Of a stretch of 64,000 nucleotides of DNA, positions 1 through 64,000 are shown in pieces (position 1 is the stretch's first letter; the number at the start of each line of letters is the position of its first letter). The notes below the pieces were generated by a model, which searched no databases, was not told where the DNA came from, and worked only from the letters and a program-made list of their open reading frames with translations. Source of the stretch: an uncultured Porphyromonadaceae bacterium (lineage in GTDB: Bacteria; Bacteroidota; Bacteroidia; Bacteroidales; UBA12481); NCBI GenBank assembly GCA_964512915.1, contig CAZEKJ010000007.1, positions 15,572 through 79,571 on the forward strand, written 5' to 3'. A program made the position numbers and the translations under genes.

Positions 1-1
1 C

Positions 2-1831
2 GATTACGGCATTAGGGCCGAACTCACGGCAACGACACGGGTGGGTATTCATCGGTATACATTTCCGGCAGCCGGACCGGCCCACATCATCCTCGACCTG
101 ATGTCGGGGATTTATAATTATCCCGATAAAAATGTCTGGACCTTTCTGAGGGTTGAAAACGACACCCTGGTTACCGGCTATCGCCAGACCAACGGCTGGG
201 CCCGTACCCGTACGGTCTATTTTGCCATGACCTTTTCCAAACCGATCAGCCATTACGGGCAGCGGAAATATGACCAGGCCGTATACCGCGGTTTCTGGAG
301 GAAGTTTGATGAAACAAAGGATTTCCCCGAGATGGCCGGGCGGCAGATCCGAACCTGGTTTGATTTCGATGTGAAAGCCGGTGAATCGGTGATGGTAAAA
401 TTTGCCCTGTCGCCGGTCAGCACGGTTGGCGCCGTCAAGAACCTGCAGGCCGAAGCACCCGGCTGGGATTTCACTGCCATGCGGAAGCAGGGTCAGGAAT
501 CCTGGAACCGGGAGCTTGGGAAAATCCAGGTGGAAACGATGAACGAAGAGCACAAAAGGGTTTTCTATACCGCTCTGTATCATGCCTTTCTCAGTCCGGC
601 CACCTTTATGGACGTCGACGGAATGTACCGCGGCCTCGATCAGAACGATCATCAGGCTAAAGGATTTACCAACTATACCGTATTCTCGTTGTGGGATACC
701 TATCGGGCTTTGCATCCTCTCTTTAACGTGATCCAGCCGAAGCGGAATGCCGACATGGTGAAATCCATGATGGCCCATTACGATCAGAGCGTGCACAAGA
801 TGCTGCCGGTGTGGTCGCATTACGGAAACGAGAACTGGTGCATGATCGGGTACCATGCGGTTCCTGTTCTGGCTGACGCATACCTCAAGGGAAATCTCGA
901 TATGGATCCCGCACAATTGCTTGAGGCTATGGTTACCACGGCTTCCAATGGCCGTTACGACGGGCTTGAATATTATATGAAAATGGGCTATGTGCCTGAA
1001 GACAAGAACGGTTCGTCTGTTTCAAAGACACTGGAATATGCGTATGACGACTGGTGCATTGCGGAATTTGCAAAAAAAACGGGAAATCAGAAGGTTTATG
1101 AGCAATTCCTGAAACGCTCGGAGAACTATCGGAACGTCTATGACCCGGCGATCGGGTATATGCGGCCGAAACTTTCCGATGGAACCTGGAAGCCGGAATT
1201 CAATACGCTATCGACTCATGACCAGGGATTTATCGAGGGAAATGCCTGGAATTACAGCTTATATGTACCCCATCAGGTGGATCAGATGATACAGCTGATG
1301 GGCGGGCCCAAACCCTTTATCCGTCATCTGGATTCTCTTTTTACGATGAAGCTCGATGACTCCTTCTTTGCGCAGACAGAGGATATTACCCGTGACGGTT
1401 TGATCGGCAATTATGTCCATGGCAATGAACCCGGCCACCATATTCCTTACCTGTACAACTGGGCCGGGGCACCGCAGAAAACGCAGGAGCGGGTGCGGAT
1501 GATCATGGAAACCATGTATCACGATGCGCCCGACGGACTTTGCGGCAACGATGATGCGGGCCAGATGTCGGCCTGGTATATTTTCAGCGCCCTGGGATTC
1601 TACCCGGTTTGCCCGGGATCCGATCAGTATGCCATCGGGAGTCCGCTGGTAAAATCGGCCACGCTGACGCTGGAAAACGGAAAGACGCTCACGATAGAAA
1701 CCATCAACCAGTCGCCTGATTATGTTCATGTTAAGAAGGTTCTGGTTAACGGCACCGAGATCAAGCGGAATTACCTGACTCATGGGGAGGTGGCGGGGGG
1801 TGGGAGGATTACGTTTGTTATGCAGAAGTAA
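2..1831 (+). CDS. Glycoside hydrolase family 92 alpha-mannosidase (5' end cut by window edge)
   Basis: Frame open from nt 2 (AELTATTRVGIHRYTF). GH92-type motifs GNEPGHHIPYLYNW and CGNDDAGQMSAWYIF. Stop TAA at 1829-1831. Confidence 0.9.
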   Translation, partial: DYGIRAELTATTRVGIHRYTFPAAGPAHIILDLMSGIYNYPDKNVWTFLRVENDTLVTGYRQTNGWARTRTVYFAMTFSKPISHYGQRKYDQAVYRGFWRKFDETKDFPEMAGRQIRTWFDFDVKAGESVMVKFALSPVSTVGAVKNLQAEAPGWDFTAMRKQGQESWNRELGKIQVETMNEEHKRVFYTALYHAFLSPATFMDVDGMYRGLDQNDHQAKGFTNYTVFSLWDTYRALHPLFNVIQPKRNADMVKSMMAHYDQSVHKMLPVWSHYGNENWCMIGYHAVPVLADAYLKGNLDMDPAQLLEAMVTTASNGRYDGLEYYMKMGYVPEDKNGSSVSKTLEYAYDDWCIAEFAKKTGNQKVYEQFLKRSENYRNVYDPAIGYMRPKLSDGTWKPEFNTLSTHDQGFIEGNAWNYSLYVPHQVDQMIQLMGGPKPFIRHLDSLFTMKLDDSFFAQTEDITRDGLIGNYVHGNEPGHHIPYLYNWAGAPQKTQERVRMIMETMYHDAPDGLCGNDDAGQMSAWYIFSALGFYPVCPGSDQYAIGSPLVKSATLTLENGKTLTIETINQSPDYVHVKKVLVNGTEIKRNYLTHGEVAGGGRITFVMQK

Positions 1832-2030
1832 CAGGCCTCCCTGCGGTCGGCTAAGAGGCTCCGCTTCGCTCCGCTAACAGGGGCTAAAGCCCTAACAGGC
1901 CATAGCGTTAATGCATTATTAGCGCGAAGCGCCTGTTCCCGTAGCGAAGCGGAGCCTTTTAGCGAGGCGTAAGCCGAGCCTCTTAGCCGAGCGCAGCGAG
2001 GCTTGTTAGCGAGCGCAGCGAGCCTGTTAC
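1832..2030. repeat. Imperfect palindrome of about 200 bp built from about 22-nt units (approx. TTAGCCGAGCGCAGCGAGGCC)
   Basis: The left half carries the units inverted (AGGCCTCCCTGCGGTCGGCTAAG...) and the right half carries them direct. Flush with the GH92 stop (1829-1831) and the radical SAM stop (2031-2033). Confidence 0.8.
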
Positions 2031-2912
2031 TTAGAATAATCGCAGCTGCTCCTCACTCCCCCCCCGATGTTCTCTGGCCGGAGCCACGTACACCTCCCAC
2101 GGCCCGAACTCTGCCTGCAAGGACCGGATCAGCGGGCGAAGGGTGGATTTGTAGGATTCATCTGCGTTGGCGCCGGTATACAATCTTGAAATATCGGGAT
2201 AGATCCCGGGCAATTCCTGCCGGATCATTTTCATAAAGGGTTCACGTGTGCTGCCGCGCAAATGCAGGGTACCGGTTTCAACAAAGTTCACGCGGGCGGA
2301 TCGGGCACTTTCGAAGATCCCTCTCAGGTTTTCAGGAGAATCCGTGAGAAAGGGAATAAGCGGCATGACCAGCACGCCGGTACGGCAGCCGATATCCCGG
2401 AATGCGGGCAGCATAGCCAGCCGCTGTGCCGTTGGGGCGGAATCAGGCTCCGTCTTTTTCCGGATGGATTCATCCAGGATGGAAACCGATATGATCACTG
2501 AAACCGGAGCAACCAAGGCTAGCTCACGGATAAGTTCAAGGTCGCGCAGGGGAAGTATGGATTTGGTTACAATGGTCAGCGGATTCCTGTGCCGGATAAA
2601 GGTTCGGATCACATCCGGCATCAGTCGGTATTGCTCTTCAGCCGGCTGGTAGGCATCGGTAACCCCGCCCACATTTACAGGTTCATGGGTCCAGCCTCGC
2701 TTCGACATTTCACGGTCGAGCGGCTCCACAATGTTGGTCTTGACGTAAATATCCCGGAAGAAATCAGCGTCCTCGAGGTACCGGTGCGAATATCGGGCAA
2801 AACAGTATGTGCAACCATGCCCGCAACCCCTGTAGATATTTACATCCCAGTTGGTTGCAAAAGTGTTCTCATGAAAATGCAGGGCCGATTTGGCCTGTAC
2901 CTCTTTGATCAT
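2031..2912 (-). CDS. Radical SAM protein, SplB/COG1533-like (DNA repair photolyase-like family)
   Basis: 293-aa ORF with the CxxxCxxC cluster motif in NIYRGCGHGCTYCFARYS. Layout matches the PA0069/SplB-like radical SAM family. Confidence 0.75.
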   Translation of the reverse strand: MIKEVQAKSALHFHENTFATNWDVNIYRGCGHGCTYCFARYSHRYLEDADFFRDIYVKTNIVEPLDREMSKRGWTHEPVNVGGVTDAYQPAEEQYRLMPDVIRTFIRHRNPLTIVTKSILPLRDLELIRELALVAPVSVIISVSILDESIRKKTEPDSAPTAQRLAMLPAFRDIGCRTGVLVMPLIPFLTDSPENLRGIFESARSARVNFVETGTLHLRGSTREPFMKMIRQELPGIYPDISRLYTGANADESYKSTLRPLIRSLQAEFGPWEVYVAPAREHRGGSEEQLRLF

Positions 2913-3018
2913 TAACTGAGCATTGTAAGGATCAAAAGATAATCATTTTTATTTTCGAAAGGGTACGGGATAAGTGGGATTTGTCTTATTGAATCCGTCC
3001 AGCCTAAATCGAGTTTCC

Positions 3019-3108
3019 TAATTAGCGCGAAGTGCCAATTAGCCGACCGCAGGGAGGCCATTTAGCCGAGCGCAGCGAGGCCAATTAGCGACCGCAGGGA
3101 GCCAATTA
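3019..3108. repeat. Tandem array, about 4 units of AATTAGCCGACCGCAGGGAGGCC-type 21-23-mers
   Basis: Units read at 3019, 3037, 3060 and 3083. The last partial unit AATTA supplies the TAA stop (3106-3108) of the minus-strand gene. Confidence 0.85.
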
Positions 3109-4842
3109 CTTATTCTGGCAAAACTGCAACATCCGCTGATAATAATTCTCCGGCGGCGGGCCACCCTCGTGAAGGGTCCTGACACCAGCCTCCTTGCAGG
3201 TGGCATTGAAAGATTCCAGAATGTCCTTCATCTCGGTCCGCAATTCATAACCGGAATCTGTTTTCATAAACCATCCGCGCCTGGAATATTTCTGATACAG
3301 TCCGATCTCCATCGTGGCATACTGAATGGGGAGTTCATAGGTTTTCACATGAAGCAGATAAGCCGGCTGATTTTTCACGGCTTCTTTAGCCTGGCGGAAA
3401 TAGCCGAAATATCTTTTGAAATTGCCCTCCGACAAAAAAGTATACTGATGAGCGGTAGGATGACCATAAATACCAAGATCCTCGCGGGTTTTCGCAATTT
3501 CGCCCTGGAGGGTATCGAGATAGGTCTGGATAAAAGGAGCCGCCGGACCGAAATATCCCTTCATGAAATCAGTGGTAAGGGAATCCGTATTTACCTCCGG
3601 ATTCCAAAGCAGGCGTGAAAGCAGATAAAATTTCAGCTCGGAGAATTCATGCCCCACATCCGCGTTGGCCTGCTGGAAATGCTCGAACACGTTGTTTTTC
3701 ACAAACAGCTGTATATTAGGCTGGAGCACATGCATGTTGGGAAACGGGGTTACGTGGTGGGCGAAATTCACGGTGTAGTCCCACAGGTATATACGTTTTG
3801 TGATCTTACCCCAGTCGACAATATCCTTCAGGAAAGAGGTGCTGCGGTAATCTTCTGCAATCGGCTCACTCCGGTTCATCTCGATGGTGCAGAGCATGAT
3901 CTGCACGTTTTCCTCGGGTCTGGTCTTTAACGGCGCCGAACGGCTGAACTGATAGGCCAGGGTTGAGATGACCTTATCCGGAAACATCCGCGCCACTTCG
4001 TTCACGAAGCGGATAACCGGTCCCGACCCACTCCCCTCCTCAGCGATGATTTCTTTACACTTATCACACTGGCAGCAGGCATTGTAGTCGTTCTGACTAA
4101 CCGACCAAATCAGTTTGTCGGGCTGTGCATCCATCGCCAATTTCAAATTTGCCGTCATGATCCTCAGCACTTCCGGATGAGATAAACAGGGCTGTTCAGG
4201 AATACGCTTCCCGTCAACCAGGGCAAAATACTCCGGATGGGTGGTAAAATAATCCTGCGGCGGGAAAAACTGATTCATCGTATGAACATAATATCCAACG
4301 GGAAAATCATCAAACATGAGATCGGCACGATGCCAGTCCTGGAAATCCGGATCTTCGGTAAACCGGCTGAACACATTCCGGTAAACGTTCACCGGTTGAT
4401 CCGAAAAAGATTGCTCAGGCAGTCGGATGGTTTTCTTCTCAGGCACCACTTCGAACCCTGGTGCATACATCCGGCAACCGAGTTGCCTTTCCAGAATCTC
4501 GATCACCCCGTAAATGCAGCCCTTGTGACTACCTCCGAGGATCGCCAAGCGGTTCCCTTCAGTTTTCAGCGAAAAGCCATCCTTATTGGTGATCCCGGCA
4601 TCGGTATGAATAACCACCACCTTTTCAGGCAAGGCATCCAGACCCTCAACAATAGGAATCTCTGCCCCGCTGATTTTCTTAACGTACGATTGCAGAAACC
4701 ATGCCGCCCTTTCCTCCTGGGCCGTCGGCTTATCCGGAATGTGTATACGGTATTCCGATTTACCTCCACCGGTCAGCCTGATCCCAGTCTCACCACTACA
4801 GCCTGCGAGAAGAATCGCTAAAAAAATTCCAAGGTTTTTCAT
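3106..4842 (-). CDS. DUF4838-type lipoprotein (glycoside-hydrolase-like), short paralog
   Basis: The internal ATG at 4842 gives the lipoprotein signal MKNLGIFLAILLAGCSG. The longer ORF start at 5034 overlaps the neighbouring gene. About three quarters identical by eye to the gene at 5731-7947. Confidence 0.8.
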   Translation of the reverse strand: MKNLGIFLAILLAGCSGETGIRLTGGGKSEYRIHIPDKPTAQEERAAWFLQSYVKKISGAEIPIVEGLDALPEKVVVIHTDAGITNKDGFSLKTEGNRLAILGGSHKGCIYGVIEILERQLGCRMYAPGFEVVPEKKTIRLPEQSFSDQPVNVYRNVFSRFTEDPDFQDWHRADLMFDDFPVGYYVHTMNQFFPPQDYFTTHPEYFALVDGKRIPEQPCLSHPEVLRIMTANLKLAMDAQPDKLIWSVSQNDYNACCQCDKCKEIIAEEGSGSGPVIRFVNEVARMFPDKVISTLAYQFSRSAPLKTRPEENVQIMLCTIEMNRSEPIAEDYRSTSFLKDIVDWGKITKRIYLWDYTVNFAHHVTPFPNMHVLQPNIQLFVKNNVFEHFQQANADVGHEFSELKFYLLSRLLWNPEVNTDSLTTDFMKGYFGPAAPFIQTYLDTLQGEIAKTREDLGIYGHPTAHQYTFLSEGNFKRYFGYFRQAKEAVKNQPAYLLHVKTYELPIQYATMEIGLYQKYSRRGWFMKTDSGYELRTEMKDILESFNATCKEAGVRTLHEGGPPPENYYQRMLQFCQNK

Positions 4843-4859
4843 GCTGAAATGACAATTAA

Positions 4860-5669
4860 TTACGATAATCTCTCTCTGAGTTTTGCCGTGTGCCGGTTCG
4901 AAAGATTGGTGATCCAGCGAAGCAGAAACATCGGGCCCATTTTCCGGTTCTCTGCTGCTACCTGCCGGCTCACGGCATCGTAGGATGCATGAACTCCGTG
5001 GTCTTGCAGAACAATACCGGAAAAACATGCACAATCAGTCCTGCCATCCCAATCAATTGATGGAGTATTCGTCTGCGAGACGATGCCTTTAGCAACCGCA
5101 ACCTGATAGGTTAGCTTGTCCATCGTGACATCGCAGGCAACCCATTTCCCGTCCAGGTAGCACTCGCACCAGGGATGGATCGTGATGATCTCCGGCAGCT
5201 TTTTATAAAGCATATTGCTCACGATCCCTTTCAATGAACTCCTGTTTAGGGAAACCTGATGATAACGCGCCGGGATGCCCACGGAACGAGCCATGGCAAC
5301 CATCAGGTTATTCTTGGTAATGCACCAACCCAGCCTGGAACTAAGTGTGGCTGAAGCTTTCTCATCCGCCTCTGATAAACCGAACAGGCATTCATCCCGT
5401 ACAAAATAAAAAAGCTTGACAGCTGCTTCTCTTGGCGATTGGCAATTCTCAGTCAATTGAGCCGCTTTTTTTGAAATTTCAGGATTTTCGCTGTCGCATA
5501 AATCGGTAGGACTGACATAAGCCTGAAGTTCTGCCGGATAGGAGAATTTTTTTGTTTTTTGCAGTGCGGTTGCACTCGTTTGGGCAATCGATACAATGGG
5601 AGCAAGAAATGCGCAGGTCACTATGGCGGTAATAAAACCACCAGACAAGAAGGTCCGCCGGGAATTCAT
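4860..5669 (-). CDS. Transglutaminase-like cysteine peptidase superfamily protein with TAT-like signal
   Basis: N-terminal SRRTFLSGG motif. Transglutaminase-core-like GWCITKNNLMVAMARSVGIPARY, with later His and Asp candidates. Confidence 0.65.
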   Translation of the reverse strand: MNSRRTFLSGGFITAIVTCAFLAPIVSIAQTSATALQKTKKFSYPAELQAYVSPTDLCDSENPEISKKAAQLTENCQSPREAAVKLFYFVRDECLFGLSEADEKASATLSSRLGWCITKNNLMVAMARSVGIPARYHQVSLNRSSLKGIVSNMLYKKLPEIITIHPWCECYLDGKWVACDVTMDKLTYQVAVAKGIVSQTNTPSIDWDGRTDCACFSGIVLQDHGVHASYDAVSRQVAAENRKMGPMFLLRWITNLSNRHTAKLRERLS

Positions 5670-5730
5670 AGACTTAGTTTTAGGGTTTTACCCTTCTAAG
5701 CTAAAAAAGCTTTGTTTAAAAACCAACTAT

Positions 5731-7947
5731 TTATCTGACAATCAGCTCATCCAGAAACACCCACGATGCCCCGCCCGCGCTGGGGTGCCATTTTGGGTTT
5801 TTCATGGTTCCCGAGATCTTGAATTTTACATATCTCAACGGCCTTTTCGCCGGCTTGAATTGATAGACTCGGGTCACCTCTTCCTTCTTTTGATCAAAAC
5901 CTGGCGAAGAAGTACCAATAGATAGGTAATTATTACCGTCAGAGGATATCTGGCAATTAACGGATGCCGGATGAAATATCCAGCTTTTAGGATCATAAAG
6001 TGAACTCACCTGGATGGTATCCGGATTTTGAACCGAACCCAGATCAAGGGTTATCGAAAAGTCTTTTGCCTCCCATCCCAGCCAGTGGACCTTATAATCG
6101 CTTGCGCCGCGGACACCGTTGGTCAGGTAATTAATATCCCCGGATGAGTATTTATCAGAGGGCATTGGCTCAGCAGTCACTTTCTGATGAAAAGCCAGGT
6201 TTCCCTCGATTTTCAGATCAATAAACCGGAGTGTCGACTGGTAGTAGTTCTCCGGGGTCAGGCCCGCCTCGCTCAAAGTTCTCACGCCAGCCTCCTTGCA
6301 GGTGGTATAGAAGTCCTCCAGCATCTCCCTCATCGTCAATCGTATATCGTAATTCGTCCCTTCCTGCGTGAACCAGCCGCGTGAGGAGAACATCTGGTTT
6401 TTTCCGATTTCCATGGCTGCATACTGAACCGGAAGTTCATAGGTTTTAACATGCAGGAGATAGTCGGGCTGATCCTTTACCAAATCCCGTGCCTGCCTGA
6501 AGTACTCGAGATATCGGGCTACATTGGATTCAGACAGAAAGGTATTCTGATGTGCGGTGGGATGTCCGTAAATATCGAGCCACTCCTTCGTTTTGTAAAT
6601 CTCACCCTGAAGGGTATCAAGGTAGGTGCGGACAAAGGGTGCGGCCGGACCGAAATATCCGTTCATGAAATCGGTGATGATGGAATCGGCATTACTATCG
6701 GGATTCCAGAGCAGCCGGGAAATCAGGTAGGATTTCAGCTCGGAAAACTCATGGCCTACATCCGTATTACTCTGCTGGAAATGCTCGGAAACATTGTTCT
6801 TCACGAACAGCTGGATATTTGGCTGCAGCACGTGCATATTGGGAAACGGGGTGGTATGGTGGGAGAAATTCACCGTATAATCCCACAGGTAGATGTGCTT
6901 CGAGATCTTGCCCCAGTCTACAATATCCTTCAGGAACGATGCGCTCCTCGGATCCTCGGCAATCGGCTGGCTGCGGTTAAGCTCGATGGTGCAGAGCATG
7001 ATCTGAACGTTCGGTTCGGGTTTGGTCAGTTTCGGGGCCTGGCGGCTGTACTGGTAGGCCAGGGTGGAAATAACCTTATCGGGGAAGGCTTTGGCCACCT
7101 CATTGACAAACCGGATCACCGGACCGGCCGGACTGCCTTCCTCTTCGATGATTTTCCTGCAGTCGTCGCACTGACAATAGGAGAAATTATCATTCTGGCT
7201 CACGGACCAAAGGATTTTATCGGGCTGCTTTGCCATCTCCTCCTTCAGTTTCGCCAGGGTTATCTTAAGAACCTCCGGATCTGAGGTGCAGATCTGATCA
7301 ATGATACGCTTGCCGTTCATCAGGGCATAATACTCAGGATGTTTCTGGAAATATTCCTGCCAGGGAACCAGGGTATTAAAGGTGTGTACATAATATCCCC
7401 TTGCAAAAAACTCATCATTAATATCGATCCGCTGCCAGTCCTGATAATCCGGATTCTCCGCCGACATTCTGCCATAGGCATTCCGGTAAGAATTTACAGG
7501 CTGGCCCGCAATGTACAAAGACGGAATCCGTATCGTCGGATTAGCTGGTACCACTTCGAAACCCGGCGCATACATCCGGCATCCGAGCTGTTTCTCCAGC
7601 AGTTCAATAACCCCGTAAATACACCCCTTATGGTTTCCTCCGAGAATAGTGAGGCGATCTCCGGTGGCGGTCACCGAAAATCCATCGGAATTTGTGATTC
7701 CTCCCCCAGTCTGGATTATCACCGATTTCTCAGGCAGATCGCTGAGCCCCTTAACCACGGGGATCTCCGCCCCGCTGATCTTTTTCACATACGTTTGTAA
7801 AAACCAGGCAGCCCGTTCCTCCTGAGCCGATGGCTGCTCCGGGATCCGTATCTGATACTCAGTTTTCCCCCCGGTGACTAACCTGATTCCGGAACCCCCG
7901 GTACAGCCCGCCAGGGCAATCAAAAGTACGACAAGAATATTTTTCAT
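5731..7947 (-). CDS. DUF4838-type lipoprotein with C-terminal F5/8 type C (discoidin/CBM32-like) domain
   Basis: The ATG at 7947 gives MKNILVVLLIALAGCTGG. Collinear with 3106-4842, plus a C-terminal extension of about 160 aa (NLAFHQKVTAEP...WVFLDELIV). Confidence 0.8.
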   Translation of the reverse strand: MKNILVVLLIALAGCTGGSGIRLVTGGKTEYQIRIPEQPSAQEERAAWFLQTYVKKISGAEIPVVKGLSDLPEKSVIIQTGGGITNSDGFSVTATGDRLTILGGNHKGCIYGVIELLEKQLGCRMYAPGFEVVPANPTIRIPSLYIAGQPVNSYRNAYGRMSAENPDYQDWQRIDINDEFFARGYYVHTFNTLVPWQEYFQKHPEYYALMNGKRIIDQICTSDPEVLKITLAKLKEEMAKQPDKILWSVSQNDNFSYCQCDDCRKIIEEEGSPAGPVIRFVNEVAKAFPDKVISTLAYQYSRQAPKLTKPEPNVQIMLCTIELNRSQPIAEDPRSASFLKDIVDWGKISKHIYLWDYTVNFSHHTTPFPNMHVLQPNIQLFVKNNVSEHFQQSNTDVGHEFSELKSYLISRLLWNPDSNADSIITDFMNGYFGPAAPFVRTYLDTLQGEIYKTKEWLDIYGHPTAHQNTFLSESNVARYLEYFRQARDLVKDQPDYLLHVKTYELPVQYAAMEIGKNQMFSSRGWFTQEGTNYDIRLTMREMLEDFYTTCKEAGVRTLSEAGLTPENYYQSTLRFIDLKIEGNLAFHQKVTAEPMPSDKYSSGDINYLTNGVRGASDYKVHWLGWEAKDFSITLDLGSVQNPDTIQVSSLYDPKSWIFHPASVNCQISSDGNNYLSIGTSSPGFDQKKEEVTRVYQFKPAKRPLRYVKFKISGTMKNPKWHPSAGGASWVFLDELIVR

Positions 7948-7962
7948 CTCTCTTATAATTAG

Positions 7963-8018
7963 CACATTATCACATTAGCACATTATCACATTGGCACATT
8001 GTCACATTGTCACATTGA
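7963..8018. repeat. (CACATTNN)x7 octamer array in a divergent promoter region
   Basis: Seven contiguous 8-nt units. Ends 16 nt upstream of the ATG at 7947. Confidence 0.9.
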
Positions 8019-8121
8019 GGGTTAATTCTTTAGGTAAAAATACCGAATCTGCGAATATGAGGGAACAGTATCTTTCGGGGTTGGGCAAATAGTTCTATAA
8101 CAAAACCTAAATCATAAAGCA

Positions 8122-9429
8122 ATGAAACTTAAAGGCGAGATCCTTCCTGGTTATATTTTCCCGAAAAAATACACTAACTACCTTTTTTCATTACTCTTCC
8201 TGCTTTACATGTTCGATTATATCGACAGGATGGTTGTGTCGGCATTGCTTCCCTATATCAAGGCTGAATTCGGGACCAGCGACACCAAGCTGGGGATGCT
8301 GATGTCGGCTGTATACCTTTCGATTGTCATTCTTACTTTTCCCATTTCCCTGATCATTGACCGTTGGAGCCGCAGGCGGACCATCGGAGTTATGGCGGCT
8401 CTCTGGAGTCTGGCCACAGCCGCTGCAGCCCTGACCAAAAGCTTCGGTGCCCTGGTGACCACCCGTACCTTCATCGGAATTGGAGAAGCAGGCTATGCAC
8501 CCGGTGGATCAGCCATGATCTCAGGCCTCTATCCGGAGGAAAAACGTTCCTGGATGATGGGTCTATGGAATGCGGCCATTCCGCTAGGAAGTGCGATCGG
8601 TGTTGCCGGTGGCGGATTTATAGCAGCCCATTGGGGATGGCGCAGCGCTTTTGGGATCGTTGCATTGCCCGGGCTCATCATCGCACTGCTGTTTTTTTTC
8701 AGCAAAGATTACAAGACTGTCAAGCTTATAAAAAACAAGAAAGACAGGGTGAAGGGTGAAAATATTGTCAAGATAAAAATGACCACTAAGGACATGATCC
8801 GGGAATTCTCGGAGAAGCCCTCCCTCCTTTTCACCTATTTTGGGATGATGATGGTGGTTTTTACAACCACCTCCCTGCTGTTCTGGCTGCCCAGTTATTT
8901 CAGCCGCGAATACGGGATTCCGGAATCTCAGTCGAGCACCAAGGCATCACTGGTGATGCTGCTGGCTATTGTCGGGGCTCCGCTGGGAGGCTGGATTGTT
9001 GACCGCTGGCGCCGGAAGAAGCTGAATGCCCGACTGGTATTTCCGGGCATCACCTCCGTAGTAGCTGCGTTAGCCTGTTTTCTGGCCTTCGGGGTGCTAA
9101 GGGATGGTATGCAATATATCGCTCTTCTGATTTTCGGGGTTACCGTAACCATGTTTATCCCTGCAGCGGGTGCCGTAACACAGGATCTGGTGCATCCCGG
9201 CCTTCGGGCTACCTCCTATGCCATTGCAGTCGTCATTCAGAATTCACTGGGTGCCATGCTCGGACCGGTTGTAATCGGAGCCATCTCCGAAGCCACCAGC
9301 CTGGGTACCGCTCTTACCATTATGCCGCTCTTTGTGCTGGGTGCCGGCGTGCTGTTCCTGATCGGATCCCTGTATTATAAAAAGGATATCGCGAAGGTTG
9401 ATAAAATAGAGCTGGAAGCGGGAGAATAG
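8122..9429 (+). CDS. MFS transporter
   Basis: 435 aa with about 12 hydrophobic segments. MFS signature-like DRWSRRRTIG loop after TM2. Confidence 0.8.
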   Translation: MKLKGEILPGYIFPKKYTNYLFSLLFLLYMFDYIDRMVVSALLPYIKAEFGTSDTKLGMLMSAVYLSIVILTFPISLIIDRWSRRRTIGVMAALWSLATAAAALTKSFGALVTTRTFIGIGEAGYAPGGSAMISGLYPEEKRSWMMGLWNAAIPLGSAIGVAGGGFIAAHWGWRSAFGIVALPGLIIALLFFFSKDYKTVKLIKNKKDRVKGENIVKIKMTTKDMIREFSEKPSLLFTYFGMMMVVFTTTSLLFWLPSYFSREYGIPESQSSTKASLVMLLAIVGAPLGGWIVDRWRRKKLNARLVFPGITSVVAALACFLAFGVLRDGMQYIALLIFGVTVTMFIPAAGAVTQDLVHPGLRATSYAIAVVIQNSLGAMLGPVVIGAISEATSLGTALTIMPLFVLGAGVLFLIGSLYYKKDIAKVDKIELEAGE

Positions 9430-9436
9430 GGCAACA

Positions 9437-9596
9437 GGCAGAAGGCAGAAGGCAAAAATTAGTCTTAAGTCCTTATGGCTTAAGAAACAAGTTTAAGTAA
9501 CAAGTTAGGGCAGTAGGGCCGCATATATGTGGCCTTTTCTGCCCTTTTACTTTTTTCCTATTACTAATTTCTGCCTTCTGCCTTCTGCCCTCTGCC
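9437..9596. repeat. GGCAGAA-armed palindromic element, subfamily A
   Basis: Left arm GGCAGAAGGCAGAAGGCAAAAATTAGT, right arm ACTAATTTCTGCCTTCTGCCTTCTGCCCTCTGCC. The core shares CTTAAGTCCTTA with the copy at 63151. Confidence 0.9.
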
Positions 9597-9643
9597 TTAT
9601 TTCAGGTCTTTTCCATACCTTAGGGCACACAAACCATCAAGCC

Positions 9644-11083
9644 ATGAAAAGAATAACCGCTTTTATCTTAGCCGCCCTGACGATCGGCTCTTTCTCCTGC
9701 AAAAAGGAGGACACAACCGGTATAGATCTCACGATTCTCAGTGAAGTAGTCAAACCCTATAATTATGAAGAAAATGGCCAGATGAAAGGGATTGTGGTTG
9801 AAGCAGTTGAAGTCATTCTCAGCGAACTTCAATTATCAAACCCGATCGAGATGAGCAGCAACTGGGATGCTATCTACCAGCGGCTGAAAACGGAAGACAA
9901 CATCATGGTCCTTACAACCGGCTTCAATGCGGAAAGAAAGGACCTGTTCAAGTGGGCAGGACCGGTAGCGCTGCTTCAGGTCGGCTTTGTCACGGTCTCT
10001 TCCTCCGACCTTCAGCTTGCCTCAGTTGCCGAAGCTAAAGAGCTTCAGTCCATCGGAATCGTTAAATCCTTTTTCACCGCAGAGATCCTAAGGGATCTTG
10101 GATTCACCAACCTGGTCGAATACGAAAATGCAGTAGCCCTGATTCAGGCATTATACGCAGGAAATGTTCAGGTCATTTTCGAAAACCTGAACATGCTGCA
10201 GACGGTCGCCGCTGACAATGACCTCGACAGATCCCGGCTGAAAAGCGTCATGACCTATTCCACCTCGCAGGCCTACCTGGCCTTTTCGAAAAATGTTTCA
10301 GACAAGATCGTTGAGACCTGGCAGGGAAAGCTGGATGAGCTGAAAGATGACGGATCCCTCCAGGAAATGTATGACCGGTATCTACCCGGCACCACTGCTC
10401 CGGGCAGGCTCACTATTTTCACCGAAACCAACCCTCCGCAGAATTTCTACGATTATACAGGTTTACTGACAGGGAGCTCGGTAGATATGGTCAAGGCCAT
10501 GATGCTGGAGATGGGAACCGACAATCCCCTGATTCTCACCAATTGGACCGATGGGTACGCGCAGGTTCAGATGGCTCCTAATACAATGGCATTTAGCACA
10601 TTGCGATCTGAAGCCCGCGAAGATATGTTTCAATGGGTGGGACCGGTTTGCAAAAAAAGATACTGCTTTTTCGTTCGGGCTGATACGGACTATTCGATCA
10701 AAACACTCGATGATGCCCATCACCTGCGGTCGGTAGCCACCGTAACAGGATGGTCATCCGAAGAGGAGCTTATCGCGCTGGGATTCTCCAACCTGGTTAC
10801 TTTCGACACGCCCCAGCTTGTACTCCAGAAGCTCCTCGATGGGGATGTTCCCTGCGTGGTTCTCAATGATATTTCCATCCGCCTCCTTCTGCAGGAACTT
10901 AACCACGCACCCAAGGACGTCAGAAAAGAGCTCATCCTTTCCGAAGGCCAGACTTACCTGGCTTTCTCCCTGAATACCGATGAAACCTATATTGACCAGT
11001 GGACCGCCGCCTATAACAAGATCGTTTCAAGCGGCAAGCTGAAACAGATATGGGATGAGTGGTATCCGGATATAGACTGGTAG
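9644..11083 (+). CDS. Lipoprotein with two tandem periplasmic solute-binding (SBP_bac_3-like) domains
   Basis: The ATG at 9644 gives MKRITAFILAALTIGSFSCKKE. The sequence upstream of it is translated repeat. Two similar halves (PYNYEENGQMKG... and PPQNFYDYTGLLTG...). Confidence 0.7.
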   Translation: MKRITAFILAALTIGSFSCKKEDTTGIDLTILSEVVKPYNYEENGQMKGIVVEAVEVILSELQLSNPIEMSSNWDAIYQRLKTEDNIMVLTTGFNAERKDLFKWAGPVALLQVGFVTVSSSDLQLASVAEAKELQSIGIVKSFFTAEILRDLGFTNLVEYENAVALIQALYAGNVQVIFENLNMLQTVAADNDLDRSRLKSVMTYSTSQAYLAFSKNVSDKIVETWQGKLDELKDDGSLQEMYDRYLPGTTAPGRLTIFTETNPPQNFYDYTGLLTGSSVDMVKAMMLEMGTDNPLILTNWTDGYAQVQMAPNTMAFSTLRSEAREDMFQWVGPVCKKRYCFFVRADTDYSIKTLDDAHHLRSVATVTGWSSEEELIALGFSNLVTFDTPQLVLQKLLDGDVPCVVLNDISIRLLLQELNHAPKDVRKELILSEGQTYLAFSLNTDETYIDQWTAAYNKIVSSGKLKQIWDEWYPDIDW

Positions 11084-11125
11084 GGGCACAGGGGCACAAG
11101 GGCACAAGGGCACAAGGGCACAAGG
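11083..11125 (+). repeat. (GGGCACARG)n G-rich octamer/nonamer array
   Basis: Five G-tracts immediately after the stop TAG at 11081-11083. Confidence 0.9.
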
Positions 11126-11129
11126 CTCC

Positions 11130-11224
11130 CGTCTCTTAGTCTCTTAGTCTCTTGGTCTCTCAGTCTTAAAGTCTCTCAGTCTTAAAGTCTCTCAGTCTTA
11201 TAGTCTCTCAGTCTCTCAGTCTTC
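11130..11224. repeat. (AGTCTCTC/AGTCTTAA)n octamer array
   Basis: About 12 units. The 3' end and the TGA stop (11208-11210) of the minus-strand gene lie within it. Confidence 0.9.
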
Positions 11225-12566
11225 TTAACGCGGCCAGCGTGCACGTTACGCTCGTCATGTACACCGGGTTCTGCGCGTACCCGTCAGGGGGGTAGACGCA
11301 TTCATACGGTCCGCCATTTTCCGGGTTGCCGGAGCGGAAATCCGTCCGGCGAAGGTGATCAATGTATTCTTTTGCCAGATTTCCCGCTGCTGCGGTATCC
11401 ACCAGGCTGATGGCAAAGCAGACCCGTCCGGTGGGCGTGCCCCAGTAGGCACCGTTCTGGTAACGGTTCATCCCCGCAGCGGCTTTTTCCCACATGGTTG
11501 CATCACTGAAATTTCCGTTTGTTGGCACATGCCGGATCTGACCCTCCTTCGAGATTGTCCCCTCAGCATATGCTTTCGCCAGTGCCAGGGCGGCCCAGGT
11601 CTGGGCGGGCTCATCCAGCGCCCCGATATATACCGCATAGGCAGTGGCCCAAACATCGGGCTGGGCGCTCGTGCCCGTTGTGGCCCGGAGCATTCCGGAT
11701 TCGTCCGCAAAGAGGGGTGCCAGTCCGGAACGGATCAACAGTGCAATCTTCCGGTATTCGCCGGCAGCAGTTGTGTCCCCGGTCATCAGGAACAACTCGG
11801 ACAGTTCAAGGGCCGACTGGTATTTAAGCAGCGATCCGAAGCAGACATCGCCGGTCATCCCGACGATGTCACGGAAACCGAAATCGCAGGTCTGAAAAGC
11901 AGGGTTAATGGTGGCCATGCCCGTGACCGGATTTTCAGGCACCATGGCAAAGGCCAGCACCAGCCGTTCGGCCAGGGAGCGTGAACCCACCTTCTGATCC
12001 AGAATATCGGCATTTCCTGTTATACTGATATAGTACCAGGCCATGTGGATAAAGTAGTACTGATCGCAATAGGGTGGGAGCCGCCAAATTGGATTTCCCT
12101 GATCCTCATAGCTGTACGTTCCGGGAAAATAGACCGGAAGTCCGTCGATGAACCGGATGTGATCGGGGATGGAACCTGTGGGCACCAGGCTTCCGCCGCC
12201 GGTAATCCACGACTGATCGGCCTGCCGTTCAGCGGTATACATCAGCATATTCAGCTGCTCCGTATCCGTGATAAATCCCGATTCGAGGCTCATCGCATAA
12301 TCGCGGATCCAGAACGACGGATAGCAGTCGCGCCCGCCCGGCCTGATCAAGGTAATCCCGGTATTATTGGGTCCAAACGCCCGGATCGCCTCGGGCAGAT
12401 CCTGTCCGGACAGAACCCGCGAGCTGTCAACCACCGCCCGCGTGAGGCCTTCCAGAAACTGCATGTCCTCCTTCGCCAGTTGTTGTGAATAAGCCTGTAC
12501 TCCGCTAACTATCAGGCTTAGTAAAAAAGAGCAGGCAATCAGGGCCTGCCGGGCCGGGGTTCTCAT
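11208..12566 (-). CDS. Secreted hypothetical protein, possibly (alpha/alpha)6 glycoside-hydrolase-like
   Basis: Signal peptide MRTPARQALIACSFLLSLIVSGVQAYSQ. Motifs such as PSFWIRDYAMS and YQNGAYWGTPTG resemble six-hairpin GH folds. The last codons and stop lie inside the 8-mer repeat array. Confidence 0.5.
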   Translation of the reverse strand: MRTPARQALIACSFLLSLIVSGVQAYSQQLAKEDMQFLEGLTRAVVDSSRVLSGQDLPEAIRAFGPNNTGITLIRPGGRDCYPSFWIRDYAMSLESGFITDTEQLNMLMYTAERQADQSWITGGGSLVPTGSIPDHIRFIDGLPVYFPGTYSYEDQGNPIWRLPPYCDQYYFIHMAWYYISITGNADILDQKVGSRSLAERLVLAFAMVPENPVTGMATINPAFQTCDFGFRDIVGMTGDVCFGSLLKYQSALELSELFLMTGDTTAAGEYRKIALLIRSGLAPLFADESGMLRATTGTSAQPDVWATAYAVYIGALDEPAQTWAALALAKAYAEGTISKEGQIRHVPTNGNFSDATMWEKAAAGMNRYQNGAYWGTPTGRVCFAISLVDTAAAGNLAKEYIDHLRRTDFRSGNPENGGPYECVYPPDGYAQNPVYMTSVTCTLAALRRLRD

Positions 12567-12627
12567 TTTGATTCTATCTTTAGTTCGAAATTTAGCATAA
12601 ACTAAGAATTCGGCCAGAAAAAGTTAT

Positions 12628-12713
12628 GGGGGCACAGGGGCACAAGGGCACAAGGGCACAAGGGCACAGGGGCACAGGGGCACAGGGGCACAAGGGCACA
12701 GGGGCACAAGGGG
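12628..12713 (+). repeat. (GGGCACARG)n array, 11 G-tracts
   Basis: Read directly from the sequence. Lies between divergent genes (starts at 12566 and 12775). Confidence 0.9.
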
Positions 12714-12774
12714 GGCGCTTGACTAACTCCGTCCTTTAGGGCGGAGATTGCGGAATAATGCCGACCTTCGCAGC

Positions 12775-13698
12775 ATGATGGCAAAACGAATCATTCTGGC
12801 ATCGGAGGAGAAGAGTTCCCTTCATCCCAGGAATCCGCACCGGTTCCGGTATGATTTTCCAAAACTGATTGAAAGCTGCCCGGAACTCGGGCCTTTTGTA
12901 TCGGTAAATCAGTATAACAACGAGTCGATTGATTTTGCCAACCCCGATGCGGTGATGGCGCTCAACCGGGCATTGCTGAAACATTTCTACGGGATTATCT
13001 GGTGGGACATTCCGGCAAATTATCTTTGCCCGCCTATTCCCGGCCGTGCAGACTACATTCACTATATGGCTGATCTGCTGGCAGAAGGCAATGGAGGTAT
13101 TCCTCCCCGGGGAGAACAAGTCAGGGTGCTGGATATCGGGACCGGAGCCAACTGTGTTTATCCGATCCTGGGGATCCGGGAGTATGGCTGGTCTTTTGTC
13201 GCATCAGAAACAGATCCGGTTGCTCTCGAATCCGCAGCAAAAATCATAAAGAAAAACCCGGTGCTGAAAGACCTGATTGAACTTCGGCCGCAGAAGGTGA
13301 GGGATGATATCTATCGCGGCATTGTGCAGCCGGGCGAGCAGTTCGACCTGTCGATCTGCAATCCGCCATTCCATGCCTCACAGGCCGAAGCAACTGCAGC
13401 AACAGGACGGAAGATCGCCAAACTAAACCCCGGCAGGAAGACGAAAATCGTCCAGAATTTTGGCGGACAGAGTGCTGAACTGATTTATGAGGGCGGTGAG
13501 CAAGCCTTCATCAGGCGCATGATCCAGCAAAGCGCGCGGATTCATAGCCAGTGCAAATGGTTCTCGACGCTCGTTGCAAAAAACGACCATCTTCCCGCGA
13601 TTTACAAATCGCTGGATATCGCCCGGGCAGCCGAAGTCCGCACCATCAACATGGCGCAGGGACAAAAGGTCAGCCGCGTGGTTGCCTGGAGGTTTTAA
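12775..13698 (+). CDS. rlmF: 23S rRNA (adenine-N6)-methyltransferase, RlmF/YbiN-like
   Basis: Collinear with my recollection of E. coli RlmF: LHPRNPHRFRYDF, CPPIPGRADYIHYMADLL, the NPPFH catalytic motif, and MAQGQKVSRVVAWRF at the C terminus. The ATG at 12775 is preferred over the TTG at 12748. Confidence 0.85.
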   Translation: MMAKRIILASEEKSSLHPRNPHRFRYDFPKLIESCPELGPFVSVNQYNNESIDFANPDAVMALNRALLKHFYGIIWWDIPANYLCPPIPGRADYIHYMADLLAEGNGGIPPRGEQVRVLDIGTGANCVYPILGIREYGWSFVASETDPVALESAAKIIKKNPVLKDLIELRPQKVRDDIYRGIVQPGEQFDLSICNPPFHASQAEATAATGRKIAKLNPGRKTKIVQNFGGQSAELIYEGGEQAFIRRMIQQSARIHSQCKWFSTLVAKNDHLPAIYKSLDIARAAEVRTINMAQGQKVSRVVAWRF

Positions 13699-13879
13699 TC
13701 CCGAACGGCAAATACAACGGGCAGAAACTGATCAGGCTGGTAAGGACAAAAACCCCGGCCAGAACCAGGATCACAATACCCCAGGTACCGGTGATCACCT
13801 CTGTGAAATACAGCACTACAAACAAAACTGCGACCAGGATGCGAAGGATCCGGTCAAGATTTCCCATGTTCTTTTTCAT
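13670..13879 (-). CDS. DUF2892 (YgaP C-terminal-like) small membrane protein
   Basis: 69 aa with GNLDRILRILVAVLF...SFCPLYLPFG, the typical DUF2892 pattern. Its 3' end overlaps the rlmF 3' end by 29 nt. Confidence 0.75.
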   Translation of the reverse strand: MKKNMGNLDRILRILVAVLFVVLYFTEVITGTWGIVILVLAGVFVLTSLISFCPLYLPFGIKTSRQPRG

Positions 13880-13929
13880 TGGTTAAAAGTTTGATATGGG
13901 GGTATAACGTAAAGGGAGGGGAAAAGTTC

Positions 13930-13995
13930 GGGCACAAGGGCATAAGGGCATAAGGGCATAGGGGCAGGGGGGCATAGGGGCATAGGGGCATAGGG
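13930..13995 (+). repeat. (GGGCATARG)n array
   Basis: GGGCACAAGGGCATAAGGGCATAAGGGCATAGGGGCAGGGGGGCATAGGGGCATAGGGGCATAGGG. Confidence 0.9.
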
Positions 13996-14046
13996 AAGCA
14001 TACCTGAATCTAATTTTCGAAACTCAACACTCTGTGTTCGAATCTC

Positions 14047-15462
14047 TCAATTCCCACCTGTCACTTTTCTTATAAACATCTGATATAGTGCCAGCTCCAG
14101 TACAACCGGTCTATATCCTTCTGCTATTGAATCGGGAATTTCTGCTTTCTTTTTTGTCAGATAAAAGCTTTCCGGAGTGCGTGGATCGAGACTGATATTT
14201 GCTTCGCGGCTGAGGTAGGCGATGAGGCGCCAGTCGGAGCATAGGGTATCAGGAACTGATATATGGGAGCCGGCCGGAACGGTGGAAGTGATTTTCCGAA
14301 CATCAGCAAGAAGAGTGTGGTCACGGACCGGTTTTAAATTCAAGATCACGGAGAGAATCAGAAAGAAAACAACAACGCCTGCAGCGAGCCACCTCAAAAG
14401 GGGTGTTTCTGTAAGCAGGGCAGGATTTCGGCGCATTTCGCCGAAGGGAACCAGGAGTGACATACCAATGGCAATGAAGGGAATAGACGGCACCAGGTAA
14501 TAATCGTGCTGCTTCAGTGTCAGGATCAAGGGGAGGGAAGCCGTTAGGCCTGCAAGAATGAAGAACCATCCCAGCCGCATGATTCTGGATCCGCCGGCAT
14601 CCTCATCTTTCTTACTGATAGCAGCTATGATCAGAATAATTAATAACGGCGTACCGGTAACGGATATCAGATCAAGCAGGATCCCAAAGCGTCCGTCCCC
14701 GCTGATTTCGCGCTCATTTGCCAGTGACGGCAGCAGTTGCTGACTGATATAGTTCCCGATTGAATGGCTTGCCTCCGGCATCAGAAGGCTGAGCATCCCA
14801 AAAAGAGCTACCGGAACGAGAATAAGAATCAGCGTTTCCAGGAGGGCACGACCGATACCTTTCTTTCCCCCAACGATCCACCAAAGCGCCGGCATCATCA
14901 GCGGAAACAATCCGACCGGCCCCTTGGTGAGGAAGGCTGCCAGAATGCAGGTGCCGGCCGGCAGCAGCCACCAGAATTGCTTTTTCAGCATCGCTTTCCC
15001 GGTGAACCAGGTAGCGCCCAAAACAAAAATGGTGAGTGTGTTTTCGAGCATATTATTCCGATAGGACCAGAAAACCACCGGAGTGGCGATCCAGAGGAGG
15101 ACCGGCAGCCACCACAGGGCTTTCCGCTGCGGCGTATCGGAAAAAAGGATCCAGACCCTGGCCAGCAGGTACAGGCTCACCAGTGCCGTGAACAGCGTGT
15201 ATATCCGTTCGGTGGCCAGTCCGTCCCCGAACACCCGGAAGAAGAGCGACTGAATTCCGAAAGCCAGCGGGGGATGCTCGAAGAACTGCGGATAGAGAAT
15301 ATCGGTATAATGCGGAGCCCAGAAGGTTCCCAGCCCGTGAGCCAGGTTGCGGGAGATCGCCGCATAGGTGACCCCGTCGAGGAACATCCCGTCCCGTACA
15401 ATCCAGGGGAGGAGGAGGCCGAGGAAGAGGGCGGCGGAGAGGAGGTACTGCGGGCGGATCAT
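14047..15462 (-). CDS. ArnT/PMT-like (GT39/GT83-type) membrane glycosyltransferase
   Basis: 471 aa and polytopic. N-terminal DGMFLDGVTYAAISRNLAHGLGTFW is typical of this family. Confidence 0.7.
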   Translation of the reverse strand: MIRPQYLLSAALFLGLLLPWIVRDGMFLDGVTYAAISRNLAHGLGTFWAPHYTDILYPQFFEHPPLAFGIQSLFFRVFGDGLATERIYTLFTALVSLYLLARVWILFSDTPQRKALWWLPVLLWIATPVVFWSYRNNMLENTLTIFVLGATWFTGKAMLKKQFWWLLPAGTCILAAFLTKGPVGLFPLMMPALWWIVGGKKGIGRALLETLILILVPVALFGMLSLLMPEASHSIGNYISQQLLPSLANEREISGDGRFGILLDLISVTGTPLLIILIIAAISKKDEDAGGSRIMRLGWFFILAGLTASLPLILTLKQHDYYLVPSIPFIAIGMSLLVPFGEMRRNPALLTETPLLRWLAAGVVVFFLILSVILNLKPVRDHTLLADVRKITSTVPAGSHISVPDTLCSDWRLIAYLSREANISLDPRTPESFYLTKKKAEIPDSIAEGYRPVVLELALYQMFIRKVTGGN

Positions 15463-15494
15463 GTAGTAAATCTAAGAAAGTTGGCGGTTAAAAA

Positions 15495-15680
15495 CAGTTG
15501 CCGGTTGCCGGTTGCCAGTTGCCGGTTATTTCGCTCTGGTGTCATTCCGGTGAAAACCGGAATCTCCGAATTGGGTGTGAGTGTGAGTGTGGGTGTGAGT
15601 GTGATGGGGATTTCTGACTTCCGTCAGGATGACAGTTCGGGCGAAATAACCGGTAACCGGCAACCGGTAACCGGCAACTG
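15495..15680. repeat. Nested palindromic element: 40-nt heptamer arms (GTTGCCG family) enclosing two GTCAT...GAAA-type hairpins and a (GTGTGAG)n tract
   Basis: Arms at 15495-15534 and 15641-15680 are complementary with 3 mismatches. Inner hairpins at 15541-15564 and 15609-15633. Confidence 0.85.
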
Positions 15681-15684
15681 ATCT

Positions 15685-17115
15685 TCAGTCCCTCACACAC
15701 CTCACCGAGTACCCGTTCGAGAGCGTTCCGCGGGTTGACCAGAAGTTGTTTTGCGACCCGTAGAGTATTCGAACGAGGTAGTATCCGTTGGAGTAGGCGG
15801 AGGACCAATAAACGGTGTTTTCGCCCAGGCCGTAAAAACCGTTTCCAGACCGGGCTCCTGCCGGGACGGCTCCAAAACCGCTCGAGTTGTTTCCGTTGCC
15901 GCCTTCAAGCCAGCCGCTTACCGACTTGAGTTTCAGCCCGGGATTTTCGCCAAGGAAGTCGGTCAGAAACCAGAAGTCAGTGCCATCGGGCAGATGCCAG
16001 CCTGGCGGACAGGCCCGGATGGCCGCTTCATAGTTATAGAGAACCCCGTAGTTGCGGTAATGGCTGGTTGTCTTTGCTGATGCCGTGTCGGCCCCGTCAT
16101 AGTTGTATACATAATATCGGGCTGCCTTTTCAGACCCGGCGGACGGCGGAAAAACCTGCGGCAGGTAATCGAGGTTCTCGGCCATCCAGGTCTGGCTTCC
16201 GATAATCCTCGTCCGGTAAATTCGATTGCTGCGCCGGTCGAGCATCGTTCCGTTCAGGGCCAGCTTATGCATACTGATGTCCAGAACCTGCTGCGGTTCA
16301 TTAATAGCGATTCGGGCTTCGTACGTATCGAACCTGTACTCTTCGTTGGTCGCCTTCCTGGCCCGGATATAGCGGTTGCCAAGCGGCACCCCCTGAATCT
16401 GGTAGAATCCGGTGGAGCCGGTGGTCACCGTGAGGCCGCTTTCCTGTCCATCGGGGTTAAGCATCACCACCACCGCGCCGCTCACCGGCAGGCTGTCCTG
16501 ATCTTTCACGTATCCGTAAATCTTGCCGGTCAGTTTGACCGATACCATCGCCAATCGTGCTGTGGTCCAGCTGTTTTCGTTGATCTTGACGCTTTGATTG
16601 ACAATTCCGAAATCTTCCCGTTCGGCAACCAGAGTGTAGGTGCCGATCGGCAAGTGCTGCAGCTGGAAAAGGCCCGTGCTGTCGGTTATGATACTCCGGT
16701 CACCCACGGTTACGGTCACTCCTGGAACCATGATTGCCGTGCCCTTGAAGAAGGCGCTCCCTTCGAGGTTTCCGTACAGAACTTCGGTTAGCGTGATCGG
16801 GTAGTCCATACTTGCCTCCTCATCGCCATCGGTTACGCTAACGGTAAGGGTATAGGTTTTCCCGGTTCCGTCGAGCGGCGATTTCCATTTCGTCTGAAAC
16901 CCCGTGGCGCCGTCAGGAAACTCCCCGGCATCGCACTGCCATGAGTAACTCAGCAGGTCACCGTCCTCATCGGAAGCGCTTGCCGTGAAAGTGAAGAGTG
17001 CTCCTGCATTGCGCTTTTCGGGGCTGCAGAGGATCTTCTGAATTACGGGTGGATGGTTGCGCTCGCAGGCTGCAAGCGTCAGAATCATCATCAGGCTATA
17101 CAGTATCTTTTTCAT
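15685..17115 (-). CDS. Lipoprotein with PKD-like and CarboxypepD_reg-like domains and a C-terminal FISUMP (Fibrobacter succinogenes major paralogous) domain
   Basis: MKKILYSLMMILTLAACE signal. C-terminal pattern IGSQTWMAENLDY...GVLYNYEAA...CPPGWHLP...GYSVRCVRD. Confidence 0.8.
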   Translation of the reverse strand: MKKILYSLMMILTLAACERNHPPVIQKILCSPEKRNAGALFTFTASASDEDGDLLSYSWQCDAGEFPDGATGFQTKWKSPLDGTGKTYTLTVSVTDGDEEASMDYPITLTEVLYGNLEGSAFFKGTAIMVPGVTVTVGDRSIITDSTGLFQLQHLPIGTYTLVAEREDFGIVNQSVKINENSWTTARLAMVSVKLTGKIYGYVKDQDSLPVSGAVVVMLNPDGQESGLTVTTGSTGFYQIQGVPLGNRYIRARKATNEEYRFDTYEARIAINEPQQVLDISMHKLALNGTMLDRRSNRIYRTRIIGSQTWMAENLDYLPQVFPPSAGSEKAARYYVYNYDGADTASAKTTSHYRNYGVLYNYEAAIRACPPGWHLPDGTDFWFLTDFLGENPGLKLKSVSGWLEGGNGNNSSGFGAVPAGARSGNGFYGLGENTVYWSSAYSNGYYLVRILYGSQNNFWSTRGTLSNGYSVRCVRD

Positions 17116-17149
17116 TTTGTCCTGGGGGACGAGTAAAGATAAGAAAAAA

Positions 17150-17280
17150 GGCAGAAGGCAGAAGGCAGAAATTAGTAAGAGGTTAAAAGACAGAAGTAAT
17201 AAGTTAGAGCAGAGGCACCCTTCTTTCTTTTTACCTATTTCTTCTTCCTAATTTCTGCCTTCTGCCTTCTGCCCTCTGCC
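17150..17280. repeat. GGCAGAA-armed palindromic element, subfamily B
   Basis: Arms GGCAGAAGGCAGAAGGCAGAAATTAGTAAGAGG and CTTCTTCCTAATTTCTGCCTTCTGCCTTCTGCCCTCTGCC. The right end is flush with the GH95 stop (17281-17283). Confidence 0.9.
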
Positions 17281-19623
17281 TTATATAGCCTTCTTCCGCT
17301 CGCCCGGGCTCAGGGTTACGGCAACCTGTTTACCGGCATATGTGATGTCTGCTGTTCCACCGGTTTTCGAGCTCACATAAGCCTCTGTAATCTGTCCGTC
17401 TTTCCATTTCAGGTCGAACACAAAGCCTCCGCGGGCGCATAAACCTTTGTAGGAGCCGGTGTTCCAGGCTTTTGGTAAGGCCGGCAGCAGGCGGATCACG
17501 CCGCCGTGCGACTGGATCAGCATCTCGGCGATGCCGGCGGTGCCGCCGAAGTTGCCGTCGATCTGGAAGGGCGGATGGGTGTCGAACAGGTTTTTCATCG
17601 TACACTTCCGAAGCAGGCTCAACACGTTCTGATAGGATTTTTCACCATCCTGCAGCCGGGCATACTGACAAATGATCCAGGCTCGGCTCCAGCCGGTCTG
17701 ACCGCCGCCGAACGATAGCCGCCGCTCGATGGTAGCCCGTGCGGCATTGTAAAGCTCAGGCGTTTCAGGCGTGAACTGGCCCAGCGGGTAGAGTCCGAGC
17801 AGGTGCGACATGTGCCGGTGTCCCGGCTCCACCTCCTCATAATCCTCGATCCACTCCTGGATCACCCCTTTGGAATTGATACGGACCGGGGGCATGCGTT
17901 TCTGTGCGGCCTCGAGTTTAGCAGCAAACTCCGTGTCGGTGCCGAGAATCCGGCAGGCCTCCCGGCAATTATCAAACATCGTGTTCAATATCTCGATATC
18001 CACGGTGGCTGCATAGGTCAGCGCCGAGCTTTCCCGGGTTTTGGTGCCCGGAATCAGGAAGGCGTTTTCCGGACTATGTGAAGGATTTGTAACCAGATAG
18101 CCCTCGGGCGATTCCACCAGAAATCCGAGTACAAACTCGGCTGAGCCCTTCATCATCGGCCATGCCACGTTGCGCAGGAAGGCGGTATCGCCGGTGAAAA
18201 GGTAGTGCTCATACACCGTGAAAGTCATCCACGGCCCGTTCAGCGGCGTGATGCCCCATACCCCGTCGGCCACGCCGGTGCGGCCAAATGGGTCCACCAG
18301 GTGATGGAAAACCCACCCGTCGGTTCCGTACATTTCTTTGGCGGTAACCGTGCCCGGCTTAACAAGCTGTTCCATAAAGTTCACCAGCGGCAGTGCGGTT
18401 TCCGACAGGTTGCACACCTCAGCCGGCCAGTAGTTCATCTGGAGATTGATATTGGTATGGAAATCAGAATTCCAGGCCGCATTCATGTCCTTGTTCCAGA
18501 TCCCCTGCAGGTTGGCTGGCAGCTGTGCAGCACCGCGCGACGAGCCCATCAGGAGATAGCGGCCGTACTGGAAATACATAGCCAGCAAGGCATTATCTTC
18601 CCCGCCCTCTTTCATTTTGGCCAGCCTCACATCGGTTGGCAGCGAATCCAATTCTGATCCGCCCAGGTCGAGATCAACCCGGTTAAACATCGGCTGATAT
18701 TCCGCCAGATGCCGTTTCATCAGGTTTTTATCGGTCTGATTTTTAGCCTCATCCAACGTTTTCGCGCATACCGCCGCCGGATCGATGGACCGGTCGAAGT
18801 CCAGTTTGGTCAGGGAATAATCGGAGGCGGCGGCAAAACGCAGGCTTACCGAATTCGCCCCATCGATTGTCATCCCGGCGGAAGCCGGGATCCCCTGGCC
18901 ATTGTGCGTAATCCTCGCCTCCCCGGCAAATTTCATGTGTGCTCCGGCCGGACCGCTGCCGGCATCCTCGCCGTCGATGATCTGGCCGTTGAGGTGGATG
19001 GTACCATCGCTGTCGGTGGTGATCACGGCATCTTTTTCGCGGGTCATGGAAATCGTTGCATCGATTTTGCCTCCATCCAGGGCTTTGATATTGATGATCA
19101 GGATATTATCGGGAACCGAAGCGTATACTTCCTGCCGGTATTTCTTGCCGTCGACGGTAAATTCGGTGGCTGCTACCCCGGTTTTCAGGTCGAGCGACCG
19201 GCGGTATTCCGTTGGCTCGCTCTTCCAGCCGTAATCGATCAGCAGGTCGCCCAGAGGCTGATAGGAGCGGATCCGGGGTGGGGTTCCGAGCATATGGTCA
19301 TTCGCCAGCTGCCAGGCTTCCTTGAAACGGCTCTCAAACAGGGCCTTCTGGATTTCAGGCAGGTGCTGCAGGGAGCCCGGATTGTTGTTGTTCACCGGAC
19401 AGCCAGCCCAGATGCTCTCCTCGTTGATCTGGATCCTCTCATGCGTGGCATTGCCGAAAACCATGGCGCCCAGCCGGCCGTTGCCCACAGGCAGGGCTTC
19501 GTTCCAGTCCTTGGCGGGCTGGTTGTACCACAGAGTGAGATGGTTTGCATCAGGCTTTGAACCCGGATTTCCACAGCCGGTAAGCATAGCTAACCCGGCC
19601 AAAACAAAGAAAATATTTTTCAT
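17281..19623 (-). CDS. Glycoside hydrolase family 95 (alpha-L-fucosidase-like)
   Basis: N-terminal LWYNQPAKDWNEALPVGNGRLGAMVFG...ERIQINEESIWAG is typical of GH95. 780 aa. Lipoprotein signal. Confidence 0.85.
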   Translation of the reverse strand: MKNIFFVLAGLAMLTGCGNPGSKPDANHLTLWYNQPAKDWNEALPVGNGRLGAMVFGNATHERIQINEESIWAGCPVNNNNPGSLQHLPEIQKALFESRFKEAWQLANDHMLGTPPRIRSYQPLGDLLIDYGWKSEPTEYRRSLDLKTGVAATEFTVDGKKYRQEVYASVPDNILIINIKALDGGKIDATISMTREKDAVITTDSDGTIHLNGQIIDGEDAGSGPAGAHMKFAGEARITHNGQGIPASAGMTIDGANSVSLRFAAASDYSLTKLDFDRSIDPAAVCAKTLDEAKNQTDKNLMKRHLAEYQPMFNRVDLDLGGSELDSLPTDVRLAKMKEGGEDNALLAMYFQYGRYLLMGSSRGAAQLPANLQGIWNKDMNAAWNSDFHTNINLQMNYWPAEVCNLSETALPLVNFMEQLVKPGTVTAKEMYGTDGWVFHHLVDPFGRTGVADGVWGITPLNGPWMTFTVYEHYLFTGDTAFLRNVAWPMMKGSAEFVLGFLVESPEGYLVTNPSHSPENAFLIPGTKTRESSALTYAATVDIEILNTMFDNCREACRILGTDTEFAAKLEAAQKRMPPVRINSKGVIQEWIEDYEEVEPGHRHMSHLLGLYPLGQFTPETPELYNAARATIERRLSFGGGQTGWSRAWIICQYARLQDGEKSYQNVLSLLRKCTMKNLFDTHPPFQIDGNFGGTAGIAEMLIQSHGGVIRLLPALPKAWNTGSYKGLCARGGFVFDLKWKDGQITEAYVSSKTGGTADITYAGKQVAVTLSPGERKKAI

Positions 19624-19767
19624 GGCTGTAAATTATTCATCAGTATCATCGGCATGGCTATCAGCAAGGTCAGGAGTCCATGCTTTTTCAAGAGTTCAGA
19701 TTTAGTACTCCAATATTAGCGAACTGTGGCGGCAATCGCAATACGGATTTAGAGCTACTTTGGCTCT

Positions 19768-19865
19768 TTAACCACAATAGGCTCAATAGGACACAATAGA
19801 TTTTAAAATCAATAAGGACGGATGTATCCGTCCCTACTGTGTTCTGTTGTGCCTACTGTGGTTAA
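19768..19865. repeat. Palindromic element with (CACAATAG-like) octamer arms and a central hairpin
   Basis: TTAACCACAATAGGCTCAATAGGACACAATAG ... GGACGGATGTATCCGTCC ... CTACTGTGTTCTGTTGTGCCTACTGTGGTTAA. The arms pair with 5 mismatches in 32. Confidence 0.8.
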
Positions 19866-19905
19866 GAAAATGAAATCCTGCTACTTGTATCAATCCCACT
19901 CAATG

Positions 19906-20534
19906 CTAATCGGGGTTCAGGTAGTTCTTGGCCACCTCGGTATCCTGTTTTTTAATCGATTCACCCGGCCAGTTTGTTAATCCCATATTGGGTTTCCCAG
20001 CATCTGCGCGGTTTAATAGTAGTTCTGCGGCTGTTTGGCCCGTCACAGCCCAATGAAATTTGTTTTGAACAATGGCAAAAAAATCGAGGGTTTTCTGATG
20101 TCACGGATCCGGGAAAGCAACTCATCAAAATAGTTACTTCGGGCCAGTTTTAAACGCTCGTCATCCAATACAAAACCTTTGATTATGTATTCTTTAAGTC
20201 GGGTTGTTGCCCAAATACGAAAATGGGTTGCTATCGATGACTGAACACGATAGCCAACCGATATTATCACGTCAAGGTTATAAAAGTATACCTCACGTTT
20301 AACAGAACGTTTACCCTCCTTCTGAACTTGTGCAAATTTTGCACAAGTTGACAATTCGTCCAATTCAGCTGATTGATAGATATTTGAAATATGTTTAGTA
20401 ATTGAAGTCCGATCTGTTTGGAATAAATCAGCTATCTGGTATTGAGATAGCCAGATAGTCTCGTCCTGTAACCTTACATCAATCTTCGTATTCCCTTCAG
20501 GACTTCGATAAATTATTAACTCACCGTTTTTCAT
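19906..20534 (-). pseudogene. RhuM-family gene, decayed (frameshift plus internal deletion)
   Basis: The N-terminal 150 aa match RhuM (IYRSPEGNTKIDVRLQDETIWLSQYQIADLF...). The ORF then breaks after RIRDIR. A different frame at 19906-20042 still encodes the RhuM C terminus (NMGLTNWPGESIKKQDTEVAKNYLNPD*). Confidence 0.7.
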
Positions 20535-21657
20535 CTGTCGCAAATGCTATTATTTTTTCGATATCTAGTTTAACGATTACCGGATTATCACCGGCGCCTA
20601 AAATCAGTTTCCTGTCTTGAAAAAATCTTTGCCAGCTTTTCGATTGAACGGCTTCCGAGGGGGTCAGGTAAAGGTATAGTTCATCTTTATCCGTCAGGTG
20701 GAAAGCCGGACCCAGGGAGCCTGAGAAGCTGGGTTCATCCGGCAGTGTCCATAAGGTTCTATCTTCCTTACGAAATAGATAATGCTGAAAAAGAACCTCG
20801 CTCTTCAGCAAATCCTTTCCGGTATATAAGTATACAAAGCTCTTGTTTTCCAGAACCTTTACTGCTACCCACAAGCCGGGATCCTCCGACCGCTTATGAA
20901 GTTCCTCCGGAAACGGATCTGCCCCGATCGAGTATTTGCCGAAATCGAGCCGGTACTTTTCCTGTATTCCGGTGGAGGTAATTTCGTATACCTTGCTGAT
21001 GATCGGTTCGCAGAACAGAACGGATGACTTGCCCGATGAACTAAAAGTAAGCATACTGAATGCCTGAGCTCCTTCCGTATTTTTAAGCATGGAATCCGCC
21101 TTTTCACCGGTCTGGCGGTCGACTGAGGTGATTTTGTGCTCGAAAAAAGATCCATAGAAAAAGTATTTCCCTAATCCGGGGCTCAGGATAAAGGACCAGG
21201 TGGGAAACTCAAGGATGCTCTTTTTTGAAAGAAACGTTCCATCGTGTGAGTAGCAGCAAAGCTCGGTCTGCGGGAAACCGGTCAGTAATTCAATCTGGCT
21301 GCCGGTGATGATTCCCTCATTTAGTCTCACATATTCACCCGGACCCTTGCCCATTTTTCCGATTGTATTCAGGAATTCACCTTGTTGACCAAAGCGGAAA
21401 ACCTTTTCGGCAGACTTATCGAGGATATAATAATCATCGATACAATCCAGAAAAAAGAAGGTCCTTCCGATCATGCACTCCGATGTCGTTGCCAGAGGGT
21501 AAACTGCAGCATTTTCAAGGAGGCTGCTGACCTCCATTTCATGTATGGGACCGCTGATGAAAGGGATGGTTATAACCGGATCCGGAGTTTTTGAGCAAGC
21601 CGGCAGGACCAGAGTATGGAAAGCAATAGCCCTGATAATGAATGCTTTTGATGACAC
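20521..21657 (-). CDS. 6-bladed beta-propeller lipoprotein (BF3164-like family)
   Basis: Lipoprotein signal ending LPACS, with a GTG start. Hallmark GKMGKGPGEY motif. C-terminal GDNPVIVKL. Confidence 0.7.
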   Translation of the reverse strand: MSSKAFIIRAIAFHTLVLPACSKTPDPVITIPFISGPIHEMEVSSLLENAAVYPLATTSECMIGRTFFFLDCIDDYYILDKSAEKVFRFGQQGEFLNTIGKMGKGPGEYVRLNEGIITGSQIELLTGFPQTELCCYSHDGTFLSKKSILEFPTWSFILSPGLGKYFFYGSFFEHKITSVDRQTGEKADSMLKNTEGAQAFSMLTFSSSGKSSVLFCEPIISKVYEITSTGIQEKYRLDFGKYSIGADPFPEELHKRSEDPGLWVAVKVLENKSFVYLYTGKDLLKSEVLFQHYLFRKEDRTLWTLPDEPSFSGSLGPAFHLTDKDELYLYLTPSEAVQSKSWQRFFQDRKLILGAGDNPVIVKLDIEKIIAFATDEKR

Positions 21658-21830
21658 TTTAAGTTGGATATTAAGAATATCAAGTTAAACATTTCCGTTC
21701 AGGGATAAGTCACTTCCTCATCCGTCAATGCTGAAAAAGCTTTACAAATCGTGAAAAACACTTATAAAAGGCATGAATCCGTGAAAAACGGTTACAAAGA
21801 AAGGTATTCGCTTATCTGCGACACCGGATC

Positions 21831-22187
21831 CTATTTGAAAAGAAAAATTACAGGATTTGAATCATAATCAATAACACTGCAAATAGAATCCAGCACTGGG
21901 TATCTTTTTGCCATCTCTTTAGAGCCAATTTCTGTTTTAAGTGTATTGTATTTATCGATCAAAGCCGTTGCCTGATAATGGATTGCCACATATTCCCCAT
22001 TCAGGACATTGCTTACCGGAATTGTTAAAAACATACCAAGAAGATCATTCGCACCCATTGATGGTCCAAAACATTGGACCTCGTCTGCTTTGCGGACAAT
22101 TTGAATATTAAGAGTTGGGTCGCCACTAGCCTGACCCCAAAGGAAGTTAAAGATCAGGCGCCTGCAGAAGGCTCCCTTTTTGAAGTC
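21831..22187 (-). pseudogene. C-terminal remnant of a second 6-bladed beta-propeller gene
   Basis: Open frame with no credible N terminus. It ends ...DYDSNPVIFLFK, like the C terminus of the neighbouring full-length paralog. Confidence 0.4.
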
Positions 22188-22354
22188 TTAGGATTCGACG
22201 AAGGATTTGCAGCAAAAGCCCAATTCAGATCCGTTACAAAAATCTGGGGACGAAATTTCCATTCCAAGGTTTTTTTCGCATCTAAATAGTAAGAGAAAAC
22301 TCTGTGCTAATTACCCATAATGGGAACTTTTTACTATCTTTAATCCCTGTAACC

Positions 22355-22675
22355 ATGAGAGTGATCAAGGAGAAAACCGTGTACAATATTTGTCAAATTG
22401 GGAAATACAAATCAGGTGGAGATAACCTGACGGCTTGGCTGAACAAAGCAAAGGAAGCCAAATGGACGGGTCCGGCCGATGTAAAAAAGACCTTCCCTAA
22501 AGCCAGTATCATTGACAGCAAGCGTGTGGTTTTTAACATCAGGGGAAATGAATTCAGGCTGGTTGTGGATATCGAATATCGCCTGCATTCTGTTTTCATT
22601 ATTTGGTTCGGCACTCATCAGGAATACGAAGTTGTTGATATAAAAAGACTTAGGTATGGAAATAAGAATTATTAA
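22355..22675 (+). CDS. higB: Type II toxin HigB-like (mRNA interferase)
   Basis: MRVIKEKT...AWLNKAKEAKWTGPADVKKTFPKASII...VVFNIRGNEFRLVVDIEY...IIWFGTHQEY matches the HigB family pattern. Overlaps the downstream antitoxin gene. Confidence 0.8.
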   Translation: MRVIKEKTVYNICQIGKYKSGGDNLTAWLNKAKEAKWTGPADVKKTFPKASIIDSKRVVFNIRGNEFRLVVDIEYRLHSVFIIWFGTHQEYEVVDIKRLRYGNKNY

Positions 22676-23045
22676 AACTGAAGAACAGTACGAAGAGGCC
22701 TGCAGCCGGTTTTACGAACTAATGCATTCTTCTGAGGATCCGATTGACCCGGATACACCGGTCGGCGAGGAAATGGAACTTTTGGGCATTCTGATTGAGC
22801 AATATGAAAAGAAACACTACCCGATTGATCCACCGGATCCCATTGAAGCCATACTTTTTCACATGGATCAGCATAGCCTGAAACAGAAAGATCTGGCCCC
22901 CTATTTCGGGGGTAAAACCAAAATTTCGGAAGTTCTGAACCGGAAGCGACCGCTTTCCCTGCGCACCATCACTCTGCTTCATGAGAACCTGGGAATTCCG
23001 CTGGAATCGCTCATCCACTCGAAACGAAAAGCGATCGCGGGATAA
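22656..23045 (+). CDS. higA: HigA-like antitoxin, HTH (XRE-type) domain
   Basis: 129 aa. The N-terminal half is typical of HigA partners (IKTEEQYEEACSRFYELM). C-terminal HTH (KQKDLAPYFGGKTKISEVLNRKRPLSL). Confidence 0.75.
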   Translation: MEIRIIKTEEQYEEACSRFYELMHSSEDPIDPDTPVGEEMELLGILIEQYEKKHYPIDPPDPIEAILFHMDQHSLKQKDLAPYFGGKTKISEVLNRKRPLSLRTITLLHENLGIPLESLIHSKRKAIAG

Positions 23046-23055
23046 GCGACAATGG

Positions 23056-24169
23056 CTACTCTATCCTGATTGCCCGTTTCGTCTCCCCAATTCCATCCCT
23101 GGATAACCGGAAAAAATAAACGCCGCAGGCCCGTATTATCGAACCCATTCCAGGTTACGGTGTAGATTCCCGGATCTTTTTCCGCACTCATAAGGGTTGA
23201 TACCCGGGCTCCGGCAGCATTGTAAGCCTCAAGGGTTACCTTGACCCTTTTGTCCAATTCAAAGCGGATCATCAGGCTCGTTGTGAAAGGATTCGGAAAG
23301 ATGGAACAAGAAACCGGATCCCGGTCAACCGGGTTGACGCCGGTAGCTTCGGTGGTGCAGGGTATCCGGGCCCATGAGTTCGTTCCGTACAGGGTAATGA
23401 GGATTGAATGATCATTGGGATCATACGTCGGATACACCATGTTTCGACCGTTATAGATCCCCCTGGGTGCGGCGATAAAATCAGGATCAAACCGATAGAC
23501 GCTGGTGAGGTAGTATCCGCCTACGTAATAATACCCGAACTTATCCCTGACGATTCCATCGGGGCTGTTGAAAGTGGTCGACCGGAGGGTGGTAACCGTT
23601 GTATCGGCCAGACTGATGGATTGAATCAGCGAGGGACTAGGGGAATCACCGATAATCACGATCCGGTTCTTCTCCTTTTCGAGTAGTATGCCATTAGGCT
23701 TTTTGAGGCCGTTCCCTTTGGCAAAAACCCACCATTTATGGTCGCTCAGGCGCAGCCGGTAAATCTCGTTCAGGTTGGGACAGGAGATAAACAGGTGACC
23801 GGCTGAATCATAGGCCACACTGGAGAGGTAATCAGCTGCGTTACCGGTTACTGTCAGGTTTAAAACCTGCTGTTTGGTAATCAGGTTATATGCGTAAATT
23901 TTCCGGTCGTTTCCCACCCCATAGAGGGTATCCCCTACAATTTCACAACCGTCAACGAATCCCGCATTCTGTAAGAAATAGGTCTGAGCACCTGTTGAAT
24001 CAATCTGAACCAGCGCGCCGGTGTCATAATTTGAAACCAGCAGCCGGTTGCGCGCGGCATCCACAACGATTTTCTGCGGCGCTCGCAGAAGGTTCTGAGC
24101 CTGGGTAAGTTCACAGGAAAACAGGGCAAAAAAGATTGCCAGAGTTTTGTACGTCAATGTTTTATTCAT
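23056..24169 (-). CDS. Secreted beta-propeller-like protein with T9SS C-terminal sorting domain; needs a frameshift near 23122-23134
   Basis: Signal peptide, then repeated propeller-like segments. CTD begins IFPNPFTTSLMIRFEL...YNAAGARVSTL...YTVTWNGFDNTG. The canonical ending GVYFFRL...TKRAIRIE* is in another frame and stops at 23056. Confidence 0.6.
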
Positions 24170-24268
24170 TTTGCAAGGAGTTAAGTGGTCAAAGCTGGCT
24201 CACTTTCTCCCATAGTATATCCCACCATAAGACGTAATAATCTGCAAAAAGCTACAATCCCGATATTT

Positions 24269-24298
24269 GATGGGCCCGAAGTCACCCCCGGGCCCATC
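24269..24298. terminator. Perfect 10-bp GC-rich hairpin (GATGGGCCCG / CGGGCCCATC) downstream of the GH127 gene
   Basis: Inverted repeat read directly from the sequence, with a 10-nt loop. Adjacent to a CTTTCTT repeat tract. No clear U-tract on the minus-strand transcript. Confidence 0.4.
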
Positions 24299-24326
24299 TT
24301 TAATCTTTCTTCTTTCTTCTTTGATC
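24298..24326. repeat. CTTTAATCTTTCTTCTTTCTT pyrimidine repeat tract
   Basis: The 21-mer is the exact reverse complement of 43394-43414. Abuts the GH127 stop at 24327. Confidence 0.8.
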
Positions 24327-27026
24327 TTATTTTTTCACCCACACTTGCGACGTAATCTCCCTACGATCCTTCTCCCCGGCAGTCTCCCGGTTGTTTCTTG
24401 CATAGTTCGGTATTGCCAGGAGCGGTGATCCGTCGGCCCAGGTGCCTTTGATGGCCACGACTCCGCGGAGGAGATCCGGCATCCAGACGGCTGAAAGGGA
24501 ACCGCTGCCCAGCGGCTTGTCAATATCGGGCTGATCGGCCTTTTCAAAGCTGTAAACCATCGGGCCATATTTCAAGGCTACCCGGCCGCGGTCGGCGACA
24601 ATATGTTCACTGGCAGTTACTTTCTGGACTTCCATCGGAATTTCAAGTTCGATTTTGTCGCCGGCAGCCCAGGTACGGGTAATCGGGGCATATCCATTGA
24701 CCACCTTGTAATCCGCGGCTTTGCCATTCACCATCAGGGATTTCAGGCCGTTAACCTCCTTATCGGGGGTATAGAGTATGCTGGTGGTCCTGTTGGGAAC
24801 CCTCACATATACCGTAAACTGCTTGCTCTGTTTGGGGTTCACGGTAATGGCAACCTTGCCGCTCCAGGGGTAGTTGGTCTCCTGAACCATCTCGATATCG
24901 GTTCCTACGATCCGTTCCACGTTGATTTTACTCCCGATGTACATATTCACATAAATTCCGTCGGTGCCCTTAACATAGGTCCAGGTGGGGATCATCAAGA
25001 GAGTTCTCGGAATGTTTCCGACGCAGCAGGGGCACACATGCCAGTCGTAGCGGGATTCCCCCGATACCAGTGCATTGTCATAGAAGAAGTTCTTTGCATC
25101 GAGATCGAGCGAGCCCAGCAGTGCATTGTAAATCGTCTCCTCGTAGCAGTCGACATATTTGGCATCATGGTACGCCAGGTTCATCTTCCAGTCGAAAAAT
25201 ATCATGCCGCAGCTGGAGCAGGCTTCGCAATAGGCATGGTTGCCCAGGGAATAGTCTTCGCCGAACCCTTCAGAAGTTTCGCCGCTGCCGATGCCGCCAG
25301 TTATGTAGATTTTCTTATCCATGATATTGTCCCAGAGCGACATGGTGGCACTCTGATAATCGATGTCCCCGGTCTCAGCCGAAACATCCGCCATTCCGGA
25401 ATAGGTATAGGCTGCGCGGACCGCATGACCGACTGCCTTGTATTGCTGCTGAACCGGCACATGGCTCTGATCGTACTCGTCCCCACCATCGCGGTTGTCG
25501 AGCAGGAACTTGGCCAGTGCAATGTAGCTGTCGCCGTGGTTCCCGCCTTCCATGTCATTCACAAAGCGTCCGAAACGCACCAATCCCTGTTCCATCTGCT
25601 GGTGTCCATCGAACCACTTGATCTTATCGGGCCCGATATTGGCTACCCAGCAGTCGGCCAGTTTTTTTGCTGCATCGTACAGCCGTTTGTCCTTGCCGTC
25701 GGTGAGGGTATAATGGTTAATGGCCGATTCAATAAAGTATCCTGCCACATAGCCTTCGTGGTTCCCGCGCGTTTCGGGGGCCCAGCGGGATTTCCAACGG
25801 GTGGTGTCGCGCAGGGTAAAGGCGGTCTGCAGGTAGCCGTCGGGCTCCTGGGCGGCCAGAATCTTGGGAATCCAGTCCTCCAAAGTAGCCTTCATCTTTT
25901 CATGAGCTTTGATGATCTCCGGATCGCCATGCGGGTCAACCATCAGGGCAATACTCATCGATTCAACGGTCTGGTGCACCCAGGCATTGGAGAAAACATA
26001 ACCCAGATGTTTGCCGTGGGGCAAGCCTTTCAGCGCCTTGGCAGCCTCAATGAAGTTGTCCATCCCGCCCTGACCGGTTTTCAGGTCGGTGCGGTTGATC
26101 TGGTCAATGCACCAGGGGATCCAGTTGACCATGATCATTTTAGCGCGGTCGTTCCAGAGAGGGCTGTTGATGGTATATTTCTTGGTATAAACCACATCGA
26201 GCCGTTCGGCCGGCGGCGGTGCCTGCACTTTTACTTTAATGGTTGAGGTGGACTTTTCTTTGCCCTCCATCGCGGTGAGCATCAGGACATAGTCTCCAAG
26301 TTCCGTAATCGTGGCGGTCGTTTCCATGGCTTTGGCATCGGCGAACACAACCTGGCCGGGACCTGACACCTTGCTCCACCGGGAGCCGGTTAATCCGGTC
26401 ACCGATTTGGCGCTGCCCGACAGATACGTTTTCCCGCCGCTGATAAGGACCCGGTCATGACCCGCGGAAATCACCGGTGGTACGATGGGGGCATCAGCCG
26501 AAGGAAACACTTTCCATTCCACCACGTTGGCAGCCAGGGAGGCAGCAGAATCCACATCAATCCTGAGTTTCGTGGTGGAAACCGCATCAAAGCTGGTTGT
26601 ATTGTATTTCCCGTTTTCCAGCCCCATACCTTTCGGATTCTTAACGGGAACATAGGCGGAGCCGTCCCAGTACTGAATGCGGTAATTCAGAGGAAACGGG
26701 AATCCCTGCTTGTAATCCCATAGGAAAACATCGATTTTATCGGTTTTTACCGGCTGAAGCCAGGTATATTCCACCCACTGAGCCTGGGCCGGACGACGCG
26801 GTCCGCGTCCCGAACGGGGCCTGAAGGGAAGGGTATCCGTGGGAGTCAAACCGTCGTTCATGGCGGCAATCCAGTTCCCGTAAGTCATCGAACCATCGGG
26901 AGTGGCAATTTTCGCGAGGTTGCGCTCACCGGTTGCAGTTTTCAGGGAGCTGCAGCTGATCCAGACGGCGGCTGACAGGCCGATCAGGATCATGGATAAA
27001 ACAGGGAGAAGGTGTTTTGCTTTCAT
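24327..27026 (-). CDS. Glycoside hydrolase family 127 (beta-L-arabinofuranosidase/DUF1680-like) with N-terminal discoidin-like and Ig-like domains
   Basis: GHAVRAAYTYSGMADV, HEGYVAGYFIESAINHY and Cys-rich CEACSSCGM and CPCCVGNIPR motifs are typical of GH127. 899 aa with a signal peptide. Confidence 0.8.
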   Translation of the reverse strand: MKAKHLLPVLSMILIGLSAAVWISCSSLKTATGERNLAKIATPDGSMTYGNWIAAMNDGLTPTDTLPFRPRSGRGPRRPAQAQWVEYTWLQPVKTDKIDVFLWDYKQGFPFPLNYRIQYWDGSAYVPVKNPKGMGLENGKYNTTSFDAVSTTKLRIDVDSAASLAANVVEWKVFPSADAPIVPPVISAGHDRVLISGGKTYLSGSAKSVTGLTGSRWSKVSGPGQVVFADAKAMETTATITELGDYVLMLTAMEGKEKSTSTIKVKVQAPPPAERLDVVYTKKYTINSPLWNDRAKMIMVNWIPWCIDQINRTDLKTGQGGMDNFIEAAKALKGLPHGKHLGYVFSNAWVHQTVESMSIALMVDPHGDPEIIKAHEKMKATLEDWIPKILAAQEPDGYLQTAFTLRDTTRWKSRWAPETRGNHEGYVAGYFIESAINHYTLTDGKDKRLYDAAKKLADCWVANIGPDKIKWFDGHQQMEQGLVRFGRFVNDMEGGNHGDSYIALAKFLLDNRDGGDEYDQSHVPVQQQYKAVGHAVRAAYTYSGMADVSAETGDIDYQSATMSLWDNIMDKKIYITGGIGSGETSEGFGEDYSLGNHAYCEACSSCGMIFFDWKMNLAYHDAKYVDCYEETIYNALLGSLDLDAKNFFYDNALVSGESRYDWHVCPCCVGNIPRTLLMIPTWTYVKGTDGIYVNMYIGSKINVERIVGTDIEMVQETNYPWSGKVAITVNPKQSKQFTVYVRVPNRTTSILYTPDKEVNGLKSLMVNGKAADYKVVNGYAPITRTWAAGDKIELEIPMEVQKVTASEHIVADRGRVALKYGPMVYSFEKADQPDIDKPLGSGSLSAVWMPDLLRGVVAIKGTWADGSPLLAIPNYARNNRETAGEKDRREITSQVWVKK

Positions 27027-27094
27027 TATCAGGATAATTAGAATAAGGGTACAATATACACTTTATCCTGAAAGCAAACAATGTTATGCAGCAA

Positions 27095-28171
27095 TTAAAA
27101 CTCTCCGCGGAGTCTGGTTACCGTTTCAAAAATCGTCCGGACCTTGCTGTCATCGGTTTTGTCATCCATATTTATGCAGCAAACGCCGGTCAGATAGGGG
27201 TTTTCCGACTCGTGTACCAGTCGGGAGATGGTTTCTGCAAGGGCTGTTTCGGAGTATTGGTTGAGAGTGACCGGATCCAGCCTGATATTCAGGAAAGTAT
27301 GGGGCAGGTGTTTCCGCAACTCTTTCACATCGCCGCCCCAGCCCACATCCAGAAAATCGAGATTTAGTATTCTGGCAAAGGAAGACGCATACCGGTGGGG
27401 ATCATTTCCGCAGTAGTGAATTCCGAAGGGCCTGAATTTCCGGCTCCACCCAAGGTCTATGGGCAGCAGGAAATCATCATACTGTTCGGTTGAGATCATG
27501 GTATGGGAGCACTCCGAATGCAGGAATATGGGCTGTTTGATATGCCTGACATTCCGGTTTACGGAAATGGAGCTCGTTCCGGTTTCCGCAGCGATGCCGG
27601 TCACAAACCTTTCAACAACCTCCGCCAGAAGCTCAAATTGCCGCCTGACCTCATCGGGCTGAATAAAGAGGTCGGTAAATACATTTTGACCGGTGAGGTC
27701 GAGGGCGATATTAAGGACACCGCCCCAGTTAACATCCCCGGTAAGGTATCCGTAACTCTTTTTGAGTGAATCCAGCAGGGTGGTCAGGCGCTTAAAAGCC
27801 TCACTGCTGAAAGCCGCATCCGCGTTGATTTTCAATTCATCCATCCCGGCCGGGATCACCTGCGGGGCGGAGTCCTCCTGATAGAGAACCTTGCAGCCCA
27901 GCATTTCCGAAAGGATATAGCCGGCAGCATTGTGAACGGCTCCGACAAGCGGAAGGTTCTGATCACGGTTTTCCCCAAGCCCGAACTCCCCGAAGCGGTC
28001 GTACAGAACTCTTTCCATTTTCCGCTCCGATTCCACCCTCTTCAGGGGATGGTAGAAAAAATCCCGGTCGAAACTGATTCCGGCATGATGGTACCACCAC
28101 GATGGATGAAAAACCATATCCACCGGCAACATTCCACATTCAATAAAAGGATTCTTGTAAGATACTGACAT
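27095..28171 (-). CDS. Uroporphyrinogen decarboxylase (URO-D)-fold family protein, function unknown
   Basis: 358 aa. Pattern resembles URO-D/MtaA-like TIM-barrel proteins found in glycan loci. The start abuts the stop of the upstream gene. Confidence 0.5.
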   Translation of the reverse strand: MSVSYKNPFIECGMLPVDMVFHPSWWYHHAGISFDRDFFYHPLKRVESERKMERVLYDRFGEFGLGENRDQNLPLVGAVHNAAGYILSEMLGCKVLYQEDSAPQVIPAGMDELKINADAAFSSEAFKRLTTLLDSLKKSYGYLTGDVNWGGVLNIALDLTGQNVFTDLFIQPDEVRRQFELLAEVVERFVTGIAAETGTSSISVNRNVRHIKQPIFLHSECSHTMISTEQYDDFLLPIDLGWSRKFRPFGIHYCGNDPHRYASSFARILNLDFLDVGWGGDVKELRKHLPHTFLNIRLDPVTLNQYSETALAETISRLVHESENPYLTGVCCINMDDKTDDSKVRTIFETVTRLRGEF

Positions 28172-29563
28172 TTAGACGATTATTTTTGTATTTCCACCTT
28201 TTTCCAGGTTGATGTCCATGTTGGGCTTGTTGGTTTTCCAGGCTCCGGCAGTAAAATCGGGGATATCAATTGAATTTGACCGGTTAAGGACCGACCATTG
28301 GCTGAGGGGCAGGATGGAACTCCAGGCGGCGGCATCATATACATCCTGATCCAGCGGCAGCCCGTTACGCAGGCAGTCGATCAGCCTCCAGTCCTCCATC
28401 AGGTCGGTGCCCCCGTGGCCGGCGCCGGTTTGCCGGGCCAGTTCGGTAAGCTGGGTGGTGATCTTTGGAGTATATTTTTCTTCGATAGCCTTGAACTCCT
28501 CCGGGGAAACCCAGTTATGGTTGCCGTTTGCCAGTTTAGGCGGCTGGGGATCGTACAAGGCAGTTCCTTTGGTACCGTATATCCCGTGGATCAGGTTATG
28601 CGGCGAAGGCGAGGTGGCATCGTGCTGCACGGTGATGGTCCGGCCGCCGGTTGTTCGGATGGTTGTAACGCTCATGTTGCCCCGATAGCTCTTCTCTGCA
28701 AAGGGCTTAAAGAAATCGTCCTTGCCGGCCAGCTCCTGCGCCCTGGCCTTCATCATAAAATCGTTGCTCTCCACCGAAACCAGGTACTCAAACTTATCGC
28801 CCCGGTTGATGTTCATGATGGTGCTCACCGGCCCCAGTCCGTGTGTTGGGTATATATTTCCCTTGTGGTTGGCATACTGCTTCAGCCACCACATGTCCCA
28901 ATACATGTTTTTGGAGAAATTATTCCCCATCTTGCTGGTGTTGTAGGCGCAGTCGCCATGAACCACCTCGCCGAAGAACCCTTGCCGGGCCAGGTTCAGC
29001 GTGAGCAGCTGGAAAGGCAGATAACAGTAATTTTCCATCATCATGATATGGCGGCGGGTCTGCTCTGCGGTTTCAACCAGCTGCCAGCACTCCTCGATGG
29101 TACCGGCTGCCGGCACTTCGGAAGCTACGTGCTTACCGTGCTTCATCGCATAAACCGACATCATGGCGTGCATGTACCAGGGGGTTGTAACGATAATCAG
29201 ATCGATATCTTCCCTTTCGCAAACCTTTTTCCAGTCCTCGGCTCCGGTGTACACATCCGGATTGTGCCGGGTTCCCTCCAGGCGTTTCTTTGCCGCATTT
29301 ACTTTTTCAGGCCTGATATCGCACAGTGCCTTGATCTCGGTTCCTTCGATCAGATTCATTGTGGCCATATGCGCCGGTCCGCGCTGCCCCATCCCGATAA
29401 TTCCGATCCGTACTTTATCCAGCGGGGGTGCGGCGAAGCCCGACATGTTAAAGCGCTGCTCATGTTTCTTTTCCAGGGATCCGGCCATCAGCCGGGTTGC
29501 GGCGGCCAGGCCGATGCCGGCGATGCCGGAGACTTTAAGGAAATTACGACGATTGGATTTCAT
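28172..29563 (-). CDS. TAT-exported Gfo/Idh/MocA oxidoreductase, GH109-like
   Basis: Twin-arginine signal MKSNRRNFLKVSGIAGIG. Rossmann motif RIGIIGMGQRG. Length and layout typical of GH109 NAD-dependent glycosidases. Confidence 0.75.
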   Translation of the reverse strand: MKSNRRNFLKVSGIAGIGLAAATRLMAGSLEKKHEQRFNMSGFAAPPLDKVRIGIIGMGQRGPAHMATMNLIEGTEIKALCDIRPEKVNAAKKRLEGTRHNPDVYTGAEDWKKVCEREDIDLIIVTTPWYMHAMMSVYAMKHGKHVASEVPAAGTIEECWQLVETAEQTRRHIMMMENYCYLPFQLLTLNLARQGFFGEVVHGDCAYNTSKMGNNFSKNMYWDMWWLKQYANHKGNIYPTHGLGPVSTIMNINRGDKFEYLVSVESNDFMMKARAQELAGKDDFFKPFAEKSYRGNMSVTTIRTTGGRTITVQHDATSPSPHNLIHGIYGTKGTALYDPQPPKLANGNHNWVSPEEFKAIEEKYTPKITTQLTELARQTGAGHGGTDLMEDWRLIDCLRNGLPLDQDVYDAAAWSSILPLSQWSVLNRSNSIDIPDFTAGAWKTNKPNMDINLEKGGNTKIIV

Positions 29564-29615
29564 GTTACTGGTTACTGGTTGCTGGTTACTGGTTACCGGT
29601 TGCCGGTTGCCGGTT
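29564..29615. repeat. Heptamer array (GTTACTG/GTTGCTG/GTTACCG/GTTGCCG)x7.4
   Basis: Fills the spacer between the stop at 29621 and the ATG at 29563, with zero gap to the ATG. Confidence 0.9.
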
Positions 29616-29620
29616 AAAGG

Positions 29621-31234
29621 TCAAAGGTTTGAAGTAAAGAACTTCATTAGCGAAGGCAAATCGATTTCATGGGCGCCGGGGTGGGCGATGAGTTCCACTT
29701 TTTCAGGGTGTTTCAGATCGGAATATATTATCCTGATCTCTTTCATGGCTTCGCTGGCAAGTTCGACGGTGAAATCGGCCTTGGGTTCCTTTAAGCCGTT
29801 CTGGCATTGGAGGGCTCTCGGGGCAATCAGGGAATAGATATCCGCAAAGTCAACAAGTTCGCGCAAACCGGGAAATTTCCAGCACATGCAGTGGCCCTTC
29901 TCCATCTGGTCCATGCGCGTGAGGAAGCCGGAGCTCACGGTTGCTTTGATACGGGTATCCATGGCGCCGAGCCACATCGACATCTCCCCGCCCAGCGACA
30001 GGCCGCCGCAGCCGATCCGATTCGGGTCAACCTGGGGCAAGGATTCCAGGTAGTCCACGCAGCGCATGAGGTCCCAGAGCCGCTCGCCCATCAGGGTGCG
30101 GTCCTTTTCATAGATCTCGTGCTGGCTGACCACCGTGGCGATGGTCACGAATTTCTTTTTCGCCAGTTCGGTTGCGAATCCTTTATAAATATTCGGCTCG
30201 TACACGCTGTAGGGTTTCCCGCCATGTCCGTGGATACAGACCACGGCCGGGTATTCTTTCCCCTTACCCTTCGGGGTAGTCAGAATAACCTTCATCCGCC
30301 TGCCGGCAGTTGAATTGATCTCCATCTCGCGGAGGGTGTATTCCCCTTTATCTTCCACCCGGATCTCTTTCGGATTCAGGGCGATTTTTCCCTTTTGCAG
30401 TAACAGATCGTCCATTTTCATCATCCTGGCGAAGTCGTTCCGCAGCTCCTCCTGCCATGCGATTGCCAATTCGGGTGAACGGCTGGTATACTGCCGGGTT
30501 CTGATATCGATCCCGGGTAAAAGGGGCATTTCAATCAAGCCCGATAGTTGGTTATAGATGGCCCCGATAACCTTGACATGGCCATGTCCGGCAGCTTCAC
30601 TAATCAGGGAGCTCCGGGTCACTGCACTGACATTCAGCGCTACGTTTTCAAGGATGGCCTGATCGAGCAGCTCTTCATGATCCGGGTTGACTTTCCGGGC
30701 TGACCCGACTGCCGGGTTGATCCTCCTGATGATTGAAGGGATACTGCCGGGAGCCTCCCCGCCTTCAACAGCAGCCGTGACGGCTCCGCAATGATCATGT
30801 CCAAGGACCACAACGAGCGGGGCATGCAGATGCTCCACCCCATATTCAATGCTTCCCATTGCTACGGAATCTACCACGTTGCCAGCTACCCGGACGACAA
30901 ACAGGTCGCCCAAACCCTGGTCAAAGATCAGTTCCGGCGGCACCCTGGAATCCGAGCAGGAAACGATAACCGCAAAAGGGTGCTGCCCGTGGTTCAGCAG
31001 TTCTGCCCTTTTTATTTTACCCAGATGATCAGCCAGCATGGCTTCTTTTGCAAATCGTTTATTCCCCTCAACGAGGAGTTTCAGGGCTTCGTCCGGGGAG
31101 GATATCACGGATGCACGGTTGTATTGTCCGCTGCTGCCAGAGACCTGAGCCTGAATGCCTGAGGCTGAGATGAAAATCAGAATGATGGCTGCCAGCAAGC
31201 AGAAAGTTGCCGGGCTGAATTTTATTCGTGTCAT
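29621..31234 (-). CDS. Secreted fusion: beta-class carbonic anhydrase domain plus alpha/beta-hydrolase (esterase-like) domain
   Basis: Signal peptide. Beta-CA motifs CSDSRVPPE and GHDHCGAV. C-terminal half has HGHGG and the nucleophile elbow GGLSLGG. No stop between the halves. Confidence 0.75.
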   Translation of the reverse strand: MTRIKFSPATFCLLAAIILIFISASGIQAQVSGSSGQYNRASVISSPDEALKLLVEGNKRFAKEAMLADHLGKIKRAELLNHGQHPFAVIVSCSDSRVPPELIFDQGLGDLFVVRVAGNVVDSVAMGSIEYGVEHLHAPLVVVLGHDHCGAVTAAVEGGEAPGSIPSIIRRINPAVGSARKVNPDHEELLDQAILENVALNVSAVTRSSLISEAAGHGHVKVIGAIYNQLSGLIEMPLLPGIDIRTRQYTSRSPELAIAWQEELRNDFARMMKMDDLLLQKGKIALNPKEIRVEDKGEYTLREMEINSTAGRRMKVILTTPKGKGKEYPAVVCIHGHGGKPYSVYEPNIYKGFATELAKKKFVTIATVVSQHEIYEKDRTLMGERLWDLMRCVDYLESLPQVDPNRIGCGGLSLGGEMSMWLGAMDTRIKATVSSGFLTRMDQMEKGHCMCWKFPGLRELVDFADIYSLIAPRALQCQNGLKEPKADFTVELASEAMKEIRIIYSDLKHPEKVELIAHPGAHEIDLPSLMKFFTSNL

Positions 31235-31271
31235 AGTTTATCAGTTGATTGAGTAATCCAAGATACAGGTT

Positions 31272-31790
31272 CTATTTCAAAATCAGGACATACTTCTGTT
31301 CAGTCAGTTCCATGCCCCACACCGTATGGGTCTGCTCCTCCTCAATAACAAATCCGTGCCGCTCATACATTCTCCGCGCCTCTTCAAGGAGGCTCACCGT
31401 CCAGAGGATGATCCGGCTGTACCCCTGTTCACGGGCGAATTCGATTAGCCCTGTCATCAACCTTCCGCCCAGCCCGCGGCCTCTTACCGACTCATCCACA
31501 TAATACCAGCGAAGTTGCCCGATTTCAGCCGAAACTTCGGCCAGTGCGACACATCCTTGAACTGAGCCTTCCTCACCGATAAGCCAGATTCTCTCCCTCG
31601 GGGATGCCCGGTCAACCAGTTCGGTCAGCGGTTTTCTGACATATTCCCCGAACTCATGGTTAAACCCGTAGTTCCTGTTGTAATAGTCAGCGTGGTACTG
31701 AACGATAGCGTCAATATCGGCGGCACTGATAATCGATCTGAGATTAGGAGTACTCTGCATACGATTATTCATGATATCTTTAAAATCCAA
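31272..31790 (-). CDS. GNAT family N-acetyltransferase
   Basis: 172 aa. The acetyl-CoA motif region VDESVRGRGLGGRLM is typical of GNAT. Confidence 0.75.
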   Translation of the reverse strand: MDFKDIMNNRMQSTPNLRSIISAADIDAIVQYHADYYNRNYGFNHEFGEYVRKPLTELVDRASPRERIWLIGEEGSVQGCVALAEVSAEIGQLRWYYVDESVRGRGLGGRLMTGLIEFAREQGYSRIILWTVSLLEEARRMYERHGFVIEEEQTHTVWGMELTEQKYVLILK

Positions 31791-31804
31791 TCAAACTTAA
31801 CCAA

Positions 31805-33160
31805 ATGAAAAGAATTATCCTTGTTCTGGTCTCCCTGGTTGCTGGCCTGCACGGATTTAGCCAGGGTCTTCAGTTTGAGAAAGCTGAATATGTTGCACGC
31901 CGCGAAAAACTGATGAAAGAGTGCCCGGATGGAATTATCCTCGTAATGGGAGCCTCGGCCCGTCCGGATTACTATCCGTTTATCCAGAACAACAACTTCC
32001 TCTATCTGTGCGGGATAGAGCTCGCTGATGCCTTTATTGCGATTGACCCGGTAAAAAAAGAGACGGTCCTCTTTGCCACCGTCAACAACTGGTACCTGAG
32101 AGAAACCGGCATCCCGGAAGATCTGATCACCAACCCCCTCGCCTACGCCGGCATCACCAAAATCCTGCCCACCAAAGACCTCCATACCTACCTCACTTCC
32201 TCAACCCCTTCAACCAATTCAACCAATTCAACCAATTCAACCAAAATCTACACCTGCTTCCTCCCCGAGGAGCTCCCCCGCGAGTGCTCCGGCGAAAAGG
32301 CCGGTTCCCTGAATAACACGCTGACCCGGAATCCCTGGGACGGCCGCCTGACAAAGGAGATGCAATTTGTTGAGCAGCTGAAGAAGCAGATTCCCGGAGC
32401 AGAAGTAAAAGATTGCTCGAAACAGATCCACAGCCTCCGGACCATCAAGTCACCTGCCGAGATCGCACTCATGCGCGAAGCGGGAAAAATCGGGGTTGAG
32501 GCTCATAAGGCGGTGATGAAAGCAACAAAACCCGGGGTTAATGAGTATGAGCTGGCCGCTCTGTTTGAATACACCTGCAAGCGGCTTGGGGCTGAGGAGC
32601 TGGCATACTACACGATCATCTGCACAGCAGAAAACCACACCGACCTGCATCACCATGGCTATCGGCGGACTCTGGAGGACGGTGATTTCCTGGTGGTCGA
32701 CGGCGGACCTGACCTGCATAATTATGATATCGACATCACCACATCATTTCCGGCCAACGGGAAGTTCACGCCGCGGCAGAAAGAAATTTACGAAGCCTGC
32801 AATGCCGTCCATGAGGCCTGTATGAAAGTATACCGTCCGGGGATTACCACCCAGCAGTGCAATAAGGAGGTGGCTGAAGTTCTTGAAAAGCTGGGATTTG
32901 ATACCAAATCAGAACTGATCCGCAATTTTGGCGCCGGATTCGGGCATTACGTGGGCATGGCCGTGCATGATGTCGGCGGGAGTCCAAAAGTTTTGGAACC
33001 CGGAATGATTTTTGCCAACGAACCGCTGGCCGTTTTTGCCAAGGAAAACCTTGGAGTACGCATTGAAGACACCATCCTGATAACAGAAAATGGGTGTGAG
33101 AATCTGACGAAGGGGATACCGAGGACGGTGGAGGAGATTGAGAGGTTTATGAAAAAGTAG
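31805..33160 (+). CDS. Xaa-Pro aminopeptidase (M24B family), secreted
   Basis: Signal peptide, creatinase-like N domain, and pita-bread domain with DGGPDLHNYDIDITTSF, HYVGMAVHDVG and VRIEDTILIT metal-ligand contexts. Confidence 0.8.
   Translation: MKRIILVLVSLVAGLHGFSQGLQFEKAEYVARREKLMKECPDGIILVMGASARPDYYPFIQNNNFLYLCGIELADAFIAIDPVKKETVLFATVNNWYLRETGIPEDLITNPLAYAGITKILPTKDLHTYLTSSTPSTNSTNSTNSTKIYTCFLPEELPRECSGEKAGSLNNTLTRNPWDGRLTKEMQFVEQLKKQIPGAEVKDCSKQIHSLRTIKSPAEIALMREAGKIGVEAHKAVMKATKPGVNEYELAALFEYTCKRLGAEELAYYTIICTAENHTDLHHHGYRRTLEDGDFLVVDGGPDLHNYDIDITTSFPANGKFTPRQKEIYEACNAVHEACMKVYRPGITTQQCNKEVAEVLEKLGFDTKSELIRNFGAGFGHYVGMAVHDVGGSPKVLEPGMIFANEPLAVFAKENLGVRIEDTILITENGCENLTKGIPRTVEEIERFMKK
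32201..32245 (+). repeat. In-frame 9-nt tandem repeat (TCAACCAAT)x5 inside the M24 peptidase gene
   Basis: Encodes STPSTNSTNSTNSTK between the N-terminal and catalytic domains. Confidence 0.9.
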
Positions 33161-33297
33161 GGCAGAAGGCAGAAGGCAGAAGGCAGAAATTAGTAAGAAG
33201 AAAGAGGTTAGAAGAAAAAAGGATCTTCGGCCCTAACTTCTTTCTTATTTCTTCTTACTTTTTACTAATTTCTGCCTTCTGCCCTCTGCCCTCTGCC
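33161..33297. repeat. GGCAGAA-armed palindromic element, subfamily B
   Basis: Exactly fills the gap between the convergent stops TAG (33158-33160) and TTA (33298-33300). Arms of 4 heptamers plus ATTAGTAAGAAG-type extensions. Confidence 0.9.
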
Positions 33298-35265
33298 TTA
33301 TTGAAGTTCCCTCCAGTCCTCGGTATTGCGCAGAACTTCCATCCTCAGCGCCGACATCCAGCTCACCAGCCAGTCGTGAAAGTAGCCAGGCTGACCGCTC
33401 CAGCGGGTCTGGAAGTAGGCTTCGGTTTGGGAGCCAGCCGGGCGGATCACTCCATGGTAAGGGGTTTTTCCGTCGGCAATGCACAGGTTACCATTATCCC
33501 AGGTGGCGAGAGCTTTTTCGCGCCAAATCAGGTTTCCGGTATATTTTGCGAGTTTCAGCCACTCCGGAACCAGCCACATGCCGAATGCATCAATATGATG
33601 ATGCTGGGTGGAAACGGCTGTTCCGCCGAAGGTATCGTACCCGTACTTCTTAAAATCGGAACTGTCGGATACCGGAACGGAATAGTGCCACATCCAGGAG
33701 GAGAGGTACCAGGAGGTTTTTTCGGCTTTATCCAGATAGGCGGAGTCGCCCGTGGCTTCAAAAAGCATCAGGGCTGCGCGCAGAATCGGCAATGACGACT
33801 CCTTGTCGATGCACCAGGTATCGAGCGCCCCGGCCGAAGTAAACCCATTCCGTGCAAACTCATCGAAATAAAAATCATAGGCCCTCTTTGCGGAAGCCAG
33901 GTAGGCATTGTTACCGGTAGCAGTGTAAGCTCTCATCATTCCGGGAATGATGAATGCACCCACGCTGCCTTCTCGGTAGAGGCAGGTTCCATCGGGTTTC
34001 CAGCCCTTGCCGTACTGTCCGGAGGCCTGCTGGTCCGAGAGCATGAAATCACAGATTCCCAGGGCGATGTCCTTATAATTGCTGCGGTCGATGCCGCATT
34101 TTTTGGTGGTTTCGTATGCCACCAGGAAATCGGCAGCAGCCTGACCGAGGTTACAGGCATCCACCACCTCCTCACTCTTTTCAATTCCGATAATATAGTC
34201 GAAATGCGTTCGGATCAGTCCGTTTGGCTGGGGCGCATATTTCGCCCAGGTATCCAGGCAAAGCAATCCCTTGTCGAGGGATTCCTGGTCTTTATTCCGG
34301 AGATAATCTTCAAGCAGCGAAATTGAAATACTGGCATTCTGCCCCGCCCATCCGATCTCGTATTTCCAGCCGGGCCGCTGAATCCAGCCTCCGTCGCGGA
34401 GCCAGAGTCCGATGCTGAATCCCCTGAATACTCCTTCCTCGGCCCACAGGCTCTCTTTAACAAAGCGTGTTGCCAGATTCCAGGCCTCCTGGGGTTCCGG
34501 CCGGGTAAGATCCGGATGCGGAATAATCTCCCAGGCTTTGCCCAGGAAGGTTTTAACTGCGGCATGATCGGGCAGGACCGGTGTTACCACAAGAACCGCG
34601 CTCATCACCAGGGTCTCCCCCTCTTTCAGTGTTAGATTGTCCCGGAATCCCGGAGCATACTGGTCGCGGTTGCTGTATCTCAGCGGCATCTCCTCCTCCG
34701 GCCAGATCAGCCGGTGGGTGGTTTTCGCCGATTCCGGCATCAGGGAGCAGGAGAAGGGTGTGCCTTTAGCGTCTAGGTCTCCCCACAAGGCCACCGCCCA
34801 TTTGCGGCCCTCCGAATAGGTGGCTCCCGGAACGGCCGATCGGGAAAAGGAGAAGCTCCACCAGGCTCCGTCCTTCTGAAATCCCTTGGGCTCAAGGCCC
34901 CTGCCCCATTCGTTGCCATTATAGCTGACCGACGGGATCATGAGCCACTCAGCCTTTCCCGGAACGGTAAAATCCAGGGTAAGCCTCAGGCTGTCAAGGC
35001 TATGCCCCGAAACATTCTTTATGGTTCGGGTGATCCTGTAAACGCCTTCACTTATCGGAATAATTTTTTCTGATGATTTAAGACCGTCGATGGCTAACGG
35101 AGTAATTGCACCAACGGTATCCCTCCCTTCGGTCAGCCATTGAACCTTGCCCGATTTTTGCCAGGAAAAGCCAGCCGTATTCGTTTTGCAGTTCTGAATC
35201 AGCAGCAATCCAAAAAGGGCGGCCCCGGTGAGGAGCACAACAGAAAACAAGGGTATCTTTTTCAT
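33298..35265 (-). CDS. Hypothetical lipoprotein-like protein, possibly (alpha/alpha)6 toroid enzyme
   Basis: 655-aa ORF with an N-terminal signal. The C-terminal half has repeated helical-hairpin-like motifs. No family recognised with confidence. Confidence 0.5.
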   Translation of the reverse strand: MKKIPLFSVVLLTGAALFGLLLIQNCKTNTAGFSWQKSGKVQWLTEGRDTVGAITPLAIDGLKSSEKIIPISEGVYRITRTIKNVSGHSLDSLRLTLDFTVPGKAEWLMIPSVSYNGNEWGRGLEPKGFQKDGAWWSFSFSRSAVPGATYSEGRKWAVALWGDLDAKGTPFSCSLMPESAKTTHRLIWPEEEMPLRYSNRDQYAPGFRDNLTLKEGETLVMSAVLVVTPVLPDHAAVKTFLGKAWEIIPHPDLTRPEPQEAWNLATRFVKESLWAEEGVFRGFSIGLWLRDGGWIQRPGWKYEIGWAGQNASISISLLEDYLRNKDQESLDKGLLCLDTWAKYAPQPNGLIRTHFDYIIGIEKSEEVVDACNLGQAAADFLVAYETTKKCGIDRSNYKDIALGICDFMLSDQQASGQYGKGWKPDGTCLYREGSVGAFIIPGMMRAYTATGNNAYLASAKRAYDFYFDEFARNGFTSAGALDTWCIDKESSLPILRAALMLFEATGDSAYLDKAEKTSWYLSSWMWHYSVPVSDSSDFKKYGYDTFGGTAVSTQHHHIDAFGMWLVPEWLKLAKYTGNLIWREKALATWDNGNLCIADGKTPYHGVIRPAGSQTEAYFQTRWSGQPGYFHDWLVSWMSALRMEVLRNTEDWRELQ

Positions 35266-35672
35266 TTTTGGTCAGTTTGTGTCGGAAGGCCGGCTGCACG
35301 CCAGCCAAACATCCCGCCGGTCATATTGTAAACTCTTGTAAATCCATGCTTTCGCATTTTTTTCATGGCTCCTCCGCTCCTGACCCCGCTCGTGCAATAC
35401 ACCAGATAAATCGGTTTCTTGTTGAGGAGCGATACGGATTCTTCAAAAAGGCTTCCCCAAAAATCGATATTGATGGCTCCCTTGATATGGCCCGCCTCAA
35501 ATTCGCCCGGGGTACGTACATCCAGAATGACGAGGTCGGTTTTCCCTTCGTGATTCCGGATCAGTGTATCGGCCTGGGCAACGCGGATGTTTTTGTGGTA
35601 ATTTTCCCCGGAGGCAGAGTGAAAACTCAGCGAAGCGAAGAATGCGACCAAGAGTAGAGACCTGGGGGACAT
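35262..35672 (-). CDS. Rhodanese-domain sulfurtransferase, secreted
   Basis: DVRTPGEFEAGHIKGAINI and the active-site loop YCTSGVRSG. Its stop overlaps the start of the downstream gene (ATGA). Confidence 0.8.
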   Translation of the reverse strand: MSPRSLLLVAFFASLSFHSASGENYHKNIRVAQADTLIRNHEGKTDLVILDVRTPGEFEAGHIKGAINIDFWGSLFEESVSLLNKKPIYLVYCTSGVRSGGAMKKMRKHGFTRVYNMTGGMFGWRAAGLPTQTDQK

Positions 35673-35866
35673 GTTGCTGGTTGCTGGTTACGGGTATCGG
35701 GTATCGGGTATCGGGAGTCGGTTAAGGGGCTCTCCGTGGAATAGGATTTCCGCTTTCGCAGAAGTGATACCATCGGAGAGCCCTGTTCCCAACAACTGAT
35801 ACCCGATACCCGATACCAAATCGTAAATTGTCAATCGTAATTCCTCCGTCGTCCGTCGTCGGTCGG
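35673..35866. repeat. Composite spacer: heptamer array, GGTATCG-armed palindrome with a 10-bp inner stem and a GAAA-type hairpin, then TCGTAA and CCGTCGT repeats
   Basis: Arms at 35692-35715 and 35796-35817. Inner stem GGGCTCTCCG/CGGAGAGCCC at 35727-35736 and 35774-35783. Hairpin unit at 35745-35768. Confidence 0.85.
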
Positions 35867-37039
35867 TTACGCCGCTTTCCGCGCGTAGAGTCCGGCCATC
35901 AGGATATATAACATACAGCCGATGACCACAAAGATGCTGGCGGAGCCGCCCATATTCTGGCTGACGAGGCCCATCAGCGGCGGAATGATCGCACCGCCGG
36001 AAACGGCCATGATCATCAGGCCCGATATTTCGTTGACCCTTTCCGGGAGTTTATTTACCGTGATGGAGAAGATCAGCGGGAAGAGGTTACCGGAACCCAG
36101 ACCTACCACGAATATGCAGATTTTGCCGACCAGGTCGGTAGGCGCCAGGATCATGCCAACCGCACCCATGATGGTGAGAAGAGTGGTCAGGATCAGGAAG
36201 GGTTTCGGCTTGAAGAAGTTCAGAAGGACCGCTCCGAGGAAGCGGCTGATCATGAGCGCAGCAAAATAGATGCTGATACCCCGGGAAGCTTCTTCAAGGC
36301 TGATGTCAAAGTTCTTCTGCAGATAATTGGCGATATTGGAGTTCATTCCCACATCGGAGCCTACCACGAGGAAGATGCCGAGAACCATAAGGAGAACCAG
36401 CGGGTTGCCCAGCAGCTTGAAGCAGGAGCTGAAGGTTGCGGGTTTCTTATCGGTTTTGGTTTCATCAATTTTGGTGACATACAGCCATAAAACGGCCAGG
36501 AAGGAGGTTATGGCATACACGGCGAAAACCAGTTTCCAGTCGCCCATTGAGCTGGCCATGAGGGTGGCAAGGATCGGTCCGATCAGGGAAATGATCGCCT
36601 TTACAAATTGGGTAAGGCTCATGAAACTGCTGAATTTCGACACCGGGGTCACGTCATGAAGAAGCGGATTGGCCGAAACCTGAACGATGGTGTTACCGAT
36701 ACCCAGGAGGATAAAAGCCACCAGCATCAGGGGAAAAGAATAGAGTGACTCCGACAGGTAGGTGACCATCGGCAAGGCCATGCCAAGGCCGGTGACACCC
36801 ATACCAATGTTGAGAATCTTCTTTTTGCCATAGCGGTCGAGAAGGAGGCCCGTTGGAACGGAAAGAAGGAAAAACCAGACGAATGCCATGGACGGAATCA
36901 GCTGGGCGACCGAATCGGTCAGGTTGAAATCCTTCTGGGCATACCCTGCGGAGACTCCCACGATATCTACGAATCCCATCACGATGAACGACATGAACAC
37001 CGGAAGGATCTGTTTCATATTGACTTTTACTGCTGACAT
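35867..37039 (-). CDS. MFS sugar transporter (FucP/GluP-like)
   Basis: 390 aa and polytopic. Lies immediately upstream of a ROK kinase gene. Confidence 0.65.
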   Translation of the reverse strand: MSAVKVNMKQILPVFMSFIVMGFVDIVGVSAGYAQKDFNLTDSVAQLIPSMAFVWFFLLSVPTGLLLDRYGKKKILNIGMGVTGLGMALPMVTYLSESLYSFPLMLVAFILLGIGNTIVQVSANPLLHDVTPVSKFSSFMSLTQFVKAIISLIGPILATLMASSMGDWKLVFAVYAITSFLAVLWLYVTKIDETKTDKKPATFSSCFKLLGNPLVLLMVLGIFLVVGSDVGMNSNIANYLQKNFDISLEEASRGISIYFAALMISRFLGAVLLNFFKPKPFLILTTLLTIMGAVGMILAPTDLVGKICIFVVGLGSGNLFPLIFSITVNKLPERVNEISGLMIMAVSGGAIIPPLMGLVSQNMGGSASIFVVIGCMLYILMAGLYARKAA

Positions 37040-37060
37040 ATTGTTTGTTGGTTTATCGGA

Positions 37061-37999
37061 TTAATTCATTTTTTCAACTAAGGAATAAATCTTGGTCCAA
37101 TAGGCCGGGTCGAGCAGCCGTGCGCTGCCGATGATGGCGGCGTCTTCCTTGAGTTCCGACCAGGCGATCCGGGTTTTGCAGTCCATCGAATCGAGCGATT
37201 TCTGGAAGGCAGGCATAAAGAGGTCTGCGGCGCCGGCCATGTTCCCCCCGATCACAAGCACCTCGGCCTCGAATTTATTGAGCCATTCTCCAAGAAACGC
37301 GCCGGCGTTGGTTCCGTACTCCACGAATAGTGCCGCAACCTTTGGATCTTTGCGCGCGATATCTGCAATCTCGCGCACCCCGGGCAATGTTTCTCCGGTA
37401 AGTGCAGCGTAATTTTTTACAAACCAGCGTGTTGAAAAATAGTCATCGGCGATACCTTCTTTAAAAGGCAGGTGCCAAACACAACCCATCTGGGGTGTAT
37501 CCTCCCTTTCCACCACGGGCAGTCCGCTATCAATAAAGGCCGATCCGAATCCGGTGCCCAGCGTTATGGCGACCGATTTCCGGGTTCCTTCGGCCGATCC
37601 GAGCCAGGCCTCGCCAACAGCAAAAGCCGAGGCATCGTTCATATACCGGAACGACAGTTTTGGCGACAGCTTGAGTTTTTTCCGGATACCCTCTGTGACA
37701 TTCACCCCATACAGGCCCAGGTATTTCTCCACGCGCTCAAACAAGGCAATTCCCTTCAAATAATCGAACGGCCCGGGCATGGCGAACCCGATCCCTGCCA
37801 TCTCCCCGACTTCAATCCCGAGGATCGCCTCACCAATCGCTTCGGCCCAGACGCCGAGGATCACATCGGCCGAAGCCGTATTGTCAACAGGCAGGGTTAC
37901 ACGGGATTCGGGAAGGATCATCTGATGTTCAAGATCAATCAGGGCGCAAGAGATATGGCTACCGCCAATATCGGTCCCGACAGCATATTTATGACTCAT
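37061..37999 (-). CDS. ROK family sugar kinase
   Basis: The ATG at 37999 gives MSHKYAVGTDIGGSHISCALIDL (ATP-binding DxGG motif), with a later ROK-type glycine-rich region. The upstream extension of the ORF has no support. Confidence 0.8.
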   Translation of the reverse strand: MSHKYAVGTDIGGSHISCALIDLEHQMILPESRVTLPVDNTASADVILGVWAEAIGEAILGIEVGEMAGIGFAMPGPFDYLKGIALFERVEKYLGLYGVNVTEGIRKKLKLSPKLSFRYMNDASAFAVGEAWLGSAEGTRKSVAITLGTGFGSAFIDSGLPVVEREDTPQMGCVWHLPFKEGIADDYFSTRWFVKNYAALTGETLPGVREIADIARKDPKVAALFVEYGTNAGAFLGEWLNKFEAEVLVIGGNMAGAADLFMPAFQKSLDSMDCKTRIAWSELKEDAAIIGSARLLDPAYWTKIYSLVEKMN

Positions 38000-38109
38000 G
38001 TTGGTTATTGGGTTTTGTTTAATTCCGGTAAAAATAGTTATTTGCTTTATAACATCGGAATCCCTATTATGGACCCTGATATTTGTTCTGGCATTCAAAG
38101 ATTTCCCAC

Positions 38110-39768
38110 ATGAAAACACAAACTCCTTCCCGGATCTTTCCTCTTTCTTCTTTCTTCTTTCTTCTTTCTTTCGCCTTTCGCCTTTCGCCTTTCGCCTTAA
38201 CGGCCCAGGTTATCCCCGATGCGTTATACTCCCGGGCCGAGCGCACCAGCTTCATGGAAACCTCGCTCAACGCGGATGTGCTGAATTTTGTGGATGCACT
38301 GGAGAAGGCTTGTCCACTGGTTACAACAGAAACTATCTGCACCACAAAACTGGGCAACCCGGTGAAGCTGGTGATCATGGCAAATCCGAGGGTTTCAACT
38401 CCCGAGGAGGCCCGGAAATCCGGGAAGCCGGTAATTTATATTCAGGCTAATATTCATTCCGGGGAGGTTGAAGGCAAGGAAGCCTCGATGCAGCTGATGC
38501 GGGAGATCGCCTATGGTCCGCTGAAGAGGCTACTCGACAATCAGATTGTGATGTTTTGTCCGAATTACAATCCGGATGGCAATGATAAACTGGGTGAGAA
38601 CCGGCCATCGCAGGAAGGCAGTCCGAAACTGACCGGAGTTCGTCCGAATGGCGATGGGCTCGACCTTAACCGGGAAGGGATGAAGGCTGAAGCCACCGAA
38701 ATGAAAGGCCTCCTGAAGAATGTTTTTGTCCGATGGGATCCGGCGCTCTTCATGGATCTTCATACCGATAATGGTTCCTGGCACGGATATATCTGCAATG
38801 TGGCTCCATCCTTTCAAACCGCCGCAATGCCAGAGCCCACCAACTTTACCTATGTTCTGCTGAAAGATGCCATGCAGCGGGTTATGTCCCGCTCCGGGCT
38901 GCCGATATACTGGCACGGATATCTGAATATGAGGCCCAATACCCAGGCTACTTTCACAGCCTATGACCACCTGCCGCGGTATATTGCGAATTATGTCGGA
39001 CTGCGAAACCGGATGGGAATTCTGAGCGAAGCTTTTCCCCATGATCATTTCGAGAAAAGGGTTCTTTCAAATTATTACCTGATACTATCCGTTCTTGAAT
39101 ATACCGGCAGCCATGCCAAAGAGATTCAGGAGATGCTGGCCAAAGCCGATCAGGAAACCATTGACCTGGTAAAGGCTCAGGCCGGCATCCTTCAGCGCGG
39201 CGTAAAATATCAGCTTGCTGAGGAGCCGGAGCCGGTTACCATGCTGATAAGGCAAACCGAGCCTTATACCCCGGAAGGGAGCACCCGCCAGCGTTTCCGT
39301 CCAACCGGAAAGCTCGGCTATGTGGAAAACGTAAAACACTCCAACCATTTCGTGCCCACGAAACTCAGCACCGTGCCCCGCACCTACATTTTCCCTGCCG
39401 AACTGGCAAAGGTGGCTGAAAAGCTAAGAGAGCACGGGATCGTGGTTAAGACCCTGGATAAAAAGGCTAAAGTGACAGGTGAAGAATTTGTCATCAGCAA
39501 ATTCACACAAAACCAGCGCGAAGGGTACGGCGGTCACAAGGTCGTTACTCTCGAGGGAGAATTCAAGCCGGTGAAAACAACCATCCCGGCCGGGTCCTTC
39601 TATGTCGACCTCGCCCAGCCGCTGGCCTGGCTAGCTTTCTACCTTCTTGAACCACAATCGGATGACGGACTGGTGTATTGGAATTATTTCGATGAATTCC
39701 TGATGAAGAAGGGGGTTGAGAAGGGTGGGGTGGGGTATCCGGTGGTGAAGACAACGCAGGAGTTGTAG
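38110..39768 (+). CDS. M14 family zinc carboxypeptidase, secreted
   Basis: IQANIHSGEVEGKEA (HxxE), NYNPDGND, LDLNRE and DLHTDNGS motifs. The N-terminal hydrophobic core is encoded by tandem repeats. Confidence 0.8.
   Translation: MKTQTPSRIFPLSSFFFLLSFAFRLSPFALTAQVIPDALYSRAERTSFMETSLNADVLNFVDALEKACPLVTTETICTTKLGNPVKLVIMANPRVSTPEEARKSGKPVIYIQANIHSGEVEGKEASMQLMREIAYGPLKRLLDNQIVMFCPNYNPDGNDKLGENRPSQEGSPKLTGVRPNGDGLDLNREGMKAEATEMKGLLKNVFVRWDPALFMDLHTDNGSWHGYICNVAPSFQTAAMPEPTNFTYVLLKDAMQRVMSRSGLPIYWHGYLNMRPNTQATFTAYDHLPRYIANYVGLRNRMGILSEAFPHDHFEKRVLSNYYLILSVLEYTGSHAKEIQEMLAKADQETIDLVKAQAGILQRGVKYQLAEEPEPVTMLIRQTEPYTPEGSTRQRFRPTGKLGYVENVKHSNHFVPTKLSTVPRTYIFPAELAKVAEKLREHGIVVKTLDKKAKVTGEEFVISKFTQNQREGYGGHKVVTLEGEFKPVKTTIPAGSFYVDLAQPLAWLAFYLLEPQSDDGLVYWNYFDEFLMKKGVEKGGVGYPVVKTTQEL
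38136..38196 (+). repeat. (TTCTTTC)n(GCCTTTC)n pyrimidine heptamer tract inside the M14 gene 5' end
   Basis: The tract is built from the reverse-complemented units (GGCGAAA and GAAGAAA families) of the purine tract at 43352-43414. Encodes the hydrophobic core FPLSSFFFLLSFAFRLSPFA. Confidence 0.9.
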
Positions 39769-39830
39769 GGCATAAGGGCACAAGGGCACAGGGGCACAGG
39801 GGCACAGGGGCACAAGGGCACAAGGGCACA
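39768..39830 (+). repeat. (GGGCAYARG)n array, 8 G-tracts
   Basis: Starts at the stop TAG (39766-39768) of the M14 gene. Confidence 0.9.
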
Positions 39831-39884
39831 GTCTTACAGTCTCTCCGTCTCTCCGTCTCTCCGTCTCTCCGTCTCTCCGTCTTC
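39831..39884. repeat. (CCGTCTCT)n octamer array
   Basis: GTCTTACAGTCTCTCCGTCTCTCCGTCTCTCCGTCTCTCCGTCTCTCCGTCTTCC. Abuts the stop (39886-39888) of the minus-strand gene. Confidence 0.9.
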
Positions 39885-39885
39885 C

Positions 39886-40329
39886 TCAGTGCCTGTGGAA
39901 AACCTTGCCCACAATCTTCCATCCGTCCTTGAATTTATACAGGTGCAGGTAGTCTGTAAAAATCAACTTGCCTTCCCTGCGAAGCTGGATCTTTGCCATG
40001 GCAGCGGATCCGGTTACGTCGATCATCAGGTAATCACAGGTGGTTTTAACAGCAGGACCATTCGGACTCTTTTCTTTGCCGAGCCGGGTGGTTTCTTTCC
40101 ATGTGTAAATCGGGAGTAAATTAACCGTTGTTCCGTTATCTGCCATGCTCAGGAGCACAAAGCAGGGGTGAAACCCTTTGTCGATTTCTGCCGGGTCGCC
40201 CAGGTTATGGATGCCATCGATATAGGCTTTCTGGATTACCTGCTTAATCTGATCTTCTTCCGATTGCGCGATTAATGCACTGATTGACAATAAACTGAAC
40301 AGAAAAACAAACAAAATACTTTTTTTCAT
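39886..40329 (-). CDS. Secreted NTF2-like/putative lumazine-binding family protein
   Basis: 147 aa with a signal peptide. Pattern IKQVIQKAYIDGIHN...DYLHLYKFKDGWKIV resembles the Lumazine_bd_2/SnoaL-like fold. Confidence 0.5.
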   Translation of the reverse strand: MKKSILFVFLFSLLSISALIAQSEEDQIKQVIQKAYIDGIHNLGDPAEIDKGFHPCFVLLSMADNGTTVNLLPIYTWKETTRLGKEKSPNGPAVKTTCDYLMIDVTGSAAMAKIQLRREGKLIFTDYLHLYKFKDGWKIVGKVFHRH

Positions 40330-40407
40330 ATTGTTGGGAATTACTGGTTTTATCTGGTTAAAAGTAAGAGTTTATCCGCTATTTTTAGGGCTCAGGAATC
40401 ACACAAA

Positions 40408-41703
40408 ATGCGCCTTCCAAGACCTCCGCGATTTATTTTCGTTCCGGTCATCATTATGGCCATGCTGCTGGTTTTACAATTGGCTGGACAGAACCCTGAA
40501 GATCACAGTCGGGATAGCCTAAAAAATTACGAAAAGACCCGCATCGAAGGACGTTCCTATTGGTCAGCTTTCGTCAATACCGGTCCCTATATCAGGAAAT
40601 ATATATCCAAACGGCCCGAAACCAGCCCGGAAATCTCGGAATATTTCAGAAAACAGGAAGAGATTGTTAGCCAGCTAAAGACTGAACATTCCGAGTCCGG
40701 AGAATTAAGCCTGGCCTTTATCGGGGACCTGATGTGGATATGGTATGGCTGGGAGCGATTCCTGTCGCCAGAAGTACTGGCTGAACTGGAACGACACGAC
40801 GTGGTTCTGGCAAACCTGGAAACACCTGTCGATCCGTCGCGGCGTGTTTCTTTCCCCGTTCCCGATCATCCGTCATACAATTCCCCGGTTGAGTTATTGA
40901 CCTCATTCTACAGTAAAACAAAAAGGGTAAATACCCTGACAGCGGTATCTTTTGCCAATAACCACACGTTTGACAGGGGAGAGGATGGCGCACGGGCAAC
41001 ACTCGGCGTACTTGATTCCCTCGGGATCGGACATTCGGGCGTTATCAGGCCGGAAATCCAGAAAAAACCGTACTATCTGATAGAAAAAAATGGCATCCGG
41101 ATCGGATTCTACGCGACTTGCTGGGGAACGAACAAAGGGGAAGTAGGGCACGAGGGCACAGGGGCACATGGGCATGAGGGATTGAGGGTGAATGTGATTC
41201 AGGGACTTGCTCCGTTAAATCAGGACAAAATTGACCTGTCGGAGGTGAAGTCGGTTCTTGGCCAAATGGCTCAGGATTCGCTGGATTTTAAGATAGTCAG
41301 TATCCATTGGGGGTTTGAATTTGAGTTCTATCCCGATCCGGTCATCATGGAGGTTGGACACCAGATCGTGGCTTCTGGCGCAGACCTGATTATCGGTTCT
41401 CATCCGCATGTTCAGCAGCCGAATGAAATCTGTTTTCTCAACGGGTATCGCGGGGATATCGCTCCATTCCTGATTTTAACGCCGGATTCGGTCCCTCGCA
41501 AGGCACTGATTGCCTATTCACTGGGCAACTTTTGTACACCGATGTACACTCGGACTCACCGAACAGGGCAGATTCAGTCACTACGCCTGTATCGACATCC
41601 TGAAACCGGCCGGATCGATTGGACGATACCGGAAGTCAAGAAGATATATAATGAAAATGGCCGGAAATGGCGTACATTTAGAAGGTTAACCCTGGCATCA
41701 TGA
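40408..41703 (+). CDS. CapA/PGA_cap family metallophosphatase-like protein
   Basis: LAFIGDLMW, FANNHTFDRGEDG, VSIHWGFEFEFYPD, GADLIIGSHPHVQQP and AYSLGNF motifs. Contains an in-frame degenerate G-rich repeat. Confidence 0.8.
   Translation: MRLPRPPRFIFVPVIIMAMLLVLQLAGQNPEDHSRDSLKNYEKTRIEGRSYWSAFVNTGPYIRKYISKRPETSPEISEYFRKQEEIVSQLKTEHSESGELSLAFIGDLMWIWYGWERFLSPEVLAELERHDVVLANLETPVDPSRRVSFPVPDHPSYNSPVELLTSFYSKTKRVNTLTAVSFANNHTFDRGEDGARATLGVLDSLGIGHSGVIRPEIQKKPYYLIEKNGIRIGFYATCWGTNKGEVGHEGTGAHGHEGLRVNVIQGLAPLNQDKIDLSEVKSVLGQMAQDSLDFKIVSIHWGFEFEFYPDPVIMEVGHQIVASGADLIIGSHPHVQQPNEICFLNGYRGDIAPFLILTPDSVPRKALIAYSLGNFCTPMYTRTHRTGQIQSLRLYRHPETGRIDWTIPEVKKIYNENGRKWRTFRRLTLAS
41137..41190 (+). repeat. 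Degenerate in-frame G-rich octamer array inside the CapA-like gene
   Basis: GGGGAAGTAGGGCACGAGGGCACAGGGGCACATGGGCATGAGGGATTGAGGGTG encodes GEVGHEGTGAHGHEGLRV. Confidence 0.75.
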
Positions 41704-42317
41704 ATAAAATAATTACGATCCTGATTACCTGTTTCATCTCCACAGGTTTAATGGGGCAGACTAAGTCAGCCAAAATCATTGAAGATTTGAAAACCGCCTA
41801 TAACGGCGAATCATCCGCTAGTGCAAAGTATGCAAAATATGCCGAAGTGGCTAAAAAAGAGGGATATCTCAATATTGCCCGGATGTTTGAAGCCACCTCG
41901 AAAGCTGAATCCTTTCATGCGGCAAACCATCTGGCGGTGATGAAGAAACTTGGCGGCAGTGTCAGCGGTCCGGTTTTGGAACCGGTCAAGCCGGGCACCA
42001 CGGCTGAAAATCTGGCCGATGGGATCAAAGGTGAGACCTGGGAATATGAAACGATGTATCCCCCGATGATTAAAGCAGCCGAAACAGCGGAACTTTATGA
42101 TGCGGTAACCACCTTCCGGTATGCCCGTGATACGGAGAAACGCCACAAGGTGATATACGAAAAGGCGCTCACAGCGCTAAAAGCGGGTCAGGAAAAGTCG
42201 GTTTCTGCAGTATGGTACGTATGCCCAACCTGCGGAAATACTTATAATTCTGCAGATCTGGCGGTTTCCTGCGAATTCTGTGGCACGCTAAGGCCTAGGT
42301 TCCTTATCTTTCAATAA
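41700..42317 (+). CDS. Rubrerythrin family protein with N-terminal signal-like segment
   Basis: Two ExxH diiron motifs (KAESFHAANH, DTEKRHKV) and a C-terminal CPTCG...CEFCG rubredoxin-like site. The start overlaps the capA-like stop (ATGA). Confidence 0.8.
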   Translation: MNKIITILITCFISTGLMGQTKSAKIIEDLKTAYNGESSASAKYAKYAEVAKKEGYLNIARMFEATSKAESFHAANHLAVMKKLGGSVSGPVLEPVKPGTTAENLADGIKGETWEYETMYPPMIKAAETAELYDAVTTFRYARDTEKRHKVIYEKALTALKAGQEKSVSAVWYVCPTCGNTYNSADLAVSCEFCGTLRPRFLIFQ

Positions 42318-43319
42318 TCCTTTACAGATTTCCCGGACCTCTTGTGCAAACAGGTCTGGTTCTTCCCAGTGCGGACTGTGCCCGCTGTTTTCGAACCAGG
42401 TAAATTCTTTTTTTGGTGCCTTGATGGTCTTAAACCAGGCTTCAACCACCGGGAATGAGGTATTGTAATCATACCGGCCTGCCATTAGGTATACCGGAAC
42501 TTCAAACTCTGTGGTACCGGTAAAATCCACCGAAATAAGTTCCGGATAAAGTTTTCTGCCATCGCGGAATACGGGCGTAATCCAATCGAGAGAATTATAA
42601 TCGGAGTACTCCATCAGGGCACGATTTTCATACAGGGTATCATGGTCGTTGATCCGGTATTTTACGAGCAGGATGCGGTGCCGGATCATATCATCCCATC
42701 CATTCTGATATCCTCCGGCGACAGAAAACGGGATGCTCGCTTCGGCCAGGATGGTTGCTGAATCGCCCGCTTCGCTTGCCAGTCTGATCAGCTGCTCCCT
42801 GGCAATCGAGTCTCCCATTTTCAGGTTCACCACCTGTCCCATACCGATATAACCGGCATAATCATCAGGAAAGAGCTTTATAAGATTTATCCCGATAACC
42901 GATCCCCAGCTGTGTCCTGCCAGGTAAATCTTTTCTACGCCGAATTTCGTTTTCAGAAACTGTGTGAGTGCATGCGCATCGTCCACATACAGTCCAATGG
43001 TCAGGGGAACCAGTGTATCTGATTCTGATTTTCCGCAGTTACGCTGATCCCAGGAAACCATGGTTACATCCTTGAACAGGCTGGCGTTGCGCGACCGGAT
43101 CATTGGGGTAGCCGGCCAGGCCGGACCCCCGTGAATAAACAGGAGAACCGGATTGCGGTCTGATTCTCCATGAATCTCAATGTACTGGTTAACCCCATTG
43201 AGATTAAGCATCAGGCTGGTGTCAGCGGGCAGGCCGCTATCCGGCGACTTTTTGCAGGATACATTTATTCCCGGCGCAACAGCAATGATTGCCAGAGCCA
43301 GGATCAGAAATTTTTTCAT
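42288..43319 (-). CDS. Alpha/beta hydrolase (S33 prolyl aminopeptidase-like), secreted
   Basis: FIHGGPAWP oxyanion region and GHSWGS nucleophile elbow. Signal peptide. Confidence 0.75.
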   Translation of the reverse strand: MKKFLILALAIIAVAPGINVSCKKSPDSGLPADTSLMLNLNGVNQYIEIHGESDRNPVLLFIHGGPAWPATPMIRSRNASLFKDVTMVSWDQRNCGKSESDTLVPLTIGLYVDDAHALTQFLKTKFGVEKIYLAGHSWGSVIGINLIKLFPDDYAGYIGMGQVVNLKMGDSIAREQLIRLASEAGDSATILAEASIPFSVAGGYQNGWDDMIRHRILLVKYRINDHDTLYENRALMEYSDYNSLDWITPVFRDGRKLYPELISVDFTGTTEFEVPVYLMAGRYDYNTSFPVVEAWFKTIKAPKKEFTWFENSGHSPHWEEPDLFAQEVREICKGLLKDKEPRP

Positions 43320-43351
43320 TGGAATCGTCTTGTTCTTAAAGATAGGGGATC

Positions 43352-43450
43352 AAGGCGAAAGGAAAAAGGCGAAAGGCGAAAGAAAGAGAAAAGAAGAAAG
43401 AAGAAAGATTAAAGATTAAAGAAAGAGTTAAGATTGAAAAGAAATTAAAG
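43352..43450. repeat. Purine-rich repeat tract (GGCGAAA)n(GAAGAAA)n(GATTAAA)n
   Basis: Read directly from the sequence. Lies in the divergent region between the starts at 43319 and 43523. Confidence 0.85.
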
Positions 43451-43476
43451 ATGATATTCACCCAACCACTATCTTT

Positions 43477-43522
43477 AACCGGCAACCGGCAACCGGTAAC
43501 CAGTAACCAGTAACCAGCAACC
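43477..43522 (+). repeat. (AACCGGC/AACCGGT/AACCAGT/AACCAGC)x6.5 heptamer array flush with an ATG
   Basis: Ends ...AACCAGCAACC, directly followed by the ATG at 43523. Confidence 0.9.
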
Positions 43523-44806
43523 ATGTCCAACCTCACAGCCAAGATCGGCTCCTTCCGCTGGCGAATTCTCGCCCTTCTGTTCATGGCCACCACCATCAAC
43601 TATATCGACCGCAGTATTCTCGGCGTTTTAGGACCAACGCTGCGCGACAAGGTTTTCGGCTGGACCGTTCAGGATTATGCCAACATCACAATCGCTTTTC
43701 AGCTGGCTTATGCGATTGGCTTGCTGAGCATGGGCGGGATTATTGACCGGCTCGGCACAAAAAAAGGGTATACACTTTCCATAGCGATATGGAGTGCTTT
43801 TGGCATGATGACGGCCCTGGTAACACGAAGCATGGGCTGGATCGGATTTGCGTTTGTCCGGTTTGGACTCGGACTGGGTGAGTCGGGTAACTTTCCGTCG
43901 GCCGTTAAAACGGTTGCAGAGTGGTTTCCCAGGAAGGAGCGCGCATTTGCCACCGGGTTGTTCAATGCCGGAACGAATGTCGGGGCCATCATAGCCCCGC
44001 TCTTTGTGCCGCTTGTGGTTAAAAATGATGGCACCAACTGGCAGATTGCCTTTCTGATGTCAGGGATTTTCAGCGTGACCTGGATCATCCTGTGGAACCG
44101 CACCTACCAGCGGCCGGAAATGCATCCGAAACTATCCGAGGCAGAGCTTGAATATATCCTGAGCGACCAGGTGGTTGAGACCACTGAAAAGGTTCCCTGG
44201 AAAAATCTTTTCCCCATAAAGGAAACATGGGCTTTTGCAGCCGCAAAGGTCCCGGATGCCGTCTGGTGGTTCTACCTGTTCTGGGGCGGTTTTTTTCTCA
44301 ATGCCCGGTTTGGACTGGAGTTGAGAGGCCTGGCCTTACCTTTGATCATTATTTATGTTATCGCTGATATCGGAAGTATTTTCGGAGGATACCTTTCCGG
44401 CTTTTTCATTAACAAGGGGTGGTCAGTAAACAAAGCCAGGAAGGTCACCCTGCTGATTTTCGGCACCCTGGTTCTGCCTGTAACACTCGCCCCGCTGGTT
44501 TCGAACCAGTGGGTGGCTGTACTGCTGATCGCGCTGGCCGCTGCAGCCCACCAGGCCTGGTCGGCTAATGCCTTCACCCTCGTCTCCGATGTGTTCCCGA
44601 AAAAAGCAGTTGCTTCGGTGGTTGGAATTGGCGGAATGGTAGGGGCTGTTTCCGGGATCGTGGCAAACCTTGCCCTGGGCAAAGTGCTCACCGATGCGGG
44701 CCCGCATGGCTATGTCTATGCTTTCCTGGTTGCTGGAGCCATGTACCTGATCATGCTCAGCATCATTCACCTGATCATGCCGAAAATGACTCCGGTGAAG
44801 ATTTGA
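43523..44806 (+). CDS. MFS transporter, hexuronate (ExuT)-like
   Basis: N-terminal WRILALLFMATTINYIDRSILGVLGP is typical of the ACS/ExuT subfamily. 427 aa. Confidence 0.75.
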   Translation: MSNLTAKIGSFRWRILALLFMATTINYIDRSILGVLGPTLRDKVFGWTVQDYANITIAFQLAYAIGLLSMGGIIDRLGTKKGYTLSIAIWSAFGMMTALVTRSMGWIGFAFVRFGLGLGESGNFPSAVKTVAEWFPRKERAFATGLFNAGTNVGAIIAPLFVPLVVKNDGTNWQIAFLMSGIFSVTWIILWNRTYQRPEMHPKLSEAELEYILSDQVVETTEKVPWKNLFPIKETWAFAAAKVPDAVWWFYLFWGGFFLNARFGLELRGLALPLIIIYVIADIGSIFGGYLSGFFINKGWSVNKARKVTLLIFGTLVLPVTLAPLVSNQWVAVLLIALAAAAHQAWSANAFTLVSDVFPKKAVASVVGIGGMVGAVSGIVANLALGKVLTDAGPHGYVYAFLVAGAMYLIMLSIIHLIMPKMTPVKI

Positions 44807-44828
44807 TAATGCTCCAAAACTAAAAAAC

Positions 44829-45776
44829 ATGAGAACTGTTCTTACATCTCTATTCTGCCTGATCCTGCTCGGATTGACTGGCTGCAGCGGGTCATTTCCA
44901 ACCGACAAGCCCATAGTTGAAGGTTTCATCGATGTAACCGGCGGTAAGGTTTATTACAGGATCGTGGGAGCCGACAAGCCTGGAATCCCCCTTTTGGCTC
45001 TTCACGGCGGCCCCGGAGCCGCACATGATTATCTTGAGCCCCTGGAAGCCCTGGCCGATGAGCGTCCGGTGATCTTTTACGATCAGTTAGGCTGCGGCAG
45101 CTCCGACCGGCCGGGTGACACGACCCTCTGGACCCTCGAACGATTTGTGGATGAGCTGGCAACAATCAGGAAAGAGCTGGGATTAAAAAAGGTGCACATC
45201 ATGGGACAGTCATGGGGCAGCATGCTGGCCGCCGAATATATGGTTACAAAAAAACCCGCCGGAGTTGTGAGCCTGATCTTTTCCGGCCCCTGTCTGAGTG
45301 CGTCACGCTGGATTACCGACCAGCACGCCTGGATCAGCCAGATGCCCGATTCGATGCAGAACGCCATTCGGATTGGCGAGGAAACCGGAAATTTTGCGAC
45401 CCCCGAATACCAGAGTGCGCTCAACTACTTCTATTCCATTCATGTCTGCCGGATGAACCCATGGCCCGATTGCCTGAACCGTTCCCTGGCCAAGATGGGT
45501 GTGGATGTTTATGAGTACATGTGGGGACCCAGCGAATTCACCGCCACCGGAACCCTTAAGAATTTTGACCGCACCGGTGAAATGACCGGAATAAAAGTTC
45601 CAACCCTGTTTACCTGCGGGGAGTTCGACGAGGCGACCCCGGCAACTACCGCCTGGTACCAAAGCCTGCTCCCAGGATCAGAACTAAAAGTATTTCAGGA
45701 CGCCTCGCACGAGCACCATCTGGAAAAAGAATCCGAATATATCGCCGCAGTCAGGGAGTTTATCGGGAAACAATAA
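44829..45776 (+). CDS. Proline iminopeptidase-family hydrolase (S33), lipoprotein
   Basis: LHGGPGAAHDYL and GQSWGSMLA motifs. Signal LILLGLTGCSG. Confidence 0.8.
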   Translation: MRTVLTSLFCLILLGLTGCSGSFPTDKPIVEGFIDVTGGKVYYRIVGADKPGIPLLALHGGPGAAHDYLEPLEALADERPVIFYDQLGCGSSDRPGDTTLWTLERFVDELATIRKELGLKKVHIMGQSWGSMLAAEYMVTKKPAGVVSLIFSGPCLSASRWITDQHAWISQMPDSMQNAIRIGEETGNFATPEYQSALNYFYSIHVCRMNPWPDCLNRSLAKMGVDVYEYMWGPSEFTATGTLKNFDRTGEMTGIKVPTLFTCGEFDEATPATTAWYQSLLPGSELKVFQDASHEHHLEKESEYIAAVREFIGKQ

Positions 45777-47175
45777 TTCCGTATGGCGGAAGATGGATCC
45801 GGATCGATTCCAATCTGCTGTCCGCGGGCTCCGCAAAAAGAACCTCGCCCAGGTAACCATTAACTGAATAGTGCGGCTTCTCGAGTTCCTGCAAAGTTCC
45901 CGTCAGGTTGATGGCAACCCAGATCCAGTTTTTAAAATCGCCCAGAGTCCTGACAAAAGTAATGACCCCAGGATTATCATTCGGAAGTATCCGGACCTCA
46001 CCGTGTGCCAGGGCCGGGTATTGTTTCCGCAAGGAAATCAGCGTTTTATAAAAATTCCAGAGGGAATTCGGATCCTTGATTTGCTCTTCCACGCTAATCC
46101 CGTCGTTTGCCTTGCCATATCGCTTGTCCCACCAGATTCCTGAATTTTTGTACCAGTGGGCCATACCCGGACCTTCTGTGTTCTTGTACCATTCGAAGGC
46201 TTCCCGCCTTGAAATCTGGTCTCCGTCGGTAGGCACCTCATGCTTGATTCCTTTCATCCCGATTTCCTGACCGTAATAGATCAGGGGCGTTCCTTTCAGC
46301 AGCAGGTTAAAGGCCGCACCCACCTTTTCCCTGGCCAGATCCCCGTTCATCAGGGAGGCAAAACGATCCACATCGTGATTCTCAATAAAAATCAGCTGGT
46401 CCTTGCCGGGGGGAGTCATCAGATACGTGGTATCCAGCTTGTTCTGGATCTGGTTCTTGTCGAGGGAATTGATGGCCATGTACAAGGGAAAGGCAAAAAC
46501 AAGATCGAGGTCCGCCTTCTTGAAAATCTCCGTCCCATACTCCATCCAGTTGGCCTGCTCCCCGATAATCCGGATATTTGGATTTATTGCCCGGAGTTCA
46601 TCAAAAAGCGGCTTCCAGAAACCAGCATAAAGATTGGTTAACCTGCCCGTAAAGTCGAGGTCATCCATGATGTGATCGATGCGGAACCCATCCACTCCGT
46701 CGTCGAACTTCCCGTCCTTGTTGGGATCCAGAAAGTAGTGGTAGAGATCATAGAAATATTTTTTTACCTCCGGATGATTCAGGTTGGCCATATTGAGACC
46801 CCGGGAGGTTCCGTCATAGGATATCACCTTTCCCCAGGGTGTTCCAGCCAGCTGATAATCCGGCTTGCTGGCATACCAATCGGAGCCCTCGGTTACATAC
46901 TGGGTCTCCATATCGAGGTAAAACCTCATTCCCCGCTTATGGATCTCCCTGAGCAGTTCCGTGAATTCCTTCATGGTGCCGTATTCCGGATCAATCTTCC
47001 AATAATCCTTGGCGAAATAATTGTGATAGGATTCAGATTCCATCAGCGGCAGCGTGAGAATCGAGGTAACCCCCAGATCCTGCAGGTAATCGAGCTTCTT
47101 TTTCAGTCCGTTAAGATCCCCGATCCGGTCGCCGTTGCTGTCATAAAAGCTTCTCGGCAGCACGTAATAAACCAC
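45760..47175 (-). other. GH13 alpha-amylase-family catalytic module
   Basis: GH13 conserved regions: YYVLPRSFYDSNGDRIGDLNG, DGFRIDHIMD, IIGEQANW and FIENHDVDRF. Confidence 0.85.
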
Positions 47176-50100
47176 CTCAGGAGCCGGTTTCTTTGTCTCC
47201 GGCTCAAACTCAATCATCTGGGTGACATACTTTTCCTTCGATTCCGGGAACCGAAACTCCCGCTCCTCAATGATCCGGTCGCGGATCACCCGGATCTTTC
47301 CCCCGCTGCCGCTCAATCCCTCCACTTTAACCCGATATGTTGCCCCGGCAAGTTCATCGGAAATAATCTTGAAACCGGTGGATGAGTCGCCGGGTGCCGG
47401 ATGATGAACAACAGGCAGTACCCCGATACCACCGCTGTGATTGACGATCACCCGGATCTTATCATAGAGGGGAGCCATAGGAGTAATGCTTTGCCGGAGT
47501 TGTGAGAAATCGCCCGGGATTTTTGCTACAAGTCTTCCGATATCGATGGTACCCCCCTCAATCCGTGTACCGGGAAGCAGCTCAATATCCATTCCTATAT
47601 ATATTCGCGTGGTATCGGCAGCCTGATCTCCGGTTTTACTGCGCACGAAATCCAGCTGAGTCTGGCCGGTTCGCCTCACCTGCGTCATGGAAAAGGAGTG
47701 AACCCCGATCCGGATATTCTCAACGGTCACCGAATCCCAATCCATGGGGAACTCCGGATTCAGGTATACATAATTTTTAATCGCATCGGGTTTGAATCCC
47801 AGCATCCCGTCGATGGCCGGCTGGATCACCATGGTTTCGCTCCAGCACTGATGGCGGCATACCCCGAAATATTTGTATTGGGTGCCATGGAGCACCTCCT
47901 CAATATAGCCCAGCGACCAGTTTTTGTAAATCAGCAGGTTGCTCATCAGTTTAGAGTACCCCTGAGCGGAATTGCCGGCCGCAAAATCTCCGAGGGAAGC
48001 CCAGCCGGTAAAGAGCGGCCACACACTTCCTGTATGGTAACCACCCGGCGCGAAGAATTTCGCCTTTTCACTCACGATCCGGGTTCCCCAGTCGGTGGTG
48101 AAATTGGGTGACGCGATCCTGTCAACCACGGCCCTTTTCTGTTCCTGGCTCCTGATCTGTCCCCAGTGCAGGGGGATGGCCGTCATCACCGAGGGCTCGG
48201 TCATGTAGGTGCCATCCTTGAAAATCCCGTGGTTGAAGAATTTCGTTTCCGGGTTCCAGAATCCGGTGTTCAGTTTATCCAGAACCACTTTCGCCTCATC
48301 GGTATATTTTGTTTGCAGTTCTTTAAGCCCGATATTTTCAGCCATATACGCTGCCTGCCCCAGTGCTTCGGCCCAACAGGAGACCATATACTGCGTGGTA
48401 TGGGTGACATAAAGATCACCGCCCTCTTCCCAGCCGTGTCCCTGCTGGGTGTTCTCGATCAGGTGGTCGCGGTCGGTATCGGTGGAATAACAGAAATCGA
48501 TGGCCTTTTTAATGAATGGCCACTCCTTGCGGATGAAAGCGGTGTCGCCGGAGTGATGTAAGTATTTGCCAGCCAAAACTATATAAAGAGGTGTGGCATC
48601 CGCCGCATCAAAATGTGCGATGCCTGAGGTGGTCAGTTCATGGTAGATTTTTCCTGAAACGTCCTGATACCTGGAAAAAAGCTCCAGGATGGTTTTTACA
48701 CGTTCAAAATCGCCATAATCGAGAACGGCAAACCCGCTCCAGACGGCATCCCGACCGAAATACCACGCGTAGCCTGGACGGCCGTTGACTTTTTGGGCTC
48801 CGTTCCAGCCGTAATCCGTGGTAGCGTATCCCGCAACCAGTGAGCGGCCCACACCGGGGGTATTCACGATAAACCGGTCGCTGCCCACCAGTGCCCACTT
48901 ATAGCCGGTATTGAAATCGGCATCCGGACCGGTGATGGTCAGTTTTCCATTGAAGAGTGATTTTGCATAATCCACAGCTGCAGCATAAACGGCATCCGGC
49001 TTCATCGCCGCCCTGCGGTAGGCTGAAACAGCCTCGGTGACACCGGTAGCCGAGGTCCCCAGCACCACATCGGCCATACTTTCCGGTTCCATGACCGTCT
49101 CCAAGGTTAGTGCCACCCTGAGTCCCTGATCCGGAGATCCGGTTTTAGCCGTAACAGGCACATTCATCCCGATGGTCATGGCGAAATCGCCCGATTTATC
49201 CCTGACAACCCAGGCGTTCAGCACCTCATTCCAGGAGTAGCGGATTTCGCCGGTAACCTTTTCCGAATAGGGCCACATAAACCGGAGGTTGCTTTTCAAG
49301 CTGATTACCAGATCGATCGGCTGGTCCCCGGAATAAGCATAGTGGATCACCGCATTCCCGTCGGTCGGGTGTACGGTGATGATCTCCTTCAGGAGGCTTT
49401 CCCCGAATGCGTAGATCCGGGTAAAAGATTCCGGTCTAACCTCGATGGCCGGTTTCAATGTATTCAGCGCGATTTCCTTATCGGGATTATGCATTCTGAT
49501 TTTAACCTGATAATCGCGCAGAGCCATAACCGGATGCGCCCACACCTCATCGATCCCGCCGGGCTCCTTGCCCAGAATCACCATTCTCTCGCCGGCAATA
49601 TCCCACATGTTCTTAGGCTGGGCCGTGGCCTTGAGGGTGATCTCACTATCATGCTGCACCCAGGGCTCAGGCTTCCCTAACCACAACTTTATACCTGCTT
49701 CTTCTTCCTGATTTCTGCCCTCTGCCCTCTGCCCTCTGCCTTCCTCTTCAGCTACGACAGGCGGTCCATAATCCCAATTCCTCACCTGGCTCACCATCGT
49801 CTGGCCGTCCAGGTAATCCAGCACATTCCGGGTAAATTTTTCCAGATGGGAGCTGTTATAATTGGGCATGTCATAATCCAGATAGGCCCCGATGGCCAAA
49901 ATTTTTCCTTTTCCCAGGGTGTATTCCGTGATCAGTTTATTCTGATCATAGAGGAATATGTATGCCCAGTCAACCGCTACAACCTTTCCGTCGGGAACAG
50001 CCTCTCCGAACCATCCTACTCTCCGTACATTGATGTCCTGTTTTGGCGCATAGACATAGGCCCCGCCAAGCATCCCGTCGAAAATCGGGTGACTGCGGAA

Positions 50101-51630
50101 GGCGTGCAGTCCCAGTTTCCGGCCGTTTCCTTCATCCACCAGTTTCGTATAGGAAACCGTTGGGGCCACCTTCTCCACCCCCAGGTATGGGAGCAATCTG
50201 ACAGCGTCCATGGTCAGCAGCAGGCTGCCGCCCTGCTCAACATGCCTGCGAAACTTCCCGGCCCACTCCGCTGCCTTTTTATCCAGGTCAACGGTTGAAT
50301 CCGGCTCGTGATACCAGAGCACTTTGCCATAGGGGGTTGGGGTCCCCGCTTTCGCGGGGATGACAAGTGCATCTGCACCATCCGGGTTCGCCGGGATGAC
50401 AAGAGCCTGATCTTGAATATCTTGTTTCTTTCTTTCGCCCCCGGGTCGAGCCCGGGGCAGGCTTTTCGCCTTTCGCCTTTCGCCTTGTTTCTCCAGCGCA
50501 ACCCCCTGCTCCCAATTTACGACATACTGCCACCAATTATTCAGATGCCCGTCCTCCGGATTGATCCCTTCGAAATGCGGAATATGGCTGAACCACCAGC
50601 TCATGTACCCTTCGTGTGAACATTGCCACTCGGAACAGTCCACCGTTCGGGTCATATCGGGCTTAATATCAGGATAATAGTTCCATCCATCGGCACATGT
50701 GGTAACCGGCGTTTTGTTCACCCAGTCATAATCAAACATGCCGTTGGGGGGAAAATGGATATTCCCGATGTTCGCCAGTCCGGGGTGTGTTTTGTTGAAG
50801 CGGGTATATTTCTCCCAGTTGTTGGGGACGGGCTCGTTATAATCCCAGCGGCCGTAAAGGTGCCACATCACGGATTCGAAGCGGTGACCGTAGCTTTCGA
50901 GTGCCAGCGACATTTTCCGTTCGTAGTTCAGTCCCATTACCACCAGAAGTTCCTTGTTCGAAGTGGTGGTTGTGGGTTCGGAGTTGAGCCAGAAGCCGGT
51001 GGCGCCGCAATAGTTGGATTCCCACATGCCTCCGTAAGGAAACGACCAGACCCACACCTCATTGATCTGATTTTTATCGCGCATTTTGTCGAAGCCGTAG
51101 TGCTCCACAAACTCCTTGTAATCGAAATGCGTTCCGGTCTCCTTGAGGGTTTTCCAGTCGGGCTCCATCAGCAGGTTGACCATCTCATCGGTGCCGAGCA
51201 TCACATTATTATCGTTCCTCCGGGAGAAGAACTTCCCGTCATCGATGATCTTTACCACCTCATACTGTACCACCCCATGGCTGATCTTTTCCAGGGCGGC
51301 CTCGTACTCCCGGTTCAGCACCATCGGATCGTTCCACATGAAGGTGCGGCCCGGGGTTTTCACCACCTCATGGAGCCGCTTGCCGCCATATTGAGGCAGC
51401 GCCGGATCCTGGATGACGACCGCGACTTTCACCTTGATGGGCTTGGCGGGGGGGAGCTGGGCGAAGGCAGAAGGCAGAGGGCAGAAGGCAGAAATCAGTA
51501 AGAAGAAGGAAGGAAGAAGGAACAGGTTTCTGCCAGCCTGTAGCTTCAGAGCCGGAGCGGAGCTGGGACATAAAACCCCGGGCTGAACCCCGGGGTTACT
51601 GATGTCTGTCGAAGACGATTTTCTAATCAT
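45760..51630 (-). CDS. 1956-codon composite ORF: unknown module A, unknown module B, glycogen-debranching (GDE_C/amylo-alpha-1,6-glucosidase-like) module, GH13 alpha-amylase-family module
   Basis: Uninterrupted frame. Module junctions consist of repeat modules otherwise seen in intergenic DNA. Whether it is one polypeptide is uncertain (see findings). Confidence 0.55.
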   Translation of the reverse strand: MIRKSSSTDISNPGVQPGVLCPSSAPALKLQAGRNLFLLPSFFLLISAFCPLPSAFAQLPPAKPIKVKVAVVIQDPALPQYGGKRLHEVVKTPGRTFMWNDPMVLNREYEAALEKISHGVVQYEVVKIIDDGKFFSRRNDNNVMLGTDEMVNLLMEPDWKTLKETGTHFDYKEFVEHYGFDKMRDKNQINEVWVWSFPYGGMWESNYCGATGFWLNSEPTTTTSNKELLVVMGLNYERKMSLALESYGHRFESVMWHLYGRWDYNEPVPNNWEKYTRFNKTHPGLANIGNIHFPPNGMFDYDWVNKTPVTTCADGWNYYPDIKPDMTRTVDCSEWQCSHEGYMSWWFSHIPHFEGINPEDGHLNNWWQYVVNWEQGVALEKQGERRKAKSLPRARPGGERKKQDIQDQALVIPANPDGADALVIPAKAGTPTPYGKVLWYHEPDSTVDLDKKAAEWAGKFRRHVEQGGSLLLTMDAVRLLPYLGVEKVAPTVSYTKLVDEGNGRKLGLHAFRSHPIFDGMLGGAYVYAPKQDINVRRVGWFGEAVPDGKVVAVDWAYIFLYDQNKLITEYTLGKGKILAIGAYLDYDMPNYNSSHLEKFTRNVLDYLDGQTMVSQVRNWDYGPPVVAEEEGRGQRAEGRNQEEEAGIKLWLGKPEPWVQHDSEITLKATAQPKNMWDIAGERMVILGKEPGGIDEVWAHPVMALRDYQVKIRMHNPDKEIALNTLKPAIEVRPESFTRIYAFGESLLKEIITVHPTDGNAVIHYAYSGDQPIDLVISLKSNLRFMWPYSEKVTGEIRYSWNEVLNAWVVRDKSGDFAMTIGMNVPVTAKTGSPDQGLRVALTLETVMEPESMADVVLGTSATGVTEAVSAYRRAAMKPDAVYAAAVDYAKSLFNGKLTITGPDADFNTGYKWALVGSDRFIVNTPGVGRSLVAGYATTDYGWNGAQKVNGRPGYAWYFGRDAVWSGFAVLDYGDFERVKTILELFSRYQDVSGKIYHELTTSGIAHFDAADATPLYIVLAGKYLHHSGDTAFIRKEWPFIKKAIDFCYSTDTDRDHLIENTQQGHGWEEGGDLYVTHTTQYMVSCWAEALGQAAYMAENIGLKELQTKYTDEAKVVLDKLNTGFWNPETKFFNHGIFKDGTYMTEPSVMTAIPLHWGQIRSQEQKRAVVDRIASPNFTTDWGTRIVSEKAKFFAPGGYHTGSVWPLFTGWASLGDFAAGNSAQGYSKLMSNLLIYKNWSLGYIEEVLHGTQYKYFGVCRHQCWSETMVIQPAIDGMLGFKPDAIKNYVYLNPEFPMDWDSVTVENIRIGVHSFSMTQVRRTGQTQLDFVRSKTGDQAADTTRIYIGMDIELLPGTRIEGGTIDIGRLVAKIPGDFSQLRQSITPMAPLYDKIRVIVNHSGGIGVLPVVHHPAPGDSSTGFKIISDELAGATYRVKVEGLSGSGGKIRVIRDRIIEEREFRFPESKEKYVTQMIEFEPETKKPAPEVVYYVLPRSFYDSNGDRIGDLNGLKKKLDYLQDLGVTSILTLPLMESESYHNYFAKDYWKIDPEYGTMKEFTELLREIHKRGMRFYLDMETQYVTEGSDWYASKPDYQLAGTPWGKVISYDGTSRGLNMANLNHPEVKKYFYDLYHYFLDPNKDGKFDDGVDGFRIDHIMDDLDFTGRLTNLYAGFWKPLFDELRAINPNIRIIGEQANWMEYGTEIFKKADLDLVFAFPLYMAINSLDKNQIQNKLDTTYLMTPPGKDQLIFIENHDVDRFASLMNGDLAREKVGAAFNLLLKGTPLIYYGQEIGMKGIKHEVPTDGDQISRREAFEWYKNTEGPGMAHWYKNSGIWWDKRYGKANDGISVEEQIKDPNSLWNFYKTLISLRKQYPALAHGEVRILPNDNPGVITFVRTLGDFKNWIWVAINLTGTLQELEKPHYSVNGYLGEVLFAEPADSRLESIRIHLPPYGIIVSR
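47176..49692 (-). other. Glycogen debranching enzyme-like (GDE_C) module
   Basis: YFGRDAVWSGFA, ADATPLYIVLAGKY, GHGWEEGG and GGYHTGSVWPLFTGWAS motifs are typical of amylo-alpha-1,6-glucosidase-type (alpha/alpha)6 enzymes. Confidence 0.7.
49698..49740. repeat. Single arm of a subfamily-B GGCAGAA element inside the composite ORF
   Basis: CTTCTTCTTCCTGATTTCTGCCCTCTGCCCTCTGCCCTCTGCC is followed by TTC where intact copies have TTA. No partner arm is present. Confidence 0.85.
49741..50340 (-). other. Module B of the composite ORF (unknown function, about 200 aa)
   Basis: PYGKVLWYHEPDS...NWDYGPPVVAEEE. A GTG lies at its start. Ends exactly where intact repeat copies carry a stop codon. Confidence 0.45.
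50341..50484. repeat. Composite of intergenic-type modules inside the composite ORF
   Basis: On the minus strand: (GGCGAAA)x3, GC hairpin CCCCGGGCTCGACCCGGGG, GAAAGAAAG, then two GTCATCCC...GAAA/GAAC hairpin units (50379-50400 and 50341-50364). Confidence 0.85.
50485..51459 (-). other. Module A of the composite ORF (unknown function, about 325 aa after the repeat-encoded N terminus)
   Basis: Compositionally normal coding sequence, PAKPIKVKVAVVIQDP...NNWWQYVVNWEQGVALEKQ. No family recognised. Confidence 0.5.
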
Positions 51631-51718
51631 TCCAGAGAGTTGTTATAATGAATACCTTATAAGACTTTAAAATTTTCACTTTCCTTTCTGCCTTTCTGCC
51701 CTCTTGCCCTTCTGCCCT
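51460..51718. repeat. GGCAGAA-type element whose left arm is translated as the N terminus of the composite ORF
   Basis: Left arm at 51460-51525 (GGCGAAGGCAGAAGGCAGAGGGCAGAAGGCAGAAATCAGTAAGAAGAAGG). Right arm at 51679-51718 (CTTTCCTTTCTGCCTTTCTGCCCTCTTGCCCTTCTGCCCTA). The ORF ATG at 51630 lies in the core. Confidence 0.7.
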
Positions 51719-51747
51719 ATTTTGTCTCAGTCCCGTTTCGTATCACC

Positions 51748-52764
51748 TCAGTCGGCGCCAACATTAATCTCAAGATCATATTCCCTGCATTCGCCCGGTT
51801 CCAGAAACAGCAGGGTGCCGCTTTCGCGGGCGGGAGCCTGACCCATGGTGGGGTTGGTTCCCGGTTCAAGGCCCGTAACATACTCACCTTTCCCCCAATG
51901 CTGCCAGTTGATCAGCCAGGGCAATTGCTCTTTGCGGAATTTCAGGCTGAACCGCACTCCGATATTCTTGTTCAGGATGCCGCATTCGCACCAGCCTTTT
52001 TTATCGGGCTTACTATCGATAAAGGCGCACGCTTCGCCGGTTCCGCAGTGCAGGTCGAGCGGAGGCGGACAGGTTTTGAAGGAGCCCCCTTCATGAAAGA
52101 TCAAATCATCCAGCTCCCCTCCGCGCGAGTCCCACTCTCCATCCCAGAAAATCTCCGAACCTTCGTCAACCAGGGGCCAACCCAGATTCACGTGATATAA
52201 AAGCATGTGCGGCGCAGGAATGTTTCCCCGGTTGGTCACCTTGTCGCGGATTCGTATCAGGGATTCTCCCAGCTTGCCGGAAATAGTCCGCTCAAGCTCC
52301 AGCTTCAGCCCGAATACCCGTGATTGTCTCATCACTCCCGAAATGCTGAAATCCAGCTTGCCCATTGCAGGATCGGGCTGGTTGATGCTGCGGATCTCGG
52401 CCTGGCTATATCCGATCTGCCCGTGAAGTCCGCGATCACCATACTCATCATTCTCCGGACTCCCCATGTGATCCAATCCGCAGGTGGTCACCAGTCCGCC
52501 GCCCCAGTGCCGGAGCCAGTCGAGCCCGCTCTGGTAACTTGCAGGCGGGGTTTTGACTCCATGATGGCTGATCCAGGCCAGGCCATGCTGGTTATAAAAG
52601 GCTTCGGCAATGTCCATCCCTCTGTCAAGAACCACTTTGAATCGTAATCCCGATCCGGTATTGATCCAGGCAACCCTTACTCCGCGACCTGCACCGTTAT
52701 CCAGAACAGCGGTTTCAATGCCGCCAACCTGATACGGATGGCTGATTTTATCTTTCCAGTTCAT
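51748..52764 (-). CDS. Aldose 1-epimerase family protein (DUF4432, mutarotase-like)
   Basis: N-terminal pattern VGGIETAVLDNGAGRGVRVAWINTGSGLRFKVVLDRGMDI is typical of DUF4432. The start overlaps the upstream stop (TAATG). Confidence 0.7.
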   Translation of the reverse strand: MNWKDKISHPYQVGGIETAVLDNGAGRGVRVAWINTGSGLRFKVVLDRGMDIAEAFYNQHGLAWISHHGVKTPPASYQSGLDWLRHWGGGLVTTCGLDHMGSPENDEYGDRGLHGQIGYSQAEIRSINQPDPAMGKLDFSISGVMRQSRVFGLKLELERTISGKLGESLIRIRDKVTNRGNIPAPHMLLYHVNLGWPLVDEGSEIFWDGEWDSRGGELDDLIFHEGGSFKTCPPPLDLHCGTGEACAFIDSKPDKKGWCECGILNKNIGVRFSLKFRKEQLPWLINWQHWGKGEYVTGLEPGTNPTMGQAPARESGTLLFLEPGECREYDLEINVGAD

Positions 52765-54845
52765 TATTTCTTTTTATAACTGATTAACATTGATTTTGTC
52801 GTCTCTTTCAGAATCAGGTCGAGGTTTTCCATCAACTCTTTTCCTGATTTGCTAACCCTGATATTCTCATCCTCGATGAATAACTCATACGTGGCCTGGG
52901 GATCTATCCCCCGGAGTTTTACCCCGATTTTTTCGATCGGACAGGCCGGCCGGCGGAAAGCCATGATAATGCCGTCTCCCTCTTTGGGCCTGTTCAGCTG
53001 GTAGGCGAGCCAGACTGAGTCGGAGGTAATGTTATCGCCTGAGGTAAGCGGGTAAAAATCGGAATAATAGAAAGGCCTGAGCCGCTTAAAATCGGCGATG
53101 TATTTCTGCAGTGCGGGGAGGGAATATCCGCCCCGGTCGAGATCCCATCCGGTTATCATAGCGGTGCTCATGCTGGAGCGGAACGTGTAGGGATTCAGGG
53201 TAATATTTCCCGTGCCATGCAAAGGAAGATAGTAACTCAACCCTACCGTATGACACTGATAACCATTGGGTTCTCCATAATTATAATCGGTCCTCCAGAG
53301 CGGGGAACTCACCGAGGTGGTTTCCAGGTCGATCCGGCGGCCACCGCTGGCGCAATTATCGATAATAAGATTGGGAAACCGCTTGTGCAGGCCGTTCCAG
53401 TAAGCATACAAACCTTCGATGTGCCGGATCTCCGACATGCCCTCGCGGCCCGGCTTGTCGTTATACATCCAGTAAAGCCAGGGATCAAAATTGAAATCCT
53501 GGCGATAGTAATCGATCCCCTCTTTTTCAATCATGTCGCCGATATATTTCGTCAGCCATGCGCAGGCTTCCGGATCGCCAAGATTAAAGAGCGCATTGGT
53601 CCGGTTCACCCGGTTGTAGGGTTCACGGGTTACTGAGTCGGGAATTCGGATAATATACTTGTCGAGCTCCTTATCCCACTGCGTTCCTTTATACACCCGT
53701 TCAGGCTCGAACCAGAGAATAAATTTGGCCCCAACCTCGTGCACCGCATCGGTTACCGGTTTGAGTCCGCGGGGGAAATTCAGCTTGTTGACGGTCCAGT
53801 TTCCAACGTTTGACCACCAGGTTCCGCAGCCGGTATACCAGCCGGCATCGATCCAGAGGACCTCGGGAACAATCCCGAACTGCCGGTGCCGGTAAGCCAT
53901 GGCGATAGCATGGGTTTCCGTGGCGCAGCTGTGTTCGTTGCAGGGTTCCGGACCGTATCCGGCCAGGTTGCTTGCAAAAGGAAGCTCATTGGGCTTCCCG
54001 TTGATTTTCCAGGTGTGGTGCGCAAGAATAAACTGGCGGAACTGATTGTGTCCGGTCATAATGTCCTCTCCCTTCCAGAAAAGCATCGCAATCCGGGGAG
54101 TGCGAAACTCTTCATCGGGATACAAAAAGAGGTTCATCCGTTCCATGCCCGATTTGAGTGAAACCGACTGATCATCGGTCTTCAGCAAATCCGCGTACCA
54201 TTTGCCCGTCCAACCCACTGCAGCAATGATTCCCTGATTACCGGGAACCTCGATATTGAAGAACGGGAATGCATTATTTTCCGATGAACGGCCTCCGGGA
54301 GGGGTCATATAAAAGCTTTTGCCCGCCGTGAGTTCGTCCTGAAGCATCTCGAAATCATTTCGGGTGGCGCTGCTGCCGCGGGAATGGTGAAGAGTAAAGG
54401 TCCCTTTTTGCTCGTACCTGAAAACCTGGTCGATCACTTTCACTTTTTCCAGCTGCCGGGTATTCTTTTTTGAATTATTCTTAAAGTTCAATACCCACTC
54501 GATGGCAGGAAAATCCTTAAAACAGGTGACCTTGCAGGTCGCGGTGAGTCCCGTTTGAGGATCCTTGTAGGTAAAAATATATTCCTGAATGGCGGGATCC
54601 GCCGGCGGAACCACCGTCTTGCGGAAATCCCACTGCCTGAGAAAGGTTTTAGACTCTTTCCCGTTGTATACAAAAGAGAAGGGGGGAATCCTGCCTTTTG
54701 TAAAATTTGTTTCTGCCCACTTGCATGCATCAAAGGCTCCGGCACCCGCACCGGTTTTGTCCCACGCGGCCCCGGGGAGTCTGATGCCGGTGACTGACAG
54801 CATCAGCATAAGGAGCAAGGCTGTTTTTTTCATTTGTTTTGACAT
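52764..54845 (-). CDS. GH36-like alpha-galactosidase family protein, secreted
   Basis: WIDAGWY and DNCASGGRRIDLE...WRTDY motifs are typical of clan GH-D (GH36/GH27). ATG at 54845 or 54833 precedes a signal peptide. Confidence 0.65.
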   Translation of the reverse strand: MSKQMKKTALLLMLMLSVTGIRLPGAAWDKTGAGAGAFDACKWAETNFTKGRIPPFSFVYNGKESKTFLRQWDFRKTVVPPADPAIQEYIFTYKDPQTGLTATCKVTCFKDFPAIEWVLNFKNNSKKNTRQLEKVKVIDQVFRYEQKGTFTLHHSRGSSATRNDFEMLQDELTAGKSFYMTPPGGRSSENNAFPFFNIEVPGNQGIIAAVGWTGKWYADLLKTDDQSVSLKSGMERMNLFLYPDEEFRTPRIAMLFWKGEDIMTGHNQFRQFILAHHTWKINGKPNELPFASNLAGYGPEPCNEHSCATETHAIAMAYRHRQFGIVPEVLWIDAGWYTGCGTWWSNVGNWTVNKLNFPRGLKPVTDAVHEVGAKFILWFEPERVYKGTQWDKELDKYIIRIPDSVTREPYNRVNRTNALFNLGDPEACAWLTKYIGDMIEKEGIDYYRQDFNFDPWLYWMYNDKPGREGMSEIRHIEGLYAYWNGLHKRFPNLIIDNCASGGRRIDLETTSVSSPLWRTDYNYGEPNGYQCHTVGLSYYLPLHGTGNITLNPYTFRSSMSTAMITGWDLDRGGYSLPALQKYIADFKRLRPFYYSDFYPLTSGDNITSDSVWLAYQLNRPKEGDGIIMAFRRPACPIEKIGVKLRGIDPQATYELFIEDENIRVSKSGKELMENLDLILKETTKSMLISYKKK

Positions 54846-54948
54846 TGGTTTACCCTGCAATTTACAAGTTCCCCGCCGGGATTCCCAAGCATACAACCGA
54901 TTGATTTTTTGCTATTTTTGAACCGTCTAAACCAGGGAGGGTACCATA

Positions 54949-55695
54949 GTGACATCGCTCAAAGGGCGGCTTCGGTCTCCTGTTTTTTCCTTTATTACGG
55001 TTCCGATATTTGTGGTCCTGTACACTTTTACTGGTGTTACAGCCCTGATTACCTGGCCGTTTGCTTTTTCAAGACAGAAGCGGACAGTACGTAAAATTAT
55101 TCGCTTCTGGTCCTTCTCCATTTTCTTTTTAATGGGCAAGCGATTAAAGGTCAAGGGTATTGAAAATATCGAGCCCGGAAAGAAATATATCCTCCTGGCC
55201 AACCATGCCAGCCTCTTTGACATCACCGCCATCCTGGCCTTTTATCCGGGGATCTCCTGGTTTGGCCGGGAACACCTTTTACGGGTTCCCGTGTTCGGGC
55301 ATATCCTGAAAATGATCGATTATATCCCGATGAGCCGGGCCGATGTTAAAAATACGCGGCGCATGCTGGACCAGCTGGTAAAAAAATCCGAAGGACATTC
55401 CATCGCGATGTTTCCTGAAGGAACACGGACCCCGTCAGGTGAAATCAGCAATTTCCGGAGGGGTTTTATCCACGTAATACGATCCACCGACCTTGAGGTC
55501 CTGCCGGTAACCCTGAACGGATTTCATTCATTAAAGCCAAAAAACAGGTTCTGGATAGATTTCGGATCAAGAATCAACGTAATCATCCATCCGCCCATAC
55601 CCAACGAATCCCTTAAACAACAAACCGATCTGGAGATCGTCCACACAGTCAGGACCATCATCCAATCGGCTTACCAGCAACAACACAAACATTGA
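54949..55695 (+). CDS. 1-acyl-sn-glycerol-3-phosphate acyltransferase (PlsC/LPLAT family)
   Basis: HX4D motif (NHASLFD) and FPEGTRT motif. GTG start. Confidence 0.8.
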   Translation: MTSLKGRLRSPVFSFITVPIFVVLYTFTGVTALITWPFAFSRQKRTVRKIIRFWSFSIFFLMGKRLKVKGIENIEPGKKYILLANHASLFDITAILAFYPGISWFGREHLLRVPVFGHILKMIDYIPMSRADVKNTRRMLDQLVKKSEGHSIAMFPEGTRTPSGEISNFRRGFIHVIRSTDLEVLPVTLNGFHSLKPKNRFWIDFGSRINVIIHPPIPNESLKQQTDLEIVHTVRTIIQSAYQQQHKH

Positions 55696-55697
55696 TT

Positions 55698-56624
55698 ATG
55701 GAACAGCAAAATAAAAAGGAGTGGGCCTTTATTGTTAATCCGATCGCAGGGAACGGATTCGGCCTGAGCTATCTTCCAACCGTGAAGGCCATGATTGAAA
55801 AGTACGGGATTCTTGCAGATGTTGTTCTTACCGAGCGTCATGGTCATGCAACCGAACTCGCACAAGCATTTGCTGATCAAGGATATAAATACATTATCGG
55901 GGTGGGTGGCGACGGTACCCTGAACGAGATTTCCCGCCCGTTGATCAACAACCTGAATGTCACCGTCGGCATTATTCCGGCGGGTACCGGAAACGATTTT
56001 ATCCAGATTCTCGGACTTCCCAACCGGTTCACGGAGCAGGACTGGGATACTTTTTTTAAGTTAAATGTAATATTGATGGATGCCGGTTCGGTGAACGGAA
56101 TGTATTTCATCAACGGCATGGGCCTGGGCTTCGATGCACAGGTTGCTGCTGAAAACTATACGAAACCAGGAGAAACCAAACGCGGAGGAAAAAACAAGTA
56201 TATCTGGCACATTGTGAAAACCCTTCTGTTTTTCAGGGAGAAACATGTGATCATGAAGTCAAACGGGGAAAGAAAGGAAACCAACTGCTTTATCAATACC
56301 ATCGCCAACGGGCGGCGATTTGCCGGAAGCTTTTTCCTTACGCCCAAAGCCATAGCCAACGACGGGCTCCTGGATGTTTGCAGCATCAAGAAGCTCAATC
56401 TTATCGAGCGGTTCCAGCTGTTATTGATGGTTCCGAAAGGCACCCATATCCACGACCACCGGGTAAACTACTACCAAACGGCACATATCAGCCTTGAATT
56501 CACCGAAGAGGTGCCCTTCCATGTCGACGGCGAACTCCATTTTGCAAAGGAATTTGATGTGAAGGTGCTGCCCGGGGCGTTGAGGATGATTTATAACCCG
56601 GGGGGACCGCATTACTTTCAGTGA
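55698..56624 (+). CDS. Diacylglycerol/lipid kinase (YegS/BmrU family)
   Basis: FIVNPIAG and GGDGTLNE motifs. The ATG at 55698 is preferred over the TTG at 55692. Confidence 0.8.
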   Translation: MEQQNKKEWAFIVNPIAGNGFGLSYLPTVKAMIEKYGILADVVLTERHGHATELAQAFADQGYKYIIGVGGDGTLNEISRPLINNLNVTVGIIPAGTGNDFIQILGLPNRFTEQDWDTFFKLNVILMDAGSVNGMYFINGMGLGFDAQVAAENYTKPGETKRGGKNKYIWHIVKTLLFFREKHVIMKSNGERKETNCFINTIANGRRFAGSFFLTPKAIANDGLLDVCSIKKLNLIERFQLLLMVPKGTHIHDHRVNYYQTAHISLEFTEEVPFHVDGELHFAKEFDVKVLPGALRMIYNPGGPHYFQ

Positions 56625-56785
56625 CCAGTTACCGGTTGCCAGTTGCCGGTTGCCGGTTGGGCCAGAACTGTCATTCCGGCGAAAGCCGGAATCCCCTGAC
56701 AAGTGCTCCGGGGCCTGGGATCCTGACTTTCGTCAGGATGACAGTTCCGGCCCAACTGGTAACTGGTAACCGGCAACTGGCAACT
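56625..56785. repeat. Nested palindromic element, same architecture as 15495-15680
   Basis: Heptamer arms at 56625-56663 and 56749-56785. 10-bp stem GAACTGTCAT/ATGACAGTTC. Hairpins at 56670-56693 (GAAA loop) and 56719-56742. The left arm is flush with the stop at 56622-56624; the right arm ends 11 nt from the stop at 56797-56799. Confidence 0.9.
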
Positions 56786-56796
56786 TCTCCCAAGAG

Positions 56797-58170
56797 TCAG
56801 ATCTCTTCCCCAATACTATACGGCGGCCGGTAATTCCGCGTCAGCATCATATCGGCCTCCGGATCACTGGCAAATTTCTCGTGACTGCCCATGAAGTGAA
56901 CCTCACGGTTGAGCCGGTAGGATATGTTGGCCAGGTGCGGAAGGGCCGACGACATGAAACCCTCCTGAATATCGCAGTTGAGATCTTCATCTTTCCCTGA
57001 CCGGATGGAATCCAGAAAGTTGGCATAATGTTCGGATCCTCCGGGGGCTGCCCGGTACGTGGGATCCACCGGCTTCTCGGCGGCAGGCTTGTCGGACCCG
57101 GCAAACGAGTCTTTCTCCCTTTTCCTCCAGGCTTTCCAGGTGCTCCCGTTGATTTCCAGATACCCTTCCGTGCCGTAAAAAATATTCCCGATCTTGATAT
57201 TCAGGTTCCCTTCGCCGTTGGTATAAGCCCCCCGGGTCTCAAACTCGAAAATCTGGCCGTTGGCATATTTAAAGACTGAAGCCTGGGTATCCGGGGTTTC
57301 CTGGGAGCACTCGCGTTTGGTAAACCCGTATATCCCCCCGCTGGAGTAAATCGCGACAGGATGCTCATTCTGGCCCAGGCCCCATCGGGCTATATCAAAC
57401 TGATGCGGGCCCTGGTTTCCGGTGTCTCCGTTGCCTGTATCCCAGTGCCAGTGCCAGTTGTAATGCACGCGTTTTTCATTGTAGGGACGTAGCTGGGCAG
57501 GCCCGAGCCACCTGTCGTAATGCAGGGTTGCCGGCGGAGTGCTGTCCCTGGCGATCCCGAAAGAATCCCTGGGCTTCAGACAGAGGCCACGGGCCATGTA
57601 AACCTCCCCGATACCGCCCTCCCGCAAAAACCGTAATGCTTCCATTACCTGCGGAATCGACCGGTTCTGGAAACCAACCTGAACCCTTACATTATACTTC
57701 CTGGCGGCTTCCACCATTTTGCGGCCTTCAAAAACATTGTGACAGGCAGGCTTTTCAACATATACATGTTTGCCAGCCTGACAGGCCCAGATCGTTCCCA
57801 GGGCATGCCAGTGGTTTGGTATGGCCATTGAAACCGCATGTATCTCCTTGTCATCGAACACCTTACGCATGTCCCACTCGGTTGCCGGGCGATATCCGGT
57901 CAGTTTTTCAGCATTATCCGCCCGCTCCTTAAAAAACTGCTCATCCGCATCGCACAGGGTTTTAATCCTGACATTCCGGTCGTCCTTCAGGCTGGCATAG
58001 GTGTTGATATGCCCTCCACCCTGGCCCCGTATACCGATGATGGCCAAATTGATCCGTTCATTTGATCCGATAATTGATCCATAGGATTTGGCAGAAAAAC
58101 CCATGCCTCCGATGGCAATGCCTGCGGTTCCCACCAGGCTCTTTTTGATAAAATCTCTTCGTTCGGTCAT
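56797..58170 (-). CDS. TAT-exported Gfo/Idh/MocA family oxidoreductase
   Basis: Twin-arginine signal MTERRDFIKKSLVGTAGIA. Rossmann motif LAIIGIRGQGGGH. Confidence 0.8.
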   Translation of the reverse strand: MTERRDFIKKSLVGTAGIAIGGMGFSAKSYGSIIGSNERINLAIIGIRGQGGGHINTYASLKDDRNVRIKTLCDADEQFFKERADNAEKLTGYRPATEWDMRKVFDDKEIHAVSMAIPNHWHALGTIWACQAGKHVYVEKPACHNVFEGRKMVEAARKYNVRVQVGFQNRSIPQVMEALRFLREGGIGEVYMARGLCLKPRDSFGIARDSTPPATLHYDRWLGPAQLRPYNEKRVHYNWHWHWDTGNGDTGNQGPHQFDIARWGLGQNEHPVAIYSSGGIYGFTKRECSQETPDTQASVFKYANGQIFEFETRGAYTNGEGNLNIKIGNIFYGTEGYLEINGSTWKAWRKREKDSFAGSDKPAAEKPVDPTYRAAPGGSEHYANFLDSIRSGKDEDLNCDIQEGFMSSALPHLANISYRLNREVHFMGSHEKFASDPEADMMLTRNYRPPYSIGEEI

Positions 58171-58262
58171 AGTAGTTGGTTGCTGGTTACTGGTTGCTGG
58201 TTCTGGTTGCCGGTTGCCGGTTACCGGTTACCGGTTACTGGTCACTGGTCACTGGTCACTGG
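58171..58262. repeat. 12-unit heptamer array drifting from GTTGCTG to GTCACTG
   Basis: Fills the spacer between the stop at 58256-58258 (inside the last unit) and the ATG at 58170. Confidence 0.9.
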
Positions 58263-59128
58263 TTTTTCCATTGGTCGTTTAGGGTTAGGAATGCGCGCGG
58301 CAGGTCTTCGTTTTTCCAGGAGCCCTCAATGGAGATGCCTCCGTGATAGCGTATTTTCTTCAAGGCCTCAAAGTAAGGACGAAAGTCATCTCCATCCATT
58401 CCGGGCGCTGTGCGGGTTCTGAGTTCGGCAATATGGCAATGAACCAGAAGATCACCGGCATCCAAAATGGAGGAGGGCCCTTCATTTTCCCGCATCATGT
58501 GAAAAATGTCTGCTAAAACTCTGATATTCTTATCGTTAACTTCTCTTGCGATCGAAGTGGCCTCGGTTACGGTATTGATAAAATTGCATTCCGATTTTTG
58601 CAGGCTTTCTATGGCGATGGTCACATGGTATTTCCGCGCAACCGGACCCATTCTTTTCAGCAGGCTTACAAATTGGTTCCGGGCTTCTGACCGGTCGAAC
58701 TCTTCGGGGATCGAACGGGCTCCCGAACTGCCAAATACGATGATCCGGATCCCGGCCTGTTCCGCCCTCCGGAAGGCCACCTCTGCATAGCTCAGAACCG
58801 TATCGTGCCTGGCTTCCGGTCCGGTTACCTTAAGTGTTCCCGGAAGGAATCCGTTGCAGGCAATTACCGGCAGCTTGCAGGTATCAAATTCGGCCATTTT
58901 CTTCTGGAACTCTTCATCAGGTTTTCCGGGCATCAGGTCGCGTCCCACACTCCCTTCCAGGTACCGGAAGCCCGCTTGTTTCAGTATAGATGCGTTTGAC
59001 AGGGAGGTGCAAACGCCGAACTGTGGACCCTGCTCTCGTGCCGATGCTCCGATCCTTGTGGCCGGTTTGCATGCGGGTAACCCGATAAGAACGGCAGCTA
59101 TCAGGATAAGAAGAGGCCTGTTTTTCAT
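58256..59128 (-). CDS. Sugar phosphate isomerase/epimerase (xylose isomerase-like TIM barrel), lipoprotein
   Basis: 290 aa. AP_endonuc_2-like pattern (IRIIVFGS..., ESLQKSECNFIN, HCHIAE). The stop lies in the heptamer array. Confidence 0.7.
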   Translation of the reverse strand: MKNRPLLILIAAVLIGLPACKPATRIGASAREQGPQFGVCTSLSNASILKQAGFRYLEGSVGRDLMPGKPDEEFQKKMAEFDTCKLPVIACNGFLPGTLKVTGPEARHDTVLSYAEVAFRRAEQAGIRIIVFGSSGARSIPEEFDRSEARNQFVSLLKRMGPVARKYHVTIAIESLQKSECNFINTVTEATSIAREVNDKNIRVLADIFHMMRENEGPSSILDAGDLLVHCHIAELRTRTAPGMDGDDFRPYFEALKKIRYHGGISIEGSWKNEDLPRAFLTLNDQWKNQ

Positions 59129-60504
59129 TCCGTTGAGCGGATAAAATCAACCGATTCGTTAAGAATATCCGCAATTCTTCCGAGCCAATCGAGATGCTCG
59201 GGCTTCATCAGTACGGATCTGAGGCTGGTAATCGTCTCCCGGTCCTGCTCCATTCCTGCCGTGCTAAGATCGAAGAACCGGCAGGGGAGCTCGGCCAGGG
59301 CGAGGTGAAGGTTCCGGCGGCCGGCCTCTTCGAATATTTTTCGTGAGAGTTTGGATGCTTCGGAAACGGATCCCGCCCTCGGAGCCCAGATCACGATATC
59401 AAGCTCCGGCGGAAATGCGGTAATATAGCGGGGATTGGATTCCAGATAGTTATAAAATTCAATGGCCGCCTGACGTCCTTTTTCCAGAAGTCTGGCGAAT
59501 TCACCGTGTCGTACCAGAGGGAGAAGTCGTTGTGTGGCCCAGAGGGCAACGGCTGAGGCTCCGGGACGGCTGCATTCGAGACTGATTTCGCCCAGGTGCA
59601 TTTCATCGGAACTGAAGTAGGTATAGGGTGAATCGTGCTTATAAAATTTCCCCACGGCGGGGTCGCGGAAAAGCACGCATCCGCATCCGTAAGGCTGCAT
59701 GCCATGTTTGTGCGGATCCACCACGATGGAGTCAACGGCAGTGAGCTTTTCATAAACTGCACGGGTTGAGGGGACCAGGTTTTCCACCAGGGTGAAATAG
59801 CCGCCATAAGCCGTATCGGCATGAATGCGGAACCCATACTTTTCCTGAAGCCTGATAAGCTCAGGAAGAGGATCCGTGGCGCCTGTCGCAGTGGTTCCAA
59901 TCGTTGCGACCACCGTTCCGACAGGCTCCGAATCCAGTATTTTACGGAGTGCATCCGTGTCCATCCGGCCAAATGAATCGACAGCGACGGAACGGAACGG
60001 CAACCCCAGGACCTTGGTTAACCTTTCATGTGTATAGTGGGCCTGTTTTGAGGCCACGATCAGTTTGCCGGGATTCAGCTGGCCGGAGACCCAGAGCGCT
60101 TCGAGGTTCGCCATGGTTCCGCCGCCGGTGAGGTGCCCCAGAAACTCCTTCCAGCCAAACATTGCGGCAATCTCAGCCACCGCCTCCTTCTCCATTCGTG
60201 AGCTGGCACGCCCGCCGTCGAGGGCATGATTATTCGGGTTGATATAAAGCGAAAGCATATAGGCCAGCCGCGCCATGGGATGCGGCGGTTTCAGCATCTG
60301 CCCCGCATACAGCGGATGGAAATAGGGGAAATTATCCTTCATCCTGCCGGCAACCTCCAGCATCACTTCCTCCAGTCGGGCCAGATCAGTGCTTCCCTCT
60401 TCAAACGACTCCAGCATCTGAAACCCTGAATTCAGCTCTTTCAGTGCTGTTTCCAGAATTTTCAATGACTTCAGTTCAAGCCCGACTGATATACCTTCTT
60501 TCAT
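59125..60504 (-). CDS. PLP-dependent group II decarboxylase-like enzyme
   Basis: VDPHKHGMQPYGCGCVLFRD contains the PLP-lysine context (HK). Fold-type I layout. Its stop overlaps the downstream start (ATGA). Confidence 0.75.
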   Translation of the reverse strand: MKEGISVGLELKSLKILETALKELNSGFQMLESFEEGSTDLARLEEVMLEVAGRMKDNFPYFHPLYAGQMLKPPHPMARLAYMLSLYINPNNHALDGGRASSRMEKEAVAEIAAMFGWKEFLGHLTGGGTMANLEALWVSGQLNPGKLIVASKQAHYTHERLTKVLGLPFRSVAVDSFGRMDTDALRKILDSEPVGTVVATIGTTATGATDPLPELIRLQEKYGFRIHADTAYGGYFTLVENLVPSTRAVYEKLTAVDSIVVDPHKHGMQPYGCGCVLFRDPAVGKFYKHDSPYTYFSSDEMHLGEISLECSRPGASAVALWATQRLLPLVRHGEFARLLEKGRQAAIEFYNYLESNPRYITAFPPELDIVIWAPRAGSVSEASKLSRKIFEEAGRRNLHLALAELPCRFFDLSTAGMEQDRETITSLRSVLMKPEHLDWLGRIADILNESVDFIRSTE

Positions 60505-60550
60505 AATTACTCAATGGTTGCCCTGCAATTTACTACATTTCTTAATTCCC

Positions 60551-60587
60551 GACTGGTCACTGGTCACTGGTCACTAGTCACTACTCC
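60551..60587. repeat. (GTCACTG-family) heptamer array overlapping a gene 3' end
   Basis: GACTGGTCACTGGTCACTGGTCACTAGTCACTACTCC. The TAG stop (60574-60576) and the last 3 codons of the SGNH hydrolase lie in it. Confidence 0.85.
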
Positions 60588-61242
60588 TCAATCCCACCGC
60601 CTTCCCCACCGCCTCACGCCAAATCTCGTAACCTTTCCGGTTCAGGTGAAGCCCGTCATCCAGGAACAGTTCCTGCCTGGGCTTTCCTTCCGCATCAAGC
60701 ATCAACTTCCATATATTAATGTATCGCACCCCCCGGGTCCGGCGCGCGAATTTCCTCAGGGATTCGTTTAAGGTAAGATAGTCTCCACTGAGGCGCCATC
60801 GGGCCAGGCTGGGCTTGGCTGACAGGAACCAGATCCTGGCACCGGGCTGCTTCGAGTGAATCAAGGCGACCAGTTTGCCGGCCTGACTGATGATCGAATC
60901 AACACTTGTCCCATATTCGATATCGTTATCCCCCTCATATACAATTACTTTAGCCGGATGATAACGTACAATAAGCAGGTCAGCATAGAATAGAAGGTCA
61001 CTCATGTGTGACCCTCCGAATCCGGTATTAACCAGGTTAACTCCCGGGAAATCGGTTTTGAGTCCCTCCCACAACCGAATACTTGAACTTCCGGTAAACA
61101 GGACCAGCTCACCGGAATCCGATTGGCTGGCATTCTCTGCCTTCAACCGGTCGACCTCGCCCTGAAATCTGGCGGGATCCTGTGCGGCTGACTGCAATAT
61201 CGCAGCACCCGTTAAAAGAAGGGCAAGGAGGAATGGTTTCAT
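60574..61242 (-). CDS. SGNH/GDSL hydrolase (esterase), secreted
   Basis: Blocks FTGSSSI (Ser), GFGGSH, YEGDND and DDGLHLN (Asp-x-x-His). Confidence 0.8.
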   Translation of the reverse strand: MKPFLLALLLTGAAILQSAAQDPARFQGEVDRLKAENASQSDSGELVLFTGSSSIRLWEGLKTDFPGVNLVNTGFGGSHMSDLLFYADLLIVRYHPAKVIVYEGDNDIEYGTSVDSIISQAGKLVALIHSKQPGARIWFLSAKPSLARWRLSGDYLTLNESLRKFARRTRGVRYINIWKLMLDAEGKPRQELFLDDGLHLNRKGYEIWREAVGKAVGLRSSD

Positions 61243-61278
61243 TTTGTGGAATTAAATAGTAACGAGTAAATTTAGCAT

Positions 61279-63150
61279 ATGAAAACCATTATTTTCCTAT
61301 CTGCCCTGGCGCTTTTTTGCTCCTGCAACCAGACTCCAACCACCACGATTTTCGTTGGTTCAGAGGGTAACGATCTTAACACAGGTTCAAAAAATGAGTC
61401 CCTTCGAACACTTGAAGCAGCTCAGAAGCTTGTTCGTGAAATGCGGGAAAAAGAACCCGGAAAATCCGTAAAAGTTATCCTCGGAGCAGGTACCTGGCAT
61501 ATTGATAAGCCTCTGTTTTTTGGTTCTTCTGACGGGGGATCCGGAAAGGCAACCGTTACCTGGGAAGGCCAGCCCGATGGCGGGACCGTGATTTCCGGCG
61601 GTACGCTGATCGGCGGTTTCAGGGATGAAGGGTATGGGATCTGGTGGGCGCCGGTCGACAGCACCAGAGTTTTTGAACAGCTCTATGTTAATGGAGTCCG
61701 CGCTACCCGAGCCCGTTACCCGAATATGGATGATCCCAAGCCGAGAATCTACCTGGATCATTCCTCCTGGATTTACAATCAGGACTCGACGGTAAAAAAT
61801 ATTAAAGTCACGCTGCGCGACAGCACCCTGACGGATCGTCTTTTTCTTGGAAATACCTGCGAGGTGGTCGTCTTCAAGGACTGGACGATATCCCGGTTTC
61901 ATGTTTCCGGCTTTATATCTGAACCGCCCGCCCTGCTGCTAAAGCCGCCGTTTGCACTGTTTGACGGACCCTACAATTCGATTTTTGCCGGAAATTCAAA
62001 CCGGTACAGCTGCTATCTCGAAGGGGATCCCACCTTCGTGGACCAACCGGGCGAATGGGCGCTCGATAGGGCTGGCAGCCGGGTGTTTTACAAACCGCTG
62101 CCTGGACAGACCCTTGAGAGTGTTACGGTGATTGCGCCCATGGCACAGCAGCTCGTGGTTATGAAAGGAGACGCGGAAAGTCCAATTACGAATTTAGAGT
62201 TCCGAAGTATAAGGTTTGAAAATGCCGCATACCTGTTGCCGGAATATAATCACGATGGGATGCAGGCTGCTTTTTATTATCCGGGAAATTCGGAAAAAAC
62301 GACTGGCCCGGGTCTGATTCCTCCAGCCATCGAGATGGCATGGGCGGAAAATTGCAAGGTTTCGGACTGTACCCTGCGAAACATTGGCGGGAATGGCATT
62401 TACCTTCGTGAGGGGTGTCGGAATAACCGGATAAAAAATAGTATTGCCGAAGATATCGGAGGGAACGGGGTCATGATCGGGCTCACGTTTGACCCGAAAG
62501 CGGACTCGCCACTCCTGCCTGTCAACAACGTGGTCACCGGATCCACCATCCATAATTGCGGGGTCGGGTTTCACGGCTCGGTCGGGATTTGGCTCGGCTT
62601 CTGCGCGGAAAATGAAATATCGGACTGTGAGGTATATGACCTTCCGTACACCGGCATTTCGGTGGGCTGGCAGTGGAATCCGCAACCCACCTCCTCGAAA
62701 AACAACCGCATCCTGAATAACCGTATTCATCACGCCATGCAGATGCTTGGCGACGGTGGCGGAATTTATACCCTCGGATTCCAGCCGGGTTCCGTCATAT
62801 CAGGAAATGAAATTCACGATATCCTGAGGAGCGAACTGAACCATGCCTCAGACAATAACGGGATGTTTATCGATGAAGGCAGCAAGGGGTACCTGATTGA
62901 GAACAACACCATACGAAACACGGCACATACCAGCATCCGCGGCCACCGGGCTGCCGGAGTAGAGCTTATCGGAAACACCTTTTATTCCGGCGAACAGGCT
63001 GCCATCAGCCACACCCCGCCTTACGAAGCCATGATCTTCGTGAACAAAGACACCACAGTGTCCTGGAAAAACCCCGGATGGCCAGTGGAGTGGGGGTATC
63101 CGGAGAAGATTACGGCGTTTACGATGAAAGGGAATACCTTTAAGAAATAA
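61279..63150 (+). CDS. Right-handed parallel beta-helix repeat lipoprotein (pectate-lyase-fold)
   Basis: Signal LSALALFCSCNQ. Repeated NxxIxNxGGNGI-type turns (NIGGNGIYL, DIGGNGVMI, GDGGGIYT). Confidence 0.7.
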   Translation: MKTIIFLSALALFCSCNQTPTTTIFVGSEGNDLNTGSKNESLRTLEAAQKLVREMREKEPGKSVKVILGAGTWHIDKPLFFGSSDGGSGKATVTWEGQPDGGTVISGGTLIGGFRDEGYGIWWAPVDSTRVFEQLYVNGVRATRARYPNMDDPKPRIYLDHSSWIYNQDSTVKNIKVTLRDSTLTDRLFLGNTCEVVVFKDWTISRFHVSGFISEPPALLLKPPFALFDGPYNSIFAGNSNRYSCYLEGDPTFVDQPGEWALDRAGSRVFYKPLPGQTLESVTVIAPMAQQLVVMKGDAESPITNLEFRSIRFENAAYLLPEYNHDGMQAAFYYPGNSEKTTGPGLIPPAIEMAWAENCKVSDCTLRNIGGNGIYLREGCRNNRIKNSIAEDIGGNGVMIGLTFDPKADSPLLPVNNVVTGSTIHNCGVGFHGSVGIWLGFCAENEISDCEVYDLPYTGISVGWQWNPQPTSSKNNRILNNRIHHAMQMLGDGGGIYTLGFQPGSVISGNEIHDILRSELNHASDNNGMFIDEGSKGYLIENNTIRNTAHTSIRGHRAAGVELIGNTFYSGEQAAISHTPPYEAMIFVNKDTTVSWKNPGWPVEWGYPEKITAFTMKGNTFKK

Positions 63151-63290
63151 GGCAGAAGGCAGAAGGCAAAAATTAGACTTAAGTCCTTAATCCTTAAGTA
63201 AAAAGTTAAGTATGAAGGAGGGCACAAAGCCAACCTTTTTACTTTTCTATCTTATTTCTTTTTACTAATTTCTGCCTTCTGCCTTCTGCC
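63151..63290. repeat. GGCAGAA-armed palindromic element, subfamily A
   Basis: Exactly fills the gap between the convergent stops TAA (63148-63150) and CTA (63291-63293). Confidence 0.9.
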
Positions 63291-64000
63291 CTATTTCTTA
63301 ATAATAATCGCTTCCCCGAACCCCAGCGCCTTCAACTGCACCGCCTGCGTAGCAGCGTCTCCCGCAATTACATAGAACATCCGGGTTGGATCGATATATT
63401 TCTGAGCCAAAGCCTTGTGCTGATCCACCGTCATGTTCCGGATGGTCTCCTGCTCGCCCTTAACGTAATCAACCGGCAGGTTGTACATGCTGATATCAGC
63501 AAGCATGCCGGTTAGCGCACCCAGGGTTTCAAAGTTCTGTGCGTAGGATTTGATCAGGTAGCTTTGGGTCTTGGCCAGTTCTTCCTCCGGAATGCCGTTT
63601 CGGTAGTTCTCCATCAGGCTTTTAAAAATCTGCAGAGACTCAAGCGTTGCCGAGGATCGTACCATCGAAGAAGCGGTGAAAGGGCCGGGGATATAGGTTC
63701 CGCTGAAGGACGTGCTGGCTCCGTAGGTAAATCCCTTCTGCTCCCGGAGAACCTGATTCACGAGCGAGAGGAAGTTTCCGCCAAGATGGTCATTCATCAC
63801 AGTAGCCGCAAAGTAGTCGGGGTCGGATTGGGCAAGAGCCAGGCTTCCTATTCGGATCACCGACTGCTTGGCACCGGGGACATCGACCACTATAATCTCC
63901 GATTTCTGAAGCGGTTCCGGAACGGGATAAACCGGAAATACCAACTCTTTGGCCGGCCATTTCGAAACCAGACCATTGAGTGATTTAACAACTTTTTCTT
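63291..64000 (-). CDS. M16 (pitrilysin/insulinase) family peptidase, C-terminal part (5' end outside window)
   Basis: Frame open to the window edge. The pattern GAKQSVIRIGSLA...DPDYFAATVMNDHLGGNFLSLVNQVLREQKGFTYGA is typical of the M16 C-terminal domain. Confidence 0.75.
   Translation of the reverse strand, partial: EKVVKSLNGLVSKWPAKELVFPVYPVPEPLQKSEIIVVDVPGAKQSVIRIGSLALAQSDPDYFAATVMNDHLGGNFLSLVNQVLREQKGFTYGASTSFSGTYIPGPFTASSMVRSSATLESLQIFKSLMENYRNGIPEEELAKTQSYLIKSYAQNFETLGALTGMLADISMYNLPVDYVKGEQETIRNMTVDQHKALAQKYIDPTRMFYVIAGDAATQAVQLKALGFGEAIIIKK

Follow-up and report, generated by a model that had tools for sequence, protein, structure and literature searches.

An open reading frame (ORF) on the minus strand of the 64,000-nucleotide stretch of DNA analyzed here (the window), at positions 45760..51630, very probably encodes one secreted, α-glucan-active polypeptide. 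Its architecture is fixed in its clade, and short repeats of the same genome have taken over its flexible junctions without breaking the frame. As evidenced by translation of the listed ORF, its 1956 codons plus stop contain no internal stop codon, and its four modules share a single frame, as the original prediction had stated. From the N-terminus, the order is signal peptide, module A, linker 1, module B, linker 2, a GDE-like module and a GH13 module. It is a real and conserved ORF of an uncultured Bacteroidales clade, to judge by its sequence that of a secreted four-module α-glucan enzyme, and its conservation points to translation as a single chain.

Module A (50488..51456, minus strand, aa 59-381) belongs to a widespread, uncharacterized Bacteroidota family of standalone secreted proteins. 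Modules A and B had both been listed as unknown; the HMM searches found no Pfam family for A, and searches by fold and by sequence gave no significant match for it in the PDB, while its AF2 model has a pLDDT of 95. Module B (49741..50340, minus strand, aa 431-630) bears a weak likeness to DUF4960, scoring 20.9 bits and thus under the cut-off of 29.2, and it is in all cases fused to the GDE-like module. The latter (47176..49692, minus strand, aa 647-1485), assigned by Pfam, has a six-hairpin catalytic domain (GDE_C / MGH1-like, matched at aa ~950-1270) flanked by N-terminal and C-terminal regions. A short linker, itself free of repeat-derived sequence, attaches the GH13 α-amylase-family module (45763..47175, minus strand, aa 1486-1956), for which Pfam gives Alpha-amylase (GH13) and DUF3459 at aa 1490-1954; the C-terminal domain is DUF3459 / Malt_amylase_C. 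The module boundaries drawn beforehand proved to be real domain and gene boundaries. Against the orthologous loci L001 and L007, modules A, B and GH13 and the catalytic part of GDE all have dN/dS values of 0.04-0.10 (0.08-0.10 for B and 0.04 for the GDE catalytic part), indicating strong purifying selection on all four modules.

Eleven full-length orthologs of 1906-1957 aa are 64-88% identical to the query over 97-98% of its length. A second set of ~1430-1460 aa, paralogues or orthologs, has the arrangement A-B-GDE without GH13. With the four modules as tblastn queries on 108 fetched loci, A and B fell within a single ORF at about 27 independent loci of different assemblies (64-90% protein identity), together with GDE and often with GH13. 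In most Bacteroidota module A is normally a standalone protein of ~355 aa; searched alone, it retrieved 214 proteins, and among the 120 matches listed nearly all have 340-390 aa. In L041-L044, L046 and L083 a B-GDE gene that encodes a signal peptide of its own begins 0-40 nt behind the A gene, in L040, L045, L062 and L066 one gene separates the two, and L024 (Flavisolibacter) and L028 (Flavitalea) have B-GDE as a gene by itself, not fused to a module A. No relative, even at 37% identity, has B and GDE apart, and the junction between them is short and repeat-free in the distant ones. On this comparative evidence A|B is a genuine, though ancient, fusion point, and in no sampled relative was B|GDE ever a gene boundary. 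The gene fusion proposed originally therefore holds at A|B, but not as a recent event, as about 27 loci are already fused, and separate A and B-GDE genes, looked for in related genomes, are found in distant relatives.

Linker 1 (50341..50484, minus strand, aa 383-430) is a succession of repeat modules, namely a (GGCGAAA)3.3 array at 50464-50486, the GC hairpin CCCCGGGCTCGACCCGGGG at 50439-50457, GAAAGAAAG and two GTCAT...GAAA hairpin units (50381-50400 and 50345-50364). Linker 2 (49693-49740, minus strand) reads (GGCAGAG)3.9 followed by AATCAGGAAGAAGAAGCAGG. Both sequences are exactly as first read, and their repeats do recur in the window above chance: GGCAGARGGCAGA has 26 matches for 0.11 expected, GGCGAAAGGCGAAA six for 0.07, and the GTCAT hairpin pattern eight for 0.72. 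Coverage by 13-mers that recur elsewhere in the window is 34% for linker 1 and 24% for linker 2; control segments from this gene have about 4%, and 0/332 and 0/345 of them, respectively, attain the linker values. The description of linker 1 as made up entirely of intergenic modules is right for its spacer repeat families, but the second window copy of the GC hairpin lies only in the ORF's own 5' extension (51576-51595), and one GTCAT unit sits in frame inside a GH95 gene. Likewise, the linkers had been called stop-free in all six frames; they are so in the three sense frames only, stops being present in two antisense frames of linker 1 and in one of linker 2. Note that, outside the window and L001, no linker repeat of an ortholog recurred within the available flank of 10-20 kb, so that an 'intergenic-type' origin is established only for this sub-clade, and that no Rfam family matches the linkers. 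The AF2 pLDDT is 24-35 in linker 1 and 29-35 in linker 2, but the model of B with its linkers is poor as a whole (mean pLDDT 51), which makes the disorder call a weak one.

Close relatives differ at linker 1 by whole units. Relative to L001 (86% DNA identity), the window shows exact 24-nt and 36-nt indels, each corresponding to one hairpin unit, and L007 has a GACGGCA array where the window has GGCGAAA. The GGCGAAA array and the last hairpin are also present in L001 and L029, and GGCGAAA-type arrays ('GERRKAK', 'GERREAREERKG', 'KGERRKEKGERE') are common to the window, L001, L039 and L033, at about 70% identity. A hairpin stem that reads CCCCGC/GCGGGG in the window is CCCGGC/GCCGGG in L007, a compensatory pair that could reflect selection on structure instead of neutrality. 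Module B, with ~45 conserved residues at its N-terminus, has in the window clade also lost most of these to linker 1; this loss to repeats exceeds neutral linker change.

The second junction is of a different kind. The insertion at linker 2 (49675..49740, minus strand) is a partial copy of a GGCAGAA inverted-array element, consisting of the (GGCAGAG)3.9 arm at 49714-49740 and about 40 nt of element interior (AATCAGGAAGAAGAAGCAGGTATAAAG...). In the intact copies at 17281 and 33298 a TAA directly precedes GGCAGAG, and these TAAs are indeed, as had been noted, the stops of minus-strand ORFs (17281..19623 and 33298..35265). The element interior reads GGCAGAAATTAG in 4/4 intact copies and GGCAGAAATCAG in the copies of linker 2 and L007; this in-frame change of TAG to CAG (ATTAG to ATCAG) represents a genuine stop removal inside the element. 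The insert is absent from most fused orthologs, where the junction is again short, and from all distant B-GDE proteins. It adds 13-16 aa in the window and L007. At this site L001 and L029 have about 52 additional aa encoded by another repeat, of 33 nt, and arrays of GGNGAAA type are found in L039, L033 and L002. From this distribution the linker-2 arm is a derived in-frame insertion. The original prediction had treated linker 2 as a fusion junction, with the GAA at 49741-49743 as a former stop and the partner arm lost from a terminator hairpin. This does not survive the comparison: ahead of the GAA stands a native Glu-Glu, which repeat-free orthologs have as well (VAEE in L008 and L016), and since the insert is derived and B|GDE is no gene boundary, the missing partner arm is explained by a partial element copy in the linker.

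Repeats have also reshaped the N-terminus. The signal-peptide-like segment LFLLPSFFLLISAFCPLPSAFA|Q (51457..51525, minus strand) is encoded by heptamer arrays, (TTCCTTC)3.3 at 51500-51522 and (TTCTGCC)4.4 at 51463-51493. In the orthologs it is likewise encoded by pyrimidine-rich heptamer arrays of other units, and perfect heptamer periodicity is kept between orthologs with saturated synonymous sites. An upstream purine-rich arm of GGGCAGAA type (51686..51718, minus strand) is the inverted partner of the signal-peptide-encoding array; between it and the stop end of a DUF4432 ORF (51748) are 30 nt, and an in-frame TAG directly precedes it. The orthologs start with MKR immediately ahead of the hydrophobic segment. 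The window and L007 are without this start and depend on an ATG 35 codons further upstream, an unusual start codon for this reason. The resulting N-terminal extension (51526..51630, minus strand, codons 1-35), which holds the GC hairpin at 51576-51595, is common to the window and L007 only, and with a dN/dS of about 2 against L007 it shows no protein constraint.

Across the orthologs, intragenic arrays of period 7-9 cluster at four places, with differing units: the signal-peptide segment, the beginning of linker 1, linker 2 and a site near aa 1330. A few short arrays of this period are also seen at other sites in the gene. More generally in this genome, 15/44 arrays begin ≤20 nt from a stop codon, and these average 70% purine on the sense strand. 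In-frame colonization extends to at least one other gene of the window, PGA_cap, which has a (AGGGCACA)3.8 array in a loop (41145-41174); the array is 27 residues longer in the P0146 ortholog (about 90% identity; 87% and 92% measured) and absent at about 43% identity. The GTCAT unit in GH95 is likely a further case.

We propose that two processes have shaped this protein. The joint between A and B-GDE would be an old fusion of two adjacent co-oriented genes, predated by the joint between B and GDE, and one subgroup has GH13 attached. In a second and ongoing process, repeat arrays would be copied in, expand and replace one another at the junctions. The 7-9-nt tandem arrays and small GC hairpins that abound in this lineage, usually in the spacers from a stop to the next start, would in this way also have colonized permissive coding sites, namely loops at the surface, the disordered linkers between domains and the signal peptide's hydrophobic core, with survival restricted to frame-keeping, stop-free variants. 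Since their sense strand is rich in purines, the arrays yield low-complexity peptides rich in Gly, Glu, Arg, Lys and Gln, which would be acceptable as flexible tethers and probably have no function beyond tethering. The copying itself may occur by slippage or gene conversion, or else by transposition.

The alternative of a recent local fusion, by loss of a TAA at 49741 and of a terminator hairpin together with an analogous event at linker 1, draws on the match of the linker-2 arm to those right after the TAA stops at 17281 and 33298, on the enzyme size of the modules and on the separate A and B-GDE genes of distant lineages. We give it hardly any credence, and for linker 2 it is already contradicted: some 27 loci are fused down to 64% identity, B and GDE are contiguous in all relatives including those at 37%, the Glu-Glu motif ahead of the GAA is native, and L001, at 86% DNA identity, carries an unrelated repeat at the linker-2 site and is still in frame. 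A fusion in deep time, restricted to linker 1, is possible, if on balance doubtful. Here the starting array would descend from an array in the ancestral spacer behind the stop of A, read through after stop loss and then kept and renewed in place, which is compatible with the colonization that we favor. Arrays of fused orthologs start 8-10 residues past the NWE motif, where standalone A proteins end 4-13 residues past it; arrays in this genome typically start 0-7 nt past a stop, are purine-rich and stop-free in the sense frames; and the GGCGAAA type is shared down to about 70% identity. Yet the 0-40-nt spacers of the unfused L041, L043 and L083 have no array, similar arrays occur at linker 2 and in PGA_cap, where a spacer never existed, and the array sequences differ wholly among sub-clades, so that homology is untraceable.

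Repeat-mediated phase variation in the signal-peptide coding region is an established mechanism, as in the CTCTT repeats of Neisseria opa genes, where a pyrimidine-rich non-triplet repeat likewise encodes the hydrophobic core. Four in-frame heptamer arrays in one ORF, conserved in position with changing units, could on this precedent form a switch in which slippage reversibly truncates the protein to module A or abolishes secretion. This is very unlikely, as the tracts have only 3-4 units, no array shifts the frame or changes copy number among about 27 loci, and linker peptides are identical in near-identical, separately deposited loci (L001/L029, L012/L032, L016/L036/L037, L011/L030); PGA_cap, with the sole difference in copy number seen, changes by 81 nt and therefore keeps the frame. 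A role of the nucleic acid, as mRNA hairpins that pause ribosomes for co-translational folding or as sites of protein binding or processing, would fit the RNA of linker 1, which folds better than shuffled versions (z = -2.57, three local hairpins), the compensatory change in the GTCAT stem between window and L007, and the heptamer periodicity that persists in the signal-peptide region. We consider it improbable, given that L001 is without two of the three hairpins and has the remaining stem broken (GGAGGG), that most orthologs are without linker-1 hairpins and without the linker-2 insert, and that Rfam holds no matching family. An artefact, either an assembly chimera over repeats or a decaying pseudogene kept continuous by stop-poor composition, has next to no probability. 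None of the three sense frames of the repeats contains a stop, repeats do break assemblies, as in the run of N inside the linker-1 repeat of L014, and L031 has an in-frame stop within module A; but the independently assembled L007 shares both architecture and linker 2 with the window, the linker-1 array with its last hairpin recurs in L001 and L029, and every module is under strong purifying selection.

Among known systems, the A|B joint resembles a 'Rosetta-stone' fusion by upstream stop loss, in that A and B-GDE are adjacent and co-oriented in distant relatives and form one ORF here, joined at the end of standalone A. It differs in being old and clade-wide, at an identity of at least 64%, in concerning one of the two proposed junctions, and in that the present linker is not the original spacer sequence. 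For the inserts, the closest known analogue is the Rickettsia palindromic elements and other MITEs (Coxiella QMITE1, intragenic ERIC), which insert in frame into protein-coding genes (PMC10969869; PMC5896051). In both cases short intergenic repeats lie within ORFs with the frame intact, add a peptide segment at structurally permissive sites, are missing from some orthologs and affect several unrelated genes of one genome. However, those elements measure ~100-150 bp and encode a conserved peptide, whereas the inserts described here are 7-9-nt arrays, 20-25-nt hairpins and inverted-array fragments, are replaced and resized at one site between close relatives, show no terminal inverted repeats or target-site duplications around them, and reside in a free-living Bacteroidales host from groundwater-type metagenomes. 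Heptanucleotides are the commonest class of long simple-sequence repeats according to Mrazek et al. 2007, as cited in PMC4679880, and intergenic TAACTGA arrays are abundant in Beggiatoaceae, Cyanobacteria and a few Bacteroidetes (PMC4679880). Like the arrays of our window these are short, with 2-13 heptamer units, and concentrated beside gene ends and starts. Those in the window comprise many different units, often form inverted pairs around a spacer, abut stops as well as starts, and occur in frame within coding sequence, a location deemed uncommon for non-triplet units (PMC4679880).

An ORF of 1956 amino acids occupies 45760..51630 of the minus strand, and its translation contains no internal stop. 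Behind a signal peptide it encodes module A, linker 1, module B, linker 2, a glycogen-debranching enzyme (GDE)-like module and a GH13 module. Pfam places a six-hairpin GDE_C/MGH1-like domain at residues ~950–1270 and GH13 Alpha-amylase and DUF3459/Malt_amylase_C domains at residues 1490–1954, the GH13 call being shared by NCBIfam. By profile match the C-terminal module is assigned to the GH13 alpha-amylase family (PF00128, 182.9 bits with a curated cut-off of 22), and the GDE-like module to the amylo-alpha-1,6-glucosidase/six-hairpin GDE_C-like group (PF06202, 37.5 bits with a cut-off of 21; PF22422, 40.7 bits with a cut-off of 27), with a putative substrate specificity. A search with the whole protein retrieved 11 full-length orthologs of 1906–1957 amino acids from Bacteroidota/Bacteroidales MAGs (97–98% coverage, 64–88% identity), together with a second group of homologs of ~1430–1460 amino acids that comprise A, B and GDE without GH13. 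We further collected 108 loci, drawn from metagenomes and from genomes that represent species, and searched them by tblastn with each module; ~27 of them have A and B in a single stop-free ORF that also takes in GDE and, often, GH13. The two loci closest to the ORF are L001, from a groundwater metagenome (86% DNA identity), and L007, from a Porphyromonadaceae-labelled MAG (~90% protein identity), and codon comparison with both yields dN/dS values of 0.04–0.10 for A, B, the catalytic part of GDE and GH13. The conserved architecture in ~27 loci and the low dN/dS thus indicate that the ORF is one functional gene, backed by independent assemblies. For the linker-2 junction itself, an exact DNA search of metagenome contigs that tolerated any heptamer number gave 0 matches, and L007 is the nearest independent assembly. 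The neighbouring genes encode a GH31/melibiase-like protein, DUF4432, a sugar transporter of the MFS type and an alpha/beta hydrolase, and are consistent with a glucan-utilisation locus. For annotation, the locus should be kept as one conserved multi-domain glycoside hydrolase, neither split at the repeats nor flagged as a fusion artefact. Note that the L007 ORF is shorter by ~75 codons, in the N-terminal (GDE_N) region of its GDE-like module, and that another of the fetched loci, L031, carries an in-frame stop within module A (945–947).

Both linkers were re-read and match the description in the original prediction. Linker 1 (50341–50484, minus strand, residues 383–430) consists of (GGCGAAA)3.3, a GC hairpin, GAAAGAAAG and two GTCAT...GAAA hairpin units, and linker 2 (49693–49740, minus strand, residues 631–646) of (GGCAGAG)3.9 followed by AATCAGGAAGAAGAAGCAGG. 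These repeat families recur across the window, intergenic sites included, far more often than expected by chance, with 26 GGCAGAA-type double units (0.11 expected), 6 GGCGAAA double units (0.07 expected) and 8 matches to the GTCAT hairpin (0.72 expected). The analysis of k-mer sharing was repeated at K=13, as K=11 proved too noisy with controls ~36% covered; 13-mers shared with the remainder of the window cover 34% of linker 1 and 24% of linker 2 versus ~4% in control segments, none of which equals the coverage of either linker. Two details of the earlier description have to be corrected. Of the six frames, the linkers are open in the three sense ones and in only some of the antisense ones, and the GC hairpin, said to be a module found between genes, occurs only once more in the window, in the 5' extension of the ORF itself. 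In orthologs besides the window and L001, the linker repeats did not recur within flanks of 10–20 kb, a length that is probably too small to show such recurrence.

The original prediction read the GAA codon at 49741–49743 as a former TAA, and the B|GDE junction as a gene boundary that was lost together with its stop. The junction alignment does not bear this out. B and GDE are contiguous in every relative examined, none having separate genes at this point, and their junction is short and repeat-free in all distant proteins and in most of the fused orthologs. Extra residues are found only in the window and L007 (+13–16 amino acids), in L001 and the further locus L029 (~+52 amino acids), and in L039. 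Linker 2 is therefore a derived insertion into a pre-existing interdomain joint. The Glu-Glu that precedes GAA is native, as V[AV]EE is also present in the repeat-free orthologs L008 and L016, so that reading GAA as a stop-loss fusion is unsupported. Linker 2 carries only one arm of the inverted-array GGCAGAA element plus ~40 nt of its interior; the intact intergenic elements (n=4) read GGCAGAAATTAG, and the copy in linker 2 reads GGCAGAAATCAG, by which a would-be in-frame TAG is removed.

At linker 1, on the other hand, the proposal of a gene fusion is borne out. Module A alone retrieves 214 proteins, and nearly all of the 120 listed are 340–390 amino acids long, carry a hypothetical-protein annotation, lack a Pfam domain and come from many Bacteroidota. 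Standalone A genes stop 4–13 residues past a conserved NNWW.YVV.[WY][ED] motif, the very point where linker 1 starts. Among distant relatives, compared at 39–42% identity, six loci (L041–L044, L046, L083) have an A gene followed after 0–40 nt by a separate, co-oriented gene for B joined to GDE (B-GDE) with its own signal peptide. In four more (L040, L045, L062, L066) a single gene sits between the two, and in L024 (Flavisolibacter) and L028 (Flavitalea) B-GDE forms its own gene, unattached to A. Given the standalone A genes, and the adjacent but separate B-GDE genes in distant relatives, A|B is a genuine fusion point, common to the whole clade. It is neither recent nor specific to this locus, since the fused state is found in ~27 loci down to 64% identity. 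The comparison with orthologous loci, for which separate or fused genes had been the anticipated outcomes, accordingly returned both, fused genes in those ~27 loci and separate A and B-GDE genes in the distant relatives. Overall, the observation behind the original prediction is confirmed and its interpretation supported in part: there was a fusion, but an ancient one limited to linker 1, and a stop loss at linker 2 is rejected.

When the DNAs of the window, L001 and L007 are aligned together, every linker difference is a multiple of three. Linker 1 of L001 is shorter by precisely 24 nt, corresponding to the GC hairpin, and by 36 nt, corresponding to one GTCAT unit, and L007 has a ~110-nt GACGGCA/GACGACC array at the position of GGCGAAA in the window. 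The last GTCAT hairpin is common to all three, with a stem of CCCCGC/GCGGGG in the window and CCCGGC/GCCGGG in L007 that is broken in L001. In linker 2 the GGCAGAG arm is the same in the window and L007; in L001 and L029 its place is taken by a 33-nt unit, repeated 3.5 times, which contains a hairpin and is related to the GC hairpin of the window's 5' extension. As evidenced by TRF analysis of more distant orthologs, in-gene arrays of period 7–9 cluster in the signal-peptide region, at the start of linker 1, in linker 2 and near residue 1330, with a few short arrays at other sites, and the sequences of their units vary between orthologs. The ORF holds four non-triplet heptamer arrays, as a phase-variable gene would; among the ~27 assembled loci no frame-shifting copy-number variant was found, and arrays are identical in near-identical loci. 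Linkers as a whole are likewise identical in near-identical loci from separate deposits, which argues against rapid slippage of the arrays. In locus L014 (1083–1440) a run of N lies inside a 30-nt tandem repeat of linker 1, indicating that the assembly broke at the repeat.

In profile searches of modules A and B, proposed earlier as a check, A matched no Pfam family, and B weakly resembles DUF4960. With a DUF4960 cut-off of 29.2 bits, module B of the window remains below at 20.9, and its ortholog P0018 reaches 29.7. In the clade of the window, hairpin-derived sequence replaces most of the conserved N-terminal ~45 residues of B (IGFV...EQKAAL.YL...), of which traces are left at both ends. An AF2 model of linker 1, B and linker 2 was poor (mean pLDDT 51), and the low values for the linkers (24–35) are compatible with disorder, for which a poor model is weak evidence. 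Module A (50488–51456) was modelled by AF2 from a 40-sequence alignment with a pLDDT of 95 and a pTM of 0.92. Foldseek searches against the PDB gave no match with E <= 0.001, sequence and profile searches of the PDB gave none either, and a viral structure library yielded no match. The best Foldseek hits are adamalysin-type metalloproteases (TM 0.28/0.42, E ~5e-3), a fold that we do not adopt for the module. Invariant His, Glu and Asp residues in the alignment, among them H191, E194, H234, H281 and H291 in module-A numbering, suggest that module A is an enzyme, and in L041 and L043 additional domains precede it and a T9SS-type sorting domain stands at the C-terminus. We regard it as a candidate uncharacterised carbohydrate-active module. 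Its conserved neighbourhood with, and fusion to, the B-GDE and GH13 modules tie this large Bacteroidota family without a Pfam model to alpha-glucan degradation, a usable functional lead.

The repeats extend into the signal peptide. Its core (51457–51525, minus strand) is made up of pyrimidine-rich heptamer arrays, (TTCCTTC)3.3 and (TTCTGCC)4.4, that encode the hydrophobic segment ...FLLISAFCPLPSAFA|Q. The same holds for nearly all fused orthologs (L001–L039), with varying units (TTCTGCC, TTTTGCC, CCTGCCCT, TCTCCTT); where A stands alone, in other lineages, the signal is an ordinary lipoprotein one. The periodicity of the arrays is kept despite saturated synonymous sites between orthologs, a hint of homogenisation, or of constraint, acting on the DNA itself. 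The MKR start of all other orthologs is absent from the window and L007, and their first start codon in frame, ATG 51630, lies 35 codons upstream, beyond the GC hairpin. Between the window and L007 this extension (51526–51630; 7186–7290 in L007) differs at 7 non-synonymous sites and 1 synonymous site, a dN/dS of ~2. Within the gene model the start is the least secure element; ATG 51630 is a candidate start, and export of the protein is putative. A CTG start closer to the signal peptide was discarded, L007 having CCG at that codon.

Across the window, 15 of 44 arrays of period 6–9 start within 20 nt of a stop codon, with an average of 70% purine on the sense strand, and many form inverted pairs flanking a spacer. 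Composite intergenic elements at 9436–9598, 15497–15678, 17148–17282, 33161–33299, 56628–56785, 63149–63290 and 51463–51718 consist of two inverted heptamer arrays around an AT-rich or hairpin-bearing centre; their arms, often beginning 0–7 nt past a stop, differ in unit (GGCAGAA, GTTGCCG/GTTACCG and others). Repeats of these types are also read in frame in other genes. A PGA_cap/CapA-like gene (40408..41703, plus strand) contains the octamer array (AGGGCACA)3.8 at 41145–41174 as an in-frame loop with the peptide EVGHEGTGAHGHEG; intergenic arrays whose units fall in one family with it lie at 11084–11125, 12629–12712 and 39767–39830. Its closest ortholog, P0146 (about 90% identity, 87–92%), has 27 more residues of AGGGCACA repeat, and the array is absent from orthologs at ~43% identity. 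In a GH95 gene (17281..19623, minus strand) the GTCAT hairpin unit GTCATCCCGGCGGAAGCCGGGATCCCC at 18869–18888 lies in frame in the N-terminal domain, encodes the peptide GIPASAGMT and is a near match to the intergenic copy at 56670. With these two cases, that of GH95 being putative, in-frame repeat uptake is a habit of the genome and not a peculiarity of the ORF.

We propose, as the reading with most support, that a multi-domain enzyme was fused anciently, that the genome's own short repeats continually overwrite permissive segments, and that selection filters the overwritten segments for frame and absence of stops. Slippage, template switching or gene conversion is favoured as the putative way of copying, ahead of transposition, since the copies are fragmentary, target duplications are lacking and fixed sites are where replacement occurs. 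Among described phenomena, the nearest is that of Rickettsia palindromic elements and other MITEs that have inserted in frame (PMC10969869; PMC5896051). As in those systems, the repeat families are multi-copy in the host genome with intergenic copies included, the GC hairpin being an exception, the host ORF is open, and insert-free orthologs exist for linker 2, the hairpin units of linker 1 and the PGA_cap array. Unlike what defines a MITE, there is no complete element with terminal inverted repeats and target-site duplication: no duplicated flank is visible around the linker inserts in the alignments of the window, L001 and L007, and linker 1 is composed of separate modules. An Rfam scan of the whole window matched no family. 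The twist in the present case is that arrays with non-triplet units are read in frame, and that they are so at conserved positions, the signal peptide included. We find a clear, polarised case outside Rickettsia and Coxiella of intergenic-type repeats taken up in frame, one that reaches interdomain linkers, a signal peptide and a domain loop, and whose turnover is visible between genomes ~10% apart.

Abundant intergenic heptamer arrays are known from Beggiatoaceae, Cyanobacteria and some Bacteroidetes (PMC4679880). A broader reading, which we consider rather unlikely, is that the lineage keeps genome-wide, strand-asymmetric arrays of 7–9 nt as a standing supply of coding material, periodic by conversion or slippage at the DNA level. 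In this reading the arrays that follow stops would be purine-rich, and those that precede or cover starts pyrimidine-rich. As their sense frames are stop-free, such arrays would be ready-made coding material, and if the reading held they would repeatedly supply signal-peptide cores, interdomain linkers and loop inserts, would render neighbouring genes 'fusion-ready', and would have their periodicity upheld even inside genes with saturated synonymous sites.

Arrays also abut or overlap gene ends elsewhere. At 58177–58264, (TGGTTAC)12.7 fills the whole spacer between two tandem minus-strand genes, overlapping the stop of 58256..59128 and ending 7 nt from the start of 56797..58170. Within 9527–9650, the ORF listed as 9527..11083 spans the TTCTGCC arm of an intergenic element, and a typical lipoprotein signal, MKRITAFILAALTIGSFSC, is encoded ~39 codons downstream of the listed start; the listed N-terminus is therefore probably spurious, an example of how stop-free arrays inflate ORF calls.

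Follow-up and report, generated by a model that had tools for sequence, protein, structure and literature searches.

Among described repeats, the closest to those reported here are dRS3 and the family to which it belongs. Chenal et al. (Nat Commun 2025; PMC11893778) describe an oriented 28-nt hairpin, NTS (CGTCATTCCCGCGMAVGCGGGAATCYRG), with dRS3 (ATTCCC-N8-GGGAAT) as its core, and NTS-like Ssn-related motifs (SRM), with the pattern HGTCWYN(0-2)YYVSBRHN(0-5)WNVSBRGN(0-2)RNCYNB, that are found across phyla, Sphingomonas and Rickettsia being listed as SRM-rich. SRMs are spatially associated with the single-domain GIY-YIG gene ssnA (94 aa, cd10448); an SRM lies nearby in 71% of ssnA homologues and on both sides in 42%. 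Binding and cutting of the motif by SsnA occur in single-stranded DNA only, with the three bases upstream of the palindrome most important for cutting and the C just after the palindrome most important for binding (PMC11893778).

In a 64,000-nt stretch of a groundwater Bacteroidota genome (the window), we observed SRM units arranged as heads-outward doublets between inverted CCGGTTG arrays. The unit family itself was already known (Chenal et al. 2025); the heptamer-armed, heterotypic, flip-prone composite in Bacteroidota is new. Judged by their sequence, the GTCAT-stem-GAAA hairpins of the window belong to the NTS/dRS3/SRM family of REP-like repeats described in 2025. They share with it the GTCAT head, the ATTCC...GGAAT palindrome, a GAAA-type loop and a C directly after the palindrome; they form hairpins and are probably present in many copies per genome, and small GIY-YIG genes of other genomes have the same units on either side. 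However, no ssn gene was seen in the window or in the contigs of close relatives, stem types A, B, C and D coexist here in one element with type B lying outside the strict pattern, and the units are nested between inverted heptamer arrays, which do not figure in the description given by the main text of PMC11893778. The host lineage, known from metagenome-assembled genomes (MAGs), also belongs to a phylum that this main text does not mention. A repeat family with a recently assigned function (Ssn/NTS) is thereby extended to an uncultured Bacteroidota lineage and to a new architecture.

The elements also resemble the NIMEs of Neisseria and the BIMEs or REPINs of E. coli. All are intergenic mosaics of oriented palindromic units in alternating orientation, their doublets fold as one long hairpin, and their modules are gained, lost and shuffled rapidly between relatives. 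By contrast, the outer arms here are tandem heptamer arrays, where those systems have further REPs. RAYT-linked BIMEs and REPINs differ additionally in head motif and in enzyme class, which is Y1 HUH transposase there and GIY-YIG here.

The initial annotation had ascribed one plan to two nested palindromes, at 15495-15680 and 56625-56785: heptamer arm, TGTCAT, hairpin, variable middle, inverted hairpin, ATGACA and inverted heptamer arm. Exactly this plan was present in both. The composite at 56625-56785 (the 56.6 kb element) lies between two convergent genes and occupies nearly all of the sequence that separates their stop codons; the genes are a DAGK/YegS-like kinase gene on the plus strand (55692-56624) and a GFO/IDH/MocA oxidoreductase gene on the minus strand (56797-58170), the best relatives of the latter being from Bacteroidales and Bacteroidota MAGs. 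The left arm (56625-56659, plus) begins directly after the kinase stop codon and consists of five CCRGTTR heptamers (CCAGTTA CCGGTTG CCAGTTG CCGGTTG CCGGTTG). It is followed by the inner arm GGCCAGAAC-T (56660-56669, plus), which pairs with 56743-56752; the junction CCAGAACT|GTCAT is common to most lineage copies of the composite. Hairpin unit A, GTCATTCCGGCGAAAGCCGGAATC (56670-56693, plus), has an 8-bp stem and a GAAA loop, matched the published SRM pattern and scored 47.5 bits in a covariance model. The doublet middle, CCCTGACAAGTGCTCCGGGGCCTGG (56694-56718, 25 nt), carries on its minus strand a recurrent CYCGGAGCR link motif. Hairpin unit B (56719-56742, minus) is inverted (GATCCTGACTTTCGTCAGGATGAC; minus-strand reading GTCATCCTGACGAAAGTCAGGATC) and scored 43.4 bits; its stem type is plentiful in Sphingomonas. 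The second inner arm, A-GTTCCGGCC, is followed by the right array (56753-56785), which reads CAACTGG TAACTGG TAACCGG CAACTGG CAACT; together they span 56743-56785 (plus), and the right arm stops 11 nt short of the oxidoreductase stop codon.

The composite at 15495-15680 (the 15.5 kb element) follows the same plan and sits between two minus-strand genes. On the minus strand, its left heptamer arm (15495-15528, plus) forms a forward YAACYGG array, which lies 33 nt upstream of the start codon at 15462. Hairpin unit A', GTCATTCCGGTGAAAACCGGAATC (15541-15564, plus), has a T-A inner pair in place of C-G, matched the SRM pattern and scored 42.8 bits. A variable middle of 44 nt (15565-15608), rich in GTGTGA hexamer repeats, separates it from hairpin unit B' (15609-15633, minus; GTCATCCTGACGGAAGTCAGAAATC in minus-strand reading), which has a GGAA loop and an imperfect outer stem and scored 31.9 bits. 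The inner arm GTTCGGGCGAAA and the right arm (15635-15680, plus) end the element with TAACCGG TAACCGG CAACCGG TAACCGG CAACTG.

Across the window, the covariance model, which was built from lineage units, recovered six strong units of 32-47 bits, at 15540(+), 15607(-), 18868(+), 50338(-), 56669(+) and 56716(-). The scores were strand-specific, reaching 43-47 bits on the forward strand and 10-13 bits on the reverse strand of the same sites. A loose unit pattern matched 4 times in the window when 0.08 matches were expected, and the published SRM pattern gave 4 matches compared with 0.32 in shuffles. The SRM pattern was matched at 15540-15567(+), 50339-50365(-) and 56669-56696(+). The strict pattern did not match the B-type units (56719-42 and 15609-33) or the unit at 18869; the failure of the B-type stem, ATCCTGAC, counts against the SRM reading. 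Besides the composites, the strong units comprise a solitary perfect unit, GTCATCCCGGCGGAAGCCGGGATC (18869-18892, plus, 47.1 bits), in frame within a GH95 gene and read as GIPASAGMT, and unit C, GTCATCCCCGCGAAAGCGGGGAC (50341-50364, minus, 45.1 bits), in frame within a 1956-aa ORF (VIPAKAG). The seven units listed in the initial annotation were thus recovered in part: five are strong, but 50379-50400 (GTCATCCCGGCGAACCCGGATG, minus) is degenerate, scored a weak 10 bits and lies within a 36-nt in-frame segment missing from a relative (L121), 35745-35768 (minus) is also degenerate, and the perfect unit at 18869-18892 had been left out. The unit at 35745-35768 (GTATCAC-TTCTGC-GAAA-GCGGAA), with a GTATCAC head and one G.T pair, was not found by the covariance model; it is the one degenerate unit contained in a palindrome of the same plan with GGTATCG arms (35693-35817). 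Unit density was six strong units per 64 kb in the window, and dozens of units were present in 47 composite-bearing metagenome loci.

Identical or closely similar units were found well beyond this lineage. One locus from a scan of viral contigs (L008) held arrays of GTCATTCCCACGAAAGTGGGAATC and CGTCATTCCCGCGCAGGCGGGAATCCAG, the latter an exact match to the Neisseria NTS consensus. When 185,579 species genomes were scanned with the B-type stem, matches fell mostly in Sphingomonas, and the stem also occurred in Maricaulis, Pragia, Oceanisphaera, Bacteroidales and other Bacteroidota MAGs, Ignavibacteriaceae, Patescibacteria and Fibrobacter. Elsewhere, ORFs running through units yielded WIPAFAGMT and SFPRKRESS. 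The link made in the initial annotation between VIPAKAG-type peptides and small palindromic repeats in other phyla holds at the DNA level, with units in NTS-consensus loci and in several phyla. A BLAST search of a 32-nt unit against plasmids returned only five weak matches, and a literature search for VIPAKAGI, FRGNDG and similar peptides found no paper. Rfam gave no match at gathering score in the window; the sub-threshold matches were mostly to miRNA hairpin models, lay on both strands and were discarded as generic.

Stem pairing was analysed in the lineage units, taken as all 28-mers starting TGTCATYC in lineage sequences. The number of stem pairs per 28-mer was bimodal, with 6-8 in real units and 0-3 in the background. 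The resulting alignment of 41 distinct units (stem in columns 5-12 and 17-24) had clear non-units taken out by eye, a step that favours pairing. In this alignment the TGTCAT head was invariant and the C after the stem was at least 90% conserved, so that, at the level of sequence, the positions critical for SsnA (GTC head and C tail) are invariant or nearly so in the lineage. Stem cells paired in register in 92.4% of cases, compared with at most 50% when the partner was slid. Five of the eight stem pairs showed change on both sides, and double-changed cells numbered 41, compared with 12.3 +/- 2.5 in shuffles (0/500). G.U cells were found in 2 of 328, a near-absence of wobble pairs that fits DNA pairing better than RNA pairing; these pairs were too few for their asymmetry to separate the two. 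An independent check, free of the by-eye selection, came from viral contigs scanned with only the outer stem and loop fixed: the inner triplet was perfectly complementary in 156 of 175 units (chance 1/64), and nine different Watson-Crick triplet types were present. The selection on hairpin structure that the initial annotation had argued for is thus borne out by compensatory stem change both in the 41 lineage units, where double changes exceeded those in shuffles, and in 175 units from unrelated contigs. Several stem variants of one motif therefore coexist in one genome, with pairing kept through compensatory change. The oligonucleotide d(GCGAAAGC) forms an unusually stable DNA mini-hairpin, and the C-GAAA-G closure is kept in every stem type here. 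Whole composites were predicted to fold into a long stem with two side hairpins, the 56.6 kb element at -110 kcal/mol as RNA (z = -11.2) and -58.7 kcal/mol as DNA (z = -10.3), and the 15.5 kb element at -96.7 kcal/mol as RNA (z = -12.4).

A 68-kb groundwater contig (L121), from a sister species, is syntenic with the window from 47.5 to 64 kb at about 87-91% nucleotide identity. The oxidoreductase and kinase genes are 172 nt apart in the window and 165 nt apart in L121, which again has a composite there; more distant relatives have shorter spacers, of 55 nt for L122 (81% amino-acid identity) and of 13-15 nt for L289-L291 (77% identity). No heptamer arrays or units were found in the short spacers of L122 and L289-L291, indicating that, on this sequence comparison, the composite as a whole is an insertion specific to this lineage. 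The 75-nt core from TGTCAT to ATGACA was identical to that of L121 at 75 of 75 positions when flipped, but only 66% identical when aligned collinearly, while the arms of the L121 composite matched the window arms by position at 80-85%. Since the coding DNA next to the core is 90-95% identical between the two, zero changes in 75 nt would be unexpected for neutral sequence, and we read the core as constrained and apparently inverted in place between its inverted arms. The exact 26-nt middle of this core occurred only at orthologous loci, and the core was rejected as a high-copy mobile unit on that ground. At the orthologue of the 15.5 kb element (L256/L265, about 85% identity), the composite has kept its right half (unit B' and arm), and a C-C' doublet and link stand in place of the left half. 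The substitution-free core flip and the half-replaced core at an orthologous site offer two natural experiments on repeat evolution.

A metagenome scan for a CCGGTTG array followed by GTCATYC retrieved 47 loci, about 30 of them from this lineage. In these roughly 30 loci, modules A, B, C and D and the recurrent CYCGGAGCR link were shuffled in many combinations. 'Bacteroidetes bacterium GWF2_49_14' (L166) carried one composite with a separate canonical terminator immediately beside it. The same plan and heptamer, with a different SRM-like hairpin, were found at three loci of unrelated organisms of 64-68% GC (L242, L266 and L283); the Bacteroidota lineage of the window has 51-52% GC. Because the scan pattern demanded both array and unit, it establishes that the plan exists elsewhere and does not measure its frequency. 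It is conceivable, although we consider it rather doubtful, that (CCGGTTG)n - SRM doublet - (CAACCGG)n is a composite mobile element with the heptamer arrays as its ends and a flippable core, moving between phyla. Were the arrays the ends of a mobile element, the composites would represent a class of non-autonomous element not described before, which might not depend on Ssn.

A link between such units and a nuclease gene was evident in other genomes. Small GIY-YIG ORFs of 86-117 aa were present in eight places among loci fetched through the hairpin pattern alone, and the three members tested matched PF01541. With six members, GIY-YIG was the most recurrent small ORF cluster beside units, tied with a cluster of 410-aa viral-contig ORFs. 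Units lay within 60 nt of the GIY-YIG gene in six of the eight places, typically with heads outward on both sides, as in L077, L189 (Sphingomonas) and L171 (a Bacteroidetes MAG with B-type units). Neither a regular expression nor tblastn found a GIY-YIG gene in the window, L121, L122, L166 or the 47 composite-bearing loci (L241-L287). The nuclease link for this genome is therefore one that we infer: it presumably encodes an Ssn homologue, and this nuclease would recognise or spread its copies. To our knowledge, no transposition mechanism has been described for SRMs, those of Neisseria included. Adjacent unit pairs were heads-outward in 100 cases versus 8 in the genome set and in 20 versus 3 in the composite set. 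The window doublets share the SRM-ssn-SRM geometry, with a short middle replacing the gene, and may accordingly be read as its non-autonomous derivatives. Sphingomonas (L123-L240) carried near-perfect heads-outward doublets of B type about 36-41 nt apart (e.g., L123 1459-1539 and L132 3605-3685), at many loci per genome, a clean REPIN-like population and a potential model for the SRM family.

We propose that each unit would act as a strand-oriented DNA hairpin with a GTC head, an 8-bp stem ATYCNNNN (starting ATYCC in types A, C and D and ATCCT in type B), a C-GAAA-G closure and a C tail. Once the DNA is single-stranded, a small single-domain GIY-YIG nuclease (Ssn) would bind such units and cut at them. 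The units would build up in genomes as heads-outward inverted doublets, matching the IS-like SRM-ssn-SRM arrangement, and in this Bacteroidota lineage the doublets would have become embedded between inverted CCGGTTG-type heptamer arrays. The outcome would be intergenic mosaics resembling the NIMEs of Neisseria and the BIMEs of E. coli, inserted downstream of genes, with cores inverted, swapped and duplicated much faster than mutated. If the transcribed hairpin also served as a 3' structure in RNA, this would be incidental. We regard this DNA-level, Ssn-type reading of the units as probable, with moderate confidence. The initial annotation had left the choice between RNA and single-stranded DNA open; the published activity of the family is on single-stranded DNA (PMC11893778), and units in frame inside genes are typical of selfish DNA repeats and not of RNA elements.

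The composites might instead work mainly as RNA. After transcription, the long three-way hairpin would terminate the flanking mRNAs in both directions or protect their 3' ends, as REP/BIME do in E. coli, and the stems would covary because of RNA structure. All eight composites with readable context adjoined at least one gene 3' end and none lay between divergent starts, the predicted RNA folds are extreme (the z-scores given above), and the GAAA loops resemble GNRA tetraloops, all as this explanation would have it. On the minus strand UGUUUUU follows the 15.5 kb element, the only one of the two with a short T-run after its outer stem; no T-run follows the 56.6 kb element, and a terminator scan found no intrinsic terminator site at either composite. 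Mismatches in the arms, as read from the sequence, are mostly G.T on the plus strand in the 56.6 kb element, which would suit an RNA, but are A.C on the transcribed strand in the 15.5 kb element. The composite in L166 has its own canonical terminator beside it, relatives manage with a spacer of 13-55 nt, units occur in both orientations and inside ORFs, and G.U pairs are nearly absent from unit stems. Together with the activity on single-stranded DNA demonstrated for the family (PMC11893778), these points make a primarily RNA-level function unlikely, though it retains the greatest plausibility among the alternatives.

Spread of a classical REP/REPIN by a RAYT, or use of the units as landing sites for an IS110-type recombinase, as dRS3 serves Neisseria phage, appeared very unlikely. 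The REP consensus head is GTAG or GTGG, whereas the head here is GTCAT. The doublet geometry is indeed that of a REPIN or BIME. Chenal et al. stress the parallel with REP/BIME and IS200/IS605 and recall dRS3 as the target of a phage recombinase (PMC11893778). Nevertheless, no recurrent ORF cluster beside units was transposase-like by sequence, the family-library scan having been limited to GIY-YIG members, and no insertion sequence interrupted any unit seen.

The inversion of the core at 75/75 identity between two genomes, with the arms in place and nearby coding DNA at 90-95%, could also suggest a site-specific invertible switch, with a recombinase inverting the 75-nt core of the 56.6 kb element so as to alter expression. 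However, the element lies between two convergent stop codons, leaving nothing downstream to switch. The core contains no promoter-like site; the promoter scan gave two promoter-like matches, both outside the element and inside the oxidoreductase gene. No recombinase gene was present among the neighbours, and only one orientation was seen per genome, L121 and L285 agreeing. Recombination or template switching between the 45-nt inverted arms would explain the flip without a dedicated enzyme, and we consider a switch highly improbable. Although the genome fills many spacers with several kinds of 7- and 8-mer arrays, the idea that heptamer slippage produced the palindromes as a neutral side effect and that the hairpins are palindromic by chance deserves practically no credence and was rejected, being refuted by unit counts far above shuffles, by covarying stems with an invariant or nearly invariant head and tail, by the inner triplets of the viral-contig units and by identical units in other phyla.

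Units inside genes bear on the Ssn-type reading as well, and SRM-type units are apparently tolerated within real genes in this genome. The 1956-aa ORF (45760-51630, minus) reads through 50341-50486 as '...KQGERRKAKSLPRARPGGERKKQDIQDQALVIPANPDGADALVIPAKAGTP...', a segment that contains two hairpin units, a CCCGGG-CTCGA-CCCGGG palindrome and three GGCGAAA heptamers. L121 keeps this frame open, the 36-nt and 24-nt indels by which it differs both being divisible by three. The peptides reported in the initial annotation were read correctly: the unit at 50343 gives LVIPAKAGTP in the long ORF, and reverse frame 3 gives PRFRGDDK. The GH95 gene (17281-19623, minus) contains the perfect unit 18869-18892 in a conserved enzyme domain; this segment showed no length change relative to solved (PDB) homologues, and the unit was rejected as an insertion for that reason. 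Because frames remain open through the in-gene units, VIPAKAG-type peptides are probably truly translated in this genome. Recurrent 'hypothetical protein' peptides (VIPAKAGIQ, SFPRKRESS, RFRGNDx and WIPAFAGMT) are explained as repeat read-through, which should aid annotation clean-up. Rickettsia palindromic elements of about 100-150 nt are likewise said, in work of Ogata and colleagues from 2000, to be inserted in frame in genes. The present units (18869 in GH95; 50341-50400 in the 1956-aa ORF) resemble them as palindromic repeats tolerated in coding genes and so translated, but the Rickettsia elements are longer, and the GH95 unit brings no length change with respect to solved homologues. As a separate observation, 50341-50486 forms an in-frame linker between an unannotated N-terminal part of about 400 aa and the remaining ~1500 aa, with glycoside-hydrolase domain matches starting at about residue 950; the ORF may be a gene fusion across a former intergenic spacer.

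The heptamer of the arms also occurred apart from hairpin units. YAACYRG-type arrays (CAACCGG, TAACCAG and TAACTGG) were found at 29564-29616, 43477-43522 and 58177-58264, and also at 60552-60582. The first three are forward and end at, or a few bases from, start codons (ATG at 29563(-), 43523(+) and 58170(-)). The 57-nt spacer 29564-29620 is almost wholly heptamer array; its orthologues in L288-L290 are about 14-18 nt long and hold no array. Comparable heptamer-type intergenic repeats are known in cyanobacteria as STRR repeats. TAACTGA heptamer direct repeats have been described in intergenic regions of Beggiatoaceae, Cyanobacteria and five Bacteroidetes, upstream of start codons (MacGregor 2015; PMC4679880). 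Similarly, related heptamer arrays (TAACTGG, CAACCGG and TAACCAG) fill spacers here, several of them end at start codons, and their distribution across relatives is patchy. However, the heptamer of the window is one or two bases off TAACTGA, and here two arrays face each other as a palindrome around SRM hairpins.

Several further repeats were observed in the window. A second nested-palindrome family, with AAGGCAG / CTGCCTT arms and an A/T-rich inner stem (AAATTAGTAAGAAG...) and without GTCAT units, lies in spacers beside gene ends at 9425-9601, 17139-17284, 33158-33300, 63128-63313 and ~51463-51718; a half copy (49699-49742) is inside the 1956-aa ORF. Octamer arrays (GGGCACAA)n, often followed by (GTCTCTCA)n, occupy spacers at 11084-11222, 12629-12712, 13930-13995, 39767-39882 and 41145-41174, and a related 8-mer array (ATTATCAC / ATTGGCAC) is at 7958-8016. 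Arrays of 22-23-nt repeats (GCCTGTTAGCCGAGCGCAGCGA-like), partly inverted, lie on both sides of the ORF 2031-2912(-), at 1829-2029 and 3034-3108. Finally, the GC content of 20000-24000 was 0.42-0.47, compared with about 0.52 elsewhere in the window, and this segment may be foreign or differently constrained.
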